Made by a program: the position numbers and the translations under genes. The notes beneath the pieces were generated by a model that made no database searches, was not told the origin of the DNA, and was given only the letters and a program-made list of their open reading frames with translations. From Thermoanaerobaculia bacterium (GTDB lineage Bacteria; Acidobacteriota; Thermoanaerobaculia; Multivoradales; Multivoraceae): a stretch of 64,000 nt of DNA. The stretch is from NCBI GenBank assembly GCA_963664405.1, contig OY761158.1:2144001-2208000 (forward strand). The letters run 5' to 3'. Of the stretch, positions 1-64,000 are shown piece after piece (position 1 is the first letter of the stretch; every line of letters starts with the position of its first letter).

Positions 1-498
1 ACCGTGATCGACGCGACTGTCAGCTCGCTCGACCTGTTTCCGACCATCCTCGACGCGGTCGGCGCTCCTCTGCCGAGCGACCGACCACTCGACGGCAGCA
101 GCCTGCTCCCCTTGTTACGCGGGGAGATTCAGCGCCCCAACGGCGCCTACCTCGCCGCGCGCGAGTGGATGCCGCGCCAAAGTCTCTACTGGCGTAATGG
201 CATCAACTGGGGGACGATCCAAGACGGTCACCTCAAGCTCGTCCACATCTCCGACCAGCATCGCTTCGTCTACGACCTGGCCACAGATCCCGGAGAGCAG
301 CACAATCTGGCCGAGGAGCGGCCCGAGCTGCTCGAGGATCTCGAGAAGCGCTTCGAGGATTGGTCGCAGACCATGTCTCCTCCACTCTGGGGTGATCCGA
401 GACGCGTCTACATCTCACTCGACGACGTCCTTGCCGGCCGACGAAAGATGACGACGAAGTTCCAGCCCGAAAAGGGGCTGGTCGAGCTCAATCTCTAG
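1..498 (+). CDS. Sulfatase family protein, C-terminal part (runs in from the window edge)
   Basis: VSSLDLFPTIL, LDGSSLLP and YDLATDPGEQHNLA are typical sulfatase C-terminal motifs. Confidence 0.85.
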   Translation, partial: TVIDATVSSLDLFPTILDAVGAPLPSDRPLDGSSLLPLLRGEIQRPNGAYLAAREWMPRQSLYWRNGINWGTIQDGHLKLVHISDQHRFVYDLATDPGEQHNLAEERPELLEDLEKRFEDWSQTMSPPLWGDPRRVYISLDDVLAGRRKMTTKFQPEKGLVELNL

Positions 499-624
499 CC
501 TCCGGAAATGATGGCTATCATTTCCTCCGGCTAGTTGTTGTTTGGCGCCGAGGACGGCGCACTTGGGCGTTGCTTCCTATTCGCTCCGGGAGGCGGTTTC
601 GTGTCCTGCCGCGCAGACTCCTAG
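495..624 (-). mobile_element. CTAG-bounded short element, type B
   Basis: CTAG at 495 (includes the sulfatase TAG stop) and at 621; hairpin GGAAATGAT-ggct-ATCATTTCC; the reverse complement matches 16117-16248 over most of its length. Confidence 0.7.
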
Positions 625-884
625 GGCCGGCCGCTTCTCATTCGATCGCCGCCAAGGCTCCCTGCGCCACGATCAGTCGGCGGTGCAGAGGCAGCGAGCC
701 TCGGCGAAAGAACTAGGAGAAGAGTCAGCACATGAACGCAAGGGTGCTCGATGCGCGGGCCGCTCTGCTCTCTCGCTCCTCACTCATGGACCGGCGTCGA
801 GTTTGACATCTGTGATCTCGAAGTGTGAAATGCGCACCCGAGGCGCTAGAGACGGTCAAGAAACTCAGTCGGAGTGGAGGCGTG

Positions 885-1095
885 ATGAAAGCTTGTGTCG
901 CGACCGGAGAGAAGGGACAGATGGAATGTCGGGAGGTACCCGAGCCTTCGCTGGAAGCAGGAGCTCTGCTGCTGAAAACGAAGTGCGCACTCATTTGCGG
1001 GAGCGATCTCGAGTATCTCGAGGGCCTGCACGGAAAGATCGTTCCGGGCGAGATTCGAGGGCACGAGTTCGTCGCCGAGGTCGCTGCCGTTGGCG
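885..1095 (+). pseudogene. Zinc-dependent alcohol dehydrogenase N-terminal fragment
   Basis: GGAGG RBS; ICGSD and GHEFVAEV motifs of the GroES-like domain; similarity ends abruptly after about 70 aa. Confidence 0.75.
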
Positions 1096-1212
1096 GGCGT
1101 CGAGGAGTTGATCGTGCCGGACTTCACTCTCGGCACCTTGGTGGGCGCTGGGCAAGAAAAAATGGACATACTCGATCGTTTTATCTCTGAGGTCGCTCCG
1201 GCGGCCAAGTAG
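1096..1212 (+). pseudogene. LLM-class (F420/flavin) oxidoreductase C-terminal fragment
   Basis: In a different frame it reads GVEELIVPDFTLG...KMDILDRFISEVAPAAK*, resembling LLM C-termini. Confidence 0.55.
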
Positions 1213-1229
1213 GAAGAAACACCTGACAA

Positions 1230-1994
1230 ATGGCAGAGTTATTTGGACTCCAGGACAAGGTCGCAATCGTTACCGGCGGCGCCGGTGGGATCGGGACACG
1301 GATCGCTAGGGAGTACGCGAAAGCAGGCGCCCACGTCGTGGTCGCGAGCCGAAAACAAGAGAATCTCGACAAGATCGCCGAGGAGATCCGAGGCCTCGGC
1401 AGAAAGGCGCTGGCCATCGCTACCGACGTATGCATTCCCGAGCAGGTGGATAACCTCGTCGCCAAGACCGTCGAGGAGCTCGGTCGCCTCGACATCATGG
1501 TCAACAACGCCGGCGGAGCCCTGCACATCAAACCGCCGGAAGAGCTCACGCCTGAAGAGTGGCGCGCCGGGATCGCCCTCAACCTCGACAGTGTTTTTGT
1601 CTGCAGCGCAGCCGCCGCCCGGGTGATGATTCGCCAGCAGAGTGGGAACATCATCAATATCTCCTCGGTTGCCGGTATCAAACAGGTACCGAACTTCGTC
1701 CATTACGGAGCGGCCAAGGCGGGGGTCATCAACCTGACCAAGTCGCTGGCCGCTTCGTGGGCGAAGCACAACATCAATGTCAACTGCATTGCGCCGGGCC
1801 TCACCGCCACCGAAGGAGTCGCCGACTGGCTGCCCACCACCAAGAAGAAGGACGGCACCCCCGTTCCGCCCCTGGAGTTCCCCGCCGACCCCGAGCACGT
1901 GGCTCACCTTGCAGTCTTTCTCGCCTCTGAGGCAGCCGAGCGAATCACCGGCGAGGTCATACCGATTCGCGCCTCGATCGGATTCGATCGCTAG
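1230..1994 (+). CDS. SDR family oxidoreductase
   Basis: TGGAGGIG, NNAG, YGAAK. Confidence 0.92.
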   Translation: MAELFGLQDKVAIVTGGAGGIGTRIAREYAKAGAHVVVASRKQENLDKIAEEIRGLGRKALAIATDVCIPEQVDNLVAKTVEELGRLDIMVNNAGGALHIKPPEELTPEEWRAGIALNLDSVFVCSAAAARVMIRQQSGNIINISSVAGIKQVPNFVHYGAAKAGVINLTKSLAASWAKHNINVNCIAPGLTATEGVADWLPTTKKKDGTPVPPLEFPADPEHVAHLAVFLASEAAERITGEVIPIRASIGFDR

Positions 1995-1996
1995 CC

Positions 1997-2827
1997 ATGA
2001 CTCGGAGACTAGAGGGCAAGGTCGCTATCGTCACCGGAGCGAGTCGCGGGCTCGGCCAGTATTGCGCTCTCGGCTTCGCTCGAGAGGGGGCGAAGGTCGC
2101 GATTGCTGCTCGCACTGTCGAGGTCAAGGACGCGCGGCTGCCGGGGACGATTCATGAGACCGCAAGACTCATCGAAGAAGCGGGAGGAGAAGCGCTGCCG
2201 GTGGTCTGCAATGTGGCGGACTCCGCCTCGGTCGATGCGATGGTCGAGCAGGTCCTCGAACGCTGGGGGCGCATCGACATCCTGATGAACAACGCCGCGA
2301 TCCAACCGCCGGGAGTCAATTCAGACATCCTGCCCAGACACTGGGAGCTGCAATACCGGGTCAATGTGCATGGGCCCTTTCACTGCATTCGTGCAGCTTT
2401 GCCGGCGATGAGAGAGCAGCAGAGCGGCAACATCATCAACATCTCGTCGGCGGCGACTCGAGGTGGGACTCCCTACGGCGGGACCAAGCGGGCACTCGAG
2501 GCCATGACCGAGGGTCTCGCCGCGGAGCTCGAAGCGGACGGCATCGTTGTAAACGCACTCAAGCCCCTTGGTGCCATCGAGACACCAGGCTTCCTATTCG
2601 CTCAGCTCCCGCGAGCCGGCGAGCAGAGCGAAGCGCTGGAGCTGCCACCCCGAGACAGCTACGTCGAGGCCGCGATCCTGCTGGCGCTGCAGACTCCCGA
2701 GTCCTTTACCGGACGGGTCCACGACGACGCCGAAGTGATTCGGCATCTGGCGGACGAAGAAACGAAGACTAGGTTTCGCGAGCTCAACCCGAGCTACTGG
2801 ACCGCCGTCATGGATCGCTCAGAGTAG
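1997..2827 (+). CDS. SDR family oxidoreductase
   Basis: TGASRGLG, NNAA, YGGTK; starts 2 bp after the previous gene. Confidence 0.9.
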   Translation: MTRRLEGKVAIVTGASRGLGQYCALGFAREGAKVAIAARTVEVKDARLPGTIHETARLIEEAGGEALPVVCNVADSASVDAMVEQVLERWGRIDILMNNAAIQPPGVNSDILPRHWELQYRVNVHGPFHCIRAALPAMREQQSGNIINISSAATRGGTPYGGTKRALEAMTEGLAAELEADGIVVNALKPLGAIETPGFLFAQLPRAGEQSEALELPPRDSYVEAAILLALQTPESFTGRVHDDAEVIRHLADEETKTRFRELNPSYWTAVMDRSE

Positions 2828-2857
2828 GGCTGCGCCCGATCAAGGGCTCAGCCTCGG

Positions 2858-3394
2858 TCACTCCCTCGCGACAGTGTCACCAACCCGAATCGCGCCGGGC
2901 TCTACGACCCTGGCGTTCACTCCGCGCAGGTGCAATTGCTTTCCGACCCCTGAATTGACGAACACCATCGCGTCGAGGCCGAATCGCTCGACGAACTTCT
3001 TGCACCCTGTATGGGGCGGCGGCGTCACTTCGACCAAAGCGCTCCCTAGCAGCAGGCGCGTGCCTGCCGGGAGATTCTCTTCACTGAGGTCGAGATCGAG
3101 GAAGAATTGATCACCCGCCAACGGCCACCGCTCGCGGCTCTGAGCGACCAGTGCAGCAGTACGGGAGTTCATGAGCGTGAGCTGCATATCTCGATCAGGT
3201 GTACCTCGTGCGCTCCAATTGTCGCCAACCAGACCCTGCTCCACATCGAGGCGGCCCTCGTCGAGAACCTCTCGATCGCCAACACTGGGCCTGCGAACGA
3301 TCATCTCCACGACTCCCTCAGCCGCCGGGGAACTGCGGATGTGTTCCAAGCCCGCCTCGAGCTCTTCACTCGTCAGGTGTCTTATCTCTTCCAT
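2858..3394 (-). CDS. MOSC domain protein
   Basis: GLVGD, LAGDQFFLD, PHTGCKKF, RGVNARVVEPG; start placed at the ATG following GGAG. Confidence 0.85.
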   Translation of the reverse strand: MEEIRHLTSEELEAGLEHIRSSPAAEGVVEMIVRRPSVGDREVLDEGRLDVEQGLVGDNWSARGTPDRDMQLTLMNSRTAALVAQSRERWPLAGDQFFLDLDLSEENLPAGTRLLLGSALVEVTPPPHTGCKKFVERFGLDAMVFVNSGVGKQLHLRGVNARVVEPGAIRVGDTVARE

Positions 3395-3593
3395 CGACTC
3401 CCTCTCCGCAGCTGTGCTCCATCTTGATGAGACTCTCGGCGCCCGGATCCGCAACATCGCTGGTCGGATGAGCCTCGGGTCTATCCTGGCACGTTCGCGC
3501 TGCAGCGGCTACGGTGAATGAGCTGAACTCTGGTATTCGTCTATCGTAGAAATAGTCGAGTCGCGTAGTATCAAGATGAGAAGAGGAACGAGA

Positions 3594-5180
3594 ATGAAAC
3601 CAATGAAGTTCTTGGCAGTATGCCTCTCTTTGCTTGCGCTTCCTTTGGCTAGTGTTGCCGCGGAAAACGACGAAGGCGCAGGGCCGATCACCTATTCGAA
3701 GCATGTAGCCAGCATCCTCAACCAGAAATGCGTTCGCTGTCACCGCCCGGGCCAGGGTACACCGATGACCCTGGGCAGCTATGAAGAAGTGCGACCGTGG
3801 GCCAGGTCGATCGCTCGTCTGGTCAAAGAAGGCACCATGCCGCCCTGGCATGCGGTTGCTTCGATTGGCCCGATCACCAATGACCGCAGCCTCGAGGAAA
3901 AGCAGGTGGCAACGATCGTTCGTTGGGTGGAACAGGGCTCCCTCGAGGGCGACGCGGCAGATCTGCCACAGTCACCGACCTTTTCCGATAGCGAGTGGGT
4001 TCTAGGCGAGCCTGACTTCGTAGTCACTCTGCCGGAGGTGTTCGTCCCTGGCGGCGGTCCCGACCAGTTCGAGAATCTGAGCGGCAAAGTGATGCTGCCC
4101 GAGGACCGTTGGATTGGGGCCGTCGAGATATTGCCTGGCAACAAGAAAGTCGTGCATCACGTCATCGCCTTCCAGATCAAGGGATTCAACGTCGACCCCG
4201 AGCAAGGCTGGCTCGGCGCCTGGGCCGCCGGAAGCGAGCCGATGACCTTTCCACCAGGCACCGCTCGAGTCATGACCAAGGGCGCAAACCTGGTCGGAGA
4301 CATGCACTACCACCCGGCGGAGACCGACGAGACCGACATCACCCGAATCGGCTTTCACTTTCTCGACGATGCTGAAGTCGACAAAGAGCTGGCCAATATC
4401 TGGGTCATGAACACCGGCTTCGAGATTCCTCCCGGAGCGCCGGATCACGAAGTACGTGCGTCGTATCGCTTCGCCCAGTCCGGCAAGCTCTTTGGCTTCG
4501 CTCCCCACATGCACTACCGCGGCAAGGACTTCACCTTCACGGCGACCTACCCCGACGGGAGTGAAGACGTTCTGCTACGTGTCGAGAACTACGACTTCAA
4601 CTGGCAGACCATGTACACCCTGGATCAACCCATCGAGGTACCCGAGGGAACGCTCATCGAGTGCGTCGCACACTTCGACAACTCCGCTGACAACGTCCTC
4701 AACCCGGATCCGACCAAGACTCTTCACTTCGGCGACGAATCCTACGACGAGATGATGATCGGCTTCATGGACTTTGTGGTCGACGACGGGGTGCGGATGG
4801 AGACGACCGACCAGACCAAGGCGCGATACCTGAAACGCATGATCGAGGAACATCCGAACGAGGTTTATGTGTTCGCCGACAGCAAGGGCGCCCCGACATC
4901 TCTGCATCTGCCGCCACAAGGTGAAGGCCTGCTCTATCTGCGCGTCAATCGCAACCTCACTCCCTGTCGCATTTTCGACATCGAGTGGGAGGGGTCGAGC
5001 TTCAGCGCGTCGGTGGATGTTCCAGGCTTCAAGGTTCTGGATCTCGAAGGAACGGCAGACGCCCGTTCTTTCTCGGCCAAGCTACGAACGGGGGAAGACA
5101 GCGCTCTCGACTTCGAGGGCTCCCCTGCCGCCGTTTGGCGCGCCGAGAAGGAAGCCGGCAACTCGTCCAGCGGGCTGTAG
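3594..5180 (+). CDS. Secreted cytochrome c plus copper type II (PHM/DBH-like) monooxygenase domain protein
   Basis: Signal peptide; CVRCH and MPPW (heme c); VVHHVI, MHYH, PHMHYRG and DEMMIG match the CuH/CuM ligand pattern. Confidence 0.8.
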   Translation: MKPMKFLAVCLSLLALPLASVAAENDEGAGPITYSKHVASILNQKCVRCHRPGQGTPMTLGSYEEVRPWARSIARLVKEGTMPPWHAVASIGPITNDRSLEEKQVATIVRWVEQGSLEGDAADLPQSPTFSDSEWVLGEPDFVVTLPEVFVPGGGPDQFENLSGKVMLPEDRWIGAVEILPGNKKVVHHVIAFQIKGFNVDPEQGWLGAWAAGSEPMTFPPGTARVMTKGANLVGDMHYHPAETDETDITRIGFHFLDDAEVDKELANIWVMNTGFEIPPGAPDHEVRASYRFAQSGKLFGFAPHMHYRGKDFTFTATYPDGSEDVLLRVENYDFNWQTMYTLDQPIEVPEGTLIECVAHFDNSADNVLNPDPTKTLHFGDESYDEMMIGFMDFVVDDGVRMETTDQTKARYLKRMIEEHPNEVYVFADSKGAPTSLHLPPQGEGLLYLRVNRNLTPCRIFDIEWEGSSFSASVDVPGFKVLDLEGTADARSFSAKLRTGEDSALDFEGSPAAVWRAEKEAGNSSSGL

Positions 5181-5236
5181 CCGACGGAGAGGGACAGACA
5201 GAACGTCGCGGCGCTTAGTACATGCGGCCACAAGTA

Positions 5237-6745
5237 CTAGCCGGGTCGATAGCTTCCCTGGCGCATCAGATTCTGAAGCGCTCGGCAACGGTCGGGATCT
5301 CCGGCGGAGAGGTCGCGATCCTCCCAGGGGTCTTCCGCGAGATCGTAGAGCCTTTGCTCGGCACCGTCGAAACCGGTGACCAGTTTGTAGCGACCGTCGT
5401 AGACCATTCTCCAATCGTAAAGGCCGGAGAAGACGTACTCACGATGAGCGTCGGTGTGTCCGGCGAGCAGGTGTCTCATCGAGATTCCGTCCATGTCTTC
5501 GGGTACTCCGACTCCCGCGAGATCCAGGAAGGTGGCCGATAGATCGATGAGGCTGACCATGGCGTCGACCCGCTCGCCCTGGCGAACGCCTGGGCCGGCC
5601 ATGACCAGCGGCACTCCGGAGGAGGACTCGAAGGGGAGCTGCTTTCCCCAGCGCGAATGGTCCCCCAACATCTCGCCGTGGTCACTCGAATAGACGATGA
5701 CGGTGTTGTCGAGCTCGCCGCGCTCCTCGAGCTGGTCGACATAGAGACCGATCCAACGGTCGATGTTCTCGATCATCGCGGCGTAGTTCTGGCGGATCCG
5801 GATCTGATGGGGGGCGTCCCAAGGGCCGTCATAGGCGTGGGGCTGAGGGAAGTCGTCGATCATGCCGTCGGGTCCACGAAACCTTCGCTCCATCCGCTCG
5901 GTGATGTCCATCGGAGGGTGCGGGCCGGCGAAGTTGACGATCTGAAACCAGGACTCACCTCGAGGCACGGAGTCGAGTAGCGACACCCCATTGCGACCGA
6001 TCCAATTGTCGCAGTAGTGCGCCTCCGCCAGGGGGGAGAGCGAAGTGTTTCCCCACTGCTCCACCCTCTGAGGTCTTCGCCGAGCCTCCATGTCTCTGGC
6101 GCAGATCAGGCCTTGCTTGGGATCGAGACCCTCGAGGTAGGCGTAATAAGAGTCCTTGGCGCCTACCGGCTCTGAAAGATAGGTCAGCGCTCCCGCGCCC
6201 TTGCCGGCGTTGTTGATGCCGTTGGTGAACCCCCATTCCTGAATGAATCGCTGACCATCGAGACCGAGCCCCACCGGGCCTTCGGAATCTCCGCCACCGT
6301 CGAGAATGCGATGCAGGGCCGCCGAGCCCATGTCCATCTTGCCGCAGCCGAGAACGTGGTAGCCGCTCTCACGCAGCAAGCCGTAGAAGGTCTGCCGGTC
6401 CAAGGGAAAGCTCTGGTTGTTGGTCGGAACACCGCAGTCGTCGTACTCCATCCCACTCGCGAGACAGGCGCGGGACGGCGCACAAACGGGCGCCGCACAG
6501 TAGGCCCGCTCGACCGAGAGCCCACGCCGCGCCAAGGCTTCGAGATTGGGCATTGGGACCGGGATATCAGAGTTCGCCGGTGTCCAGTCCCACCGGTGCT
6601 GATCCGAGAACAGAAACAGGAAGTTCGGCCGCGAGGGTGGGGCCAACGGCGGAGGCTCCTGCATCTCTCGGCCGCACCCCACGGCGGGCAGCAGAGTCGC
6701 AGCCAACGAGCCCTTCAGAAAATCACGACGAGTCTGACGCGACAT
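5237..6745 (-). CDS. Sulfatase (choline-sulfatase-like), Tat lipoprotein
   Basis: TRRDFLK Tat motif, AVGC lipobox, CAPSR formylglycine motif, SDHG. Confidence 0.9.
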   Translation of the reverse strand: MSRQTRRDFLKGSLAATLLPAVGCGREMQEPPPLAPPSRPNFLFLFSDQHRWDWTPANSDIPVPMPNLEALARRGLSVERAYCAAPVCAPSRACLASGMEYDDCGVPTNNQSFPLDRQTFYGLLRESGYHVLGCGKMDMGSAALHRILDGGGDSEGPVGLGLDGQRFIQEWGFTNGINNAGKGAGALTYLSEPVGAKDSYYAYLEGLDPKQGLICARDMEARRRPQRVEQWGNTSLSPLAEAHYCDNWIGRNGVSLLDSVPRGESWFQIVNFAGPHPPMDITERMERRFRGPDGMIDDFPQPHAYDGPWDAPHQIRIRQNYAAMIENIDRWIGLYVDQLEERGELDNTVIVYSSDHGEMLGDHSRWGKQLPFESSSGVPLVMAGPGVRQGERVDAMVSLIDLSATFLDLAGVGVPEDMDGISMRHLLAGHTDAHREYVFSGLYDWRMVYDGRYKLVTGFDGAEQRLYDLAEDPWEDRDLSAGDPDRCRALQNLMRQGSYRPG

Positions 6746-6780
6746 GGTTTTGCGTCCTTCTTCGCGGGTCGTTCAGAAAC

Positions 6781-6796
6781 TAGATTGACCAGTCTA
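6781..6796. promoter_or_regulatory. Putative TetR-type operator
   Basis: TAGATTGACCAGTCTA, 35 bp upstream of the sulfatase; the motif recurs at 14345, 17966 and 22583. Confidence 0.6.
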
Positions 6797-6820
6797 TTCT
6801 ACTCAGGACCACAGAGTGGA

Positions 6821-6986
6821 CTAGACCAGCGTTTCCAAAGTTCGCACCACATATCTCGGCCCGTTCTGCCCGCTGGCGTCGTTCCGCCTCCTCGACATAT
6901 TGCCGAATATGCCTGCGTCGGCGCGCCTTGCCAGCGAACAGAACGACCTCGAGCTCTGTAGCGCGACTTTGGAAACGCTGGTCTAG
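6821..6986. mobile_element. MITE-like element with CTAG ends
   Basis: Perfect terminal inverted repeat CTAGACCAGCGTTTCCAAAGT/ACTTTGGAAACGCTGGTCTAG; its 51-bp core is shared with 41655-41705. Confidence 0.85.
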
Positions 6987-7104
6987 GATCCGGGTCTTCT
7001 TCGGCGACTTCGACAGCGACGGGCGACGGCCGTCCGGAGGTCTCGGCGCCCACGTTGGAGGCGAGAAGGAGCGAATCGGTGGGGGCCTCTAGCGCCGCCT
7101 GTGA

Positions 7105-9261
7105 TCAACGAAGCGATTTGAGAGCGCGGTCGAGATCCTGTCGGGGCAGCAAGTCGACCACCTCGATCTCGTCCTCGTGCAGCCGAAAGAGCATCCTGTA
7201 GTCACGGCCTATCCGCTGGCGATGCAGATCTCGGTCGGTGTGGAGGCGGCGGGCTCCGCGCAGAGCGGCGGGATCGCCGGCGGCGATTCGGCCGGCGGTC
7301 AGTACCGCCCTCCTCCCGATCGCATCCGGCACCGCTGCGAGCTTCTCCCGGAAGCGCTTCGAGAAACGCGGCAGTCTCACCGGTACCGGACCCGCGAGCT
7401 CTTCCGGAGGCTCAGTCGCGGCTGCTGCAGTCTCCGCCTCCGCCGCCTTTGGCGGATCTTCGCGCAGCGCCTTCACGGCGTCGACGCGTTTGCGCAGAAT
7501 CTCGACTTGGCGGCGAAACCGATTCCGCTCGGCGTGCCGCTGATTGAGCTCGCTCTTGAGGCGATGGACACGCTCCCGGAGCGCGAGGAGTCGCGGATCC
7601 GTTTCCGAACGACTCTCCTCGGTGGCCGTTCGGTCTCGCTCATCCTGCTCGCGCAGCTGCGCGCTCAGCTCCGCGAGCTGGGCGCGCAAGCGCCTGACCT
7701 CCTCTTCCTTCTCCTCTAGCGCGCGCGAGTGCTCCGCGTCCGAGCTCTGAGGCGCCTCCGGGGGTTTTTCGTCCGCAGCAGCGGGCGAGCCGTCGGAGGC
7801 CGCAGGCTCGGTGTCGTCGATCCCCCACGCACGGTCGGATGCTTGCAACGCTCCCGGAGCGAGATCCTCGCGGCGCCGCGTTTGCGGGTCGAGCTCTTCG
7901 CCCGACCACGAGTCGAGAACCTCTTCGATGGGGTCGACGACCGGTAGGTCGAGGTAATCTCGAGCCTCGCCGATCGAGCTCAGGAGCACCTCATGCTCGA
8001 AGCCCTGGCTCAGGGGGAGAACGCCGCGAGCGACGAGAATCCCGAGGTGGGGCCATCGACTCTCGAGCAGCTCGCAGGCCAGATCCACCGCGGCTTCGTC
8101 GGCGGTGTTGCGAGCCCGAAGCTCGATCTCGTCGAGCAGCGGACTCTCTTCGAGCCCCTTGGTCAGCATAAGCAGGCCAAGGCTCATCCACGCCTCGTCC
8201 AACGGCTCGTCGACATGCTCGAGAAGCGCCTTCGCCTCTTCGGGCCGGCGTTGACGTAGCGCCGCCTCGACCGCGTCCAACAAGTGCGCCTTGAGCTCGG
8301 GTGCTACGTCATCGGTCTGGAAGAAACGAAGAGCAGCCTGAAACTCGTTGAAGAGAATGAGCTTCCTCAGCACGGCGAGGCAGAGACCGGGATCGATACG
8401 TCGAGGATCAAGCCTGGCAAGCTCGTGGGCGCGGAGCTCGTCGACGCGATCCCAGGTCAGATGCTCTTCCAGGTTACGGCGCAGCTCGGATCGCGTCACG
8501 CCTTCGACGTCTGAAGAATCGCGCAGCCGTCGCTGGTCGCGAGCCAGGCAACAGCGCTTGTATTTCTTCCCGCTGCCACAGGGGCACGGCTCGTTGCGAC
8601 CGATGCGTGGTGCGGCCCGGCGCATCGGACGCCAATCGAAATCAGCCTGCTGCGGACGGTCCGGAAGCCCCTCCATCACCGGCTGCGTGGCAAGCTCGAG
8701 AATCGATGTTCGGATCGAGTGAGCATCCTCCCCGAAATAGCTCGGTGCCGAACGCGAGGCGAGCTCCGAGAGCTCTCCGTCGTCGAGAATCTGCGCGGTG
8801 GCCAGGACCAGAAGTCCTCCCGTCAGCGACAAGGATCGGCGGCAGAGGAGACGCGCTTCACGAACCAACTCCTTGCGGTGACTGCCGTCCCCCCTCTCTT
8901 GGTCCCACCAGGCCCCGAGCAGCAAAGCCGTGCCGGCTCGCTCCCACGAAAGACGAGCCTCCTGGACGGCCTCGATAAGAGCCCCGGCAACGTCTCCCTG
9001 GCAGTGGCCAGCGATCCTGGCGAGAATTCCCGGCTCCGGGAGCAGGTGAGCCCCACCGCTGAGGTGGCGTGCGTCGACGGGAAGCTCGACGTGGAGGGCT
9101 GCGAGTGAGAGGTTTGTGAAACCGTAGTCGAGTGACTGCTCTACGGCCGCAGAGAGAAGATCGTCCAGCTCATCGGAGCTCTCGCTGAGCCTCGGGCCCA
9201 GGCTGACGATGTCATGGCGACAGGGTTGACAGTCCTCGGCTGCCAGCAGCAGCGGATGCAC
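7105..9261 (-). CDS. SEC-C motif protein with a coiled coil and a C-terminal RelE/ParE-like domain
   Basis: [18 protein letters not shown]; heptad-rich segment; C-terminal [14 protein letters not shown]. Confidence 0.75.
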
Positions 9262-9395
9262 CCCGGCAGTGTATTACTTCAGCGCTTCCGGAGGGAGTGC
9301 TTCTCAGGTTCTTTTACTCGAGACGACGACACGCGAGGGAGCAGACCTCAACATCCGCGACTTGACAACGACACGCCTCAAAGAAGGCGCCCCCC

Positions 9396-12194
9396 TTAGG
9401 GCACTTTCCTCTCCACCCAGATCGGAGAGCTCCACGCCATCTGGCCGTCGCGTTGCTGCACTCGCGTGTAGTAGAAATTGCTGCCCGGCTCCGCCTCCAG
9501 GTCGCGAAAGCTCAGCGCTACTTCGCTCTGCTCCGGCCGTACCGAGTAAATGACCGTGTTGTTGCGCAAGATCTCAGCGGTGGCGATGGCGCCGGTGCCC
9601 ACCGCTTTGACCCGAATCTCGGGCACCTCGCCGACCACCGTGACGTCGTCTCCCATAAAGTGATCGCCGACCCAGAACTCGAGAACGATGTTGTCGGTGG
9701 CGGCGTAAGTGCGGCGGGCCTTCATCGCTTCCAAGAGGGCTTCGCGGCTGCGCTCGGGCACCCACACCATGGCGTAGGAGATGTGAGTCGAGAAGTGATC
9801 GGAGCTGGCGACGACACCGATCCGAAGGCCTTTGGACCAGGCGTTGGAGACGAAACCGGCAGCCTTGGGTGTAGTGGTGGCGGCTTGTGGGGTCGAGGCG
9901 ACATCGCTCAACGGCGCACCCGGAGCTTCATAGCTGTGGCGGTCGCCCTGATAGATCTCGACCAGGGTCTCGACCTGGGGATCGTTGTCGCTCCAGTCGG
10001 TGCCGCTCGAGGTAGCCGTGGTGTGGGGGATGGTGATGCCGCCACTGCGTCGAATCGCCTCGTGGAGCAGTCGCGTGTCGTCCTCCAGGACCCCGGGAGC
10101 CGAGTTGTGGAAGCGCACACTGGCGAAGCCCTCGTATTTCGAGTGCTGATAAAACGGCAGCGGCAGCTGACCACGCTCGGCATGAATGATGTTGCGGTGC
10201 CCCATCGGAAACTGGATCGATCGCTCGTAGCCGAAGAGAGCGACGTAGCGCTCTGGCGCATGGAAGAGATCGGCGAGCTTCTCTGACAGCCACCACCAGT
10301 ACTCCCGATCTGCGCCGCCCTGATGGTCGGTGATGAGACCGAAGTCCATTGCCGCGGCGTCGAGCATGTAGCGGTAGAAGTCGATCACCGAGCCGTCCGG
10401 AAGAGCCCGCGAATCCAACGACAGCTCGGTGTGGCGATGGGTGTCGCCGCGCAGGATCTGGAGAGTCTCGCCACCCGCCCGCACTCGCCAAGCACGGATA
10501 CGCGCCACGTCTCCAGCCTCGTCGGCGTGACCTGGCGGACGATGGGAGTAGGGGGCTGCCTGCGGGGGTCCGGTCGAGAAACCGGCGTCGCTCGAGGGCT
10601 CCCAGCGAGCCGCATAGACATTCTCGATCACCGTCTCCTCAGGAAAAGTGAGAGTCGCGCCAAAGCCGGGAAAGCCATCTCGAGGCCAGGTGAGCCACAG
10701 CCCGCCATCACTCGAGGGCGCCGTATCGGCGAGCATCGACAGGCGCCCCTCGCTGAAAGGCACGATTGCCGGCTTGCTCCAGCCGGAATCGCTCATGGTA
10801 GCCACCCACAACCGCCAGGATTGGGCGAAACCGCCCTCGCTCTCGAAAGCGCGCATCAGAAGATGGATCCGCCCACGATCGTCCAGTGCGAGGCGGGCCG
10901 AGGACACCGACGGCCTCTTCGAGCCGCCAAAGTAGCCCTCGAAAATGGCCTTGCGCGGAGCAAAGAGGCTCTCGAGCTCGGGCTTGGCAGCGGTCCACGA
11001 ACCGCCCTCGAGCACTCTGACCTGCACTCGACGGTCCAGATTCAAGGTCGAGCCGGGTGCCTGCGCCTTGTCGATGAGGAGCCCCTGGTCCTTGCCCCAC
11101 CCCCGTTCGCCCTCTTCGTAGGCCACCCACACTCGATCGCGGTCATCGACTACGATGCTGGGAGAAGCCTCGAAAGTATCGTCAGACGTGAGCGCGAAAA
11201 TCTCGCCAAGGCCTCCGTCCGTGATGGTGCGACCGACGATGTCGTAGTTACCTCGATCGTAGCTGTCCCAGACCACCCAAGCGCTTCCTTTCGAATCGAC
11301 GGCAACGTCCGGCGCCCAGTCATTGGCGGGGCTCTCCGAGACCCTGAGCTCGGGGGACCAGGTGGAGCCGTCGAAGCTCATATGGAAGATGTCGGACTGA
11401 CCCCGACGAAATCCCTGCCACACCAGATGCAGCGAGCCATCTTCAGCGCGGCTCAAGCGTTGGTTGAAGTCGCCGCCGGGCTGCGAGCTGAGACGCTCGA
11501 GGCGGCCCCACCTCTCACCGTCGAACCATCGGCCATAGAGGTCGAAGTTCGCCGCCCAGAGCTCCTGCTGTGCCCAGACAACCCAGAGCCGGCCCGCACG
11601 GTCGAAACCCAGAGAGGGCCGCCAGACGTCACCACTGACTCCGGGCACCGGGCTCCACACGCCCCACTTCCCGTCGCTGGGATCCCTGTGGGCGAGGCGC
11701 AGCTCGTCGCGGCGGCCTGAGTAGCTCACCCAAACCATCCAGACGGAGTCCCGGTCTGCTGGATCGGAGGCGATCGAGGGGAAGTCGTCGCTGCGAAAAT
11801 CATCGCTCAGGCGCACCGCATCGTGGAAGCGATCATCGACCTCCGGCCACGGGGCCGGCACTCTCGCCTCGAGAAAGCCCCTGGCCCAGTCGGGGACCTC
11901 CGGGTCGCGGAGATTCATCTCGAAGACAGCGGGAGCGTCGGGTCGTACCCTTCCCGGCGAAAAGGGATGGGCGGCGGAGCCGGGGTTAGCCCTTCCCTGG
12001 TCGAAGATCTCCGAGGTATTGCGACCTTCGGGGCGCGCCGGCGGAAAGTCGAGAACCTGAGGGGAAGGAGCGTTCTCGCTGGAGAGTAGCGGGCGACCGG
12101 ATTCCTGCACCCAGACCCCGACCGGCACCAGAGCGGCGCCGAGAAAGGCCAATGCCAGCACGGCGGGGCGAGAGCTCCCGCGTTCTCTCGTCAT
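9396..12194 (-). CDS. DUF3604/PHP-like metallohydrolase with an N-terminal beta-propeller-like region
   Basis: GDTHRHT, TDH, GHRN, IPHT, SSDH and RRTYAAT motifs. The ORF-track extension to 12704 overlaps the next gene, so the start was placed at MTRERG. Confidence 0.8.
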   Translation of the reverse strand: MTRERGSSRPAVLALAFLGAALVPVGVWVQESGRPLLSSENAPSPQVLDFPPARPEGRNTSEIFDQGRANPGSAAHPFSPGRVRPDAPAVFEMNLRDPEVPDWARGFLEARVPAPWPEVDDRFHDAVRLSDDFRSDDFPSIASDPADRDSVWMVWVSYSGRRDELRLAHRDPSDGKWGVWSPVPGVSGDVWRPSLGFDRAGRLWVVWAQQELWAANFDLYGRWFDGERWGRLERLSSQPGGDFNQRLSRAEDGSLHLVWQGFRRGQSDIFHMSFDGSTWSPELRVSESPANDWAPDVAVDSKGSAWVVWDSYDRGNYDIVGRTITDGGLGEIFALTSDDTFEASPSIVVDDRDRVWVAYEEGERGWGKDQGLLIDKAQAPGSTLNLDRRVQVRVLEGGSWTAAKPELESLFAPRKAIFEGYFGGSKRPSVSSARLALDDRGRIHLLMRAFESEGGFAQSWRLWVATMSDSGWSKPAIVPFSEGRLSMLADTAPSSDGGLWLTWPRDGFPGFGATLTFPEETVIENVYAARWEPSSDAGFSTGPPQAAPYSHRPPGHADEAGDVARIRAWRVRAGGETLQILRGDTHRHTELSLDSRALPDGSVIDFYRYMLDAAAMDFGLITDHQGGADREYWWWLSEKLADLFHAPERYVALFGYERSIQFPMGHRNIIHAERGQLPLPFYQHSKYEGFASVRFHNSAPGVLEDDTRLLHEAIRRSGGITIPHTTATSSGTDWSDNDPQVETLVEIYQGDRHSYEAPGAPLSDVASTPQAATTTPKAAGFVSNAWSKGLRIGVVASSDHFSTHISYAMVWVPERSREALLEAMKARRTYAATDNIVLEFWVGDHFMGDDVTVVGEVPEIRVKAVGTGAIATAEILRNNTVIYSVRPEQSEVALSFRDLEAEPGSNFYYTRVQQRDGQMAWSSPIWVERKVP

Positions 12195-12196
12195 TG

Positions 12197-13030
12197 CTAC
12201 GAATCTTCCTGAAAGGGGCGAGGCAAGTCTCGGAAGGGTTTGTGCACCGACTCCGTCGCGACCTTCCAGCCCTTCTCGTCTGCCAGCTTGCGGAAATCCT
12301 CGATGAACTTGTTGTTGGTCCGTGCGATCACATCGATCTCGATTCCAGTCTTGAGCACGTTTGCAAGACCCATCTCTTCGACCACTCGGTTGACCATGGT
12401 CTTGTTGAAGGACAGCAGCTCCGACGGAACCAGCGCGATCCGGTTCGCCAGCTTCAGGACTTCCGAGTCGAGCTTCTCTTCCGGTACGGCCTTGGCCACC
12501 AGACCGATCTCCTCCGCCTGCTTGCCGCTGATCCCGTCTCCGGTGAACATCATCATCTTGGTCCACTGCGGCCCCGCATGGTAAACGCCCATATGGAGGT
12601 AGCTGATCGCCCAGCCCCGCACGTGGGGATTCAGAATCACAGCATTCTCTGCGGCAATGATGATGTCGCACTGCCCCGCCAGCTCCAGCCCGCCCGAGAC
12701 ACACTGGCCGTGGATCTGGGCAATGACCGGCTTACGCAGGTTCCATGTGGTCGAGACCTTCTCGTTCCAATCCTGCCGTCCGACCCAACCGTCGTGGCTG
12801 GAGATGTCGGCATACTCCCTGGACTCCACCATCGTGTAGCCCGAACAGAAGGAGCGGCCTGCTCCTTTGATGATGACCACCCTGACATCGTCGTCCTGCT
12901 CCGCCGATTTCAGAGCGTCGACCCACTCCTCGAGCATCGGCTCGATGATCGAGTTGAGCGTTTCCGGCCGATTGAAGGTGATGGTGGCAACCCGGTTCTC
13001 TATGTCGTAAAGGATGTGTTCGTAAGCCAT
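12197..13030 (-). CDS. Enoyl-CoA hydratase/isomerase family protein
   Basis: TFNRPETLN, GRSFCSG, KPVIAQIHG, GGLELA. Confidence 0.9.
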   Translation of the reverse strand: MAYEHILYDIENRVATITFNRPETLNSIIEPMLEEWVDALKSAEQDDDVRVVIIKGAGRSFCSGYTMVESREYADISSHDGWVGRQDWNEKVSTTWNLRKPVIAQIHGQCVSGGLELAGQCDIIIAAENAVILNPHVRGWAISYLHMGVYHAGPQWTKMMMFTGDGISGKQAEEIGLVAKAVPEEKLDSEVLKLANRIALVPSELLSFNKTMVNRVVEEMGLANVLKTGIEIDVIARTNNKFIEDFRKLADEKGWKVATESVHKPFRDLPRPFQEDS

Positions 13031-13045
13031 ATTCGATCCCTCGCT

Positions 13046-14263
13046 TCAGACAACGACGTCATTGGCGCGCAGAGCGTCGATGTCGTCTGGTGAAAAGCCC
13101 GCCCCTAGCAGCACCTCCTCGGTGTGCTCACCGATAGCGGGCGCCGGCGCCGATACAGCGGCGCGGGTGCGGCTGAAGGTGACCGGCGTAGCAACATAGT
13201 TCAGGGTCCCGGCGACGGGGTGCGGAGACTCGTAAAAGAAGTCGTTGGCGAGAACCTGTGGGTCTGTGATCGCCTCCTCATAGGTCTGTACCGAGCTGTA
13301 GATGCAGCCGTTCTCGCGCAGACGGGGCAGCCAGTCTGTGAGATCTCTGGTGGCAAAGACCTCGTCCAAGATGGCGATCAGCTCCAAGCTGTTCTTGTCT
13401 CGGCCCTTCGCGCTCGAGAAGCGGAGATCCTGCTCGAGGTCTTGCCGCTCGATGGCAGCGCACAAGCCGGGCCAGTCCTTGTCCGACTCCAGCATCGAAA
13501 GCATCATCCAACGATCATCGCGAGTGCGATACACATTGGCGAGAGGGTTGTTCGAATCGGTGCGGTCGAATCGGTGCCCTTCGAGCCCCATCAGGGCCGG
13601 TTCGATATCGAGACCCAGGGTCCACAGGGCTGAGTGGAAGAGAGAGACGTCGAGCTTTTGCCCCAACCCGCTCCTCCCTCTCTCCAAGATGGCACCGAGG
13701 ACTCCCATCACCAGATGATCCCCGGTGATGCGATCGAGCATCGCCGGACGCATGACCACCAGATTGGCTCCCGGCTCGGTGATCGCCTGTGACAGGCCCG
13801 CACGCCCCCACAGAAGCTGGTCATAGCCTCGCTCATCTTTGTCAGGGCCCATGGCACCGAAGCCGGTGAGAAGGGCATAGATGAGTCGCGGGTTGATCGC
13901 GCTCAGCGTGTCGTAGTCGAGGCCCAGCTTGTCGAGAGTGCTCGCCTCGTAGTTGGAGAGAAAGATGTCGGCGCCCTCGACCAGACGATGCAGCACCGCT
14001 CGGCCCTGCTCCTTTCTGAGGTCGACAGCCAATCCCTTCTTCCCTCGGTTCAACAGCTCGACGAGCCAGTTGACCTGACCGCCCTCCATCTCCATCACCG
14101 GATCCGCTTCCAGGTGACCGCGGTAGTGCCGCATCCACTCCCCGCTGAGGGGCTCGACCTTGGTGACATCCGCCCCCCAGTCCGCCAACAGCGACGCCGC
14201 GGAGGGGCCCGCCACCACGTGACCCATGTCGATCACCTTCAAGCCATCGAGTACGCGTTCCAT
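13046..14263 (-). CDS. CoA transferase, family III (CaiB/BaiF)
   Basis: LADWGADVTKVE, NRGKKGLAVDL, GYD. Confidence 0.92.
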   Translation of the reverse strand: MERVLDGLKVIDMGHVVAGPSAASLLADWGADVTKVEPLSGEWMRHYRGHLEADPVMEMEGGQVNWLVELLNRGKKGLAVDLRKEQGRAVLHRLVEGADIFLSNYEASTLDKLGLDYDTLSAINPRLIYALLTGFGAMGPDKDERGYDQLLWGRAGLSQAITEPGANLVVMRPAMLDRITGDHLVMGVLGAILERGRSGLGQKLDVSLFHSALWTLGLDIEPALMGLEGHRFDRTDSNNPLANVYRTRDDRWMMLSMLESDKDWPGLCAAIERQDLEQDLRFSSAKGRDKNSLELIAILDEVFATRDLTDWLPRLRENGCIYSSVQTYEEAITDPQVLANDFFYESPHPVAGTLNYVATPVTFSRTRAAVSAPAPAIGEHTEEVLLGAGFSPDDIDALRANDVVV

Positions 14264-14344
14264 TCAGTACCTCCGGCCCTCGAGTCAATAAAGAAGCTTA
14301 CTCAGCACCGATGACTTCCGAGCCATGATAGAAAAGGCCGAATT

Positions 14345-14360
14345 TAGACTGGTCATTTTA
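14345..14360. promoter_or_regulatory. Putative TetR-type operator in a divergent promoter region
   Basis: Reverse complement TAAAATGACCAGTCTA matches the 6781 site at 14/16 positions. Confidence 0.55.
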
Positions 14361-14428
14361 CTTAAGTTCTGGCGCTTGGCTAGCCCGCCATGCTTTCCAG
14401 GAGCAAGAGGATCGTGGAGGATCGAGCA

Positions 14429-16033
14429 ATGGAAGCTCCGAGCGAGTCAGCTGAACCGACAGGCCCGCCCCAGGAGACCGATCGGTACTCCTGGTACACC
14501 CTCTCGGTACTCGTCGTCTGCTACCTATTCAACTACATCGACCGCAATATCCTGTCGATCCTTGCGGAAGACGTAAAGGCGGATCTCGGCCTGGCCGATG
14601 CCCAGATCGGCTTCCTCTACGGCACCGCCTTCGCGGTCTTCTACGCCGTTTTCGGCATCCCTTTCGGACGGCTGGCAGACTCTTGGGTGCGTAAGAACCT
14701 GATCGCGATCGGTCTCTTCTTCTGGAGCATCATGACCGCGCTCACCGGCACCGCTCGAAGCTTCGGCGCCCTGGCCGCTTACAGAGTCGGCGTAGGCGTA
14801 GGCGAGGCCAGTCTCAGCCCTAGCGCCTACTCGATGATCGTCGACCTCTTCCCGCAGAAACTGCGAGCGACCGCCCTCGCTCTCTACTCCAGCGGCATCT
14901 ACTTCGGCGCGGCGCTCGGCTTTGCTCTCGGCGGCTTCATCGTCGACTTCTGGAATGGAACCTTTCCCGACGGCTCCGCTCCCTTCGGGCTCGCCGCATG
15001 GCAGGCCGCCTTCATGATCGTCGGTGTGCCTGGTATGGCCGTTGCCGGCTGGGTCTGGACCCTGCGCGAGCCGGTGAAAGGTCAACAAGAGGGCATCACA
15101 GTCTCTTCTCCAACCCGACCGGAGCCCTTGAAAGAGTTCGCCGCCGTAGTTCCACCTTTCACCTTCATCAACCTCTGGCGCTCCGGGGCCGGGCCCAAGG
15201 GGATCGCCTTCAACCTTCTCGGCGCCGCCGCTCTCGCGGCTGTCGCAGCCGCCATGATCGCCTGGACTGGAGACTACGCCCAGTGGATCGCCCTCGCGAT
15301 CGGAGTCTACGCCGCCTTCTCCTGGGGTCAGGGCCTGGCTCTGAGCGATCCCGAGACCTTCCGGAACATTCTCGGCAGCCGCGCTGTCATGTACTCCTGC
15401 GTCGGCTTCGCAAGCCTGTCCTTCGTCACCAATGGCCTCGCCTTCTGGACAGCTCCTGTCCTCCTCCGTAACTTCGATGCCTCACCGACAAAGGTCGGCA
15501 CCTTGATGGGCGCGGGAGTGGCGATTGGAGGCTTTCTGGGCGTCACTGCGGGAGGATTGATCTCCGACCGTATGAAGGCGCGGACCACCAACGGCCGAGT
15601 GAATATGGGTCTGCTCACAGTCGCACTCAGCGTTCCCGCGATGATGTTGATGCTGACCGCCTCGAGCTTGGCGATGGCGTCCTTCTACTTCCTGTTCAGC
15701 GTCGGCCTGGTCTCGCTGTGGATCGGCCCCGCCGCCGCGGGTGTGAACGAGCTGGTGCCACCCCAGATGCGCTCCACCGCCTCGGCCATCTATCTCACTC
15801 TCAACACCTTCATCGGCTTCGCTCTCGGCCCCTTTGCGGTCGGCAAGATCAGCGACAGCCTCGTGACAGCAGGCCAGTCGAGCGGCGATGCCCTTCGCCA
15901 CGCGATGATGCTCAGCATGTTGTTCTGGATCGTCTCGGTGTTCTTCCTGTGGCGCGCGCGTAGCTATATTGGTCCAGCCGAAGCCAGAGTCAAACAGATG
16001 GCCGTAAAGGTGACCGAGCCCGACGCAGCCTAG
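14429..16033 (+). CDS. MFS transporter (spinster-like)
   Basis: FNYIDRNIL, GRLADSWVRK, many hydrophobic helices; GGAGG RBS. Confidence 0.9.
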   Translation: MEAPSESAEPTGPPQETDRYSWYTLSVLVVCYLFNYIDRNILSILAEDVKADLGLADAQIGFLYGTAFAVFYAVFGIPFGRLADSWVRKNLIAIGLFFWSIMTALTGTARSFGALAAYRVGVGVGEASLSPSAYSMIVDLFPQKLRATALALYSSGIYFGAALGFALGGFIVDFWNGTFPDGSAPFGLAAWQAAFMIVGVPGMAVAGWVWTLREPVKGQQEGITVSSPTRPEPLKEFAAVVPPFTFINLWRSGAGPKGIAFNLLGAAALAAVAAAMIAWTGDYAQWIALAIGVYAAFSWGQGLALSDPETFRNILGSRAVMYSCVGFASLSFVTNGLAFWTAPVLLRNFDASPTKVGTLMGAGVAIGGFLGVTAGGLISDRMKARTTNGRVNMGLLTVALSVPAMMLMLTASSLAMASFYFLFSVGLVSLWIGPAAAGVNELVPPQMRSTASAIYLTLNTFIGFALGPFAVGKISDSLVTAGQSSGDALRHAMMLSMLFWIVSVFFLWRARSYIGPAEARVKQMAVKVTEPDAA

Positions 16034-16335
16034 GAGCGTGTCCGAGAATTCGGACAGGCGAGTAGTTCTTAGGGGGGGATGGGCCGGAGAACGGGCCGCA
16101 GGCCCGTTTTCCGGGGCTAGGAGCGTGTCCGAGTATTCGGCCAGAGCCGTTTCCCGGAGCGAATAGGAAGCAACGCCTGAGTGCGCCGTCCTCGGCGCCA
16201 AAAGACAACTAGGCGGAGGAAATGATAGCCATCATTTCTGGAGCCTAGGAGCGTGTCCGAGAATTCGGACAGGCGAGTAGTTCTTAGGGGGGGATGGGCC
16301 GGAGAACGGGCCGCAGGCCCGTTTTCCGGGGCTAG
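16030..16335 (+). repeat. Tandem A-B-A array of CTAG-bounded units
   Basis: CTAG at 16030, 16117, 16245 and 16332; two identical 87-bp A units; all three units start CTAGGAGCGTGTCCGAGWATTCGG. Confidence 0.9.
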
Positions 16336-17933
16336 GGGCCATGCGAAGCGGACCACTGGTCGCGCAGCTCGGTCTTTAGGATCTTCCCCGAGGCATTCAA
16401 GGGAAACTCGTCGACAAAGATCCACTGGCGCGGAGCCTTGTAGGGGGCGAGGTGAGCACGGACGAACTCCTTCAACTCGTCCTCCTCGGGCGGTTGACCC
16501 ACCGGCCTGATGAAAGCTGCGACCTCCTCGCCCCACTTCGGGTCAGGGACACCGAGGACCGCCACTTCAGCGACCGCGGGATGATCGAAGAGGACGTCCT
16601 CGATCTCCTTCGGATAGATGTTCTCGCCGCCTCGAATGATCATGTCCTTCAAACGGCCGTGAATCTTGGTGTAGCCGCGCTCATCCATCGAACACAGGTC
16701 ACCGGTGTGCAGCCAGCCTTCCTGGTCGATCGCCCTCGCGGTCTCTTCGGGCATCTCGAAGTAGCCGTGCATGACCAGATAGCCGCGAGTGCAAAGCTCG
16801 CCGACACTACCCGTAGACACCGTCTCACCACTCTCTGTATCGACGATCTTGACCTCGGTCTGAGGCAGCGGCGGACCCGCCGTCGTCGCCTTGTCCTCTA
16901 CGCTGTCATCGGGATGGTTCTGAGTGATGCCTGGAGAGGCCTCGGTCTGTCCGTAGGAGATCGAAAAGCTCACCCCGAGCGTGCCTTCGATCCGTCGCAC
17001 CAGATCGGGGGGCACCGAAGTGCCACCCGAACAAACGGTCGTCAACGAGGAGAGATCTCGGGTCACAAAATCGGGATGCTCCATGATCTTGATCAGCATC
17101 GTTGGGACCCCGGGCAGGAAGCTGACCTTCTCGCTCTCGATCAGCTCGAGCATCAGGCCGGGGTCGAACTGTTCGACCAGAACCTCGGTCGCTCGCTCCC
17201 ACACAGCCCCGAACACCGCCAGCCCGCCGCCGCTGGAGTGGAATAGAGGAACGGCGTTGATCCACACCGGCCCCATGCGACCCCGCACCGCGGTCAGCCG
17301 CGCATTGTTGACCATGCCTCGATGATGAAGAAGCGCCCCCTTGGGGAAGCCGGTCGTGCCGGAGGTGTACTGGATCTGCACCGGCGCCTCGGGACTGACC
17401 TCGGGGAACGACGTGGAGGCAGAGGCGGTCGCGACGAACTCACCCCAGTGGTCGAAATCGAAGACAGTTCGGAGCTCGGGAAGCTGTGAGCGCACCTCGC
17501 TCAGCGACTCCTTCATTTGATTGCCGCGGTACTCCGACACCAGGAAGATCCCCGCAGCGCGTGACTGCGACAAGACGTAGGCCAGCTCCTTGGGTCGGTA
17601 GGCCGGGTTGACGGTGACGAGCACCATTCCTGCCAGCGCCGCTCCAAACTCGAGAAAGAGCCACTCCGGCAGATTAGGCGCCCAGACCGCTACCCGTTCC
17701 CCAGGCTCGAAGTGCTCGAGCAGGCTTCTCGCAGCGGCCTCGGCCTCGGCGAGGAACTCGGCGTAGCTCCATCGCCTTCGCTCTTCGGCGAGCGGGGCTC
17801 CCTCCACCAAGAAGGTGTGCTCAGGCACTTCCGCGGCGGCCTGGCGAAGAAGCTCGCCGACGGTGAGCTCGAGGATCTCCTCCGAGTCGTCCGCGGCCCA
17901 GTAGGAATCCGTCAAGGAGCGGGAGGTACGCAT
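16332..17933 (-). CDS. AMP-dependent acyl-CoA synthetase
   Basis: YTSGTTGFPKG, YGQTE, LHTGD, SGKILK. Confidence 0.93.
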   Translation of the reverse strand: MRTSRSLTDSYWAADDSEEILELTVGELLRQAAAEVPEHTFLVEGAPLAEERRRWSYAEFLAEAEAAARSLLEHFEPGERVAVWAPNLPEWLFLEFGAALAGMVLVTVNPAYRPKELAYVLSQSRAAGIFLVSEYRGNQMKESLSEVRSQLPELRTVFDFDHWGEFVATASASTSFPEVSPEAPVQIQYTSGTTGFPKGALLHHRGMVNNARLTAVRGRMGPVWINAVPLFHSSGGGLAVFGAVWERATEVLVEQFDPGLMLELIESEKVSFLPGVPTMLIKIMEHPDFVTRDLSSLTTVCSGGTSVPPDLVRRIEGTLGVSFSISYGQTEASPGITQNHPDDSVEDKATTAGPPLPQTEVKIVDTESGETVSTGSVGELCTRGYLVMHGYFEMPEETARAIDQEGWLHTGDLCSMDERGYTKIHGRLKDMIIRGGENIYPKEIEDVLFDHPAVAEVAVLGVPDPKWGEEVAAFIRPVGQPPEEDELKEFVRAHLAPYKAPRQWIFVDEFPLNASGKILKTELRDQWSASHGP

Positions 17934-17965
17934 CGTCTCACCCTTTCTTTCTCAGCTCGAGAAAG

Positions 17966-17981
17966 CAGACTACCTGGTCTA
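17966..17981. promoter_or_regulatory. Putative TetR-type operator
   Basis: CAGACTACCTGGTCTA, 32 bp upstream of the acyl-CoA synthetase. Confidence 0.5.
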
Positions 17982-18024
17982 TCCGGGCTTAGGAAGCGGT
18001 ATTAGGCCTAGACCGCTCCCCCCC

Positions 18025-18870
18025 TTACGGCGTCCCCGACAGAGCCTCTCGCAAGAACGATGCGACCTCGCCGATCAGAAGCCGCCCCGCCAGCAGCTCG
18101 TGGTCGTTGTGGTCGGCGCCGGGAATGGCAACGAAGCGCTCTGGGCGGCGGGCGGCTTGGAAGAGGCGCCGGCTCAGGCCGATGGGAACGATGCGGTCTT
18201 CTTCCCCCGCGATTACAAGCAGAGGCGAGTCGATCTCACCGATACGGTCGAGCGACGGATAGCGGTCGCGGAGCAGCAGAGCACGCACCGGCAAGTAGGG
18301 GTAATGAATTCGCCCGACATCCGCCAGCGAGGTAAACGGCGACCGCAGAACAAGCGCGCCCGGAGGGTGCGCTGCCGCCAGAGCCACCGCCACCCCGGCT
18401 CCCAGACTTTCGCCGAAATAGGCGATGCGGTCGCGAGAGAGACCCGTCTCGGTCTCGAGGTAGGCGAGCGCGCCTCGTGCGTCGAGGAGTAGGCCGGCCT
18501 CGCTGGGGTGGCCGGGATTGTCGGCGTAGCCCCGGTAATCGGTTAGCAGAACAACGAATCCCTCGCCTCGAAGAGCCTCGGCCAAGGGAGCACGGAAGCC
18601 TCGATGTCCGGCATTGCCGGGAAAGACGACCACAGCGCCAGCAGCCGGCGAGCTCGGTGAAACGAGCCAAGCGTTGAGACGCAGACCATCCTCGGTCTCG
18701 AAGCTGACCTCGCTTCCTCCGGGTAGCACGTCGCTCACCGGCGGCACCCGGCGTGTCAACGGCAGGTAGATGAGGCGCCTCTGAAAGGTGGCGACCAAGA
18801 CAACCAGCAGCGCGAAGAGCAGCAGTCCGACCGCTACGGCCATGGCAGCTCGCGAGCCGAGAAGTTCCAT
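18025..18870 (-). CDS. Alpha/beta hydrolase with an N-terminal membrane anchor
   Basis: GNAG, DYRGY, GESLG nucleophile elbow, DRIVP, ADHND. Confidence 0.88.
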   Translation of the reverse strand: MELLGSRAAMAVAVGLLLFALLVVLVATFQRRLIYLPLTRRVPPVSDVLPGGSEVSFETEDGLRLNAWLVSPSSPAAGAVVVFPGNAGHRGFRAPLAEALRGEGFVVLLTDYRGYADNPGHPSEAGLLLDARGALAYLETETGLSRDRIAYFGESLGAGVAVALAAAHPPGALVLRSPFTSLADVGRIHYPYLPVRALLLRDRYPSLDRIGEIDSPLLVIAGEEDRIVPIGLSRRLFQAARRPERFVAIPGADHNDHELLAGRLLIGEVASFLREALSGTP

Positions 18871-19031
18871 CAAGTCTGTGGGCTCCTCAGCGTTCCTCGG
18901 TCGCTTCTCTCAGTGGCGCCTCTTCCTACCATCTAGTGCCATGTCGGAGACACAACACTAGCTCGCAACCTCGATTCTAGCTCAGCGACTTATGGCACAA
19001 TGACATCGCAGGCCATCTCCGAAAGAGACCT

Positions 19032-19889
19032 ATGATGAAAAAAGCTTTCCGAGCCGATCAGAGGGTGGGATTGGTCGCGCTGGCGGCCGCCGTCGCCCTG
19101 GCGACGATCGCTCACGCTAACGATCCGAACGCCGGAGAGCGCTATCGCGTCAAGCCCGGAAGCGTGGTTGTTGCCTGCGGTGGTTTTCTGCCTCGCTGCG
19201 AGGTGCAGCAACTACGAGGAACCCTGACTCTCGGCTCGGAGCATGACAAGCCGGCGATCCTCGCTTCCGACCTCGAGATCAGCGCCGGCTCTTCTGCCCA
19301 CTTCCCCTTTCCGTCCGTCGGTGATCTTCAGCTGACCGAGCTCGTGGGGAGTGGCTCCGGGTCCGTGCTTCGCTTCGAGAGCCCCGCCGCCAGCCCACAA
19401 GGGGTCGCCCTCGACATTTTCCCTTTTGAAGAGGACCTGGGAAACGACGAGCACGAAGGGCTGGTTCTGGACGGTGTCTACGACGAGGGCTGTTGCGATC
19501 GTTTCACTCTGGACTTCGGCAACATCGTGCTGCGTCATGACTCCGGCGCCGACGCTCTCGAGCTCCACGGGCAACGCTTTCGCATTGGTGTCGAATGGCA
19601 GGGATTCTCCGGCCAGAGCGGCATCGGCCACCCCATCGTTCTCGACGACCAGTCGGGCTACTTCTGGTTCCTGGGCCCGGACAACCCCGAGATCTTCGTC
19701 AAGATTCTGGATGCCTGCAGCCTCAGCGAGACCTACTGGGTCTTCGTCAGTGGTCTCACCAACCTCGGGGTGGAGATCTCCATCTTCGATGAGCTTGGCG
19801 ATATCGCCATCCCGGTAACGAACCCCAAGCGCCGAAGGTTCGAGACCTTCATCGATACGAGTACCTTCGTCTGTCAAACGGGAGGTTGA
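19032..19889 (+). CDS. Secreted hypothetical protein with an acidobacterial-type C-terminal domain
   Basis: Signal peptide; C-terminal GYFWFLGPDNPEIFVKILDAC...YWVFVSGLTN. Confidence 0.7.
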   Translation: MMKKAFRADQRVGLVALAAAVALATIAHANDPNAGERYRVKPGSVVVACGGFLPRCEVQQLRGTLTLGSEHDKPAILASDLEISAGSSAHFPFPSVGDLQLTELVGSGSGSVLRFESPAASPQGVALDIFPFEEDLGNDEHEGLVLDGVYDEGCCDRFTLDFGNIVLRHDSGADALELHGQRFRIGVEWQGFSGQSGIGHPIVLDDQSGYFWFLGPDNPEIFVKILDACSLSETYWVFVSGLTNLGVEISIFDELGDIAIPVTNPKRRRFETFIDTSTFVCQTGG

Positions 19890-19893
19890 GCCG

Positions 19894-22536
19894 CTAACGA
19901 GCTCCCCCGGAAGCCATCGCTCCAGTCGGCCTCCGACCTACCCAGAAGGGGCTGGACCACGCACGCCCACCATCCAGTTGGGAAACGCGGACATAGTAGT
20001 AGTCGCCGGGCGCTCCGGGCTCCATGTCGACGAAGTCGAAACTCTGATGCCAGGGAGCTTCGGGATCGACGATCTGCAGCGCGACCCGATCCTGATGGCG
20101 ACCGACCGGAAGCACCTGTTCGACGCGACTGTCGTCGAGATCGCGCAAGCGCAGCTCGACATGGGCGGCGGGAATGTCCACCGGCTCACGGACCAGGGGC
20201 GGAGCGAAGCCGTTCTCGCGCGCGGCCTCGAAGTCGAAGATGAAGGCAGTGTCGGCCGACGAGCCCTCTAACTCCACCAAGAGGGTGTGCATGCGCCCAC
20301 GAGTCTCGACGTAGAAGCGAATCTCGTCGGAGCCCTCCGGCTCTACCCTCGCCCATTCGAGATAGCGATTCTTCAGACCCGGCGTCTGCAGGCTCAGCAC
20401 CTTCGCGCCTTCGACCCGCAAGGTGCCGGTCCACACCCGATAGACACGCGGGTTGTCGCGATCGGGCACGAAGACTTCCGACGAAGACTCGAAGCCCACC
20501 TGCACCCAGGCGTGATCGCTGAGCGGCGCCGACATGTAGCTGCGACTGAGGATGACCTCGGCGTTACGCACGACATCAATGCGATCGATGGGGGCCGTGC
20601 CGAGCACCTGGCACGCGATCTCGCGGCGATCGGCAGCCTCCAACCGCGTCCCCATCGGCTCTCCGTTGAGAGTCGCGTCGACGACGATGCGCTCACCCGT
20701 AGTGGCGTAGGCGCGCAACGAGCGCAGCCCATCAAAGATCCCGTCGGTGGTCTTTGCCGGCGCCAGCACCGCCGCCAGACCCCCGCCTTGAACCTGCGGC
20801 GAAAAGAATAGCCCCGGCGCGTATCCGGGCTTCGATCGGTGGTCGTCCGATGCCGAGATGAAGCCGATCTCGAAACCGTTCAATAGATAGCGATTGCCGA
20901 ACCACTCGAAAGTACCGTGCATCGAGGAGATCTCGACCAGCTTCTCCAAGTCCCCGTCGTTGGTGTTCCAGTCTCCCGCCTGGTGGGCATGTGGAATGAC
21001 CAGTACGTCCTCTACAGCGCTCTCTCGTCGCAAACCCTCGTAGAGATCAGCGAGAGCAGGAGCCTCCTGGTTCGGCACCCGACGGTGATCGGGGGTGCGG
21101 AAAAAGACGTTGTGATGGCCTCCGAGCTCGCGAGTCGCACTCCACTCGTAGCCGAGATAGGCGACGAATCTCCCTTGCTCGGTGAAGCTGCGGCTCATCT
21201 CCTGGAACATTCGCCACTCCGAGTCGTCCATTGAGGAGTCGTGGTCGGTCAGCGAAACGAAATCGAGGCGGGCATCGTCGCGGGCGTAGGTGAAGAACTG
21301 CTGCGCCGAGCCCTGACCCTCGGCATAACCGGAGTGACCGTGGGTCTCCCCCCAATACACACGGTAGGGGGGATCCTCGCTCACCCAGATCGGGTTGCTC
21401 ACAGCGTGGAGATCCCCATCCGCCGATCGCACCTCGAAGCGGTGAGGGCCAGGAGTCGAGATTCGAAGATCCGTAAGCACGACGATCGGCTCTTCCCCGG
21501 CCTGGACTGTCGCCACGGCCTCCTCCCCCAGCAGTACCTCGTAGGCGGGAGTGGCGCCGCTGCTGCGGTTGGTGTAGCGATCCTCACTGCGCACGATCAG
21601 CTCGAAGGGCTCGTCGACGGCCACCACCGACGGAGCAAAAGCCACCACCGCACGCACCTCTTCGCGCCCGACAACCTCCAATCCTGGCCAGTTGGCACTG
21701 TAGAAATGACCTTCGCCATCGAAGTCGAGGTAGATCGGCAGCAAGAGGTTGTCTGTGGTCAGGGTCTGGAGACGGAGGCCCGCCGACCCACCCTCGCGAT
21801 CGCCATAGGTGACCGTGAAGCTCTCCCCCTCTTCCAGGCTGCCGCTGAGCAGCCGAAAGCTGGGCATCGGCTTCGCATCCTTGAAGCCGCCGTGCCTCCC
21901 GCTGCGCGGAATGGTGAACTTCTCGAAGCTCACTTCGGGATCCGAGACGCGCAGAGAAACATAGCCATCGGCGGCGGGATCTTCGTGCTGCATATCTCCC
22001 TGGTCGGCCATGATCTGGCCACCGAGGAGAATCACGGCCCCGACTTCGAGCGGCTTGGTTCCAACCGTGTAGGTCTGCTCGATCGTGTTGTACGAGTCCG
22101 CGACCAAGGGCTCGGCTGACGCGAATCGCAGCGAGCCGATCGCTCCGGGATCCTCGTCTTTGACCCGGAGCTCGCGAATCATCCCGTCGAAACCGGCGAG
22201 CACTCGAGCCGGCGGCACCACACCCATGGTCGCGTCACGGGTCAGACGCATCACCGTAGTCGGGCCGTCGGCCGGCACCGCGCCCCCGGTCAGAGAGAAG
22301 GCGTTGCTCCACTGGAAGAAGACTTCGGAGCGCTCGACGAAGTTGCTCTCCGACGTCGGCTCCGCTTCGACCTCCTCCTTCAGTCGCTCGACGCGGAGGC
22401 GCAGCTCCGGGCTGAGGTAGTCCTCACGCTCCGAAGAAGGGGCCGAACAGGCACTGCAGACAACAATGGCAGCCAAGCCGTAGCTGCCTGCAAAGGCTCT
22501 CCAGAGACCTGTCCGCGGTTCCGATTCTCGCTTCAA
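19894..22536 (-). CDS. DUF3604/PHP-like metallohydrolase, probable lipoprotein
   Basis: WGETHGHS, LTDHD, GGHHNV, IPHAH, SDDH. The start is approximate (TTG before the VVCSAC signal); the longer ORF is antisense to the SDR gene. Confidence 0.8.
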   Translation of the reverse strand: MKRESEPRTGLWRAFAGSYGLAAIVVCSACSAPSSEREDYLSPELRLRVERLKEEVEAEPTSESNFVERSEVFFQWSNAFSLTGGAVPADGPTTVMRLTRDATMGVVPPARVLAGFDGMIRELRVKDEDPGAIGSLRFASAEPLVADSYNTIEQTYTVGTKPLEVGAVILLGGQIMADQGDMQHEDPAADGYVSLRVSDPEVSFEKFTIPRSGRHGGFKDAKPMPSFRLLSGSLEEGESFTVTYGDREGGSAGLRLQTLTTDNLLLPIYLDFDGEGHFYSANWPGLEVVGREEVRAVVAFAPSVVAVDEPFELIVRSEDRYTNRSSGATPAYEVLLGEEAVATVQAGEEPIVVLTDLRISTPGPHRFEVRSADGDLHAVSNPIWVSEDPPYRVYWGETHGHSGYAEGQGSAQQFFTYARDDARLDFVSLTDHDSSMDDSEWRMFQEMSRSFTEQGRFVAYLGYEWSATRELGGHHNVFFRTPDHRRVPNQEAPALADLYEGLRRESAVEDVLVIPHAHQAGDWNTNDGDLEKLVEISSMHGTFEWFGNRYLLNGFEIGFISASDDHRSKPGYAPGLFFSPQVQGGGLAAVLAPAKTTDGIFDGLRSLRAYATTGERIVVDATLNGEPMGTRLEAADRREIACQVLGTAPIDRIDVVRNAEVILSRSYMSAPLSDHAWVQVGFESSSEVFVPDRDNPRVYRVWTGTLRVEGAKVLSLQTPGLKNRYLEWARVEPEGSDEIRFYVETRGRMHTLLVELEGSSADTAFIFDFEAARENGFAPPLVREPVDIPAAHVELRLRDLDDSRVEQVLPVGRHQDRVALQIVDPEAPWHQSFDFVDMEPGAPGDYYYVRVSQLDGGRAWSSPFWVGRRPTGAMASGGAR

Positions 22537-22582
22537 AGCGTCTTTCAAGCTACCATTCCAACTAATCCTTGGCAACGAAAAA

Positions 22583-22598
22583 TAGATTGATTGGTCTA
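22583..22598. promoter_or_regulatory. Putative TetR-type operator
   Basis: TAGATTGATTGGTCTA between the divergent DUF3604 and SDR genes. Confidence 0.6.
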
Positions 22599-22663
22599 TC
22601 TTTTTTCCGGTAACCTGCCGCCCTCGGAACGAAGGAGTCAGCGCGTCAACAGGGGGCATCCAG

Positions 22664-23512
22664 ATGGGAATACTCGAAGGCAAGGTCGCCATCATCACCG
22701 GCGCCGGCAACGGTCTCGGCCGCTGCCACGCACTTCTCTTCGCAAGAGAAGGAGCGAGGGTCGTGGTCAACGATCCGGGCTGTGAGCGCGACGGCTCGGG
22801 CGAGGGCGATGCAGCGGACCAAGTCGTGCAAGAGATCCGAGACGCAGGAGGCGAGGCCGTCGCCGACAAAAACCCGGTCGGCACCTTCGAGGTCGCGCAG
22901 AAGATCGTCGACGGTGCCGTCGAGGCCTTCGGTGGTCTCGACATCCTGGTCAACAACGCCGGCATTCTGCGCGATCGCACTGCGCTCAAGATGTCTCCGG
23001 AGGACTGGTTCTCTGTGCTCACCGTGCACCTCACCGGCACTTTCTCCTGCCTCCAGGCGGCAGGGCGGGTGATGCGTGAGCAGGCCCGCGGTGGACGTAT
23101 CATCAATACCACCTCGATCGCCGGCCTCCAGGGCAACTTCGGCCAGAGCAACTACGCCGCCGCCAAGGCCGGGATCTATGCCGTGACCCGGACTGCCGCC
23201 ATCGAGCTCCAGCGAGGCGGCATCACTGTCAACGCCATCTCGCCGACAGCGCTGACAAGGCTCACCTCCGACAATGCCGGCGTGAGCGACGATTTCGGGC
23301 TGCGCTACGGCCCCGAGCAGGTGTCGCCGCTGGTCGCCTTTCTCGCTTCCGACGAAGCAGCCAACATCACCGGCCAGACCTTCGGGGTCGAAGGCACACA
23401 CATCTTCGCCTACCACATGCTGAGCACGGTGGGGGCGAAGATGCACGTCGGTGATGGGCCCTGGGAGCCAGCCGACCTCGCCGGACCGGTCCAACAGGCG
23501 ATGGCTTTCTGA
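22664..23512 (+). CDS. SDR family oxidoreductase (MFE-2/hydroxyacyl-CoA dehydrogenase-like)
   Basis: TGAGNGLG, NNAGILRD, GNFGQSNYAAAK. Confidence 0.92.
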   Translation: MGILEGKVAIITGAGNGLGRCHALLFAREGARVVVNDPGCERDGSGEGDAADQVVQEIRDAGGEAVADKNPVGTFEVAQKIVDGAVEAFGGLDILVNNAGILRDRTALKMSPEDWFSVLTVHLTGTFSCLQAAGRVMREQARGGRIINTTSIAGLQGNFGQSNYAAAKAGIYAVTRTAAIELQRGGITVNAISPTALTRLTSDNAGVSDDFGLRYGPEQVSPLVAFLASDEAANITGQTFGVEGTHIFAYHMLSTVGAKMHVGDGPWEPADLAGPVQQAMAF

Positions 23513-23527
23513 GGCGGAGCTCTGCGC

Positions 23528-26182
23528 GTGGAATCCATTGCAGTGTGGGCGCGGCGGGCGTCGTGGTGCCTGGTCGGCCTCCTTCTCTCTTGTGGCCCGA
23601 GCGACTACCAGGAGCCCGGCGCGGCCCCCCCCAAGGCGACGGATCTGCGTGCGCGCGTCGAGCAGCTCCGCCATGACGCTCGCAGAGAGCCGACCACGAA
23701 GGAGAATGTCTACCGCCGAGCCGACGTGGTCTGGGAGTGGGCCAACGCGATGGCCCTCGCCGGCGAGGTCATACCGGCCGATGTACCTCTGACCATCGCC
23801 TTGATTCGCTTCGCCGAGGCCGACGGGGGTGTGATCGATCTCACCCCGGGGATCGAGCTACCGCTCGAGCTCCACATCCCCCGGCTCGATCAGTACATCG
23901 CCGAGCTCGGGCTCAAGGAAGACGACCCGACGGCCCTCGGAAAATTGCACTTCCCTTCCCAGGAACCGCTGTTGGCGCGGAGTTGGGGGACCGTCGAAGA
24001 GATCTACACCGTCGGCACGACCGCAGTGGCGGTGGGAGGCGGTTTCCTCATCGGCAAAGCAGGCACCACAGATATCACGCGGCCACAGAACGAGGATCCC
24101 GCCGCCAACAACTACGTCACTGTCCGCTCGTCCAATCCAGACGTGCGTTTCGAGCCTCATCAGGTGCCCTGGAACGGGGTGCACTCCAACGTTCCGGCCA
24201 AACGCCCGCTGCCCGCCTTCCGAGTGGAAGGAGCCGGACTCGAGCCCGGCGACACGGTGACCGTCACTTTCGGTGACCGCTCTGGAGGCTCCCCGGGTCT
24301 GGTCATCCCGACCCACTCCAACGACGCCTTTCTGCTTCCGGTGTATGTCGACCTAGGGGGCGACGGCAACTACATGACACCGCGGTTCCCGGCTCGCGAA
24401 GTCGTCGGACAGCCCGAGCCAACGGCGGTCCGCCTGCTCGCCCCTTCGATCGTAAGGCCTGGTGAAAGTTTCACGCTGACGGTGCGAAGCGAAGACGAAG
24501 CCATGAATCGTTCGAGCGGGGAGAGTCCTGCCTACGAAGTTTCCCTCCACGGCGAGACGGTGGCGCGGATTCCTGCCGGTCTTGGCGCCCTCGCGACTCT
24601 GCCGGAGATCAGTCTCAACGAGCCCGGTATGCATCGCTTCCTCGTCCGCTCTGCAGACGCCGGCCTCGAAGGATGGAGTAACCCGATCTGGGTCGAGGAG
24701 GATCCGAAGCACCGCATCTACTGGGGAGATACCCACGGACACACCGGCCTAGCTGAGGGTCAGGGCTCGGCGCGCGCTTTCTTTCGCTACGCCAAAGACG
24801 ACGCGCGACTCGACTTCGTCACGCTCTCGGAGCACGACATCTGGATGGATGATTCCGAGTGGTTCACGATGCAGGATCTCACTCGCGAATTCAGTGCCGA
24901 TGGCGACCTGGTCGGCATCATCGGTTACGAGTGGACCGCCTTCAACAACCGCGGCGGTCACCACAATGTCTTCTTTCGCAAGCCGCTGAGCGCGCGCGTC
25001 GGTGTGCAGGACGCAACCAGGCTCGCCGACCTCTATCGCGAGCTGCACCGTCTCTACGATCCCGGCGACGTCCTCGTGATCCCCCATGCGCACCGCTCAG
25101 GTGATTGGACGCGCAGCGATCCCGAGCTCGAGCGTCTGGTCGAGCTCTATTCCGTTCACGGCAGCTTCGAGTGGTTCGCCAACAAGTACCTCATGAACGG
25201 CTTCGAGCTGGGTTTCGTCGCCGCCGCCGACGATCACCTCGCCAAGCCCGGTCTCTCCCCGCCACCCACCAGTAGCGTTTCGCAGCCCGGGGGGCTCGCG
25301 GCGGTGCTCGCCGGCGAGAAGACGACAGATGCCATCTTCGACTCGTTGCGCGGTCTTGCGACCTATGCCACGTCGGGGCAGCGCATCATCCTCGACGCGA
25401 GCCTCAACGGCTTCGCGATGGGCACGCGCCAGGCCGACACCAAGAACAGAGAGATCCGCTGTCGGGTGATGGGCACCTCCCCGATCGAGAGCATCGACGT
25501 GATCAAGAACGGCGAAGTCGTCCTCGGCCGGCGTTATCTCACCAAGCCTCTCACCCGGCACGCGTGGCTTCAGGTCGCCTTCGCCTCGTCCTCGGAAGTC
25601 ATCGGTCCCGAGCGCGACAACCCACGCGGTTACCGGCTGTGGAAGGGCACTCTCGAAGTCTCGGGAGCTCGTGTCGTCTCGCTCGATCCCGCGGGCATCG
25701 ACAACCCGGTGCGCGAATCGGTGGAGCTAGAGGAGGGCGGAAACAGGATCCGCTTCGAGATCCTGACTCGAGGCCGCGCCGATTCGATGCTCCTCGAGCT
25801 CGAAGGGGCGAGTGTCGACACCTCCCTTCATTTCACTGTCGAGCCCACCCGAGAGATAGGACCGGCGCCCATTTTGCGACCCGCCGCCAACATCGACGCC
25901 GTCGACATCCACCTCCGCCTTAGCGATCTCCAAAGCGGTAGGCTCGAGCACGAGCTCCTCGTCGGTGAGCACGTCGACAGCATCGCTCTACAGGTGATCG
26001 ATCCCGAAGGGGCCTTAGACCGAGATTTCGAGTACACCGATCTCGGCGAAAGAGCCAGCGGTGACTACTACTACGTGAGGGTCACTCAGCTCGACGGCGG
26101 CCGCGCCTGGTCGAGCCCGTTCTGGGTCGGCGAACGGGACCCCTACGGTGAAACGCGCCGGCGCCGGACTACCAGTAGGTAG
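23528..26182 (+). CDS. DUF3604/PHP-like metallohydrolase, lipoprotein
   Basis: LLSC lipobox; WGDTHGHT, SEHD, GGHHNV, ADDH; clear paralog of 19894-22536. Confidence 0.85.
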   Translation: MESIAVWARRASWCLVGLLLSCGPSDYQEPGAAPPKATDLRARVEQLRHDARREPTTKENVYRRADVVWEWANAMALAGEVIPADVPLTIALIRFAEADGGVIDLTPGIELPLELHIPRLDQYIAELGLKEDDPTALGKLHFPSQEPLLARSWGTVEEIYTVGTTAVAVGGGFLIGKAGTTDITRPQNEDPAANNYVTVRSSNPDVRFEPHQVPWNGVHSNVPAKRPLPAFRVEGAGLEPGDTVTVTFGDRSGGSPGLVIPTHSNDAFLLPVYVDLGGDGNYMTPRFPAREVVGQPEPTAVRLLAPSIVRPGESFTLTVRSEDEAMNRSSGESPAYEVSLHGETVARIPAGLGALATLPEISLNEPGMHRFLVRSADAGLEGWSNPIWVEEDPKHRIYWGDTHGHTGLAEGQGSARAFFRYAKDDARLDFVTLSEHDIWMDDSEWFTMQDLTREFSADGDLVGIIGYEWTAFNNRGGHHNVFFRKPLSARVGVQDATRLADLYRELHRLYDPGDVLVIPHAHRSGDWTRSDPELERLVELYSVHGSFEWFANKYLMNGFELGFVAAADDHLAKPGLSPPPTSSVSQPGGLAAVLAGEKTTDAIFDSLRGLATYATSGQRIILDASLNGFAMGTRQADTKNREIRCRVMGTSPIESIDVIKNGEVVLGRRYLTKPLTRHAWLQVAFASSSEVIGPERDNPRGYRLWKGTLEVSGARVVSLDPAGIDNPVRESVELEEGGNRIRFEILTRGRADSMLLELEGASVDTSLHFTVEPTREIGPAPILRPAANIDAVDIHLRLSDLQSGRLEHELLVGEHVDSIALQVIDPEGALDRDFEYTDLGERASGDYYYVRVTQLDGGRAWSSPFWVGERDPYGETRRRRTTSR

Positions 26183-26582
26183 AAAGCTGGCGAGCGCGAA
26201 GACCCGTCGAAAAGCGCCGGTCGAAGGTGGCAATCGCGTCGAGATCGCGGTCCGCCAGAACCGCGGCCAACATCGCGTCGGCGAAATCGGCGAAGACGCC
26301 AGGCCACAGATCGAGAAGGCGGGGCCACGGTGCATCGTCCAAAGGACGGACGCCTGGTAAGTGGAGCAGCTCTTCCAGCAGAGATGCGGTCTCGGCAGGA
26401 GAACGCCGATAGAGGTTCAAGAGCACGTAGACCATCTCGATCAACACCACCTGATGGAGCACAAGGGTCAACCTTCCCGCCGACGCCTCGCTCATCAGCT
26501 CCGCCGCCTTGGCCTGCTGTGCTGGGTCGCGGTCGGTCAGAAACGACAAAAGAACATTGGTGTCGATGAGCACACCTCTCAT
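26169..26582 (-). CDS. vapC: PIN-domain toxin
   Basis: IDTNVL, EMVYVL, FADA, TFD. Confidence 0.85.
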   Translation of the reverse strand: MRGVLIDTNVLLSFLTDRDPAQQAKAAELMSEASAGRLTLVLHQVVLIEMVYVLLNLYRRSPAETASLLEELLHLPGVRPLDDAPWPRLLDLWPGVFADFADAMLAAVLADRDLDAIATFDRRFSTGLRARQLSTYW

Positions 26583-26818
26583 CGAGGTTGAGCTTCCCGC
26601 TGCTCTCTGGCCCGCTCAATGTCGTCGACTGTCGAGCCTGGGCCGATACGCAGAGACCCGCGCCGTTGGAGGAAAGCCCGAGACGCAAGGCCGACCTGAA
26701 TCGCTCCATCGACAAGCTCCCAGCGCAGTACGTCGCCAGGGCCAAGCGCCAGCTTGTCGCGGACTTCCTTGGGAACCGTAGTCTGGTTCTTCGACGTGAT
26801 CTTGGATTGGGCCATCAT
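26579..26818 (-). CDS. AbrB/MazE/SpoVT-family antitoxin
   Basis: SKITSKNQTTVPKEVRDKLAL; ATGA overlap with the toxin gene. Confidence 0.85.
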   Translation of the reverse strand: MMAQSKITSKNQTTVPKEVRDKLALGPGDVLRWELVDGAIQVGLASRAFLQRRGSLRIGPGSTVDDIERAREQREAQPR

Positions 26819-26822
26819 CGAT

Positions 26823-26851
26823 TCCTTACTAATTATCCAATATCGTAAGGA
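26823..26851. promoter_or_regulatory. Toxin-antitoxin operator inverted repeat
   Basis: TCCTTAC-N15-GTAAGGA immediately upstream of the antitoxin. Confidence 0.6.
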
Positions 26852-26872
26852 GCCTCGCAACTCGCGCTCCTC

Positions 26873-26968
26873 CTAGACCTGCGTTTCCAAAGTTCGTGTA
26901 CATAGCTCGAGGTCATTCTGTTCGCTGGCTAGGCGTGCCGACGCGCGCGTTTCGCGCGTTGGCATATT
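26873..26968 (-). mobile_element. Truncated, inverted copy of the 6821 element
   Basis: CTAGACCTGCGTTTCCAAAG...GCTCGAGGTCATTCTGTTCGCTGG...GCCGACGC matches the reverse complement of the right half of 6821-6986. Confidence 0.75.
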
Positions 26969-27052
26969 GCGGAGTCGCGGAGCGATTCCGTCAACAGCGT
27001 GTTGAACGAAGCCGCGGGATCGAAGCGAGAGTCTATGTGGATTGTTCGGTGA

Positions 27053-27538
27053 TCAAGAGGATTGAGGCGGATCTGCGGCGAGGAATGGGAGCGAGAAGGC
27101 GCCAGTCTTCGTGGGCAACGACGCGGCGTTCTTGCCCGAGTAGAGGTCCATCCTGGCCATGTTCGCCTTGGTGTTCTCGTGCGCTACGATCTCGACCGGG
27201 GTCCCGAACTCGCTGTTGCTGCCGGCATGACCTGGATGCGCATGGGTGTTGATGATGGTCGTCACCTCGAGATCGGTCACTGCCGCGAGTGCGTCCCGTA
27301 CCGGTTCGCCCCAACCTGGGCGCTTGGTGTCGATCAACACCACGCCACCGTTGATCTCGTCGATGAAGGCCACCGAGTTACCACCGCCGCCGGAGAGGTG
27401 ATAGAGGGTATCGAACACACCCAAGGTGTCGATCCGAACGGTCTTCGGCTCCTGCGCCTGACCGCGCGCTGCGACGGCCGTTAGTGACACCAGTGACAGA
27501 GCCACGAGCCTCACTTCTAACCACGCCCACCGTTTCAT
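27053..27538 (-). pseudogene. MBL-fold hydrolase, 3'-truncated copy
   Basis: Near-identical to 41749-42708 up to LPTKT (27105), then unrelated sequence. Confidence 0.85.
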
Positions 27539-27619
27539 GAGAACCCTCCCCGGCAACCTCTCATCTCGCGAGGCCGGCGACGGGAAGCGAGTGTATACTG
27601 AGATGGCGAGGTGACTTTC

Positions 27620-28027
27620 ATGGGAACAAGGCTCGTCTTCGCGGTTGTCGGCTTCGGCATCCTGCTGGCTGCGGGACCCGTGCTGGCGCATCATGCGTTT
27701 TCGGCCGAATTCGACGCGAACAGGCCGCTTCAGCTACACGGCACCGTCACGAAAACGGAGTGGATAAACCCCCACTCGTGGATTCACATCGATGTGGAAG
27801 GCCCAGACGGCCAGGCGGTGAGTTGGGCCATTGAATTGGGCGCCCCGAACCGGTTGATTAGGCGGGGCCTGAACAAGAATTCGGTCCCGGTTGGCACGGA
27901 ACTGGTCATCAATGGCTTTGCTGCCAAGGACGGATCCAACACAGCGAACGGCAGGGACATCGCGTTGCCCGATGGGTCAACGTTCTTTGTGGGGTCGTCT
28001 GGCACTGGCGCTCCCGATGGGCGATAA
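27620..28027 (+). CDS. DUF6152 family secreted protein
   Basis: Signal peptide ending VLA-HHAFSAEFD; WINPHSWI. Confidence 0.8.
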   Translation: MGTRLVFAVVGFGILLAAGPVLAHHAFSAEFDANRPLQLHGTVTKTEWINPHSWIHIDVEGPDGQAVSWAIELGAPNRLIRRGLNKNSVPVGTELVINGFAAKDGSNTANGRDIALPDGSTFFVGSSGTGAPDGR

Positions 28028-28155
28028 GCAGGGTTGGGATCGCTGAACGGGTTCGTTCAATCTCACCATAGTCCGTCTGGACGCCAGGATGCTGCCGGAT
28101 TTGTTGGCCTGTGACCGGAGCACGTCCACTGAAAGGAAAAAAGGAGGGCTTGGGG

Positions 28156-30336
28156 ATGAGACGGCACACACGGGTCCTGGTGGCCGCGACGCTGACGGTC
28201 ACGTGGCTCTCGGCGGCGGCGGTCGAGGCGCAGCAGGGCGCGGTCGGCGGCGAGTGGCGCCACTACGCCGGCGACATGTGGGGCACGAAGTACTCGCCGC
28301 TCGATCAGATCACCGCGGAGAACTTCGGCGAGCTCGAGGTGGCCTGGCGCTGGCGCACCGCCGACTCCCATCTCCCGTTCGAGGATGAGCACGGGATCTC
28401 GCTCATCCCCTCCGAGACGCTCTTCGACCGGCTCGAGGCGGCCGAGCCAGACCGCTGGGTGACGCGGCCGAATATTGCATTGCAATCAATCTTCTTCGAG
28501 GCGGTCCCGCTCATGGTCGACGGCGTGCTGTATCTGAGCACCCCGCTCTATCAGGCGGCAGCGATCGATGCCCGGACGGGTGAGACGCGCTGGGTCTACA
28601 ACCCGCGAGTCTACGAGGCCGGCAGCCCGCCGGTCCCTTCGCCCTGGAAACACCGCGGGGTGGCCTACTGGGATAACGGGGGCGAGGCGCGGATCTTCTG
28701 GGGCACGGGCGACGGCTATCTGACCGCCGTCGACGCGAAGACCGGCCTGCTCGCCACCGGGTTCGGCGACAACGGGCGCGTCAGTCTGGAAGAGGGCCTC
28801 CCGCGGGCTCGCGAGATCCCCGCAGCCGCCCGCCCCATCGCGGGCCGCCCGGCTCGCGAGAACCCCAGCGGGCTGCCTTACCCGTCCCGGTCAGCTCCGC
28901 TGATCGTGGGTGACACGATCATCATCGGCTCACCCTCGACAATCCACGACCAGGTCGTCACGAAGGAGAGCACGCCGGGGTTCGCGCGCGCCTACGACGC
29001 GCGCACCGGGCGGCACAAGTGGGACTTCCACAACGTGCCACAGAGCGCCGATGAGTTCGGGGCCGACACCTGGCAGAACGAGTCGTGGCGCTACTCGGGC
29101 AATACGAATATCTGGGGGCACATCACGGTGGACCCCGAGCTCGGCTACGTCTATCTGCCGACGAGCACCCCGACCTCCGACAACTGGGGCGGCGAGCGGC
29201 CTGGCGACAACCTCTTTGCGGGGAGTCTGGTTTGCGTGGATCTGGAGACGGGCGAGCGTGTCTGGCACTTCCAGATGGTGCACCACGTCGTCTGGAACTA
29301 CGACACCCCGACGGGGCCGAACCTGCTCGACATCACCGTTGACGGCCGCCGGGTGAAGGCGGTCGCCCAGGTGACCAAGCAGGGGTTCGTCTACACCTTC
29401 GACCGCGTGACTGGCGAACCAGTCTGGCCGATTGAAGAGCGGCCGGTGGCGACGGACACCGACCTGGAGGGAGAGGTCCTGTCACCGACCCAGCCGTTCC
29501 CGACCAAGCCGGCGCCCTTCGAGTATCAGGGCACCTCGATCGACGACCTAGTCGATTTCACCCCCGAGATCCGCCAGATGGCGGTCGAGGCGGTGGAGGG
29601 GTTCCGGCTCGGCCCGCTGTACACCCCGCACTCGCTGCGCGGCACGATCTTCCGTCCGGGCTCCGTGGGCGCTGCCAGCTGGGGCGGCGCGGCGGTAGAC
29701 CCGGAGACGGGCATTCTCTACGTGCCGTCGCGAAACGTGCACTCCGTCGTGCGGTTTCGCGAGCCCGAGCCAGACGAGGGGTCGAACTTGCGATACCTCG
29801 TCAGCGGGGGCGCCGGGCCGTTCCTGGAGGGGGGGAACCCCCGGCGCCAGCCGCCGATGCCACCGGGGCTGCCGCTCTGGAAGCCGCCCTATTCGCGGAT
29901 GACGGCCATCGACATGAACACCGGCGAGCACCTCTGGATGACGCCGACCGGCAACGGCGACCCAATTCGCGACCACCCCCTGCTGCGCCATCTCGATCTG
30001 CCGCCATTGGGAGGTGAGGTCAACAATTTCGGGCCACTCTTGACGAAGACGCTGCTCATTTACGCGTTGGCTTCCGGTGGCACCGACGATGGTCTCCAAC
30101 TGGTGGCCTACGACAAGGGGTCGGGAGAAGTCCTTGCCGCGGTCGACCTGCCTGGAGGCGCAATCGGGACGCCGAGGACCTACACGCTGAACGTTGCAGC
30201 GGCTCGTGACGAAGTCATACGCGTGGGGGGCGCAGTCGGGACGCCGATGACCTACATGCTGGACGGCCGGCAATACTTAGCACTCACCGTCGGCGGAGAG
30301 ACGCCGGCATTGATCGCGCTCAGGCTGCCCTACTAG
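28156..30336 (+). CDS. PQQ-dependent dehydrogenase-like protein (GDH-type), paralog 1
   Basis: KYSPLDQI, PLMVDGVLY, HRGVAYW, VTKQGFVYTFDR, KPPYSR, TPMTYMLDGRQY. Confidence 0.88.
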   Translation: MRRHTRVLVAATLTVTWLSAAAVEAQQGAVGGEWRHYAGDMWGTKYSPLDQITAENFGELEVAWRWRTADSHLPFEDEHGISLIPSETLFDRLEAAEPDRWVTRPNIALQSIFFEAVPLMVDGVLYLSTPLYQAAAIDARTGETRWVYNPRVYEAGSPPVPSPWKHRGVAYWDNGGEARIFWGTGDGYLTAVDAKTGLLATGFGDNGRVSLEEGLPRAREIPAAARPIAGRPARENPSGLPYPSRSAPLIVGDTIIIGSPSTIHDQVVTKESTPGFARAYDARTGRHKWDFHNVPQSADEFGADTWQNESWRYSGNTNIWGHITVDPELGYVYLPTSTPTSDNWGGERPGDNLFAGSLVCVDLETGERVWHFQMVHHVVWNYDTPTGPNLLDITVDGRRVKAVAQVTKQGFVYTFDRVTGEPVWPIEERPVATDTDLEGEVLSPTQPFPTKPAPFEYQGTSIDDLVDFTPEIRQMAVEAVEGFRLGPLYTPHSLRGTIFRPGSVGAASWGGAAVDPETGILYVPSRNVHSVVRFREPEPDEGSNLRYLVSGGAGPFLEGGNPRRQPPMPPGLPLWKPPYSRMTAIDMNTGEHLWMTPTGNGDPIRDHPLLRHLDLPPLGGEVNNFGPLLTKTLLIYALASGGTDDGLQLVAYDKGSGEVLAAVDLPGGAIGTPRTYTLNVAAARDEVIRVGGAVGTPMTYMLDGRQYLALTVGGETPALIALRLPY

Positions 30337-30359
30337 TCACCCAGAGAAAGGTGGGAAAC

Positions 30360-31502
30360 ATGCGTAAACTCCGATCGATCCTGGCGAGCCGAGGCTGGCT
30401 GGCGCTCCTGTCCCTACCGCTGGTGGCTCTCGTGGCCTGTGGCGGTGGCGCTCCGGCGGTGGAGGAGGAGATGGGCGCGATGGATGACGGGAAGATGAGC
30501 GACTGGGTGGATCGGCCGCCGCTGCCGAATCCGACCGGCGAGGTGATCTTGAACTGGGCGCCGCTCCCCGACGGGCGGGTCTGGGGTTCGACCGCGGGCA
30601 TCGATATCGGTCCCGACGGGCACGTCTGGGCCTATGACCGGTGCGGTGGCGGTCTGGACGGTGGGTGCGAGTCCAACCCGGAGCTCGATCCGATCTTCAA
30701 GTTCGACAGGAACACGGGTGAGATCCTGACCAGCTTCGGGGCGGGACTGTTCGTGACACCACACGGTTTCCACGTCGACAGTGACGGCAACGTCTGGGCG
30801 ACCGACTTCGCAGGGAACGAGGCCGGGACCAAGGGGCATCAGGTGATCAAGTTCAGCCCGGAGGGCGAGGTCCTGCTGCGACTCGGCGAGGCGGGGGTGC
30901 CTGGAAGCGGCCCTGGCCAGCTCAACCAGCCGTGCGATGTCATTACGGCGCGCAACGGCGACATCTTCGTGTCTGACGGACACAGCGGCCAGGCGCCTGA
31001 TCCGCCTCCGGGCGCGACCGGACGGATCCTCAAGTTCGACAGCGAGGGCGGCTTCATCAAGGAGTGGGGTGAAATCGGCTTCCGGCCCGGGCAGTTTCGC
31101 ACGCCGCACGCACTGGAGCTCGACTCGCAGGGCCGTCTCTATGTCGCGGACCGTGGCAATGACCGGATCCAAATCTTCGACCAAGACGGCAACCTCCTCG
31201 ACACCTACATGCAGTACAGCCGGATCAGTGGCCTGTTCATCACCGCCGACGACACGCTCTATGCGATCGCTTCGGACTCGGGCCCAAGCAGCCACCCCGG
31301 CTGGAAGAACGGTCTGCGGATCGGACCAGCCGGGGAGGACCGGCTGACCGGCTTCGTGCCGCCGCACTCTCACGACGTTCACGTGCAAGGGGTCGCCGGT
31401 GAGGGTGTCGCCGTGGATGAGGACGGCAACATCTATGCGGCGGAAGGGCCGGACTCCCGTCCCACCGCCGGCGGCGGTATCACGAAATACGTCGCGAACT
31501 AG
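30360..31502 (+). CDS. NHL-repeat (PAL-like) lipoprotein
   Basis: LVAC lipobox; PHGFHVD, FRTPHAL, VADRGNDRIQIFD. Confidence 0.85.
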   Translation: MRKLRSILASRGWLALLSLPLVALVACGGGAPAVEEEMGAMDDGKMSDWVDRPPLPNPTGEVILNWAPLPDGRVWGSTAGIDIGPDGHVWAYDRCGGGLDGGCESNPELDPIFKFDRNTGEILTSFGAGLFVTPHGFHVDSDGNVWATDFAGNEAGTKGHQVIKFSPEGEVLLRLGEAGVPGSGPGQLNQPCDVITARNGDIFVSDGHSGQAPDPPPGATGRILKFDSEGGFIKEWGEIGFRPGQFRTPHALELDSQGRLYVADRGNDRIQIFDQDGNLLDTYMQYSRISGLFITADDTLYAIASDSGPSSHPGWKNGLRIGPAGEDRLTGFVPPHSHDVHVQGVAGEGVAVDEDGNIYAAEGPDSRPTAGGGITKYVAN

Positions 31503-31507
31503 ACCCG

Positions 31508-32461
31508 TCACTTCGCATCAACGTCAACGCCGGTCATGAGCCTGAGGTTACGACCATTGCCCTCGTGACACGCGTACTCCAACAGTTCGTGATCCTCGGG
31601 AGCCCGCATGAACGCGTCGAGCGCGATCGTCCAGGGTCTTGTAAACACTTTCGGATCGTCGATTGTGGCCTCGTAGTGGATCGTATCGGCGTCGGTCAGC
31701 GTGAAGCGTTCCACCACGTGCAAGGCGTCGCTATGGAAGACGCCGTGACCCGTCGAGAGGGCGCTTGCAGGCGCGCCCTCCGGGGCTACCCCACGCGCAA
31801 TCACCCAGGTGTTCTCGGTGAAGTTCGTGACGTCGACGACCAGCGTATCGCCTTCCCAGTGGCCACGCGAATCACCCAACCCCAGGCGTATCTCCGAGCT
31901 GACATGCGGACGCCCATCCAGGGGAATGTAACGGTACTCGTGGTTCGCCTCGTAGAGGATCACCACGTACCCAGGCACCTGCAGAATCTGATACGTGTTG
32001 AACCCCCACGGCAGATTCGCGCGCGGTAGCCCGGCCGACAGACACTTCACTCGCGGATCGAGGTGCGCGAGCTTGTCTTGGTTGGCCATGATCTCTTCCC
32101 GTTTCGCCGCCGCCCACGGTTGCAACGGAATCTTCCCGTCCGGGGGATCCACGACCAGCGGCGTTTCAATGGCAGCGGGCAGCGATGGAGCATCCGGGTC
32201 TGGTTCGAAAAGGCTCGCAGGGGGGGCATCGATAGTGGCACCTTCCGGACGCCACAGTTCGTCCACCGGCGTTTCCACCGGCTGGTGCGCGCCGCGGTCC
32301 CAGGGACCTCGCAAGTCCGGGTCGCCCCACGGTGTGCGTGGAGACGTATAGGCCTCGCCTTGGGCAGCTTCGCCGGAGGCTTCAGCGACGACAAGCGGCA
32401 CTAGCGCCGCGAACGCCACGGCGGTGAGGAGACCGAGCGGAGCGAAGGACCGACGTATCAC
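31508..32461 (-). CDS. Secreted hypothetical protein (WEGDTLVV family)
   Basis: Signal peptide; RTPWGDPDLRG, GDSRGHWEGDTLVV, EYACHEGN. Confidence 0.8.
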   Translation of the reverse strand: MIRRSFAPLGLLTAVAFAALVPLVVAEASGEAAQGEAYTSPRTPWGDPDLRGPWDRGAHQPVETPVDELWRPEGATIDAPPASLFEPDPDAPSLPAAIETPLVVDPPDGKIPLQPWAAAKREEIMANQDKLAHLDPRVKCLSAGLPRANLPWGFNTYQILQVPGYVVILYEANHEYRYIPLDGRPHVSSEIRLGLGDSRGHWEGDTLVVDVTNFTENTWVIARGVAPEGAPASALSTGHGVFHSDALHVVERFTLTDADTIHYEATIDDPKVFTRPWTIALDAFMRAPEDHELLEYACHEGNGRNLRLMTGVDVDAK

Positions 32462-32856
32462 CTACTGACCCTCCAGCGATTGCAGGATGAAATCGACGCA
32501 GTCGTACTCCAGGAGCTGAAGTCCCTGTTCCACGCGCCGATACAGCGGCATCCTCATCTTCCAGGGGCGCGTGAACACTTTCGGGTCCTCGATGGTGACC
32601 TCGTACTCGATGTGGTACGGGCTGGTGGGCGTGAAGCGTTCAACCACATGCAAGGCATCGCTATGGAAATTCCCCGCCGCGTCGAACCACGTCCGGTCGA
32701 TGAAATGGGTGGTGTCGACGACCAAGGTGTCTCCCTCCCAATGGCCGCGGGAGTCGCCCATCCAGAAATCATTCGGCAGCGGATGTGGGCTGCCATCCGT
32801 GTAGATGATCCGAACCGCGTGGGCGAACTCGAAGGTCATCACCACGTGGTCCGGCG
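32462..32856 (-). pseudogene. 5'-truncated copy of the 49962-50711 gene
   Basis: Near-identity to 49962-50356 ends at GTCCGGCG. Confidence 0.85.
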
Positions 32857-34296
32857 CACGCCCGCCAAGCCCGAAGCTCCCCAAGTGGACAACAACTCCG
32901 TTGGTGGCGCCGGTCCAACCGAAGAAGCCGTAGAGCGTTCCTGGGCTTGAGCGGCGTCCTCCCAGGTCGTAGCACCCCCCGGCGGCACCGACCCGCGCCC
33001 CTCCGGCGTCGCATCCAGGACCCCGAGCTTGCTGAAGAATTTCGACTCCTTGTACGACGCGCCCGCATTGTGGCTGTCGCTCGAGCCGATCACTCCGAAC
33101 CGGTAGGGGTTGAAGCCCTTGTCTTCCTCGAACGCGAGGCCGGCAAGGTAGGCGTCGCGCACAAAGCTGCCACGCACGTTTTCTAGGTTCGACCTGGCTG
33201 GGGGGAGGTACTCGAGCTCGAAGTCGGCCCACTCGTCGTTCGGAGAGAGCAGGGGGTGTGTCTCCGAAGTGCCCTTTACTTGGGTCATCTCGACGAGCGG
33301 TTCATTGCGCATCCGCAGCCGAGCGTACGCCGCGTCGAAGGGCTCGCCCGACTCCTGCTGGCGCGCGAATCTACGGCCGGCGCTCTGGTTCGAGTTGTGC
33401 GGGATCGCCAGGGCTTCGATGCCCTGTTCACGCAAGCCCTCGAGCCAATCCCAGAGATCCTCAGGGTTCAGCGAGTCGAGTCGAGTGAAGGGCAACTCGG
33501 GCGCTTTCGAGCCACGGAAAATGACGTTGCGGTGTTGATTGCCTCCCTCGGGGTGCGACGACGTGTATTCATAGGCGACGAACGTCGTGAGCTTGCCAGG
33601 CTTGTAGTTACGCTCCGCCGAAGCGATGATCTCCCGCCATGCCGAACGTGAGGCCTCGGTGTCGGGATGGTCGCCGAGAAACGAAGTGGCAGTTTGGAAG
33701 GCCCCGAACATCTCGTTGGCGGTTTTCGCGTCGAGAAAGCGACGGGCTTCGGGATCGTCGTGGAGCGGATGGCCAGGATCGGTCATCGCCGACCACGCGC
33801 CCAGATACATACCGTGGTCGGTGACGGCGTAGAAATCGAGCGCGCGATCGAGCTGGATATCGTGGCCGGCGGGATGTTTGATTGCTTCCCCGCGGGCATA
33901 GCTGTAGGCGACGTCTGGTGACGCGCCGCGTGCCGAAGGCGAACGCGTCTGTTACCGGCTGCCTCGAAACGCACTTTCCTGGCTGCCAAAAGCGCTCGCC
34001 TTTCACGACCCTGCGGAGCCCGCCTGCCGGCGGGGATGATGTCGAAGTGATGTCCTAGCAGCCGCTTAGCCGCCTCCGGATCCAGGTCGACGTGGCGCTT
34101 CTTGGGTTGCTCTCGGCCAGCCAGAAAAGTGCGCATTTTGCCAGCCGTTTACAGCGTCGAACGAGAATTGCGTATGGATGTGCAGATCGCCGAAGTAGGC
34201 GTTGCGCTCCGCACCCGCGGCGGCGTAGTTGACACACAAGGCGCAAAGGGTCACTGCCGCAATGCGATGGACTTGTCTCGTCAACGTTTCCTCCAT
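32857..34296 (-). pseudogene. DUF3604 pseudogene
   Basis: YFGDLHIHT, FYAVTDH, AYEYTS, NQHRNV, IPHNSN, SSDSHN. Interrupted by a 204-bp element, frameshifted near 33928, and 3'-truncated after GLAGV. Confidence 0.85.
33950..34153. mobile_element. Miniature IS21-type element
   Basis: TGT...ACA ends, imperfect ~38-bp terminal inverted repeats, 5-bp target duplication GCGTC (33945-33949 and 34154-34158). Confidence 0.8.
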
Positions 34297-34598
34297 AGTG
34301 GCGGCGACCACGTGCCGCGAGCTTCCAGGGTAGCGAAAAACATCAGGCAGAATAAACCACCGGCCCTGCAGCTCGCTCGGGAAAGCGCGGGCCTGTCGCC
34401 GATGGTGGCGCTCTGCGACACGGATAGCCCGCATCGAATGAGTCCGGGGAAGGCTCTCTAGGGCCGGGCTCTCGGCAATGAGCTGGGCGCTGTTCTGATG
34501 AACTGCGCTAGGGCCTACAGCGCGGCGACGAGTTGTCGGTGGTCCCGGCGGCAACCTAGATTTCGACGTTGACCTGCGGTCCAGAACGTGTTAAATCC

Positions 34599-34634
34599 AA
34601 CGGGCGGCTAGTTTTCCCAGCCGCCCGTTTCTTT
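34599..34634 (+). terminator. Intrinsic terminator-like hairpin
   Basis: AACGGGCGGCT/AGCCGCCCGTT stem followed by TCTTT. Confidence 0.5.
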
Positions 34635-34715
34635 GCGCCGCCTATGCCGTCGGTCCACGACCCCGGAAACTCTGTCAGCTTCAGACAATAGAAATCAAGA
34701 AAGGAGTTGTTGGCC

Positions 34716-35822
34716 ATGCCACCCATCTCTGGACCTGCCGACGGACCGGTGGCCGTCACAGGCGCGTCGGGCTACATCGGATCCCACGTCGTCAAGAACC
34801 TCATCACGGCCGGGTACACGGTGCGAGGTTGCGTGCGCGACGTCAGCCGTGATGAAAAAGTGTCGTTACTTCGGGCGCTGAACAACCATGGGAGTGGAAG
34901 CGTCGAGGTCTTTGCGTGCGATCTCTTCAAAGCCGATGAAGGCGCATACGACGAGGTTTTTTCGGGGTGCTCGGCTGTATTCCACGTCGCGGCGGATATC
35001 GGAAGTGATCCGGCGTACGGCAAACCGGATCCCCAGCGCGTGTACGACGGGTGCATGACGATGACCAAAGGCGTGTTGGACTCATGCCTGAAGGCTGGCA
35101 CTGTAAAGCGCGTCGTTTACACATCATCCTTTGCTGCCGTCAGTGGTGGACAAGGTGGGATCGAGGGCCACGAGTACAAAGACGACGACTGGGCCGGGCC
35201 CGGACCTTATGAGACGATCGAAGCCAGGTGGACCGTAGCAGATCCGGCGACGGGCAAGCCAGAAGAGCGGTGGAGCATCGAACGGACGGCGTATGCGAAG
35301 GGCAAGGTAGATGCCGAACATTACGGTTTCGGTTTCGGCGAGCAGTATGGAATCGACGTAGTCTCGTGCAATCCGTGCCATGTATTGGGCCCCATCCTGG
35401 GCAAATCACAAAACGCCAATTGGCAACATCGCATCGGACAGATGTTGATGGGTCAGAGCGGCCACGAAGGACGCCGCAACACGCTTTGGAATATCGTCGA
35501 TGTGCGCGACATTGCGGAGTCGCAGCGGCTGATGGCAACCAGTAGCGTGGCGAAAAACGGTTCTCGGTACATGCTGGTGGCGACCGACGAGTCGGGTCAG
35601 CTCACGGTGCAAGAACTCATCGACACATTGCGTGAACTTTTTCCCGAACTAGACGTGGCGGGTGACTATATACCGCCGCAGACACACAATGGGCCGCGAG
35701 CTGTATGCACAAAAGCGATCCAGGAACTCGGGCTGAAAACACACAGCGTGCGACAAACCCTCAAGGACACCGGAGACTCGTTGATTGAGTTCGGTGCGAT
35801 CCAGCCAGCCCGAAAGCGGTAA
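34716..35822 (+). CDS. NAD-dependent epimerase/dehydratase (dihydroflavonol reductase-like extended SDR)
   Basis: TGASGYIG, VFHVAA, YTSS, YAKGK, VDVRDIA; AAGGAG RBS. Confidence 0.88.
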   Translation: MPPISGPADGPVAVTGASGYIGSHVVKNLITAGYTVRGCVRDVSRDEKVSLLRALNNHGSGSVEVFACDLFKADEGAYDEVFSGCSAVFHVAADIGSDPAYGKPDPQRVYDGCMTMTKGVLDSCLKAGTVKRVVYTSSFAAVSGGQGGIEGHEYKDDDWAGPGPYETIEARWTVADPATGKPEERWSIERTAYAKGKVDAEHYGFGFGEQYGIDVVSCNPCHVLGPILGKSQNANWQHRIGQMLMGQSGHEGRRNTLWNIVDVRDIAESQRLMATSSVAKNGSRYMLVATDESGQLTVQELIDTLRELFPELDVAGDYIPPQTHNGPRAVCTKAIQELGLKTHSVRQTLKDTGDSLIEFGAIQPARKR

Positions 35823-36019
35823 GCGCCGGCATTGCTGCCGGCTGCCGCGTCCGCACCCGGTAGTAAGCCTAGGCCGAGACCATCAGGGGATAGTGTTTTC
35901 TATTCGGCACCACTGATCGTATCGCGCTGCTCGAGCGTGCAGGAAGCACTGTTGCGGCCGTGGTGCATGGTCGGTGCGACGGAGACAGCTATCTCGACTC
36001 GATCCATCCGGCGCGCCAC

Positions 36020-38340
36020 CTCCGCCAGCCTCGAGACGGAGGTGGCGGAGAACTTGAGCTTCGGTGGGCGCCAATATCAATCTTCCTTCAACGCACTGCC
36101 TGGCGTCACGCACTCCGCCAGGTCGCGGAGGCAGAGCGACCAGAAGATGGCGGTCAACGGCGGCCAGGACACCGAGGTGGCAGGCATGATCGACGGCATC
36201 GACTCGAGCTTCTCCCGCTTGAACGGCAGCGCGCGCACGTTCCTGCCCACCACCTCCCTTCAGGAGGTGCAGCTGGAAAGCGCCGGTTTCTCGACCGAGT
36301 ACGGGCGGGTGGTCGGTGGGGTCACCAACGCGGTGGTCAAGAGCGGCACCAACACTTTCCACGGCCAGTTTCTCTACATCCCCCAGAGCGAGAAGTGGCG
36401 GGCCGCCGACAAGAATATCGACATCCCCCGCTCGGACTCGATCATCTCGAGCTTCGAGGCCAACCTCGGCGGACCCATCGTCAGCGACAAGGCATGGTTC
36501 TTCGCCGCTTACGCCGAGCTGGACCAGAATCGCGTCGACATCCTCGGCGCGACCGGCACCACCTACGCCGCCGGCCGCACCAACGAGACGCCGCTCCTCA
36601 AGCTCACCTTCCAGCCCAACGACCGCAACCAGCTGAGGCTGCTGGGAATCGATAGCCCGACCAGGGTGCTCGCGATCCCCCCCACCTCCGGCGACGAGTT
36701 TTCCCCCTTCCCCATCGAGCTCCCCGTCGACCTGGTGACGGCGAGCTGGGCCTATGTCGTCAGCCCGTCGGCGTTCTTCGAGCTGCGCGTCGCCAGCCAG
36801 CAAAACGATGAGCTGCGAGGGCCGCTCTTGAACCACCCGATCGACCCCAACGCCAGCCCGGACGATCCCCTCGGAAACAACTTCCAGTATTTTGACTTTG
36901 GCCCGCGCCACTTCTTCAACGCCTTCGCAGCGGGCGCTGGATCGGGATTCAGAGAGATTCCGCGGCGACAAAGGTAACGCCTCGATGAGCCTGTTCCGTG
37001 GCAGTAACGAGATCAAGTTCGGCATCGACTACCAGGACATCGAAATGACGAGCTTCAATAAGATCGACCAGCGCTTCAATGGAAGAGGCTTCAACACCGT
37101 TCTGCCCGGCGGCTTCGCGGTGCCGAGCTTCAAGGACGTCTTCGACCCGGCGGACCCGTTCACGACCACCACCGACGTTGCCTCCGCTTACGCCCAGGAC
37201 CGCCTCGATGTCGGCGACCGTTGGAGCGTACATTTCGGCCTGCGTCTCGACAGCCAGACGGCCGACAACGACGCCGGTGAGGAAGCCGTCTCGTGGACCA
37301 AGGTCGCGCCCCGCTTCGGTGCGGTCTACGACCTCAAGGGCGACGGCCACCTGCTGCTCAAGGCCTCGGCTGGGCGCTACTACCAGATCATCCCCCAGGT
37401 CCTGATCGACAATGAGTTCGCCCGCCAGCCCACCGGCCTCAATATCTTCAACCGATTCGGGTGGAATCCCGTGAGCCAGCGCTACGACATCTTCCAGCGT
37501 CGTTCGATTACCGCTCTGGACACTGAGCTCCAGGAGATCGATCCCTACTTTAAGGACGAGGTCACGGTCGGTACGCAGTGGCAGTTCTCGGACGCCTGGG
37601 TGTTCGAGGCGCAGGCGATCTGGTGGGAGCTCTCCGATCTCCTCTGGGCCTCCGACCAGTTCGACGCGGCCGGCGCGGTCTATCGCGACGTGCGCAACTG
37701 GGACGCCGGCTTCCGTGACTACCTCGGGCTGCGTCTCGAGATCAACCGCGCCTTTCGCCGCGGCTGGACCCTGCGCACCAACTACACCCTGAGCAGGAAC
37801 GAGGGCAACAACTTCGGCCGCAATGACAACAGCTTTACCCTCGACGACGACCTCTTCGAGGGTCTGGGGGGGATCGAGGTCGGCACCGGCGCTACCGACG
37901 CCACCTCGGTCTTCCGCGATGGGCGCGGCTTTCTCGATCGCACCCACAACCTGAACGTCGTCGCGCTCAAGCAGTTCACAGTTGGGGAGCAGGTCTTCGC
38001 AATCGGGGGGTACCTGGCCTTCCGCAGCGGCGAGCCTTGGGGCCTGCGTCGAACGACCCAGGTCGTGCACCCGCAGTCGGGCCAGTCGATCCGCACCACC
38101 TCCTACCGTCAGCCACGCGACGCCATCGAGCTAGAGAACACCATCCGGCTGAGCTTGACCGGCTCCTGGAACTTCCCGATCAAGGGGCGCGTCGAGGGCC
38201 GCCTGGCGATCGAGGTTGTGAACCTCAACAACGAGCAGGAGCTGATCGGCATCAACCGGGCGAACAGCCGGCCGATACCGGGCATCGCGGCCTACCAGTT
38301 GCCGAGGGAGATCAGGGGGCAGATCGGCATCCAGTTCTAG
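36020..38340 (+). pseudogene. TonB-dependent receptor paralog, 5'-truncated and frameshifted
   Basis: Matches 55597-57910; lacks the signal peptide and N-terminal domain; extra A at 36970-36972 (CAAAGGT versus CAAGGT). Confidence 0.85.
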
Positions 38341-38351
38341 AAGGGCCCTGC

Positions 38352-38483
38352 TTACAACGACCGCGCCGGCTCGAGGAGCGACTCGGCAAGACCCTCGCAG
38401 AGCGTCACGAGCTCGGCCTCCGACGAGGCGAACGCGGTGACGATCACTTGATCGGCACCCGCTTCGCGATACGCCGCGATCTG
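38352..38483 (-). pseudogene. LLM-class oxidoreductase C-terminal scrap
   Basis: QIAAYREAGADQVIV...LLEPARSL*. Confidence 0.45.
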
Positions 38484-38672
38484 ATTTATGCCAGCCTCTC
38501 TCCCGACGGATCGAAGATCTCAAGTTACAGCATAGTCGGCGAAGTCTTCATTTTCGAAACCGGCATCGCACCTGATTTGTTCGGGCAAACCACAGCGACT
38601 CGCGACAACCGGACCATCTACTTCACACGCGACAAGACCGAAGCCGACATCTGGCTGCTGGAGGTCCGGTAG
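38484..38672 (+). pseudogene. TolB/PD40-like beta-propeller C-terminal scrap
   Basis: SLSPDGSKI...DNRTIYFTRDKTEADIWLL; no start codon. Confidence 0.5.
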
Positions 38673-38691
38673 ATTCCAGATTCCAGATTCC
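38671..38691. repeat. Heptamer tandem repeat
   Basis: (AGATTCC)x3. Confidence 0.8.
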
Positions 38692-38710
38692 AAAGCCCAG
38701 AACCCAGCGC

Positions 38711-40021
38711 CTAGAACCCAGCACCCTGCACAGCCAGGTCCACTGCCAGAATCGACTCGCGGTCGCGGACATAGAGCGTCGTACCGACCACAGTCGGGAC
38801 GGTCCAGGCTCGCGATTTGAGCAGTTCGACTTTGGACAGGATATTCAAGCCCTTCTCGCCGAGCCGGCCCAGAGCCAGATGCCCGTCTTCATCCACCATC
38901 ACGAATTTGTTGTCGGCGAAGATGATCTGCGCCTTGGCCAGGCCTCGCTGACGCCACAAAACCTGGCCTGTCTTCACATCGACTCCCATAAAGAAAGCCG
39001 GCCCAAAGTCCCCGCTGGAGCCGTAAACTGCATCGCCCACGCGGATCACGCTCCCGTAATGAACGCGCATTCGGGAGCTGAACCAGAGCTCTCGCACCGA
39101 GGTTGTCCCGTTCTCCTGCTTCAATTCGATGACACGGCTTCCGCCGTCGTAAGCCGATGACATGTAAAGCAGGTTGTCGTTGCCCCAAACGGGGAGACTG
39201 ATGTTGAGGTCGAATTCTGTCTTGTGGGGGTGGCTCCAATAGAGATCACCGTTCTCCGGGTTCAAGCCGATGATTTCTTCGGCCATGAAGAGAATCAACT
39301 GCTCCTGCCCGTCCACCTGAATGAGAAGTGGAGAGGAAGGAGATAACTTGAAATCGTGTCTCTTCCAGGCTACCGAGCCGTCGCTCTGACGGAAAGCCAC
39401 CACGGCCTGGCCTGGTCCGCCCAGCGGCAGGATCACAGTATCCCGGTAAGCCAGAGGGCTGGATGCATAGCCGCGGTTCGTCTTCATACCGATTCGCGGC
39501 ATGGAGAATTCGTTGTAAAGATCCCGAGACCACAGCAGTTGGCCCGTCCGCCTGTCCAGCGCCTGCAGCCTGGCCATCACGCCCACGGCAAAGAGCCTGT
39601 CACCTGCAATCAGTGGAGTAGAATAGGGCCCGGATCCCCAATGCGGGTCCATTTTCTCCACAAGATACTCTTCATACCGATGTTCCCACCTGGTTTGGCC
39701 GGTCCCGGCGTCCAGTGAAACGACCACCTCCTCACCTTCCCTCTCCCCGGTCGTATCTCGATACATCGTGAATAGAGCATCGTTCTCCGCCACGATTGCG
39801 GAGTACCCGTCTCCGAGTCTTCGCCTCCAGAGTACTGGGGGGCCCTCCTCGGACCAGGCCTCGGCAAGTCCCGTGGACTTGACCTGGAAGTCCCGACCGG
39901 GCCCACCCCACTGGGGCCAGGAGGGCGAAGAATCGACACTGGGGTTCTGAAAAGCGAAGGCGGCAACAACGCCAGCCGCCGAGGCGCAGGCGAGGATTAT
40001 TCGGCAGTGTTTCAAAGGCAA
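38711..40021 (-). CDS. PQQ-binding-like (BamB-type) beta-propeller protein
   Basis: Signal peptide; WPQWGGP, GPYSTP, GYASSPL, LYVRD. Confidence 0.85.
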   Translation of the reverse strand: MPLKHCRIILACASAAGVVAAFAFQNPSVDSSPSWPQWGGPGRDFQVKSTGLAEAWSEEGPPVLWRRRLGDGYSAIVAENDALFTMYRDTTGEREGEEVVVSLDAGTGQTRWEHRYEEYLVEKMDPHWGSGPYSTPLIAGDRLFAVGVMARLQALDRRTGQLLWSRDLYNEFSMPRIGMKTNRGYASSPLAYRDTVILPLGGPGQAVVAFRQSDGSVAWKRHDFKLSPSSPLLIQVDGQEQLILFMAEEIIGLNPENGDLYWSHPHKTEFDLNISLPVWGNDNLLYMSSAYDGGSRVIELKQENGTTSVRELWFSSRMRVHYGSVIRVGDAVYGSSGDFGPAFFMGVDVKTGQVLWRQRGLAKAQIIFADNKFVMVDEDGHLALGRLGEKGLNILSKVELLKSRAWTVPTVVGTTLYVRDRESILAVDLAVQGAGF

Positions 40022-40143
40022 GGCCTCCTATCATGTCTGCCGACGGAGTCATTGTCGAGGGTTTTGACACGGATTGTCTTTCCACGAGCCAGCACTCGGC
40101 TTCATGCCCGGATTCTCGTCCAGGTGGGTAGCGGCCGACGTCC

Positions 40144-40231
40144 GACCTACATGTTGGACGGCCGGCAATACATCGCGCTCACCGTCGGCGGAGAGACGCC
40201 GGCATTGATCGCGCTCAGACTACCGTCCTGA
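40144..40231 (+). pseudogene. 3' remnant of a fourth PQQ-DH-like gene
   Basis: TYMLDGRQYIALTVGGETPALIALRLP is near-identical to the ends of the three paralogs. Confidence 0.85.
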
Positions 40232-40232
40232 G

Positions 40233-41576
40233 TCACTCGTAATCTGTCGAGCCCAACGACACGGAGATGATCTCCTCGTCGTTTCTCATGTAGACGTGTT
40301 TGTTGGCGTAGGCCGGGTGAACCCAGCTCACGTAACGCAGCTCGCGCCGGTTACCAGGTGGCGACGTGGGCTTGATGAGATGAGTCCGGCTGATTTCCTC
40401 GTAGCCTGACGGGCTCAGTCTGGCGATGATCAAGTCGCCGCGATCGTTATTGATGAACACTAGATCGCCATTCTGGACCAAGAACCCGGACACCCAGCGC
40501 CGTCGTTCGGTGGTCGCTTCCTGCGTTTCCCAGACCCGCTCGCCGGTCTCGGCGTTCAAGCCACGCAGTTGGCCGTAGCTGCAGATGCCGTAGATGTACC
40601 CTCCATCGATGATCGGCGTCGCCAACACGGCGTGCAGCCCGTCGGTCTGAATCTCACTCTTGCTCGTGCCCTTCCAGGCGACCGTGGCGCCGGGTCTCTC
40701 CCGGTCGAGGTTCAGCATCAAGGGTCCGTCGTAGAAGGTCGTGAAGAACAGCTGATCTTTGATCTGTGCCGGCACCGCGATGGTCATCGCGCCACCGACC
40801 GTGTAGGGCTGCCGCCAGTAGAGCTCGCCGCTCACCGGATCGAGTGAGACGATTTCTTCCGGATTCCATACGATGAGCTGCCGCGCGCCACCCGCCTCGA
40901 TAATGATCGGTTGCGCGACGCCGAGGTCCGCTTCGCTGGGCAGGGCACGCCAGAGCTCCTCACCGCTCATCTTGTCGAACACCACCACCCGTGCGTTCTG
41001 TGGGCCGCCGACGAAGCAGATGAGCCGTGGGCCGTCGACCAGCGGCGCGCTGGCAAAGCCCCAGTCGAAACCCCACTGCATCCGATCAACGCCGTAGTCC
41101 TCGGCGTAGTCTTTTCGCCACAGGAGTGCGCCGGTCTCGACATTGAGCGCCGACAGGACGCCGGTGCGCCCCAAGACATAGACGCGGTCCCCATCGACCG
41201 TCGGGGTCGCGCCGGGGCCCGTCTCCCACTGAATCCCGGCGTAGTCTGCGTCCCACTGCTGAGTCCACAAGATGCGACCGGTCGCCTCATCGAGCGCCAG
41301 CGCCCGCTCGATTCCACGCATGCCCTGGGTGGCTTCGAAATCGGTGACAAAGACGCGCCCGTCGAGAACGGCGGGGCCTGCATAACCTGCCTTGATAGGA
41401 GTCCGCCAGAGCGCCTTCAGACCCTCGGCGGGGAACTCTTCCAAGAGCCCGGTCTCGTGCCAGACGCCGAGGCGGCCCTTGCCTCGAAACTCCGGCCAAT
41501 CGTCGCCACGCGTCCCCGTCGCACCCGCCAAGATGGATGTGACACACGCGAGCACCACCGTGAGTCTGCTGGTCAT
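40233..41576 (-). CDS. PQQ-binding-like (BamB-type) beta-propeller protein
   Basis: DDWPEFRG, GYAGPAV, GPGATP, HPAYAN. Confidence 0.85.
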   Translation of the reverse strand: MTSRLTVVLACVTSILAGATGTRGDDWPEFRGKGRLGVWHETGLLEEFPAEGLKALWRTPIKAGYAGPAVLDGRVFVTDFEATQGMRGIERALALDEATGRILWTQQWDADYAGIQWETGPGATPTVDGDRVYVLGRTGVLSALNVETGALLWRKDYAEDYGVDRMQWGFDWGFASAPLVDGPRLICFVGGPQNARVVVFDKMSGEELWRALPSEADLGVAQPIIIEAGGARQLIVWNPEEIVSLDPVSGELYWRQPYTVGGAMTIAVPAQIKDQLFFTTFYDGPLMLNLDRERPGATVAWKGTSKSEIQTDGLHAVLATPIIDGGYIYGICSYGQLRGLNAETGERVWETQEATTERRRWVSGFLVQNGDLVFINNDRGDLIIARLSPSGYEEISRTHLIKPTSPPGNRRELRYVSWVHPAYANKHVYMRNDEEIISVSLGSTDYE

Positions 41577-41595
41577 CTCCGCCCCCGCTCGTTAC

Positions 41596-41762
41596 CTAGT
41601 GGACCGTAACCCCCAAACGTTTAGCGCCTGAGCGGCCCTCGCGGCCGATCTCAGCGTTGCGCCTCCTCGACATATTGCCCAATATGCCTGCGTCGGCGCG
41701 CCTTGATCTCGACCACGAATGACTCGCTCAGCCACTAAACGTTTGAGGTTACGGTCCACTAG
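41596..41762. mobile_element. MITE-like element with CTAG ends (second terminal type)
   Basis: Inverted ends CTAGTGGACCGTAACC...AAACGTTTAG; core shared with the 6821 element; supplies the stop codon of the MBL gene. Confidence 0.85.
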
Positions 41763-42708
41763 TCGCCAGCTCACTGTAGATTGCTTCGATGTTCGCTCTC
41801 GCGTGCTCCATGCCGTAGTCCTTGTAGCGCTCGGGCAACTCGAGGGTCGCCGCCGCCTCCTCGACGTTCAGGCCGGCTCGAAAGGCTTTTACCGTGGCCT
41901 CGAGAAAGTCGCGATTGAAGTCGGCGTACTCTTCGAAATCTTCCCACGTCATCAACCCCGTAAATCCCCGGTTCGCCCCTCGCTCCAGGCGACCCCGTCC
42001 AGCGTAGGTCACGGGAGACGAACCGTGGCCCGTGACCACGCGCCTCACGCCCTCGATCTCCGCGACCGCCTTCGCCAAGGTGTCGGGAAAGGCGACGCCG
42101 CTGCCGCCGTTCTGCGTGTCGATGACCGGCGTCGCCTTCGAGGGAAACAGATCCCCCACGTACGCCACCCCCTTGGCGGGGAAAACGACGATGGTGTCAC
42201 CATCGGTGTGGGCGGGGCCAAAGTGGTACAGCTCGATGCGGTCAATGTCCTCGAGCAGCGAGAGCCGGTCGGCGAACGTCTTAGTGGGCAACGACGCCTT
42301 GGTGCCCGCGTAGAGGTCCATCCTGGCCATGTTCGCCTTGGTGTTCTCGTGCGCCACGACCTCGACCGGGGTCCCGAACTCGCTGTTGCTGCCGGCATGA
42401 CCTGGATGCGCATGGGTGTTGATGATGGTCGTCACCTCGAGATCGGTCACTGCCGCGAGTGCGTCCCGTACCGGCCGCCCCCAACCTGGGCGCTTGGTGT
42501 CGATCAACACCACGCCACCGTTGATCTCGTCGATGAAGGCCACCGAGTTACCACCGCCGCCAGAGAGGTGATAGAGGGTATCGAACACACCCAAGGTGTC
42601 GATCCGAACGGTCTTCGGCTCCTGCGCCTGACCGCGCGCTGCGACGGCCGTTAGTGACACCAGTGACAGAGCCACGAGCCTCACTTCTAACCACGCCCAC
42701 CGTTTCAT
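41749..42708 (-). CDS. Secreted MBL-fold metallohydrolase (cyclase-like)
   Basis: NTHAHPGHAG (HxHxDH variant), AHTDGD, VGD, TGHG. Confidence 0.85.
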   Translation of the reverse strand: MKRWAWLEVRLVALSLVSLTAVAARGQAQEPKTVRIDTLGVFDTLYHLSGGGGNSVAFIDEINGGVVLIDTKRPGWGRPVRDALAAVTDLEVTTIINTHAHPGHAGSNSEFGTPVEVVAHENTKANMARMDLYAGTKASLPTKTFADRLSLLEDIDRIELYHFGPAHTDGDTIVVFPAKGVAYVGDLFPSKATPVIDTQNGGSGVAFPDTLAKAVAEIEGVRRVVTGHGSSPVTYAGRGRLERGANRGFTGLMTWEDFEEYADFNRDFLEATVKAFRAGLNVEEAAATLELPERYKDYGMEHARANIEAIYSELATSGP

Positions 42709-42789
42709 GAGAACCCTCCCCGGCAACCTCTCATCTCGCGAGGCCGGCGACGGGAAGCGAGTGTATACTGAGATGGCGAGGTGACTTTC

Positions 42790-43197
42790 ATGGGAACAAG
42801 GCTCGTCTTCGCGGTTGTCGGCTTCGGCATCCTGCTGGCTGCGGGACCCGTGCTGGCGCATCATGCGTTTTCGGCCGAATTCGACGCGAACAGGCCGCTT
42901 CAGCTACACGGCACCGTCACGAAAACGGAGTGGATAAACCCCCACTCGTGGATTCACATCGATGTGGAAGGCCCAGACGGCCAGGCGGTGAGTTGGGCCA
43001 TTGAATTGGGCGCCCCGAACCGGTTGATTAGGCGGGGCCTGAGCAAGAATTCGGTCCCGGTTGGCACGGAACTGGTCATCAATGGCTTTGCTGCCAAGGA
43101 CGGATCCAACACAGCGAACGGCAGGGACATCGCGTTGCCCGATGGGTCAACGTTCTTTGTGGGGTCGTCTGGCACTGGCGCTCCCGATGGGCGATAA
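42790..43197 (+). CDS. DUF6152 family secreted protein
   Basis: One amino-acid difference (N/S) from the 27620 copy. Confidence 0.8.
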   Translation: MGTRLVFAVVGFGILLAAGPVLAHHAFSAEFDANRPLQLHGTVTKTEWINPHSWIHIDVEGPDGQAVSWAIELGAPNRLIRRGLSKNSVPVGTELVINGFAAKDGSNTANGRDIALPDGSTFFVGSSGTGAPDGR

Positions 43198-43231
43198 GCA
43201 GGGTTGGGATCGCTGAAGGGGTTCGTTGGGG

Positions 43232-45379
43232 GTGAGACGGCACACACGGGTCCTGGTGGCCGCGACGCTGACGGTCACGTGGCTCTCGGCGGCGGCGGTC
43301 GAGGCGCAGCAGGGCGCGGTCGGCGGCGAGTGGCGCCACTACGCCGGCGACATGTGGGGCACGAAGTACTCGCCGCTGGATCAGATCACCGCGGAGAACT
43401 TCGGCGAGCTCGAGGTGGCCTGGCGCTGGCGCATCGCCGACCTCCTTCTCCCGTTCGAGGATGAGCACGGGATCTCGCTCATCCCTTCCGAGACGCTCTT
43501 CGACCGGCTCGAGGCGGCCGAGCCGGACCGCTGGAACGACCCGTTCAACCTGCCCCCGCAGCGCCCGGATATCGCATTGCAGTCAAACCTCTTCGAGGCG
43601 GTCCCGCTCATGGTCGACGGCGTGCTGTATCTGAGCACCCCGCTCTATCAGGCGGCGGCGGTCGATGCCCGCACGGGTGAGACGCTCTGGATCTACAACC
43701 CGCGAGTCTACGAGGCCCGCCCGGCGGCTCCTGCGCCCTGGATGCACCGCGGGGTGGCCTACTGGGAGAACGGGGGCGAGGCGCGGATCTTCTGGGGCAC
43801 GGGCAACGGCTATCTGACGGCCGTGGATGCGAAGACCGGGCTGCTCGCCACCGGGTTCGGCGACAACGGGCGCGTCAGTCTGGAGGACGGCCTGCCGCGG
43901 GCTCGCGACAACCCCACCGGGCTGCCTTACCCGTCGCGGTCAGCTCCGCTGATCGTGGGTGACACGATCATCATCGGCGCACCCTCGACCATCCACGACT
44001 TAGTCGTCACGAAGGAGAACACGCCGGGGTTCGTGCGCGCCTACGACGCGCGCACCGGGCGGCACAAGTGGGACTTCCACAACGTGCCGCAGAGCGCCGA
44101 CGAGTTCGGGGCCGACACCTGGCAGGACGAGTCGTGGCGCTACTCGGGCCACACGAATGCCTGGGGGAACCTTACGGCGGACCCCGAGCTCGGCTACGTC
44201 TATCTGCCGACGAGCACGCCGACCTCCGACTTCTATGGCGGCGAGCGGGTCGGCGACAACCTTTTTGCGGAGAGTCTGGTTTGTGTGGACGTGGAGACGG
44301 GCGAGCGAGTCTGGCACTTCCAGATGGTGCATCACGGCCTGTGGAACTACGACACCCCGGCGGGTCCGAACCTGCTCGACATCACCGTTGACGGCCGCCG
44401 AGTGAAGGCGGCCGCCCAGGTGACCAAGCAGGGGTTCGTCTACACCTTCGACCGCGTGACTGGCGAACCGGTCTGGCCGATCGAAGAGCGGTCGGTGCCG
44501 ACGGACACCGACCTGGAGGGAGAGGTGCCGTCACCGACCCAGCCGTTCCCGACCAAACCGGCGCCCTTCGAGTATCAGGGCACCTCGATCGACGACCTGG
44601 TCGATTTCACCCCCGAGATCCGCCAGATGGCGGTCGAGGCGGTGAAGGGGTTCCGGCTCGGCCCGCTGTACACCCCGCACTCGCTGCGCGGCACGATCGT
44701 CCGTCCGGGCGCCTTGGGCGCTGCCAGCTGGGGAGGCGCGGCGGTAGACCCGGAGACGGGCATCCTCTACGTGCCGTCGAAGAACGCGCACGCTGTCTGG
44801 CGCTTTCGCGAGCCCGAGCCGGAGGAGGGGTCGAACTTGCGATACCTCCTCGGCGGGGGCGCGTTTCTAGAGGGGGGGAACCCCCGGCACCAGCCGCCGA
44901 TGCCACCGGGGCTGCCGCTCTGGAAGCCGCCCTATTCGCGGATGACGGCCATCGACATGAACACGGGCGAGCACCTCTGGATGACGCCGACCGGCAACGG
45001 CGACCCGATTCGCGACCACCCCCTGCTGCGCCATCTCGATCTGCCGCCATTGGGAGGTGAGGTCGACAATTTCGGGCCGCTCTTGACGAAGACGCTGCTC
45101 ATTTACGCGTTGTCTTCCGGTGGGACCGACGATGGTCCCCAACTGGTGGCCTACGACAAGGGGTCGGGAGAAGTCCTTGCCGCGGTCGACCTGCCTGGAG
45201 GCGCAATCGGGACGCCGAGGACCTACACGCTGAACATTGGAGCGGCTCGTGGCGAAGCTCGAGACGTGGGGGGCGCAGCCGGGACGCCGATGACCTACAT
45301 GCTGGACGGCCGGCAATACTTAGCACTCACCGTCGGCGGAGAGACGCCGGCATTGATCGCGCTCAGGCTGCCCCGCTGA
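43232..45379 (+). CDS. PQQ-dependent dehydrogenase-like protein, paralog 2
   Basis: Same motifs as paralog 1; GTG start, leader deleted. Confidence 0.85.
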   Translation: MRRHTRVLVAATLTVTWLSAAAVEAQQGAVGGEWRHYAGDMWGTKYSPLDQITAENFGELEVAWRWRIADLLLPFEDEHGISLIPSETLFDRLEAAEPDRWNDPFNLPPQRPDIALQSNLFEAVPLMVDGVLYLSTPLYQAAAVDARTGETLWIYNPRVYEARPAAPAPWMHRGVAYWENGGEARIFWGTGNGYLTAVDAKTGLLATGFGDNGRVSLEDGLPRARDNPTGLPYPSRSAPLIVGDTIIIGAPSTIHDLVVTKENTPGFVRAYDARTGRHKWDFHNVPQSADEFGADTWQDESWRYSGHTNAWGNLTADPELGYVYLPTSTPTSDFYGGERVGDNLFAESLVCVDVETGERVWHFQMVHHGLWNYDTPAGPNLLDITVDGRRVKAAAQVTKQGFVYTFDRVTGEPVWPIEERSVPTDTDLEGEVPSPTQPFPTKPAPFEYQGTSIDDLVDFTPEIRQMAVEAVKGFRLGPLYTPHSLRGTIVRPGALGAASWGGAAVDPETGILYVPSKNAHAVWRFREPEPEEGSNLRYLLGGGAFLEGGNPRHQPPMPPGLPLWKPPYSRMTAIDMNTGEHLWMTPTGNGDPIRDHPLLRHLDLPPLGGEVDNFGPLLTKTLLIYALSSGGTDDGPQLVAYDKGSGEVLAAVDLPGGAIGTPRTYTLNIGAARGEARDVGGAAGTPMTYMLDGRQYLALTVGGETPALIALRLPR

Positions 45380-45487
45380 ATGGGTTCGTTCAATCTCACC
45401 ATAGTCCGTCTGGACGCCGGGATGCTGCCGGATTTGTTAGCCTGTGACCGGAGCACGTCCACTGAAAGGAAAAAGGAGGGCTTGGGG

Positions 45488-47641
45488 ATGAGAGCGCACA
45501 CACGGGTCCTGGTGGCCGTGACGCTCACGCTCACGTGGCTCTCGGCGGCGGCGGTCGAGGCGCAGCAGGGCGCGGTCGGCGGCGAGTGGCGCCACTACGC
45601 CGGCGACATGTGGGGCACGAAGTACTCGCCGCTCGATCAAATCACCGCGGAGAACTTCGGCGAGCTCGAGGTGGCCTGGCGCTGGCGCATCGCCGACTTC
45701 CTTCTCCCGTTCGAGGATGAGCACGGGATCTCGCTCATCCAATCCGAGACGCTCTTCGACCGGCTCGAGGCGGCCGAGCCGGGCCGCTGGAACGACCCGT
45801 TCAACTCGGCCCCGCAGCGCCCGGATATCGCATTGCAGTCAAACTTCTTCGAGGCGGTCCCGCTCATGGTCGACGGCGTGCTGTATCTGAGCACCCCGCT
45901 CTATCAGGCGGCAGCGATCGATGCCCGCACGGGTGAGACGCTCTGGGTCTACAACCCGCGAGCCTACGAGGCCCGCCCGCCGAGCCCTTCGCCCTGGAAA
46001 CACCGCGGGGTGGCCTACTGGGAGAACGGGGGCGAGGCGCGGATCTTCTGGGGTACGGGCAACGGCTATCTGACGGCCGTCGACGCCAAGACCGGGCTGC
46101 TCGCCACCGGGTTCGGCGACAACGGGCGCGTCAGTCTGGAGGAGGGCCTGCCGCGGGCTCGCGACAACCCCAGCGGGCTGCCTTACCCGTCGTGGTCAGC
46201 TCCTCTCGTCGTGGGTGACACGATCATCATCGGCGCACCCTCGACCATCCACGACTTTGTCGTCACCAAGGAGAGCACGCCGGGGTTCGTGCGCGCCTAC
46301 GACGCGCGCACCGGGCGGCACAAGTGGGACTTCCACAACGTGCCGCAGAGCGCCGACGAGTTCGGGGCCGACACCTGGCAGAACGAGTCGTGGCGCTACT
46401 CGGGCCACACGAATGCCTGGGGGAACCTTACGGCGGACCCCGAGCTCGGCTACGTCTATCTGCCGACGAGCACGCCGACCTCCGACTTCTATGGCGGCGA
46501 GCGGGTCGGCGACAACCTTTTTGCGGAGAGTCTGGTTTGTGTGGACGTGGAGACGGGCGAGCGCGTCTGGCACTTCCAGATGGTGCATCACGGCCTGTGG
46601 AACTACGACACCCCGGCGGGTCCGAACCTGCTCGACATCACCGTTGACGGCCGCCGAGTGAAGGCGGCCGCCCAGGTGACCAAGCAGGGGTTCGTCTACA
46701 CCTTCGACCGCGTGACTGGCGAACCGGTCTGGCCGATCGAAGAGCGGCCGGTGCCGACGGACACCGACCTGGAGGGAGAGGTGCCGTCACCGACCCAGCC
46801 GTTCCCCACCAAGCCGGCGCCCCTCGAGTATCAGGGCACCTCGATCGACGACCTGGTCGATTTCACCCCCGAGATCCGCCAGATGGCGGTCGAGGCGGTG
46901 AAGGGGTTCCGGCTCGGCCCGCTGTACACCCCGCACTCGCTGCGCGGCACGATCGTCCGTCCGGGCGGCTTGGGCGCCGCCAGCTGGGGAGGCGCGGCGG
47001 TAGACCCGGAGACGGGCATCCTCTACGTGCCGTCGAAGAACGTGCACTCCGTCGTGCGGTTTCGCGAGCCCGAGCCGGAGGAGGGGTCGAACTTGCGATA
47101 CCTCGCCAGCGGGGGCGACGAGCGGTTCCTGGAGGGGGGAAACCCTCGGCACCAGCCGCCGATGCCACCGGGGCTGCCGCTCTGGAAGCCGCCCTATTCG
47201 CGGATGACGGCCATCGACATGAACACGGGCGAGCACCTCTGGATGACGCCGACCGGCAACGGCGACCCGATTCGCAACCACCCCCTGCTGCGCCATCTCG
47301 ATCTGCCGCCATTGGGAGGTGAGGTCGACAATTTCGGGCCGCTCTTGACGAAGACGCTGCTCATTTACGCGTTGTCTTCCGGTGGAACCGACGATGGTCC
47401 CCAACTGGTGGCCTACGACAAGGGGTCGGGAGAAGTCCTTGCCGCGGTCGACCTGCCTGGAGGCGCAATCGGGACACCGAGGACCTTCACGCTGAACATG
47501 GCGGCGGCTCGTTTCGAAAGTCGAGACGTGGGGGGTGCAGCCGGGACGCCGATGACCTACATGCTGGACGGCCGGCAATACTTAGCACTCACCGTCGGCG
47601 GAGAGACGCCGGCATTGATCGCGCTCAGGCTGCCCTACTAG
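45488..47641 (+). CDS. PQQ-dependent dehydrogenase-like protein, paralog 3
   Basis: Same motifs as paralog 1; AAGGAGG RBS. Confidence 0.88.
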   Translation: MRAHTRVLVAVTLTLTWLSAAAVEAQQGAVGGEWRHYAGDMWGTKYSPLDQITAENFGELEVAWRWRIADFLLPFEDEHGISLIQSETLFDRLEAAEPGRWNDPFNSAPQRPDIALQSNFFEAVPLMVDGVLYLSTPLYQAAAIDARTGETLWVYNPRAYEARPPSPSPWKHRGVAYWENGGEARIFWGTGNGYLTAVDAKTGLLATGFGDNGRVSLEEGLPRARDNPSGLPYPSWSAPLVVGDTIIIGAPSTIHDFVVTKESTPGFVRAYDARTGRHKWDFHNVPQSADEFGADTWQNESWRYSGHTNAWGNLTADPELGYVYLPTSTPTSDFYGGERVGDNLFAESLVCVDVETGERVWHFQMVHHGLWNYDTPAGPNLLDITVDGRRVKAAAQVTKQGFVYTFDRVTGEPVWPIEERPVPTDTDLEGEVPSPTQPFPTKPAPLEYQGTSIDDLVDFTPEIRQMAVEAVKGFRLGPLYTPHSLRGTIVRPGGLGAASWGGAAVDPETGILYVPSKNVHSVVRFREPEPEEGSNLRYLASGGDERFLEGGNPRHQPPMPPGLPLWKPPYSRMTAIDMNTGEHLWMTPTGNGDPIRNHPLLRHLDLPPLGGEVDNFGPLLTKTLLIYALSSGGTDDGPQLVAYDKGSGEVLAAVDLPGGAIGTPRTFTLNMAAARFESRDVGGAAGTPMTYMLDGRQYLALTVGGETPALIALRLPY

Positions 47642-47832
47642 GTATCTCCAATAGCTCACATTCGTGACGTATGAATCAAGTTTTACTCGAAGCGAGATCG
47701 TGCCGGGCGTTCAGGGTGCCCCAGATCGCCGCAGCGCAGGAGCGAGGTGACGCAGGCGTACTTTCGCGTACGTCGGAGGAGCCGAGCGACGAGCACGCGG
47801 TGAGGTGGGGTGCCCTGGACGCCCGGCCCTAG
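47638..47832 (+). mobile_element. CTAG-duplicating insertion element
   Basis: Absent from the paralogous site at 30333-30336, which has a single CTAG; 22-bp stem 47702-47723/47806-47827 surrounds the conserved core. Confidence 0.88.
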
Positions 47833-47855
47833 TCAACCAGAGAAAGGTGGACAAC

Positions 47856-48998
47856 ATGCGTAAACTCCGATCGATCTTGGCGAGCCGAGGCTGGCTGGCG
47901 CTCCTGTCCCTACCGCTGGTGGCTCTCGTGGCCTGTGGCGGTGGCGCTCCGGCGGTGGAGGAGGAGATGGGCGCGATGGATGACGGGAAGATGAGCGACT
48001 GGGTGGATCGGCCGCCGCTGCCGAATCCGACCGGCGAGGTGATCTTGAACTGGGCGCCGTTCCCCGACGGGCGGGTCTGGGGTTCGACCGCGGGCATCGA
48101 TATCGGTCCCGACGGGCACGTCTGGGCCTATGACCGGTGCGGTGGCGGTCTGGACGGTGGGTGCGAGTCCAACCCGGAGCTCGATCCGATCTTCAAATTC
48201 GACAGGAACACGGGTGAGATCCTGACCAGCTTCGGGGCCGGACTGTTCGTAACACCGCACGGTTTCCACGTGGACAGCGACGGCAACGTATGGGCGACCG
48301 ACTTCGCAGGCAACGAGGCCGGGACCAAGGGGCATCAGGTGATCAAGTTCAGCCCGGAGGGCGAGGTCCTGCTGCGACTCGGCGAGGCGGGGGTGCCCGG
48401 AAGCGGCCCTGGCCAGCTCAACCAGCCGTGCGACGTCATTACGGCGCCCAACGGCGACATCTTCGTGTCTGACGGACATAGCGGCCAGGCGCCCGATCCG
48501 CCTCCGGGCGCGACCGGACGGATCCTCAAGTTCGACAGCGAGGGCGGCTTCATCAAGGAGTGGGGTGAAATCGGCTTCCGGCCCGGTCAGTTTCGCACGC
48601 CGCACGCACTGGAGTTCGACTCGCAGGGCCGTCTGTATGTCGCGGACCGTGGCAATGACCGGATCCAAATCTTCGACCAGGACGGCAACCTCCTCGACAC
48701 CTACATGCAGTACAGCCGGATCAGTGGCCTGTTCATAACCGCCGACGACACGCTCTATGCGATCGCTTCGGACTCGGGCCCAAACAGCCACCCCGGCTGG
48801 AAGAACGGTGTGCGGATCGGACCGGCCGGGGAGGACCGGCTGACCGGCTTCGTGCCGCCGCACCCTCACGACGTTCACGTGCAAGGGGTCGCCGGTGAGG
48901 GTGTCGCCGTGGATGAGGTCGGCAACATCTATGCGGCGGAAGGGCCGGACTCCCGTCCCACCGCCGGCGGCGGCATCACGAAATACGTCGCGAACTAG
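47856..48998 (+). CDS. NHL-repeat (PAL-like) lipoprotein
   Basis: Near-identical to 30360-31502. Confidence 0.85.
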   Translation: MRKLRSILASRGWLALLSLPLVALVACGGGAPAVEEEMGAMDDGKMSDWVDRPPLPNPTGEVILNWAPFPDGRVWGSTAGIDIGPDGHVWAYDRCGGGLDGGCESNPELDPIFKFDRNTGEILTSFGAGLFVTPHGFHVDSDGNVWATDFAGNEAGTKGHQVIKFSPEGEVLLRLGEAGVPGSGPGQLNQPCDVITAPNGDIFVSDGHSGQAPDPPPGATGRILKFDSEGGFIKEWGEIGFRPGQFRTPHALEFDSQGRLYVADRGNDRIQIFDQDGNLLDTYMQYSRISGLFITADDTLYAIASDSGPNSHPGWKNGVRIGPAGEDRLTGFVPPHPHDVHVQGVAGEGVAVDEVGNIYAAEGPDSRPTAGGGITKYVAN

Positions 48999-49007
48999 GC
49001 CGTCCCG

Positions 49008-49961
49008 TCACTTCGCATCAACGTCAACGCCGGTCATGAGCCTGAGGTTACGACCATTGCCCTCGTGACACGCGTACTCCAACAGTTCGTGATCCTCGGG
49101 AGCCCGCATGAACGCGTCGAGCGCGATCGTCCAGGGTCTTGTAAACACTTTCGGATCGTCGATTGTGGCCTCGTAGTGGATCGTATCGGCGTCGGTCAGC
49201 GTGAAGCGTTCCACCACGTGCAAGGCGTCGCTATGGAAGACGCCGTGACCCGTCGAGAGGGCGCTTGCAGGCGCGCCCTCCGGGGCTACCCCACGCGCAA
49301 TCACCCAGGTGTTCTCGGTGAAGTTCGTGACGTCGACGACCAGCGTTTCGCCTTCCCAGTGGCCACGCGAATCACCCAACCCCAGGCGTATCTCCGAGCT
49401 GACATGCGGACGCCCATCCAGGGGAATGTAGCGGTACTCGTGGTTCGCCTCGTAGAGGATCACCACGTACCCAGGCACCTGCAGAATCTGATACGTGTTG
49501 AACCCCCACGGCAGATTCGCGCGCGGTAGCCCGGCCGACAGACACTTCACTCGCGGATCGAGGTGCGCGAGCTTGTCTTGGTTGGCCATGATCTCTTCCC
49601 GTTTCGCCGCCGCCCACGGTTGCAACGGAATCTTCCCGTCCGGGGGATCCACGACCAGCGGCGTTTCAATGGCAGCGGGCAGCGGTGGAGCATCCGGGTC
49701 TGGTTCGAAAAGGCTCGCAGGGGGGGCATCGATAGTGGCACCTTCCGGACGCCACAGTTCGTCCACCGGCGTTTCCACCGGCTGGGCCGCGCCGCGGTCC
49801 CAGGGACCTCGCAAGTCCGGGTCGCCCCACGGTGTGCGTGGAGACGTATAGGCCTCGCCTTGGGCGGCTTCGCCGGAGGCTTCAGCGACGACAAGCGGCA
49901 CTAGCGCCGCGAACGCCACGGCGGTGAGGAGACCGAGCGGAGCGAAGGACCGACGTATCAC
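49008..49961 (-). CDS. Secreted hypothetical protein (WEGDTLVV family)
   Basis: Near-identical to 31508-32461. Confidence 0.8.
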   Translation of the reverse strand: MIRRSFAPLGLLTAVAFAALVPLVVAEASGEAAQGEAYTSPRTPWGDPDLRGPWDRGAAQPVETPVDELWRPEGATIDAPPASLFEPDPDAPPLPAAIETPLVVDPPDGKIPLQPWAAAKREEIMANQDKLAHLDPRVKCLSAGLPRANLPWGFNTYQILQVPGYVVILYEANHEYRYIPLDGRPHVSSEIRLGLGDSRGHWEGETLVVDVTNFTENTWVIARGVAPEGAPASALSTGHGVFHSDALHVVERFTLTDADTIHYEATIDDPKVFTRPWTIALDAFMRAPEDHELLEYACHEGNGRNLRLMTGVDVDAK

Positions 49962-50711
49962 CTACTGACCCTCCAGCGATTGCAGGATGAAATCGACGCA
50001 GTCGTACTCCAGGAGCTGAAGTCCCTGTTCCACGCGCCGATACAGCGGCATCCTCATCTTCCAGGGGCGCGTGAACACTTTCGGATCCTCGATGGTGACC
50101 TCGTACTCGATGTGGTACGGGCTGGTGGGCGTGAAGCGTTCAACCACATGCAAGGCATCGCTATGGAAATTCCCCGCCGCGTCGAACCACGTCCGGTCGA
50201 TGAAATGGGTGGTGTCGACGACCAAGGTGTCTCCCTCCCAATGGCCGCGGGAGTCGCCCATCCAGAAATCATTCGGCAGCGGATGTGGGCTGCCATTCGT
50301 GTAGATGATCCGAACCGCGTGGGCGAACTCGTAGGTCATCACCACCTGGTCCGGCGTCTGAAGGATCTGAAATGGGAACGGCATGTAGGTGATACGCGGG
50401 ACACCTGGTAGATAGCACTTGCGAACCGGGTCGGCGGTGAGCCGATTCTCGTAGTTTTCCTGTTTTCGCGCCTCCGCCCAGGGCTGATACGGGATGTCGT
50501 TGCCCTCCACCACGCTCAGACCGGCGGGAACACCGTCCTGCGCATTGTGGTGCTGAAGGTCCCACGCGGCCGTCGTGAGGACCTGCCAGATCCCGCTCAG
50601 GTCGGGTCTGTCGTCGCTCGTGCGCGGTCCTTCGTAGCCTGACGCCGGGGCCGCTAGTGACACCAGTGACAGAGCCACGAGCCTCACTTCTAACCTCACC
50701 CACCGTTTCAT
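49962..50711 (-). CDS. Secreted hypothetical protein (WEGDTLVV family)
   Basis: PDLSGIW, CYLPGVPR, GDSRGHWEGDTLVV, EYDC; start MKRWV after GGAGG. Confidence 0.8.
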   Translation of the reverse strand: MKRWVRLEVRLVALSLVSLAAPASGYEGPRTSDDRPDLSGIWQVLTTAAWDLQHHNAQDGVPAGLSVVEGNDIPYQPWAEARKQENYENRLTADPVRKCYLPGVPRITYMPFPFQILQTPDQVVMTYEFAHAVRIIYTNGSPHPLPNDFWMGDSRGHWEGDTLVVDTTHFIDRTWFDAAGNFHSDALHVVERFTPTSPYHIEYEVTIEDPKVFTRPWKMRMPLYRRVEQGLQLLEYDCVDFILQSLEGQ

Positions 50712-50758
50712 GAGATACCTCCCCGACGGGAGAGGAGTGTACACTGCGATTTGCCGAC

Positions 50759-52204
50759 ATGAATCAAACAGAACGAAATCTGAGCTTCGCGATCGCATTG
50801 GCAGTTGTGGGAATCGCGGGCTGCGCTGCTGAGGAGGAAGAAGCGTTAGCACCCCCCGACGTTGTCGTGATCGTGGCGGATGACCTTGGCTTCGGTGACG
50901 TGGGTTACAACGGAAGCGAGATCCGAACGCCGCAGATTGACGCGCTCGCAAGGGAAGGAGTGACCTTCGATCGTTTCTACGTCCACCCGATTTGTTCTCC
51001 GACGCGCGCCGCGTTGATGACGGGTCGCTCGCCACTAAACACGGGAGTCCTGAGGGCGCTCGAGCCTTGGTTCGACACCGGACTACCGCTCGAGGAGAAG
51101 CTCCTGCCGGAGTATTTCCAGGACGCCGGCTACCAGACCTTCGCGGTCGGCAAGTGGCACCTCGGACCGAACAAGAAGCCGTACCATCCGCAGAACCGCG
51201 GCTTCGATCATTTCTATGGCGGATTGGCCGGCTTCATGAACTACTACCAGCACACGGTTTGGGGCGCGGTCGATTGGCAGCGCAACGGGTCGACCGTGAT
51301 GGAAGAGGGCTACGCCACGCACCTACAGACCCAAGAGGCCGTCCGCCTGATCGGCGAGAGCGATCCAGAGAGACCGATCTTTCTCTACCTGTCTTACAAC
51401 GCGCCTCATTCGCCTCTGCAGGCGCCGCAAGAAGCGATCGATGCGTACTCCGGGATCGAGGATGAGCATCGCAGGATCTTTGCGGCGATGGTGACGGAAG
51501 TGGACTCCGGGATCGGCGAGCTCCGGGCGGCACTCGGCGAAGCCGGGCGTTCTGAGAACACACTCATCTTCTTCATGAGCGACAACGGAGGTTTGGAGAG
51601 TGTCGGGGCAGACAACGGCCCGCTGCGGGGTGGGAAATTCACCGGGTGGGAGGGAGGTATCCGCGTTCCGGCCCTGTTACACTGGCCGGCCGAAGTGCCG
51701 GGAGGATCATCTATTGCCGAGGCCACGTCGGTGGAAGACATGTTGCCGACGCTGCTGGCCGCCACAGGAATTTCGGCGGAGTCGCCAAAGTCGCTGGATG
51801 GTCGAAATCTTTGGCCCGCGCTCCGCGGCGAAGCCGAGCTCAGCGATAGCCCGTTCCTCCAGATCTGGAGCGGGCCCCCGCAACAGGACTACTATTTTGG
51901 CTACCTAAATGGCGAGTGGAAACTGGTCCAAATGCCGAACCCGGAAACTCAGGAATTCGAGCGGCAGCTCTTCAACATCGTCCAGGACCCGACCGAGTCG
52001 ACCGATCTGGCGGCGGACAACCCGGAGATCCTAGAACGGCTCGTCGGTGCATTCGAGGCGCTTCCGAAAGTGGAAACGCACGGCAGAGACGCAGCCCCTG
52101 GGCCGGTGAGAGGCGCTCCGGGCGCCCCCACGCATCCTCTGCCTGACGAGACACCGCCAACCAAGACGCCGTACGCCGAAGCCGAGTGGACCAGCGTTCC
52201 TTAG
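50759..52204 (+). CDS. Arylsulfatase (ArsB-like), lipoprotein
   Basis: IAGC lipobox, ADDLG, CSPTRA, GKWHLG, SDNG. Confidence 0.92.
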   Translation: MNQTERNLSFAIALAVVGIAGCAAEEEEALAPPDVVVIVADDLGFGDVGYNGSEIRTPQIDALAREGVTFDRFYVHPICSPTRAALMTGRSPLNTGVLRALEPWFDTGLPLEEKLLPEYFQDAGYQTFAVGKWHLGPNKKPYHPQNRGFDHFYGGLAGFMNYYQHTVWGAVDWQRNGSTVMEEGYATHLQTQEAVRLIGESDPERPIFLYLSYNAPHSPLQAPQEAIDAYSGIEDEHRRIFAAMVTEVDSGIGELRAALGEAGRSENTLIFFMSDNGGLESVGADNGPLRGGKFTGWEGGIRVPALLHWPAEVPGGSSIAEATSVEDMLPTLLAATGISAESPKSLDGRNLWPALRGEAELSDSPFLQIWSGPPQQDYYFGYLNGEWKLVQMPNPETQEFERQLFNIVQDPTESTDLAADNPEILERLVGAFEALPKVETHGRDAAPGPVRGAPGAPTHPLPDETPPTKTPYAEAEWTSVP

Positions 52205-52281
52205 GCCGACTGGCTTCAAGGGGCAGCGATGTGGCAAGCTAGCGAATGATGTCCCGGAAAACTCAGCAGGAGGTGTCCACA

Positions 52282-53481
52282 ATGCGAGCCACCCAAACGG
52301 ATCACACGAGTCTCTCGATGGATCGGCGCCGCTTCCTAGAGGGAGCCATGGTCACGGCCGGAGCTTGCCTGGGAGTGGGCTCGGCGCGGGGGGCGAAAGG
52401 CGCTGACATCGTGTCGCCCTCCGCCTTCGCCCACATGGCGGTGAATGCCGTCGACCTGAGCGAGGCACTGACCTTCTACGAGACCCTCCTTCGTTGCCGT
52501 CCTCACCACGTCGTTCGTCAAGGCGCTCGTGGAGGCGCCTGGTGCTCCTACGACACCGAGCATCACCGCATCTCGATCTTCGGGCGAGGTGGTCAGCCGG
52601 TGCCGGAAGACGGCCTCCTCGGCTGGGATCGCTTCACCTTCAGCTACGATTCGCTCACCGAGCTCGGCGCCAACTATCACGCTCTGAAACTCGGCGGAAT
52701 CGAGCCACGCGCAGCCAGACGCTACGGCGACAGCGTGTCACTCCTCTATGCCGACCCGAGCGGCAATCGCATCGAGATGCTCCTCGACCGCTTCGATCGA
52801 ATCGAAGATCTCGAGCCCTATCTGGGGGAGGCGGCAGGCTCGGAGAAATCCGCCGACTTCGATCCGCGCAGTCTGCCGGCTCCAGGCAATGCGGCGTCTG
52901 CACGGAAAGTAACCGTCGCGCCCTCCGAGCTCGTCCACACCGTCATCCGCACCAAGCAGCTGGAGCCGATGGTCGACTGGTACGTCAAGGTGCTGGGCTG
53001 TGAGGTTGCCGAGCGCAGCGAGAAGCTGGCCCTGCTGCGCTTCGATCACCGCCTTCTTCGCATCTTGCTCGTCCTGGATAGGACGCGGGAGCGCGGCCCC
53101 GAGGACCAGGGCTTCCACCACTTCGCCTTCGAGTACCGCACCATGGGCGAGCTCGCCGTCGATACCTACGCCAGGCTCAAAGAGAGCGGCGTCCGACCCC
53201 CCTACTGGTGCACCAACCACGGCATGACCAACTCGATCTACTACGCCGATCCCGATGGCAACAGAGTCGAGACACAGGTCGACAACTACCCCACCAAGGC
53301 GGAGGGGCTGGCCTACATCCGGGGCCCCGACTTCGCGCGCAACGTCACCGGCATCGACTTCGACCCCGACGAGATGGTCGCCAAGGTACGCGGCGGCGCG
53401 TCCTACGAAGAGATGCACCGTCGTATCGAAGCCCCACGCAAGAACCCGACGCCGCGTCCCCAAAAGGGCGTGCACTTCTAG
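52282..53481 (+). CDS. Tat-exported protein with tandem VOC (glyoxalase/extradiol dioxygenase-like) domains
   Basis: DRRRFL Tat motif; YADPSGNRIE and YADPDGNRVE; FHHFAF. Confidence 0.8.
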   Translation: MRATQTDHTSLSMDRRRFLEGAMVTAGACLGVGSARGAKGADIVSPSAFAHMAVNAVDLSEALTFYETLLRCRPHHVVRQGARGGAWCSYDTEHHRISIFGRGGQPVPEDGLLGWDRFTFSYDSLTELGANYHALKLGGIEPRAARRYGDSVSLLYADPSGNRIEMLLDRFDRIEDLEPYLGEAAGSEKSADFDPRSLPAPGNAASARKVTVAPSELVHTVIRTKQLEPMVDWYVKVLGCEVAERSEKLALLRFDHRLLRILLVLDRTRERGPEDQGFHHFAFEYRTMGELAVDTYARLKESGVRPPYWCTNHGMTNSIYYADPDGNRVETQVDNYPTKAEGLAYIRGPDFARNVTGIDFDPDEMVAKVRGGASYEEMHRRIEAPRKNPTPRPQKGVHF

Positions 53482-54947
53482 TTACCGGGCGTCTCGCCGC
53501 CACGCGCATCCGGCGCGTCGTACTTCGGTAACCTGGTGATGAGCTCGGCCTTGATGTCCGCCATCCCGGGGTCGTCTGCCCGATTCACCCACTCGTTGGG
53601 ATCGGACTCGAGCTCGTAGAGCTCTTCGGTGCCATCGACGTAGCGGATGTAGCGGTAGTGACCGTACGTCACCGCGTGATTGCGATAACCGTTGGTCGTC
53701 AGGACGGATCGATCCCAATCGGCGTCGGGGTCCTTCAATAGTGGCACGAGACTCACACCCTCGATGTGATCCGGCGTCTCGAGCCCGGCCAGCTCGGTCA
53801 GGGTCGGGTAGATGTCCATCAGTGAAACGGTGGCCGCGGAACGCGTCCCCGCCTCGGTCACGCCAGGCGCGACGACGATGATCGGCACACGGGTCGACTC
53901 GTTCCAGAGGGTCTGTTTTCGCCAGCGCGACTTCTCGCCGAGATGAAATCCATGGTCGGACCACAAGACGATGATGGTGTTTTCCGCGCGACCACTTTCC
54001 TCGAGTGCGTCGAGCACGCGTCCCAGCATGGCATCGGCGAAGCTGACGCTGGCCAGGTACGCGCGCACGCCTTCCCGCCAGACACCGGCCTCGAGTACCC
54101 ACCGATGGAGCTCCATGCGCAACGACGCGCTGGCGGAAGCCTGTTTCATGGTTTCCGGGATGTCGTCCAGATCGCTCTCCAGGACGCTGGGCAGCTCGAT
54201 GTCCTCCAGCGGGTACATGTCGAAGTATTTCTGGGGCAGATACCAGGGAAGATGGGGACGGTAGATGCCCACGGCATGAAAGCGCGGGCCCGCGCCCGGA
54301 GCGAGGATCTGTTCAACAGACCAGGCGGTTACCTGGCCGTCGCCCATGGCCCGGTCATCGGCGACGACACTGGACCAGTCGAAGATCGGGGTGACGGGGT
54401 TAGCGTTGGCCGGTCGGTCGTGGGGCCCGACCTCGTCGGGAAGCTGCCGTTCAAGTGAAGGGTAGTAGGCGTCCCACGCCGTGGTGTCGTTGTAGCCGAA
54501 ATAGGCCCGGGCGGTGAAGGTCGAGCCGTGAAAGAGCTTCCCCGCGCCGACGGTCACATAACCGGCATCCTGAAAGTGCCCCGGGATGGTCCGAATGTCC
54601 TGAAACGTTTGCTGAATCCGCCAGTCGGGCAGGTTCTGATAGATGCCCGAGGTCGAGGGCAGCAGGCCGGTCATCATGGCCGTTCGCGATGGGTTGCAGA
54701 GGACGCCGGGCGAGCGGGCGTTGGTGAATACCATCCCCCGTTGCGCGAGCCGATCCATGTTCGGCGTCTTGACTTGGGTATTGCCGCCCAGGGGGCCGAC
54801 CCAGTCGTTCAGGTCGTCGATCGAGATAAACAGGACGTCGGGGCGCTCGCCTGCGTCTGTTTGTGCGAGAACGGATCCCGGCAGCGCGGTCAGTACCGTC
54901 GCGAGAACAATTCCGAGCACTCTGATCGCGCGTAATCCAGCATTCAT
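53478..54947 (-). CDS. Sulfatase (iduronate-sulfatase-like)
   Basis: IDDLN, CNPSRT, RPHLPW, SDHG. Confidence 0.92.
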   Translation of the reverse strand: MNAGLRAIRVLGIVLATVLTALPGSVLAQTDAGERPDVLFISIDDLNDWVGPLGGNTQVKTPNMDRLAQRGMVFTNARSPGVLCNPSRTAMMTGLLPSTSGIYQNLPDWRIQQTFQDIRTIPGHFQDAGYVTVGAGKLFHGSTFTARAYFGYNDTTAWDAYYPSLERQLPDEVGPHDRPANANPVTPIFDWSSVVADDRAMGDGQVTAWSVEQILAPGAGPRFHAVGIYRPHLPWYLPQKYFDMYPLEDIELPSVLESDLDDIPETMKQASASASLRMELHRWVLEAGVWREGVRAYLASVSFADAMLGRVLDALEESGRAENTIIVLWSDHGFHLGEKSRWRKQTLWNESTRVPIIVVAPGVTEAGTRSAATVSLMDIYPTLTELAGLETPDHIEGVSLVPLLKDPDADWDRSVLTTNGYRNHAVTYGHYRYIRYVDGTEELYELESDPNEWVNRADDPGMADIKAELITRLPKYDAPDARGGETPGN

Positions 54948-55125
54948 TGGTTAGGATTCTCCGATTGGGAACGTCGAGTTCGGGCAGCTTAGCGACCTTC
55001 AAAAAGCAATAGTGACATGGACGACCCGCTATGGCCACGACCAGCTTCAGTGAGGCCGGGTTCAGGAGCCCTGAGGATGGCCGTCGCGTCTACCGCGTAG
55101 GGGCCTCCTGGCCCACACGGCCGAA

Positions 55126-55160
55126 TTGACAGGAGAGAGAGGTCTGCCGTAAAGTAAAAT
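55126..55160 (+). promoter_or_regulatory. Putative sigma70 promoter of the TonB receptor gene
   Basis: TTGACA-N18-TAAAGT. Confidence 0.4.
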
Positions 55161-55207
55161 GCCGTCGCAAATAACCTCAGAGTCCGCTTACGAGCCGGAG
55201 GTGTTCC

Positions 55208-57910
55208 ATGACGATGCGCAAATGTCTGTTGGCCACATTGACAGTCCTGCTCTCGGCCTTACCCGGGTTGGCCGACGGCCCGCAGACGGGGACCCTCGAC
55301 GGCCGTGTGCTCGACGCTCAGAGCCAACCGCTGCCGGGGGTGACTGTGACCCTCTCCGGTTCCCGCGGCGAGAAGACCCTGGTCACCGGCGACGACGGCG
55401 TCTTCCGGTTCGGCCTGCTCGAGGCGGGAGAGTACACAGTGAAGGCCGCTCTCGAGGGGCTGGGCCAAAGTGAGATCACTGCGCGCCTCGAGACCGGCGC
55501 CCGACGCACCCTGGTCCTGGATCTGGGCGCCGCCACCGAGGAGACGATCACCGTCACCGCCGAGGGGGCTCTCGTCGACCGCTACGTCGTCGGCAACTCC
55601 GCCAGCCTCGAGACGGAGGTGGCGGAGAACTTGAGCTTCGGTGGGCGCCAATATCAATCTTCCTTCAACACACTGCCTGGCGTCACGCACTCCGCCAGGT
55701 CGCGGAGGCAGAGCGACCAGAAGATGGCGGTCAACGGCGGCCAGGACACCGAGGTGGCAGGCATGATCGACGGCATCGACTCGAGCTTCTCCCGCTTGAG
55801 CGGCAGCGCGCGCACGTTCCTGCCCACCACCTCCCTTCAGGAGGTGCAGCTGGTAAGCGCCGGTTTCTCGACCGAGTACGGGCGGGTGGTCGGTGGGGTC
55901 ACCAACGCGGTGGTCAAGAGCGGCACCAACACTTTCCACGGCCAGTTTCTCTACATCCCCCAGAGCGAGAAGTGGCGGGCCGCCGACAAGAATATCGACA
56001 TCCCCCGCTCGGACTCGATCATCTCGAGCTTCGAGGCCAACCTCGGCGGACCCATCGTCAGCGACAAGGCATGGTTCTTCGCCGCTTACGCCGAGCTGGA
56101 CCAGAATCGCGTCGACAAGATCGCCGCGACCGGCACCCCTTTAGCCGCCGGCCGCACCAACGAGCCGGCGCTCCTCAAGCTCAACTTCCAGCCCAACGAC
56201 CGCAACCAGCTGAGGCTGCTGGGAATCGATAGCCCGACCAGGGTGCTCGCGATCCCCCCCATCTCCGGCGACGAGTTTGCCCCAATCCCCATCGAGCTCC
56301 CCGCCGACATGGCGACGGCGAGCTGGGCCTATGTCGTCAGCCCGTCGGCGTTCTTCGAGCTGCGCGTCGCCGACCAGAATAACAACTCGTACACACTGCC
56401 GCCCGCGGGCCACCCGATCGACCCCAACGCCAGCCCGGACGATCCCCTCGGAAACAACTTCCAATATATTGACCTTAGCCCGTTCCTCATCTACAACTCC
56501 TTCATCGGGGGAGCGAATTTCATAGAGCTTCCGCGGCAACAAGGTAACGCCTCGATGAGCCTGTTCCGTGGCAGTAACGAGATCAAGTTCGGCATCGACT
56601 ACCAGGACATCGAGCAGACGAACTTCAATAACACCGGCCAGCGCTTCAGAGGAAGAGGCTTCAACAACGCTCTACCCGGCGGCTTCGCGACGCCGCTCTT
56701 CAAGGACGTCTACGACCCGGCGACCCCGCGCACGAGCACCGCCGAGGTAGCCTCCGCTTACGCCCAGGACCGCCTCGATGTCGGCGGCGACCGTTGGAGC
56801 GTACATTTCGGCCTGCGTCTCGACAGCCAGACGGCCGACAACGACGCCGGTGAGGAAGCCGCCTCGTGGACCAAGGTCGCGCCCCGCTTCGGTGCGGTCT
56901 ACGACCTCAAGGGCGACGGCCACCTGCTGCTCAAGGCCTCGGCTGGGCGCTACTACCAGATCTTCCCCCAGGTCCTGATCGAGGAGTTCGCCCGCCAGCC
57001 CACCGGCCTCAATATCTTCAACCGATTCGGGTGGAATCCCGCGAGCCAGCGCTACGACATCTTCCAGCGTCGTTCGGTTTCCCTTGGGGACAATGCGATC
57101 CAGGAGATCGATCCCTACTTTAAGGACGAGGTCACGTTCGGTACGCAGTGGCAGTTCTCGGACGCCTGGGTGTTCGAGGCGCAGGCGATCTGGTGGGAGC
57201 TCTCCGATCTCCTCTGGGCCTCCGACCAGTTCGACGCGGCCGGCGCGGTCTATCGCGACGTGCGCAACTGGGACGCCGGCTTCCGTGACTACATCGGGCT
57301 GCGTCTCGAGATGAACCGCGCCTTTCGCCGCGGCTGGACCCTGCGCACCAACTACACCCTGAGCAAGAACGAGGGCAACAACTTCGGCGCCACGGACAAC
57401 AGCTTCCTCTTCAACGACGACCTCTTCGAGGGTCTGGGGGGGATCGAGGTCGGCACCGGCGCTACCAACGCCACCTCGGTCAACCGCGATGGGCGCGGCT
57501 TTCTCGATCGCACCCACAACCTGAACGTCGTCGCGCTCAAGCAGTTCACAGTTGGGGAGCAGGTCTTCGGAATCGGGGGGCACCTGGCCTTCCGCAGCGG
57601 CGAGCCTTGGGGCCAGCGTCAATCGACCTTCGTTGCGCACCCGCAGTCGGGACAGTCGATCCGCACCACCTCCTACCGTGAGCCACGCGACGCCAACGAG
57701 CTAGAGGACACCCTCGAGCTGAGCTTGACCGGCTCCTGGAACTTCCCGATCACAGGGCGCGTCCAGGGCCGCCTGGCGATCGAGGCTGTGAACCTCAACA
57801 ACGATCAGGAGCTGGTCGCCATCAACCGGGCGAACGGCCGGCCGATAGCGGGCGTCACGGCCTACCAGATGCCGAGGGAGATCAGGGGGCAGATCGGCAT
57901 CAAGTTCTAG
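55208..57910 (+). CDS. TonB-dependent receptor (Oar-like, with a carboxypeptidase-regulatory N-terminal domain)
   Basis: Signal peptide; LPGVTVT, KSGTNTFHG, LGGPIVSDKAWFF, APRFG; terminal Phe. Confidence 0.92.
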   Translation: MTMRKCLLATLTVLLSALPGLADGPQTGTLDGRVLDAQSQPLPGVTVTLSGSRGEKTLVTGDDGVFRFGLLEAGEYTVKAALEGLGQSEITARLETGARRTLVLDLGAATEETITVTAEGALVDRYVVGNSASLETEVAENLSFGGRQYQSSFNTLPGVTHSARSRRQSDQKMAVNGGQDTEVAGMIDGIDSSFSRLSGSARTFLPTTSLQEVQLVSAGFSTEYGRVVGGVTNAVVKSGTNTFHGQFLYIPQSEKWRAADKNIDIPRSDSIISSFEANLGGPIVSDKAWFFAAYAELDQNRVDKIAATGTPLAAGRTNEPALLKLNFQPNDRNQLRLLGIDSPTRVLAIPPISGDEFAPIPIELPADMATASWAYVVSPSAFFELRVADQNNNSYTLPPAGHPIDPNASPDDPLGNNFQYIDLSPFLIYNSFIGGANFIELPRQQGNASMSLFRGSNEIKFGIDYQDIEQTNFNNTGQRFRGRGFNNALPGGFATPLFKDVYDPATPRTSTAEVASAYAQDRLDVGGDRWSVHFGLRLDSQTADNDAGEEAASWTKVAPRFGAVYDLKGDGHLLLKASAGRYYQIFPQVLIEEFARQPTGLNIFNRFGWNPASQRYDIFQRRSVSLGDNAIQEIDPYFKDEVTFGTQWQFSDAWVFEAQAIWWELSDLLWASDQFDAAGAVYRDVRNWDAGFRDYIGLRLEMNRAFRRGWTLRTNYTLSKNEGNNFGATDNSFLFNDDLFEGLGGIEVGTGATNATSVNRDGRGFLDRTHNLNVVALKQFTVGEQVFGIGGHLAFRSGEPWGQRQSTFVAHPQSGQSIRTTSYREPRDANELEDTLELSLTGSWNFPITGRVQGRLAIEAVNLNNDQELVAINRANGRPIAGVTAYQMPREIRGQIGIKF

Positions 57911-57911
57911 A

Positions 57912-59531
57912 ATGTCCGGCGCCGTAACTCGACGCGATCTGCTCCGCAATCTCGGCCTAGTAGCCGGGACGGGCTTGTTGACCACTCGTTGTAGCCGTCG
58001 TGATGCCGGTTCGCCCGGCGAGCGGCCCAACATCGTCATGATCATGTCCGACGACATGGGTTACTCCGACCTGGGCTGTTACGGAGGCGAAATCCGCACC
58101 CCGCACCTGGACCGGTTGGGTTTCGGTGGGATGCGCTTCACACGCTTCTACACAAACAACGTGTGCTCGCCGACGCGAGCGGCCCTGATGACGGGGATTC
58201 AAAGCGACCTCTCGCTCGAATTGGGAGAAGGGCCGGGGCTGCAACAGGCGCACATCACCCACCGTGCACCGACCCTTGCCGAGGCGCTCCAAGGCGCCGG
58301 TTACGGAACGTACATGAGCGGCAAATGGCATTTGGCCTCGGACACGGACGATTTCGCGAACCTTCCTTGTCAACGAGGCTTCGATCGATTCTATGGCGGC
58401 ATTATCGGGGCCTATAGCTACTTTGCGCCCTACTCGTTGATGCGAGACAACCAAACTTGTCCCGAGGAGTATGAAGATCCCGCCTACTATTTCACTGACG
58501 CGATATCCGACAATGCTGTCGACTTCCTGGAAGAGGCAGATAACAAGGACGAACCCTTCTTTCTCTACGTGGCTTATAACGCCGCCCACTGGCCGCTTCA
58601 TGCCCGCGAGAGCGACGTCGCGAAATACAGGGGGAACTATGCGCTCGGCTGGGACGAGCTTCGCGATCAGCGACACGCCCGAATGAAGAAGTTGGGAGTC
58701 ATCGATCCGGATTGGCAGCTCTCCCCAAGGAACCCTAACGTGCCGGCGTGGGAAGATGAGCCGCACAAAGATTGGCAGCAACGGCGCATGGAAGTCTATG
58801 CCGCCCAAGTCGAGGTCATGGACGAAGGGATCGGACGCATCCTCGCGGAGCTCGAGCGTCAGGGCAAGCTCGACAATACCCTCGTCTGCTTCCAGCACGA
58901 CAATGGCGGCTGCCACGTCGAATACACGACCGATCACCCACATGAGCAATTCCAGTTCGAGGGGACACGTGACGGCCGTCCGCTCCGCGCCGGAAATGAT
59001 CCGGGGATTCTGCCCGGGCCCGAAGACACGTTTCAGAGCTACGGCTACGGCTGGGCGAACGCGTCCAACACGCCCTTTCGACTCTACAAGAGCCACGACC
59101 ACGAGGGCGGGATCTGTGTTCCCTTGATTGCTCACTGGCCAGGGGTCATCAAGCCCGGCGCGATCGACGACCAAATAGCCCATGTCACGGACCTGATGCC
59201 GACGTTTCTTGAAGTTGCCCGCGCTGAGCGTCCGCCTGCTGCAGGGGACGAGCCGCCCATGCCCATGGATGGCCGTAGCCTAGCCCCCGTGTTGCGGGGG
59301 CACAGACGCGAGCCGCCCGCGGCACTTTTCTGGCAAGGGCTCGCGAGCGGCAGCCGCGCCGTGCGCCAGGGCAAGTGGAAGCTCGTGGCGGTCCGTGATC
59401 AGCCGTGGGAGCTCTACGATGTCGAGGCCGATGGGACGGAGCTGAGCGACCTCGCGCCCCAGATGAGCGGAAAAGTCGCGGAACTGGCAGCCCTGTGGGA
59501 CGAGTGGGCTTCGCGTAGAGACCGCTCCTAG
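57912..59531 (+). CDS. Arylsulfatase, Tat lipoprotein
   Basis: TRRDLL, SDDMG, CSPTRA, GKWH, HDNG. Confidence 0.92.
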   Translation: MSGAVTRRDLLRNLGLVAGTGLLTTRCSRRDAGSPGERPNIVMIMSDDMGYSDLGCYGGEIRTPHLDRLGFGGMRFTRFYTNNVCSPTRAALMTGIQSDLSLELGEGPGLQQAHITHRAPTLAEALQGAGYGTYMSGKWHLASDTDDFANLPCQRGFDRFYGGIIGAYSYFAPYSLMRDNQTCPEEYEDPAYYFTDAISDNAVDFLEEADNKDEPFFLYVAYNAAHWPLHARESDVAKYRGNYALGWDELRDQRHARMKKLGVIDPDWQLSPRNPNVPAWEDEPHKDWQQRRMEVYAAQVEVMDEGIGRILAELERQGKLDNTLVCFQHDNGGCHVEYTTDHPHEQFQFEGTRDGRPLRAGNDPGILPGPEDTFQSYGYGWANASNTPFRLYKSHDHEGGICVPLIAHWPGVIKPGAIDDQIAHVTDLMPTFLEVARAERPPAAGDEPPMPMDGRSLAPVLRGHRREPPAALFWQGLASGSRAVRQGKWKLVAVRDQPWELYDVEADGTELSDLAPQMSGKVAELAALWDEWASRRDRS

Positions 59532-59578
59532 CTCAGTGCGCCTCCCATTGGATTCACGTCATTTCACCGGAGAAGGCT

Positions 59579-60730
59579 ATGCAACGCATTACAAAACTAA
59601 CTTTGGCTCTCTCGACGGTTGTAGCTCTCGCGAGCTCCGCTCTTATCCAGGCCCAGCCGATCTCCTCGGCTGAGCCATTCAAGGTCGGGACCTTCGAGAT
59701 CGGCGGCGCACCGACGGTAGGAATCGTCCTCAGGGACGCTCTGGTCGTTGACCTTGCGGTGGCGAACACGGCGCTCGAGATCGATCCGATGTACCCGCAC
59801 GTCAACGCGCCGGCAGACATGCTCGAGCTGATCGGGCAGTATGAGTACGGTCTGAAGTACCGGATTTACGAGATCGTCAACAACGTAGTGGGCAACGACC
59901 TGCTTGAAGCAGACTACGTCCACCGTGTCGACGACTTAGACATCCTTCCTCCGATTCTTTACCCCAGCAAGATCATGAACGCGGTCTTCAACTTCTACAC
60001 GCACGCGTGTGAAGGCTGCACCGAGGAGGAGCTGGCGGCGAACACCCGGGAGCGACAGGAGAATCGCGGTGTGCCGTACCTGTTCCTCAAGCCTACGCGC
60101 GGCGCCGTCATCGGCAGCGGCGATGAAATCGTGATGCCCTACGGCCGGGACCGGATCGAATGGGAAGTGGAGATGGCTGTCGTATTCGGCCGCGCCGGGA
60201 AGTACATCTCTGCGAGCCGCGCGTATGACCATGTGTTCGGCTACACCGTCGCCATTGATGTATCCGACCGTGGCGGGCGTCCTCCGGGCGGTGTCCCCTT
60301 CGTGTTGGACTGGTTTGTCGGTAAGGGCCATGACACTTTCGCGCCCCAGGGGCCGTGGATCGTTCCAAAGGAGTTCTACGGAGATCCCATGGAGCGCTTG
60401 CACCAGAGTCTGGTCATCGACGGCGTGACCGTTCAGGAGGCCAAGGCAGGTGACATGATCCACAGCATCCCGGAGCTGATCGAGTACGCATCGTCGCTCA
60501 TCACGGTATTTCCCGGCGACATTCTGCAGAGCGGGACATCGGGCGGAACGGGCGCTGGCCGCGTTGAGCGCGCGACGGGCTCCGGGTACCTGAAGGCTGG
60601 CGAGACGATCGAGGCCACGATCGAGGGTATCGGAACGCTAAGACACACCGTCGTCGCTGAGGACGGCGTTCCGGACGATCTGTCCGGCGCACAGCTGCCT
60701 TCAGTTAGTTCGTATCGCCGGGACCAATGA
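59579..60730 (+). CDS. Fumarylacetoacetate hydrolase family protein with a signal peptide
   Basis: FLKP, EWEVEM, DVSDR, GKGHDTFAP, GDILQSGT. Confidence 0.88.
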   Translation: MQRITKLTLALSTVVALASSALIQAQPISSAEPFKVGTFEIGGAPTVGIVLRDALVVDLAVANTALEIDPMYPHVNAPADMLELIGQYEYGLKYRIYEIVNNVVGNDLLEADYVHRVDDLDILPPILYPSKIMNAVFNFYTHACEGCTEEELAANTRERQENRGVPYLFLKPTRGAVIGSGDEIVMPYGRDRIEWEVEMAVVFGRAGKYISASRAYDHVFGYTVAIDVSDRGGRPPGGVPFVLDWFVGKGHDTFAPQGPWIVPKEFYGDPMERLHQSLVIDGVTVQEAKAGDMIHSIPELIEYASSLITVFPGDILQSGTSGGTGAGRVERATGSGYLKAGETIEATIEGIGTLRHTVVAEDGVPDDLSGAQLPSVSSYRRDQ

Positions 60731-61026
60731 TCGACGGCCGTTACGGCGCCGTGCGCTGGAGAAGCAGAAAGGTTGCAAGAGGTCTTGGGATTTCGAGACG
60801 GAACCTCCGGCTCGCCGCTCCAGTTGTCGAAGTCGGCCTCGTCGGTTGAACCGACCATCCGGCGATACTCGAGCGGAGGGAAGGGGAGCTCTGGCGGACG
60901 TCCGGCCAGAGCGACGACCAGCTTCTGCAGCCAGTGTCTACTCATGATCGCCCCCCACCCCCGGCGGTGGTTGGAGGCATTAGTATAGGGGCCTCGCCCG
61001 AACCCACGAATCACGGGAGAGTCAGA

Positions 61027-61968
61027 ATGAGCCACGCCTTCGACGTACCGATCCATCTCTGCGGGGCTCTACGATCACCGAAGCAGATGCTCGCCGACCA
61101 GGAGTACGGCGGCCATGCCTCGCTGCACGACGACCAAACGGCGGAGCAACTAGGCTTTCGTGCCGGTGCGATCGAAGGGCCGACCCACTTCAGCCAGTTC
61201 GAGCCGTTGCTTGCCGAGATCTGGGGCAAAGAGTGGTTCGAGAGCGGCTGCCTGAGCGCCCACTACCGCAATATGGTGATTGAAGGGGAGGAGGTGCGGG
61301 CATTCGTGGAGCGGCCGACCGAAGGTCAGATCCAGGTCCGGATCCGAGCGGAGAAGGCCGATGGCACGGAGGTTCTGGTCGGTACCGCCTCGATCGGCAG
61401 CGATCCACCACAGTCCGAGCTGGAGACCCGCCTCGCCAATCTTCGCCCACCTGGGCAGCTGGTGATCCTGCGTGATCTCGAGGTCGGCATGCGGTGGGCC
61501 GTGGTCGAAGAGGTGCGGATGGACTTCGACCAACATATGGGTAAGTTGTACCCCTTCTCGCTCAACCAGAAGCTGGAGAAGATCACCGAGCGATCGCCCT
61601 GGTTCACCGAGGAGGGTGGCGGCGGCTCGCCCTGGGGTCGAGCGATCATTCCGCTCGAGATGGTCAGTGTGCTGCTCTGCTATAGCGGCGGTCTTGCCTG
61701 CTTCCCCAGCCGCGGTCCGGCCGTCGATCTCATTGCAGGCCAGCAGATCCGGATGATCAAAGGTCCGCTCTTCGTCAGCGAGGACTACCTCGTCGATCGC
61801 GAGATCATCGCGCTGAGCGAGAGTCGGCGAACCGAGTCGACCTGGACCCGGGTGTCTGTCCGTGAGCCGGGGTCGAAGGATCTGGTGGCCGAGATGATCA
61901 TCGGCGGAGCCACTCTCAAGGACTCGTACGCCAACTACCAGCAGGAGTTGGCGGCGTTGACTCGATAG
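61027..61968 (+). CDS. Hypothetical protein, probable double hotdog fold
   Basis: ASLHDDQTAEQLGFRAGAIEGPTH resembles the MaoC hydratase motif. Confidence 0.65.
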   Translation: MSHAFDVPIHLCGALRSPKQMLADQEYGGHASLHDDQTAEQLGFRAGAIEGPTHFSQFEPLLAEIWGKEWFESGCLSAHYRNMVIEGEEVRAFVERPTEGQIQVRIRAEKADGTEVLVGTASIGSDPPQSELETRLANLRPPGQLVILRDLEVGMRWAVVEEVRMDFDQHMGKLYPFSLNQKLEKITERSPWFTEEGGGGSPWGRAIIPLEMVSVLLCYSGGLACFPSRGPAVDLIAGQQIRMIKGPLFVSEDYLVDREIIALSESRRTESTWTRVSVREPGSKDLVAEMIIGGATLKDSYANYQQELAALTR

Positions 61969-62406
61969 TGGAGCCTGGGGCTGTCGCGCCCTCTCGGGCG
62001 CCTCTCGCGGTGTGACTTCGCGCTTTCCGCCGCTGGGCTAGCGGACGCGCTCCATGGCCCGCTTGAGGAGCTTGACCGCACGTCGCGTTTGTCGAGCCAG
62101 CAGATCTTGCCGAGAAAGGGATCGGAGGCGCTCGAAGAAGTCCGCCCGCCGGGTCGACCCGACTCTATCCTTCCGCCAAGGCCAGGGCGACCAGCTCCAC
62201 GCTCTCGGCGTCGGGATCGAGAGCCGTAGATCCGCGGGCATCGAGAGCTCGACCAGTGCGATACCATCAGTAGTGCTGAATAGAGAACACCATCCCCCGG
62301 CTCGAGGTCGAGGACGGCTTCCACATCTACGCCGATCCTCTTCCCGAAGGGCACGATCTGCGGTCGTTATCCGAACGTCCCTGGTCAAACCAATGAAGGA
62401 GAGACG

Positions 62407-63633
62407 ATGATCGATTTCGAGATTCCTGCAGAGACCAAAGCGGTCCGTGCCAAGGTGCGAGCGTTCGTCCAGAACGAGTGCATCCCGGCCGAGGAGGCAT
62501 GCACCGCGGAGAACGTCGACGAGGTCTTGGCGGGGCTTCGGGAGAAGGCCCGAGCGCAAGGCCTTTGGTGCCCGTTCATCCCCGAGGAGCATGGCGGCAT
62601 GGGCCTCAGACCTCTGGCCAACGCGCTCGTCCAGATGGAGCTCGGGGAGAGCTTTCTCGGGGCGCTGTCGCTCAATACCCAGGGCCCCGACGACGCAACC
62701 ATGCTGACGCTGCTCGAGAACGGCACCGAGGACCAGAAGGAGCGCTTCTTGAAGCCCCTTCTCGCCGGCGAGAAGCGCATCTGCTACTCGATGACCGAGA
62801 GGGCGGCGGGAGCCGACGCCACAGGGATGCAGACCTCGGCCGTCCTCGACGGCGACAACTACGTTCTGAACGGCGAGAAGTGGTTCAGTTCGTCCGCCAG
62901 CGTCGCCGACGTCGCCCTTGTCATGGCGAAGACCGACCCCGACGTCGCGCGTCACCGGCAGTTCTCGACCTTCCTCGTCGAGCTGCCCGACCCCGGATAC
63001 AAGATCCTGCGCAACATCGAGACCATGCAGCCGCACACCGATCTCGGCCTCAAGCTGGGCGGATCTCATTCGGAGATTCGCATCGAGAACCTCGTTGTTC
63101 CGAAGGAGAACCTCCTCGGCGGCCGCGGCCAGGGCTTCGCGATGGGCCAACACCGCCTCGCCTACGGGCGCCTGCGCCACGGCATGCACAACGTGGCGAT
63201 GGGGCAGCGTGCTCTCGACCTCGCCGTGGGCCATGCGGTTCAGCGCGTCACCTTCGGCAAGCGACTCGCCGACCGGCAGGGGGTGCGCTGGATGCTCGCC
63301 GACTGCGCGGCCGAGCTCTACAAGGCGCGCCTCATGCTGCTCCACATCGCCTACAAGGCGGAGAAGGGCATGGACCTGCGCAACGAGAACGGCATCGCCA
63401 AGGTGTTTCTCGCCAACATGGTTCACCAGGTGGTCGACACGGCCATCCAGCTCCACGGCGCTCTGGGCTACAGTATGGACACGCCGCTGGCGGGTTGGTA
63501 CCGCGGCATCCGCGCCCAACGGCTGGTCGACGGCCCCGACGAGGTCCACCGCTGGCGTACCGGCAAGAACGTCGTTCAGGCGTATGAGGCGCACGGCACG
63601 ACGGCGTCCGCCTGCGGGGGCGACCTTCTTTGA
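62407..63633 (+). CDS. Acyl-CoA dehydrogenase
   Basis: YSMTE, LNGEKWFSS, AIQLHGALG, DGPDEVH. Confidence 0.93.
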   Translation: MIDFEIPAETKAVRAKVRAFVQNECIPAEEACTAENVDEVLAGLREKARAQGLWCPFIPEEHGGMGLRPLANALVQMELGESFLGALSLNTQGPDDATMLTLLENGTEDQKERFLKPLLAGEKRICYSMTERAAGADATGMQTSAVLDGDNYVLNGEKWFSSSASVADVALVMAKTDPDVARHRQFSTFLVELPDPGYKILRNIETMQPHTDLGLKLGGSHSEIRIENLVVPKENLLGGRGQGFAMGQHRLAYGRLRHGMHNVAMGQRALDLAVGHAVQRVTFGKRLADRQGVRWMLADCAAELYKARLMLLHIAYKAEKGMDLRNENGIAKVFLANMVHQVVDTAIQLHGALGYSMDTPLAGWYRGIRAQRLVDGPDEVHRWRTGKNVVQAYEAHGTTASACGGDLL

Positions 63634-64000
63634 GGAGCCGGTTGCGCTGCACCCGCGGTGCGATCAGACCCCCGTTCGCTTCGCGAACGAGGTGCCACCC
63701 AGATATTCAGGGACGCGGCGATAGGCCCTATTAGACGTAATGGAATGCGTGCTCCCTCTAACAGTGGGCTCGCTACCGATCGAAACTCCAGCATTCCAAG
63801 CTCACGACGGAGCCATGCGAGGTGGAGTGGAGAGGCGCCTCGCGCCTATTCCGATGGAGCGTCGCCGCATTGACTCTGCGGGATGTCGCCGCCCCACGAC
63901 GACCAGAGAAACCTGAAGTTCAGGTCGTCACGAAGGGCAGAGAGGGCGGGAAAGACCCCGGAGGAAAGTCCACAGGCACACACGCCCTCAGTCTCTCGCA

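Follow-up and report, generated by a model that had tools for sequence, protein, structure and literature searches.

The window, the whole stretch of 64,000 nucleotides analysed here, holds two copies of a locally duplicated region, and copy B carries a recent insertion of a small mobile non-coding element: after the duplication, 187 bp entered the CTAG that contains the stop codon of the upstream gene (Table 1). The insert is a non-autonomous mosaic of a 60-nt left module and a 127-nt hairpin; hairpin mini-transposons throughout the class, which form one superfamily, have the latter as their conserved core. Together with a proposed mover of the HUH/IS91 type, stop-codon insertion of a mosaic non-autonomous element is the overall explanation that we consider moderately probable.

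Table 1. Features of the filled and empty sites and of the insert (positions in the window)
Feature	Position	Strand	Remarks
Left CTAG	47638..47641	+	Includes TAG 47639-47641, the stop of ORF 45380..47641
Right CTAG	47829..47832	+	Second target copy, or terminal tetranucleotide belonging to the element
Empty site, paralogous copy A	30333..30336	+	One CTAG, stop of ORF 28111..30336
Upstream gene with stop codon inside the target	45380..47641	+	Tandem paralog B2 of the 717-753-aa gene
Downstream gene	47847..48998	+	Start GTG 47847 or ATG 47856, after GAGAAAGG; the insert now parts the upstream and downstream genes
Left module, 60 nt (GTATCTCCAATAGCTCACATTCGTGACG...)	47642..47701	+	Among the searched genomes, present only in this one
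Hairpin module, 127 nt	47702..47828	+	22-bp outer stem, internal loops with tandem G.A, apical stem-loop; 144.3 bits with model R1
Apical stem-loop GGCGTAC-TTTCGC-GTACGTC	47755..47774	+	Conserved more strongly than any other part throughout the class; shows compensatory changes of G-C/C-G and GTAC/GGAC type

Copy A reads CCCTA-CTAG-TCACCCAGAGAAAGG on the + strand with a single CTAG, whereas in copy B the left CTAG is followed by 187 bp (47642-47828) and then by the second CTAG and TCAACCAGAGAAAGG. Self-BLAST of the window aligns the two copies in a left block (28041-30336 with 45374-47641, 91.3%) and a right block (30333-32856 with 47829-50356, 98.3%), both of which break exactly at the position of the insert and confirm to the base the filled and empty sites described in the earlier note. 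CTAG is rare in the genome (7502 sites observed, 23230 expected from base composition), and its presence at both ends of the insert is therefore not a matter of chance; two flanking CTAGs and one in the empty site are compatible with a 4-bp duplication, a TA duplication, or a target plus the element's own CTAG. The insert is absent from three further paralogous gene ends, of which the most diverged (40144-40275) also has no CTAG, so the ancestral state is empty and the long form of copy B is an insertion. The stop codon of the upstream gene and the ribosome-binding site of the downstream gene are preserved, as expected of the harmless insertion that had been suggested. The nearest other copy of the insert is 96% identical, against 98.3% for the duplicated flanks, and the source copy is therefore not among the copies found. 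A 116-nt contig from public run X7 spans the left junction (47552-47667) with no difference; no informative empty copy-B allele was seen in the public runs, whose contigs on this stretch are short, and the hypothetical empty copy-B junction had no match among metagenome contigs. The single RNA run aligned, X19, does not cover the element, a result that speaks neither for nor against its transcription.

No ORF lies inside the 187-bp insert, as had been claimed, and its ends (GTATCTCC... and, in reverse complement, ...GGCCGGGC) form no terminal inverted repeat (TIR); read as GTATCTCCAATAG... and GGCCGGGCGTCC... (reverse complement), they have GG alone in common. The 22-bp outer stem, in which all three mismatches are G-T pairs on the + strand, and the apical GTAC-TTTCGC-GTAC were likewise found as described. 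A small TCAC-ATTC-GTGA hairpin lies near the left CTAG and the large palindrome abuts the right one. The predicted fold of the insert has -104.3 kcal/mol on the + strand (z = -6.9; none of 200 shuffles as good) and -85.5 kcal/mol on the minus strand (z = -4.3). Judged by their sequence, the left 60 nt appear to be decayed ends of other resident CTAG-bounded elements: the terminus of the left module and the CAATAGCTC motif resemble the ends of a resident 166-bp MITE and of a 2708-bp element with recombinase and IS91-type genes. A simple consensus scan for promoters and terminators over 47450-48000 gave no signal, and Rfam returned nothing beyond chance at E<=10 for this region of the window (best E 6.4).

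BLAST gave 63 matches in the 6.78-Mb genome, which group into about 44 loci. At five unrelated loci the element is present in full length with identical boundaries and 92-100% identity, CTAG lying on the right in all five and on the left in four (CTGG in the remaining one); these copies bear out the view of a mobile, non-autonomous, CTAG-targeting element. CTAG stands immediately 5' of 9 of 15 left ends, with one-letter variants in 3 more, and within 3 nt of the stem at 15 of 20 right ends. Hairpin-only copies have CTAG at the 3' foot only and unrelated left flanks (18 of 20 without significant similarity to the left module); at copy 6120888 the left part is the terminal repeat of the 2.7-kb recombinase and IS91 element. 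At 36 of the 44 loci the 3' neighbour is a convergent gene, and at 25 of the 44 the 3' gene ends no more than 15 nt away; copies are enriched between convergent genes (23/44) and rare between divergent genes (3/44), and both neighbours lie on the opposite strand at 13. The insert resembles a MITE in its size (187 bp, below about 300 bp), non-coding nature and number of loci; TIRs are missing from it and present in relatives with the same core, among them a second family in this genome in which the core lies inside TIR-bearing MITEs (13 TIR pairs). The IS1380-, IS1182-, IS630- and IS91-type elements of the genome all lie between CTAGs.

A longer copy enclosing or adjoining a transposase ORF, which the earlier note had suggested looking for, was sought via left ends, TIR sites and the ends of the 166-bp MITE and was not found. 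No long element carries the left end and the ends of resident insertion sequences differ from it, nothing like a transposase unit lies at the three left-end matches that are not followed by a hairpin, and no ends of the 166-bp MITE pair at distances of 300-6000 bp. The left-end 20-mer had no match in metagenome contigs, and neither TnpB (PF07282) nor PIF/Harbinger (PF13359) had a match in the genome.

Genome searches with a covariance model of the hairpin (R1) gave matches across the order in 46 of 151 genomes and 30 of 64 genera and, at class level, in 16 of 151 genomes at E<=1e-5, 11 of these in other orders. Elsewhere in the class the core is usually internal to MITEs with 16-20-bp TIRs, IS1380-like CC... 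ends and CTAG/YTAR flanks; the TIRs begin CC(T/C)G, and the flank variants TTAG and CTAA fit YTAR. In one other genome (G053), TIR matches number 48 in forward and 47 in reverse orientation, mostly spaced by about 163 nt, and control matches are absent; none of its 12 unpaired TIR sites encloses a transposase-sized unit. Other orders show other TIRs, and across the class at least five unrelated types of TIR enclose the conserved core. The insert is thus not of a kind without relatives, and the reported lack of TIRs holds for it and its subfamily only, the usual members of the wider family being TIR-bearing MITEs with the same core. Of the refuting outcome named in the earlier note, a MITE family with its transposase, the family has come to light, though no transposase could be tied to it: the 59 ORFs beside hairpins at 27 loci of relatives include no transposase and one phage-type integrase. 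The left module is absent from 40 relatives, whose matches all lie within query positions 64-183. An exact-pattern scan of species genomes returned 47 stretches, of which 6 are true hairpins and the rest chance matches in GC-rich coding DNA; the core pattern had no match in viral contigs, and Rfam gave nothing relevant at E<=1 for loci of 7 relatives.

Selection maintains folding of the core hairpin on the + strand, be the purpose transposition or a host function. Compensatory changes were seen at 21 of 42 pairs; in an alignment fitted to the model, 93.6% of cells are paired (69.3% in shuffles) and 37 of the 42 pairs change on both sides. Paired columns hold 146 G.U-type and 35 A.C-type cells, and the conserved G.U and tandem G.A pairs exist on one strand only. 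Pairing is kept while the outer stems diverge both in orthologous copies of three species of one genus and in orthologous copies next to lexA in two genera. The suggestion that the element is recognised as ssDNA or RNA is borne out to the extent that this + strand-specific structure fits single-strand recognition, whereas an RNA-based mechanism is unsupported.

We tentatively propose that an IS91-type enzyme, which acts on single strands (HUH), mobilises the TIR-less subfamily in trans. The resident 2.7-kb element, with its IS91-family transposase and XerA-like recombinase, would be the best candidate. It is bounded by CTAG, and the left module resembles its end sequence; GTRTCTCC and CAAKAGCTC are shared with this element and its MITE, a short resemblance (about 8 + 10 nt) judged by eye. 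The hairpin and 3' CTAG would form a palindrome-bearing origin end adjoining the target tetranucleotide, cleavage for the termination end would take place at the left CTAG, and what looks like a 4-bp duplication would be the target plus the element's own terminal tetranucleotide. According to the portion of the literature drawn on here, the IS91 family has distinct origin and termination ends with subterminal palindromes and makes no target duplication, the target tetranucleotide adjoins the origin end with a related cleavage tetranucleotide at the termination end, and transposition can be one-ended (PMC13181058). In layout the insert is similar to IS91, IS801 and IS1294, as that portion describes them, in its two unlike ends, each with a subterminal imperfect palindrome, and in the specific tetranucleotide at one end and a related one at the other; the joining of a constant end to variable sequence and a putative single-strand substrate recall one-ended products of the family (PMC13181058). 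The asymmetric ends with a palindrome at each, and at least 7 intact IS91-family (Y2) genes in the genome, one type of which is CTAG-bounded, support the proposal, as do the hairpin-only copies with CTAG at the 3' foot alone and unrelated left flanks, and copy 6120888 with its borrowed left part; one-sided insertion beside a stop-codon CTAG followed by selection would leave the bias towards 3' genes that is seen (36/44 convergent, 25/44 within 15 nt).

Several observations speak against an IS91-type mover. Across most of the class, elements that contain the hairpin have it in their interior, between proper TIRs, and are flanked on both sides by CTAG/YTAR; such an arrangement is the signature of a DDE transposase and not of IS91. 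The candidate element (2708 bp) has 25-bp TIRs, atypical for IS91, and a companion tyrosine recombinase. Known targets in the source consulted in part are CTTG/GTTC and not CTAG (PMC13181058). IS91-type genes are linked to no hairpin copy, and no copy was found within 1.5 kb of any candidate transposase gene, where unfiltered R1 searches of 25 loci gave a best E of 0.21, from a neighbouring TIR-type MITE. Nor do IS91-type genes co-occur with the hairpin among genomes of the order (14 of 45 hairpin-bearing, 36 of 105 hairpin-free).

As the mover, a DDE transposase of a CTAG/YTAR-targeting family is possible and somewhat unlikely. Working by cut- or copy-and-paste, such an enzyme would genuinely duplicate 4 bp (or TA) of the target and would rely on one recognisable end and a poor stand-in for the other; the candidates are IS1380-like (closest to the TIR-type relatives), IS1182, IS5 and IS630 enzymes. 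ISEcp1, a member of the IS1380 family, accepts alternative right ends that match poorly. The same core lies inside CTAG-flanked TIR MITEs in G053, in the 13 pairs of this genome and in other orders, the CC(T/C)G start and the TTAG/CTAA variants suit YTAR, and the genome holds an IS1380-family element (231.5 bits, cut-off 180) and an IS1182-family element (363.6 bits, cut-off 270), each between CTAGs. However, GG...CC is all that the ends of the subfamily share as an inverted repeat, CTAG accompanies hairpin-only copies on just one side, and the strong orientation bias relative to the abutting gene is unexpected for a symmetric target-duplicating element. Its left end is on no resident insertion sequence (all 16 matches of the left-end 20-mer are small elements or dubious), and an autonomous partner of the TIR type was not found in G053 (0 of 12 unpaired TIR sites). 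The co-occurrence tests covered IS91-type and Y1 genes, DDE families being nearly ubiquitous.

MITEPsy1 of Pseudomonas syringae, an IS5/IS1380-type MITE, offers a close parallel to a DDE-driven element. Like the insert, MITEs of this type are small, non-coding and multi-copy, fold into a long hairpin and enter CTAG, frequently at stop codons, with CTAG then on both sides; MITEPsy1 duplicates CTAG or YTAA (PMC3189936). The relatives of the insert in the class share with this type 16-20-bp TIRs starting with CC. Unlike it, the subfamily in the window has no TIR, one end being a mosaic of other elements' ends and the other the foot of the hairpin, no parent insertion sequence was found, and the internal core is conserved across the class while TIRs differ.

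It is unlikely, on our reckoning, that the core is chiefly useful to the host, with MITEs as mere carriers, and owes its conservation to a host function, be it that of a terminator-like element or one at RNA 3' ends, of a block separating convergent genes, or of a small RNA; such a role is compatible with any mover. In its favour, orthologous sites have retained their copies in different species and genera, with divergence of the outer stem fully compensated, the core is conserved class-wide in elements with unrelated TIR types, copies favour convergent over divergent gene pairs, and folded single strands typically have tandem G.A and G.U pairs like those conserved here. At the 13 loci with both neighbours on the opposite strand, however, ordinary read-through would make the poorly pairing strand; the simple scan gave no promoter- or terminator-like signal, Rfam held no matching family, and avoidance of promoters and persistence of palindromes are also seen in purely selfish MITEs. 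With similarly low confidence we suggest that the rod of about 130 nt may be a functional single-stranded nucleic-acid module, either a portable origin- or termination-like signal for a strand-specific enzyme (HUH or structure-specific recombinase) or a structured RNA, that was captured repeatedly by mini-transposons with at least five unrelated end types; the TIR-less copy in the window would then show that module plus CTAG suffices for mobility.

It is improbable that one of the 13 resident 311-aa Y1 (HUH) proteins mobilises the element, with CTAG as cleavage or target tetranucleotide, in the manner of miniature IS200/IS605 derivatives or of REP/REPIN sequences with a RAYT transposase. The genome gives 13 Y1_Tnp matches with HUH and YxxxQ motifs read by eye in the translations; two gene pairs are nearly identical and the Y1 genes have therefore themselves been recently mobile, and one gene ends ...GGCCGGACC-CTAG. 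A hairpin with strand-specific irregular pairs resembles Y1 substrates in principle (on REP/BIME and Y1 enzymes see PMC3333891). Against this, no hairpin accompanies the Y1 genes, whose flanks have another motif (GGTGCCACCC), the NCBI REP-transposase model scores 34.9 bits (cut-off 80), and TnpB was not found in the genome. IS200/IS605 elements favour the lagging-strand template, whereas the hairpin copies have no replication-orientation bias (15+/12- before and 7+/10- after the skew minimum at 2.74 Mb). The Y1 family occurs in 35 of 45 hairpin-bearing and 71 of 105 hairpin-free genomes, and so does not co-occur with the hairpin, and in 39 of 42 genomes of two hairpin-free families. REP/REPIN-RAYT systems and IS200/IS605 derivatives share with the insert dispersed extragenic imperfect palindromes, a conserved tetranucleotide beside the stem, strand-specific mismatches and long persistence at given sites; REPs are about 20-40 nt long, whereas the hairpin here is 127-133 nt, and the Y1 genes here are multi-copy.

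That no insertion occurred, the long form being older and copy A having lost the insert by precise CTAG-to-CTAG deletion, or gene conversion having moved it, is very improbable. The deletion could have come about by replication slippage stimulated by the palindrome. Long palindromes flanked by 4-bp repeats are a classic substrate of such deletion and copy B has both, and the 96% identity of the nearest other copy, against 98.3% for the flanks, is in its favour; the empty paralogous junctions, the oldest without CTAG, the absence of the left module from all 40 relatives and the identical boundaries at five unrelated loci, which demand insertion events anyway, are against it. A restriction-and-ligation origin of CTAG-bounded fragments is only remotely possible.

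Other candidates were dropped. Integron attC sites have conserved terminal core sites, a variable centre and cassette arrays; here the centre is conserved, the ends vary and the neighbours are unrelated housekeeping genes. The anatomy of the insert, by general knowledge, does not fit a group II intron domain V, an IS110 bridge RNA, an omega RNA, a retron RNA or CRISPR-like arrays.

A CTAG-targeting hairpin MITE as such is of a known, ordinary type; less ordinary is a subfamily that has no inverted ends and yet made a recent, precise insertion. The occurrence of one structured core with different ends throughout a class suggests repeated capture of a useful module or a recognition signal in the hairpin rather than in the ends, and single copies kept at orthologous gene ends (e.g. 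behind lexA) with compensated stem evolution point to function. Should an enzyme recognise the hairpin, the family would offer a tractable model, in a little-studied phylum, of single-strand transposition guided by structure; should recognition lie elsewhere, the family would be a well-documented example of mosaic MITE evolution. Correia/NEMIS elements of Neisseria, RUP of Streptococcus pneumoniae and ERIC of enterobacteria are likewise intergenic imperfect palindromes of 100-190 bp with TA-containing targets and co-transcription with neighbouring genes. Each of these has fixed TIRs and does not extend beyond one genus or family, whereas here one core is found class-wide, paired with different ends.

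Copies A and B of a segmental duplication differ by a 187-bp insert (47642-47828), which lies between two CTAG tetranucleotides in copy B and is absent from copy A, where a single CTAG is common to both paralogous alignments of the window self-comparison (table). Reading both junctions bore out the sequences described for them in an earlier note, and its proposal of an insertion in copy B agrees with three further paralogous gene ends that have no insert. Because these ends are empty and the most diverged paralogous end has no CTAG, the empty state is ancestral and copy B acquired the element. Insertion took place at CTAG, after the duplication. Public sequencing runs cover the region in fragments that reveal neither alleles nor transcripts. 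The gene downstream of the insert retains GAGAAAGG and its start. CTAG sites number 7502 genome-wide against 23230 expected, a three-fold deficit. The central 717-753-aa gene of the duplication is only ~91% identical between copies, against 98.2-98.3% for the flanks, and copy B has it twice in tandem (B1 vs B2, 96.3%), a pattern suggesting that the gene diverges fast or undergoes conversion.

Coordinates and properties of features (w, window; g, genome)
Feature	Position or locus	Remarks
CTAG, copy A	w 30333-30336	...CTGCCCTA-CTAG-TCACCCAGAGAAAGG
Left CTAG, copy B	w 47638-47641	preceded by ...CTGCCCTA; contains TAG stop (47639-47641) of ORF 45380..47641
Left module	w 47642-47701	60 nt
Hairpin	w 47702-47828	127 nt
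Right CTAG, copy B	w 47829-47832	followed by TCAACCAGAGAAAGG
Upstream paralogous blocks	w 28041-30336 vs 45374-47641	91.3% identity; end exactly at insertion point
Downstream paralogous blocks	w 30333-32856 vs 47829-50356	98.3% identity; start exactly at insertion point
Segmental duplication	w 27105-32856 vs 42278-50356
Most diverged paralogous end	w 40144-40275	...TCCTGAGTCAC...
Internal-deletion derivatives	g 2597298, 1499253, 3365250, 4734344	both termini kept
lexA-overlapping hairpins	L118, L119, L121	genomes G108, G080, G102
IS1182-family element		1564 bp; 8-9 copies; between CTAGs
IS1380-family element		TIR CCCCAATTCGCGAA; CTAG-flanked
DDE_Tnp_1-type element, D507 group		flanks ACTAGT
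DDE_Tnp_1-type, C462 group		putative ends
IS630-type genes (two)		defined right end ends in CTAG
2708-bp unit	g 6271542-6275060 (L148), 6758906-6762424 (L149)	25-bp TIRs; CTAG flanks
Y1 gene straddling window end	w 63920-64000	continues to g 2208831
Further Y1 loci (12)	e.g. L041-L050
Tandem arrays of whole hairpins or left arm only	g 5242313-5242870, 5447648-5448090, 3196601-3197233, 6746181-6746427	periods about 109, 219, 254 bp
Hairpins with extra ~100-nt right-arm module	g 2394219-2394450, 3352090-3352322, 468230-468508, 5312049-5312409, 4380668
Other short palindromic/repeated elements	w 6821-6986, 41596-41762, 495-591, 16027-16124, 16152-16248, 16242-16339	self-inverted at 73%; repeats 93-99%

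The window occupies positions 2144001-2208000 of a single 6.78-Mb contig (62.6% G+C), in which BLAST gave 63 matches to the insert, sorted manually into 44 loci. The five full-length copies share 92-100% identity; all start with GTATCTCC and end in ...GGCCGGC(C), with CTAG to the right of all five and to the left of four (CTGG in the fifth), and two adjoin the terminal CTAG of another MITE. The left-end 20-mer has 16 genomic matches (<=4 mismatches), one apparently unrelated, and CTAG stands directly 5' of 9 of the remaining 15, with a one-letter variant at 3 more. Most loci are hairpin-only units, and in 18/20 of these the sequence to the left shows no relation to the left module. Among 20 complete right ends, 15 have CTAG <=3 nt downstream and one has CTAA; two more belong to internal units of a tandem array. 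The element is non-autonomous and of mosaic build, and in one copy (6120888) the left part is the TIR of a 2708-bp unit. Of the mobile CTAG element described earlier, mobility stands, given the five full-length copies with shared ends and CTAG.

In 40 relatives BLAST matches are confined to insert positions 64-183, the left module giving none. Relatives were scanned, as the earlier note had advised, with a covariance model derived from 21 copies, which matched at full length in 46/151 genomes (including the unpublished G157) and 30/64 genera of the order, often in many copies, and at class level in 16/151 genomes (E<=1e-5), 11 of these in other orders. A scan of species genomes gave six true matches, labelled Thermoanaerobaculia, Acidobacteriota, Candidatus Multivoradales and a 'Deltaproteobacteria' bin, and Rfam contains no family matching the hairpin. 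The hairpin is old and widespread.

In several genera the hairpin is enclosed by 16-20-bp terminal inverted repeats (TIRs) beginning with CC(T/C)G, with CTAG on the outside. In the related genome G053 the CTAG+TIR pattern matches 48 times in forward and 47 times in reverse orientation, mostly in pairs ~163 nt apart, vs 0 for a control pattern. The window's own genome holds a second, TIR-type family of 13 pairs (10 of 175-191 bp, 3 collapsed to 49-76 bp) with an apical stem-loop homologous to that of the window element, and other orders have the same core between different TIRs (CCCGGTTTATTCATGAG, GGAGCCTGTCCGAGTAATG, CCCGCATTTCTCACACCG, GGTCCGGAGGAATCATGC) flanked by CTAG, TTAG or TTAA. Since the core occurs elsewhere inside TIR-bearing MITEs, the lack of TIRs noted earlier applies to a derived clade only, namely the subfamily of the window element and its nearest relatives (genomes G045, G036, G132 and others), where (C)TAG directly follows the hairpin foot. 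The window element behaves like a classical MITE but lacks TIRs, and no parent element was found for it.

The fold is conserved and strand-specific. The + strand of the insert reaches -104.3 kcal/mol (z -6.9, 0/200 shuffles as good) and the - strand -85.5 (z -4.3), and RNAalifold predicted 42 pairs, 21 with compensatory changes. When 34 distinct sequences from other genomes are aligned, pairing holds in 93.6% of cells, vs 69.3% in shuffles and 27-44% in slid registers, and 37/42 pairs change on both sides, in an alignment that was fitted to the model, so that covariation counts lean towards it, and that includes one reverse-strand and two weak matches. G.U-type cells exceed A.C-type cells in paired columns (146 vs 35; 75 vs 32 without three always-wobble columns), so the + strand is the one that folds. 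Alignments read by eye suggest that the conserved 'loops' are tandem G.A pairs (AGATCG...CGAGATG; GAGCGA opposite GAGCGA), whose stability is established. In G045 and G132 the 10-14-bp outer stem is particular to each copy, its two arms being complementary to each other. Same-site copies, found in three congeneric species and, at lexA, in two genera, retain the core and its pairing despite diverged outer stems, which indicates long-term selection for folding; it also means that many copies are long-standing residents rather than recent arrivals.

Genes around the 44 loci were called crudely, by an ORF caller with a third-position G+C filter, and the gene 3' of the hairpin is convergent in 36/44 and ends <=15 nt away in 25/44. 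Arrangements are convergent (23), tandem (18, 13 on the opposite strand) or divergent (3), and relatives often show the same arrangement. At the lexA site the hairpin overlaps the last codons, with the stop inside its foot, in both genera. Hairpin orientation is not biased with respect to replication (15+/12- on one side of the skew minimum, 7+/10- on the other). Neighbours are unrelated housekeeping genes, and the 59 ORFs beside hairpins at 27 loci of relatives include one phage-type integrase and no transposase.

The genome is rich in mobile elements between CTAGs. The TIR of the IS1380-family element resembles those of the TIR-type hairpin relatives. At least seven intact IS91-family genes are present, and the 2708-bp unit encodes a XerA/integron-like tyrosine recombinase (299 aa) and an IS91-family transposase (398 aa), its 25-bp inverted repeats and CTAG bounds being atypical of that family. 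An abundant 166-bp MITE has both subterminal regions of this unit, and both have GTRTCTCC and CAAKAGCTC in common with the left module of the insert, a resemblance judged by hand. Thirteen genes, two pairs of them nearly identical, encode 311-aa Y1 (HUH) proteins with an IS200-like domain, HUH and YxxxQ motifs and, at the C terminus, a ~170-aa extension whose last residues are ...FPPGCFPPGLPYVPE; upstream of the genes is a GGTGCCACCC motif. Beyond this genome, the Y1 family occurs in 106/150 genomes of the order, mostly as several copies, but in 0/19 of genus g11. No link to the hairpin was found at 25 candidate-transposase loci, where the best match of the unfiltered model (E 0.21) was a neighbouring TIR-type MITE, and none of the IS1182, IS1380, DDE_Tnp_1, IS630, IS91 or Y1 candidates is tied to it. 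By hand tallies that include G157 and related, non-independent genomes, IS91-type genes do not co-occur with the hairpin (14/45 hairpin-bearing vs 36/105 hairpin-free genomes of the order), and the Y1 family is found in 35/45 vs 71/105.

We tentatively favor mobilization of the TIR-less subfamily by a single-strand, IS91-like route. Its ends are asymmetric, a palindrome lies next to a tetranucleotide, the hairpin end is constant while left parts vary, and orientation relative to the abutting gene is biased, all of which fits described IS91-family behavior (PMC13181058). The bias would follow from one-sided insertion beside a stop-codon CTAG, which is tolerated only from the downstream side. 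The window element is like IS91 derivatives in anatomy, but nothing connects it to an IS91 enzyme. The main rival, a CTAG/YTAR-type DDE transposase using a surrogate end, is possible though doubtful, and draws on the TIR-bearing relatives of the hairpin and on the lax right-end choice of ISEcp1 (IS1380 family). It is also supported by the IS5-type MITEPsy1, which duplicates CTAG or YTAA (PMC3189936). A host function of the hairpin, compatible with any mover, is rather unlikely. Both remaining alternatives are less likely than the IS91-like or DDE routes: Y1 enzymes as mover are improbable, and a precise deletion in copy A, set against the empty paralogous ends, is very improbable. Three features stand out: a strand-specific core conserved across the class, the persistence of that core at orthologous positions, and the movement of a mosaic element despite its lack of TIRs.

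In the hairpin and left-arm tandem arrays, CTAG occurs only after the last unit. The extra right-arm module, which in one of these copies consists of three tandem 73-nt units, resembles a further small element nested within the hairpin. Two other short elements of the window (6821-6986, 41596-41762) correspond to internal sequence of the 166-bp MITE family, for which the genome contains >200 partial matches.
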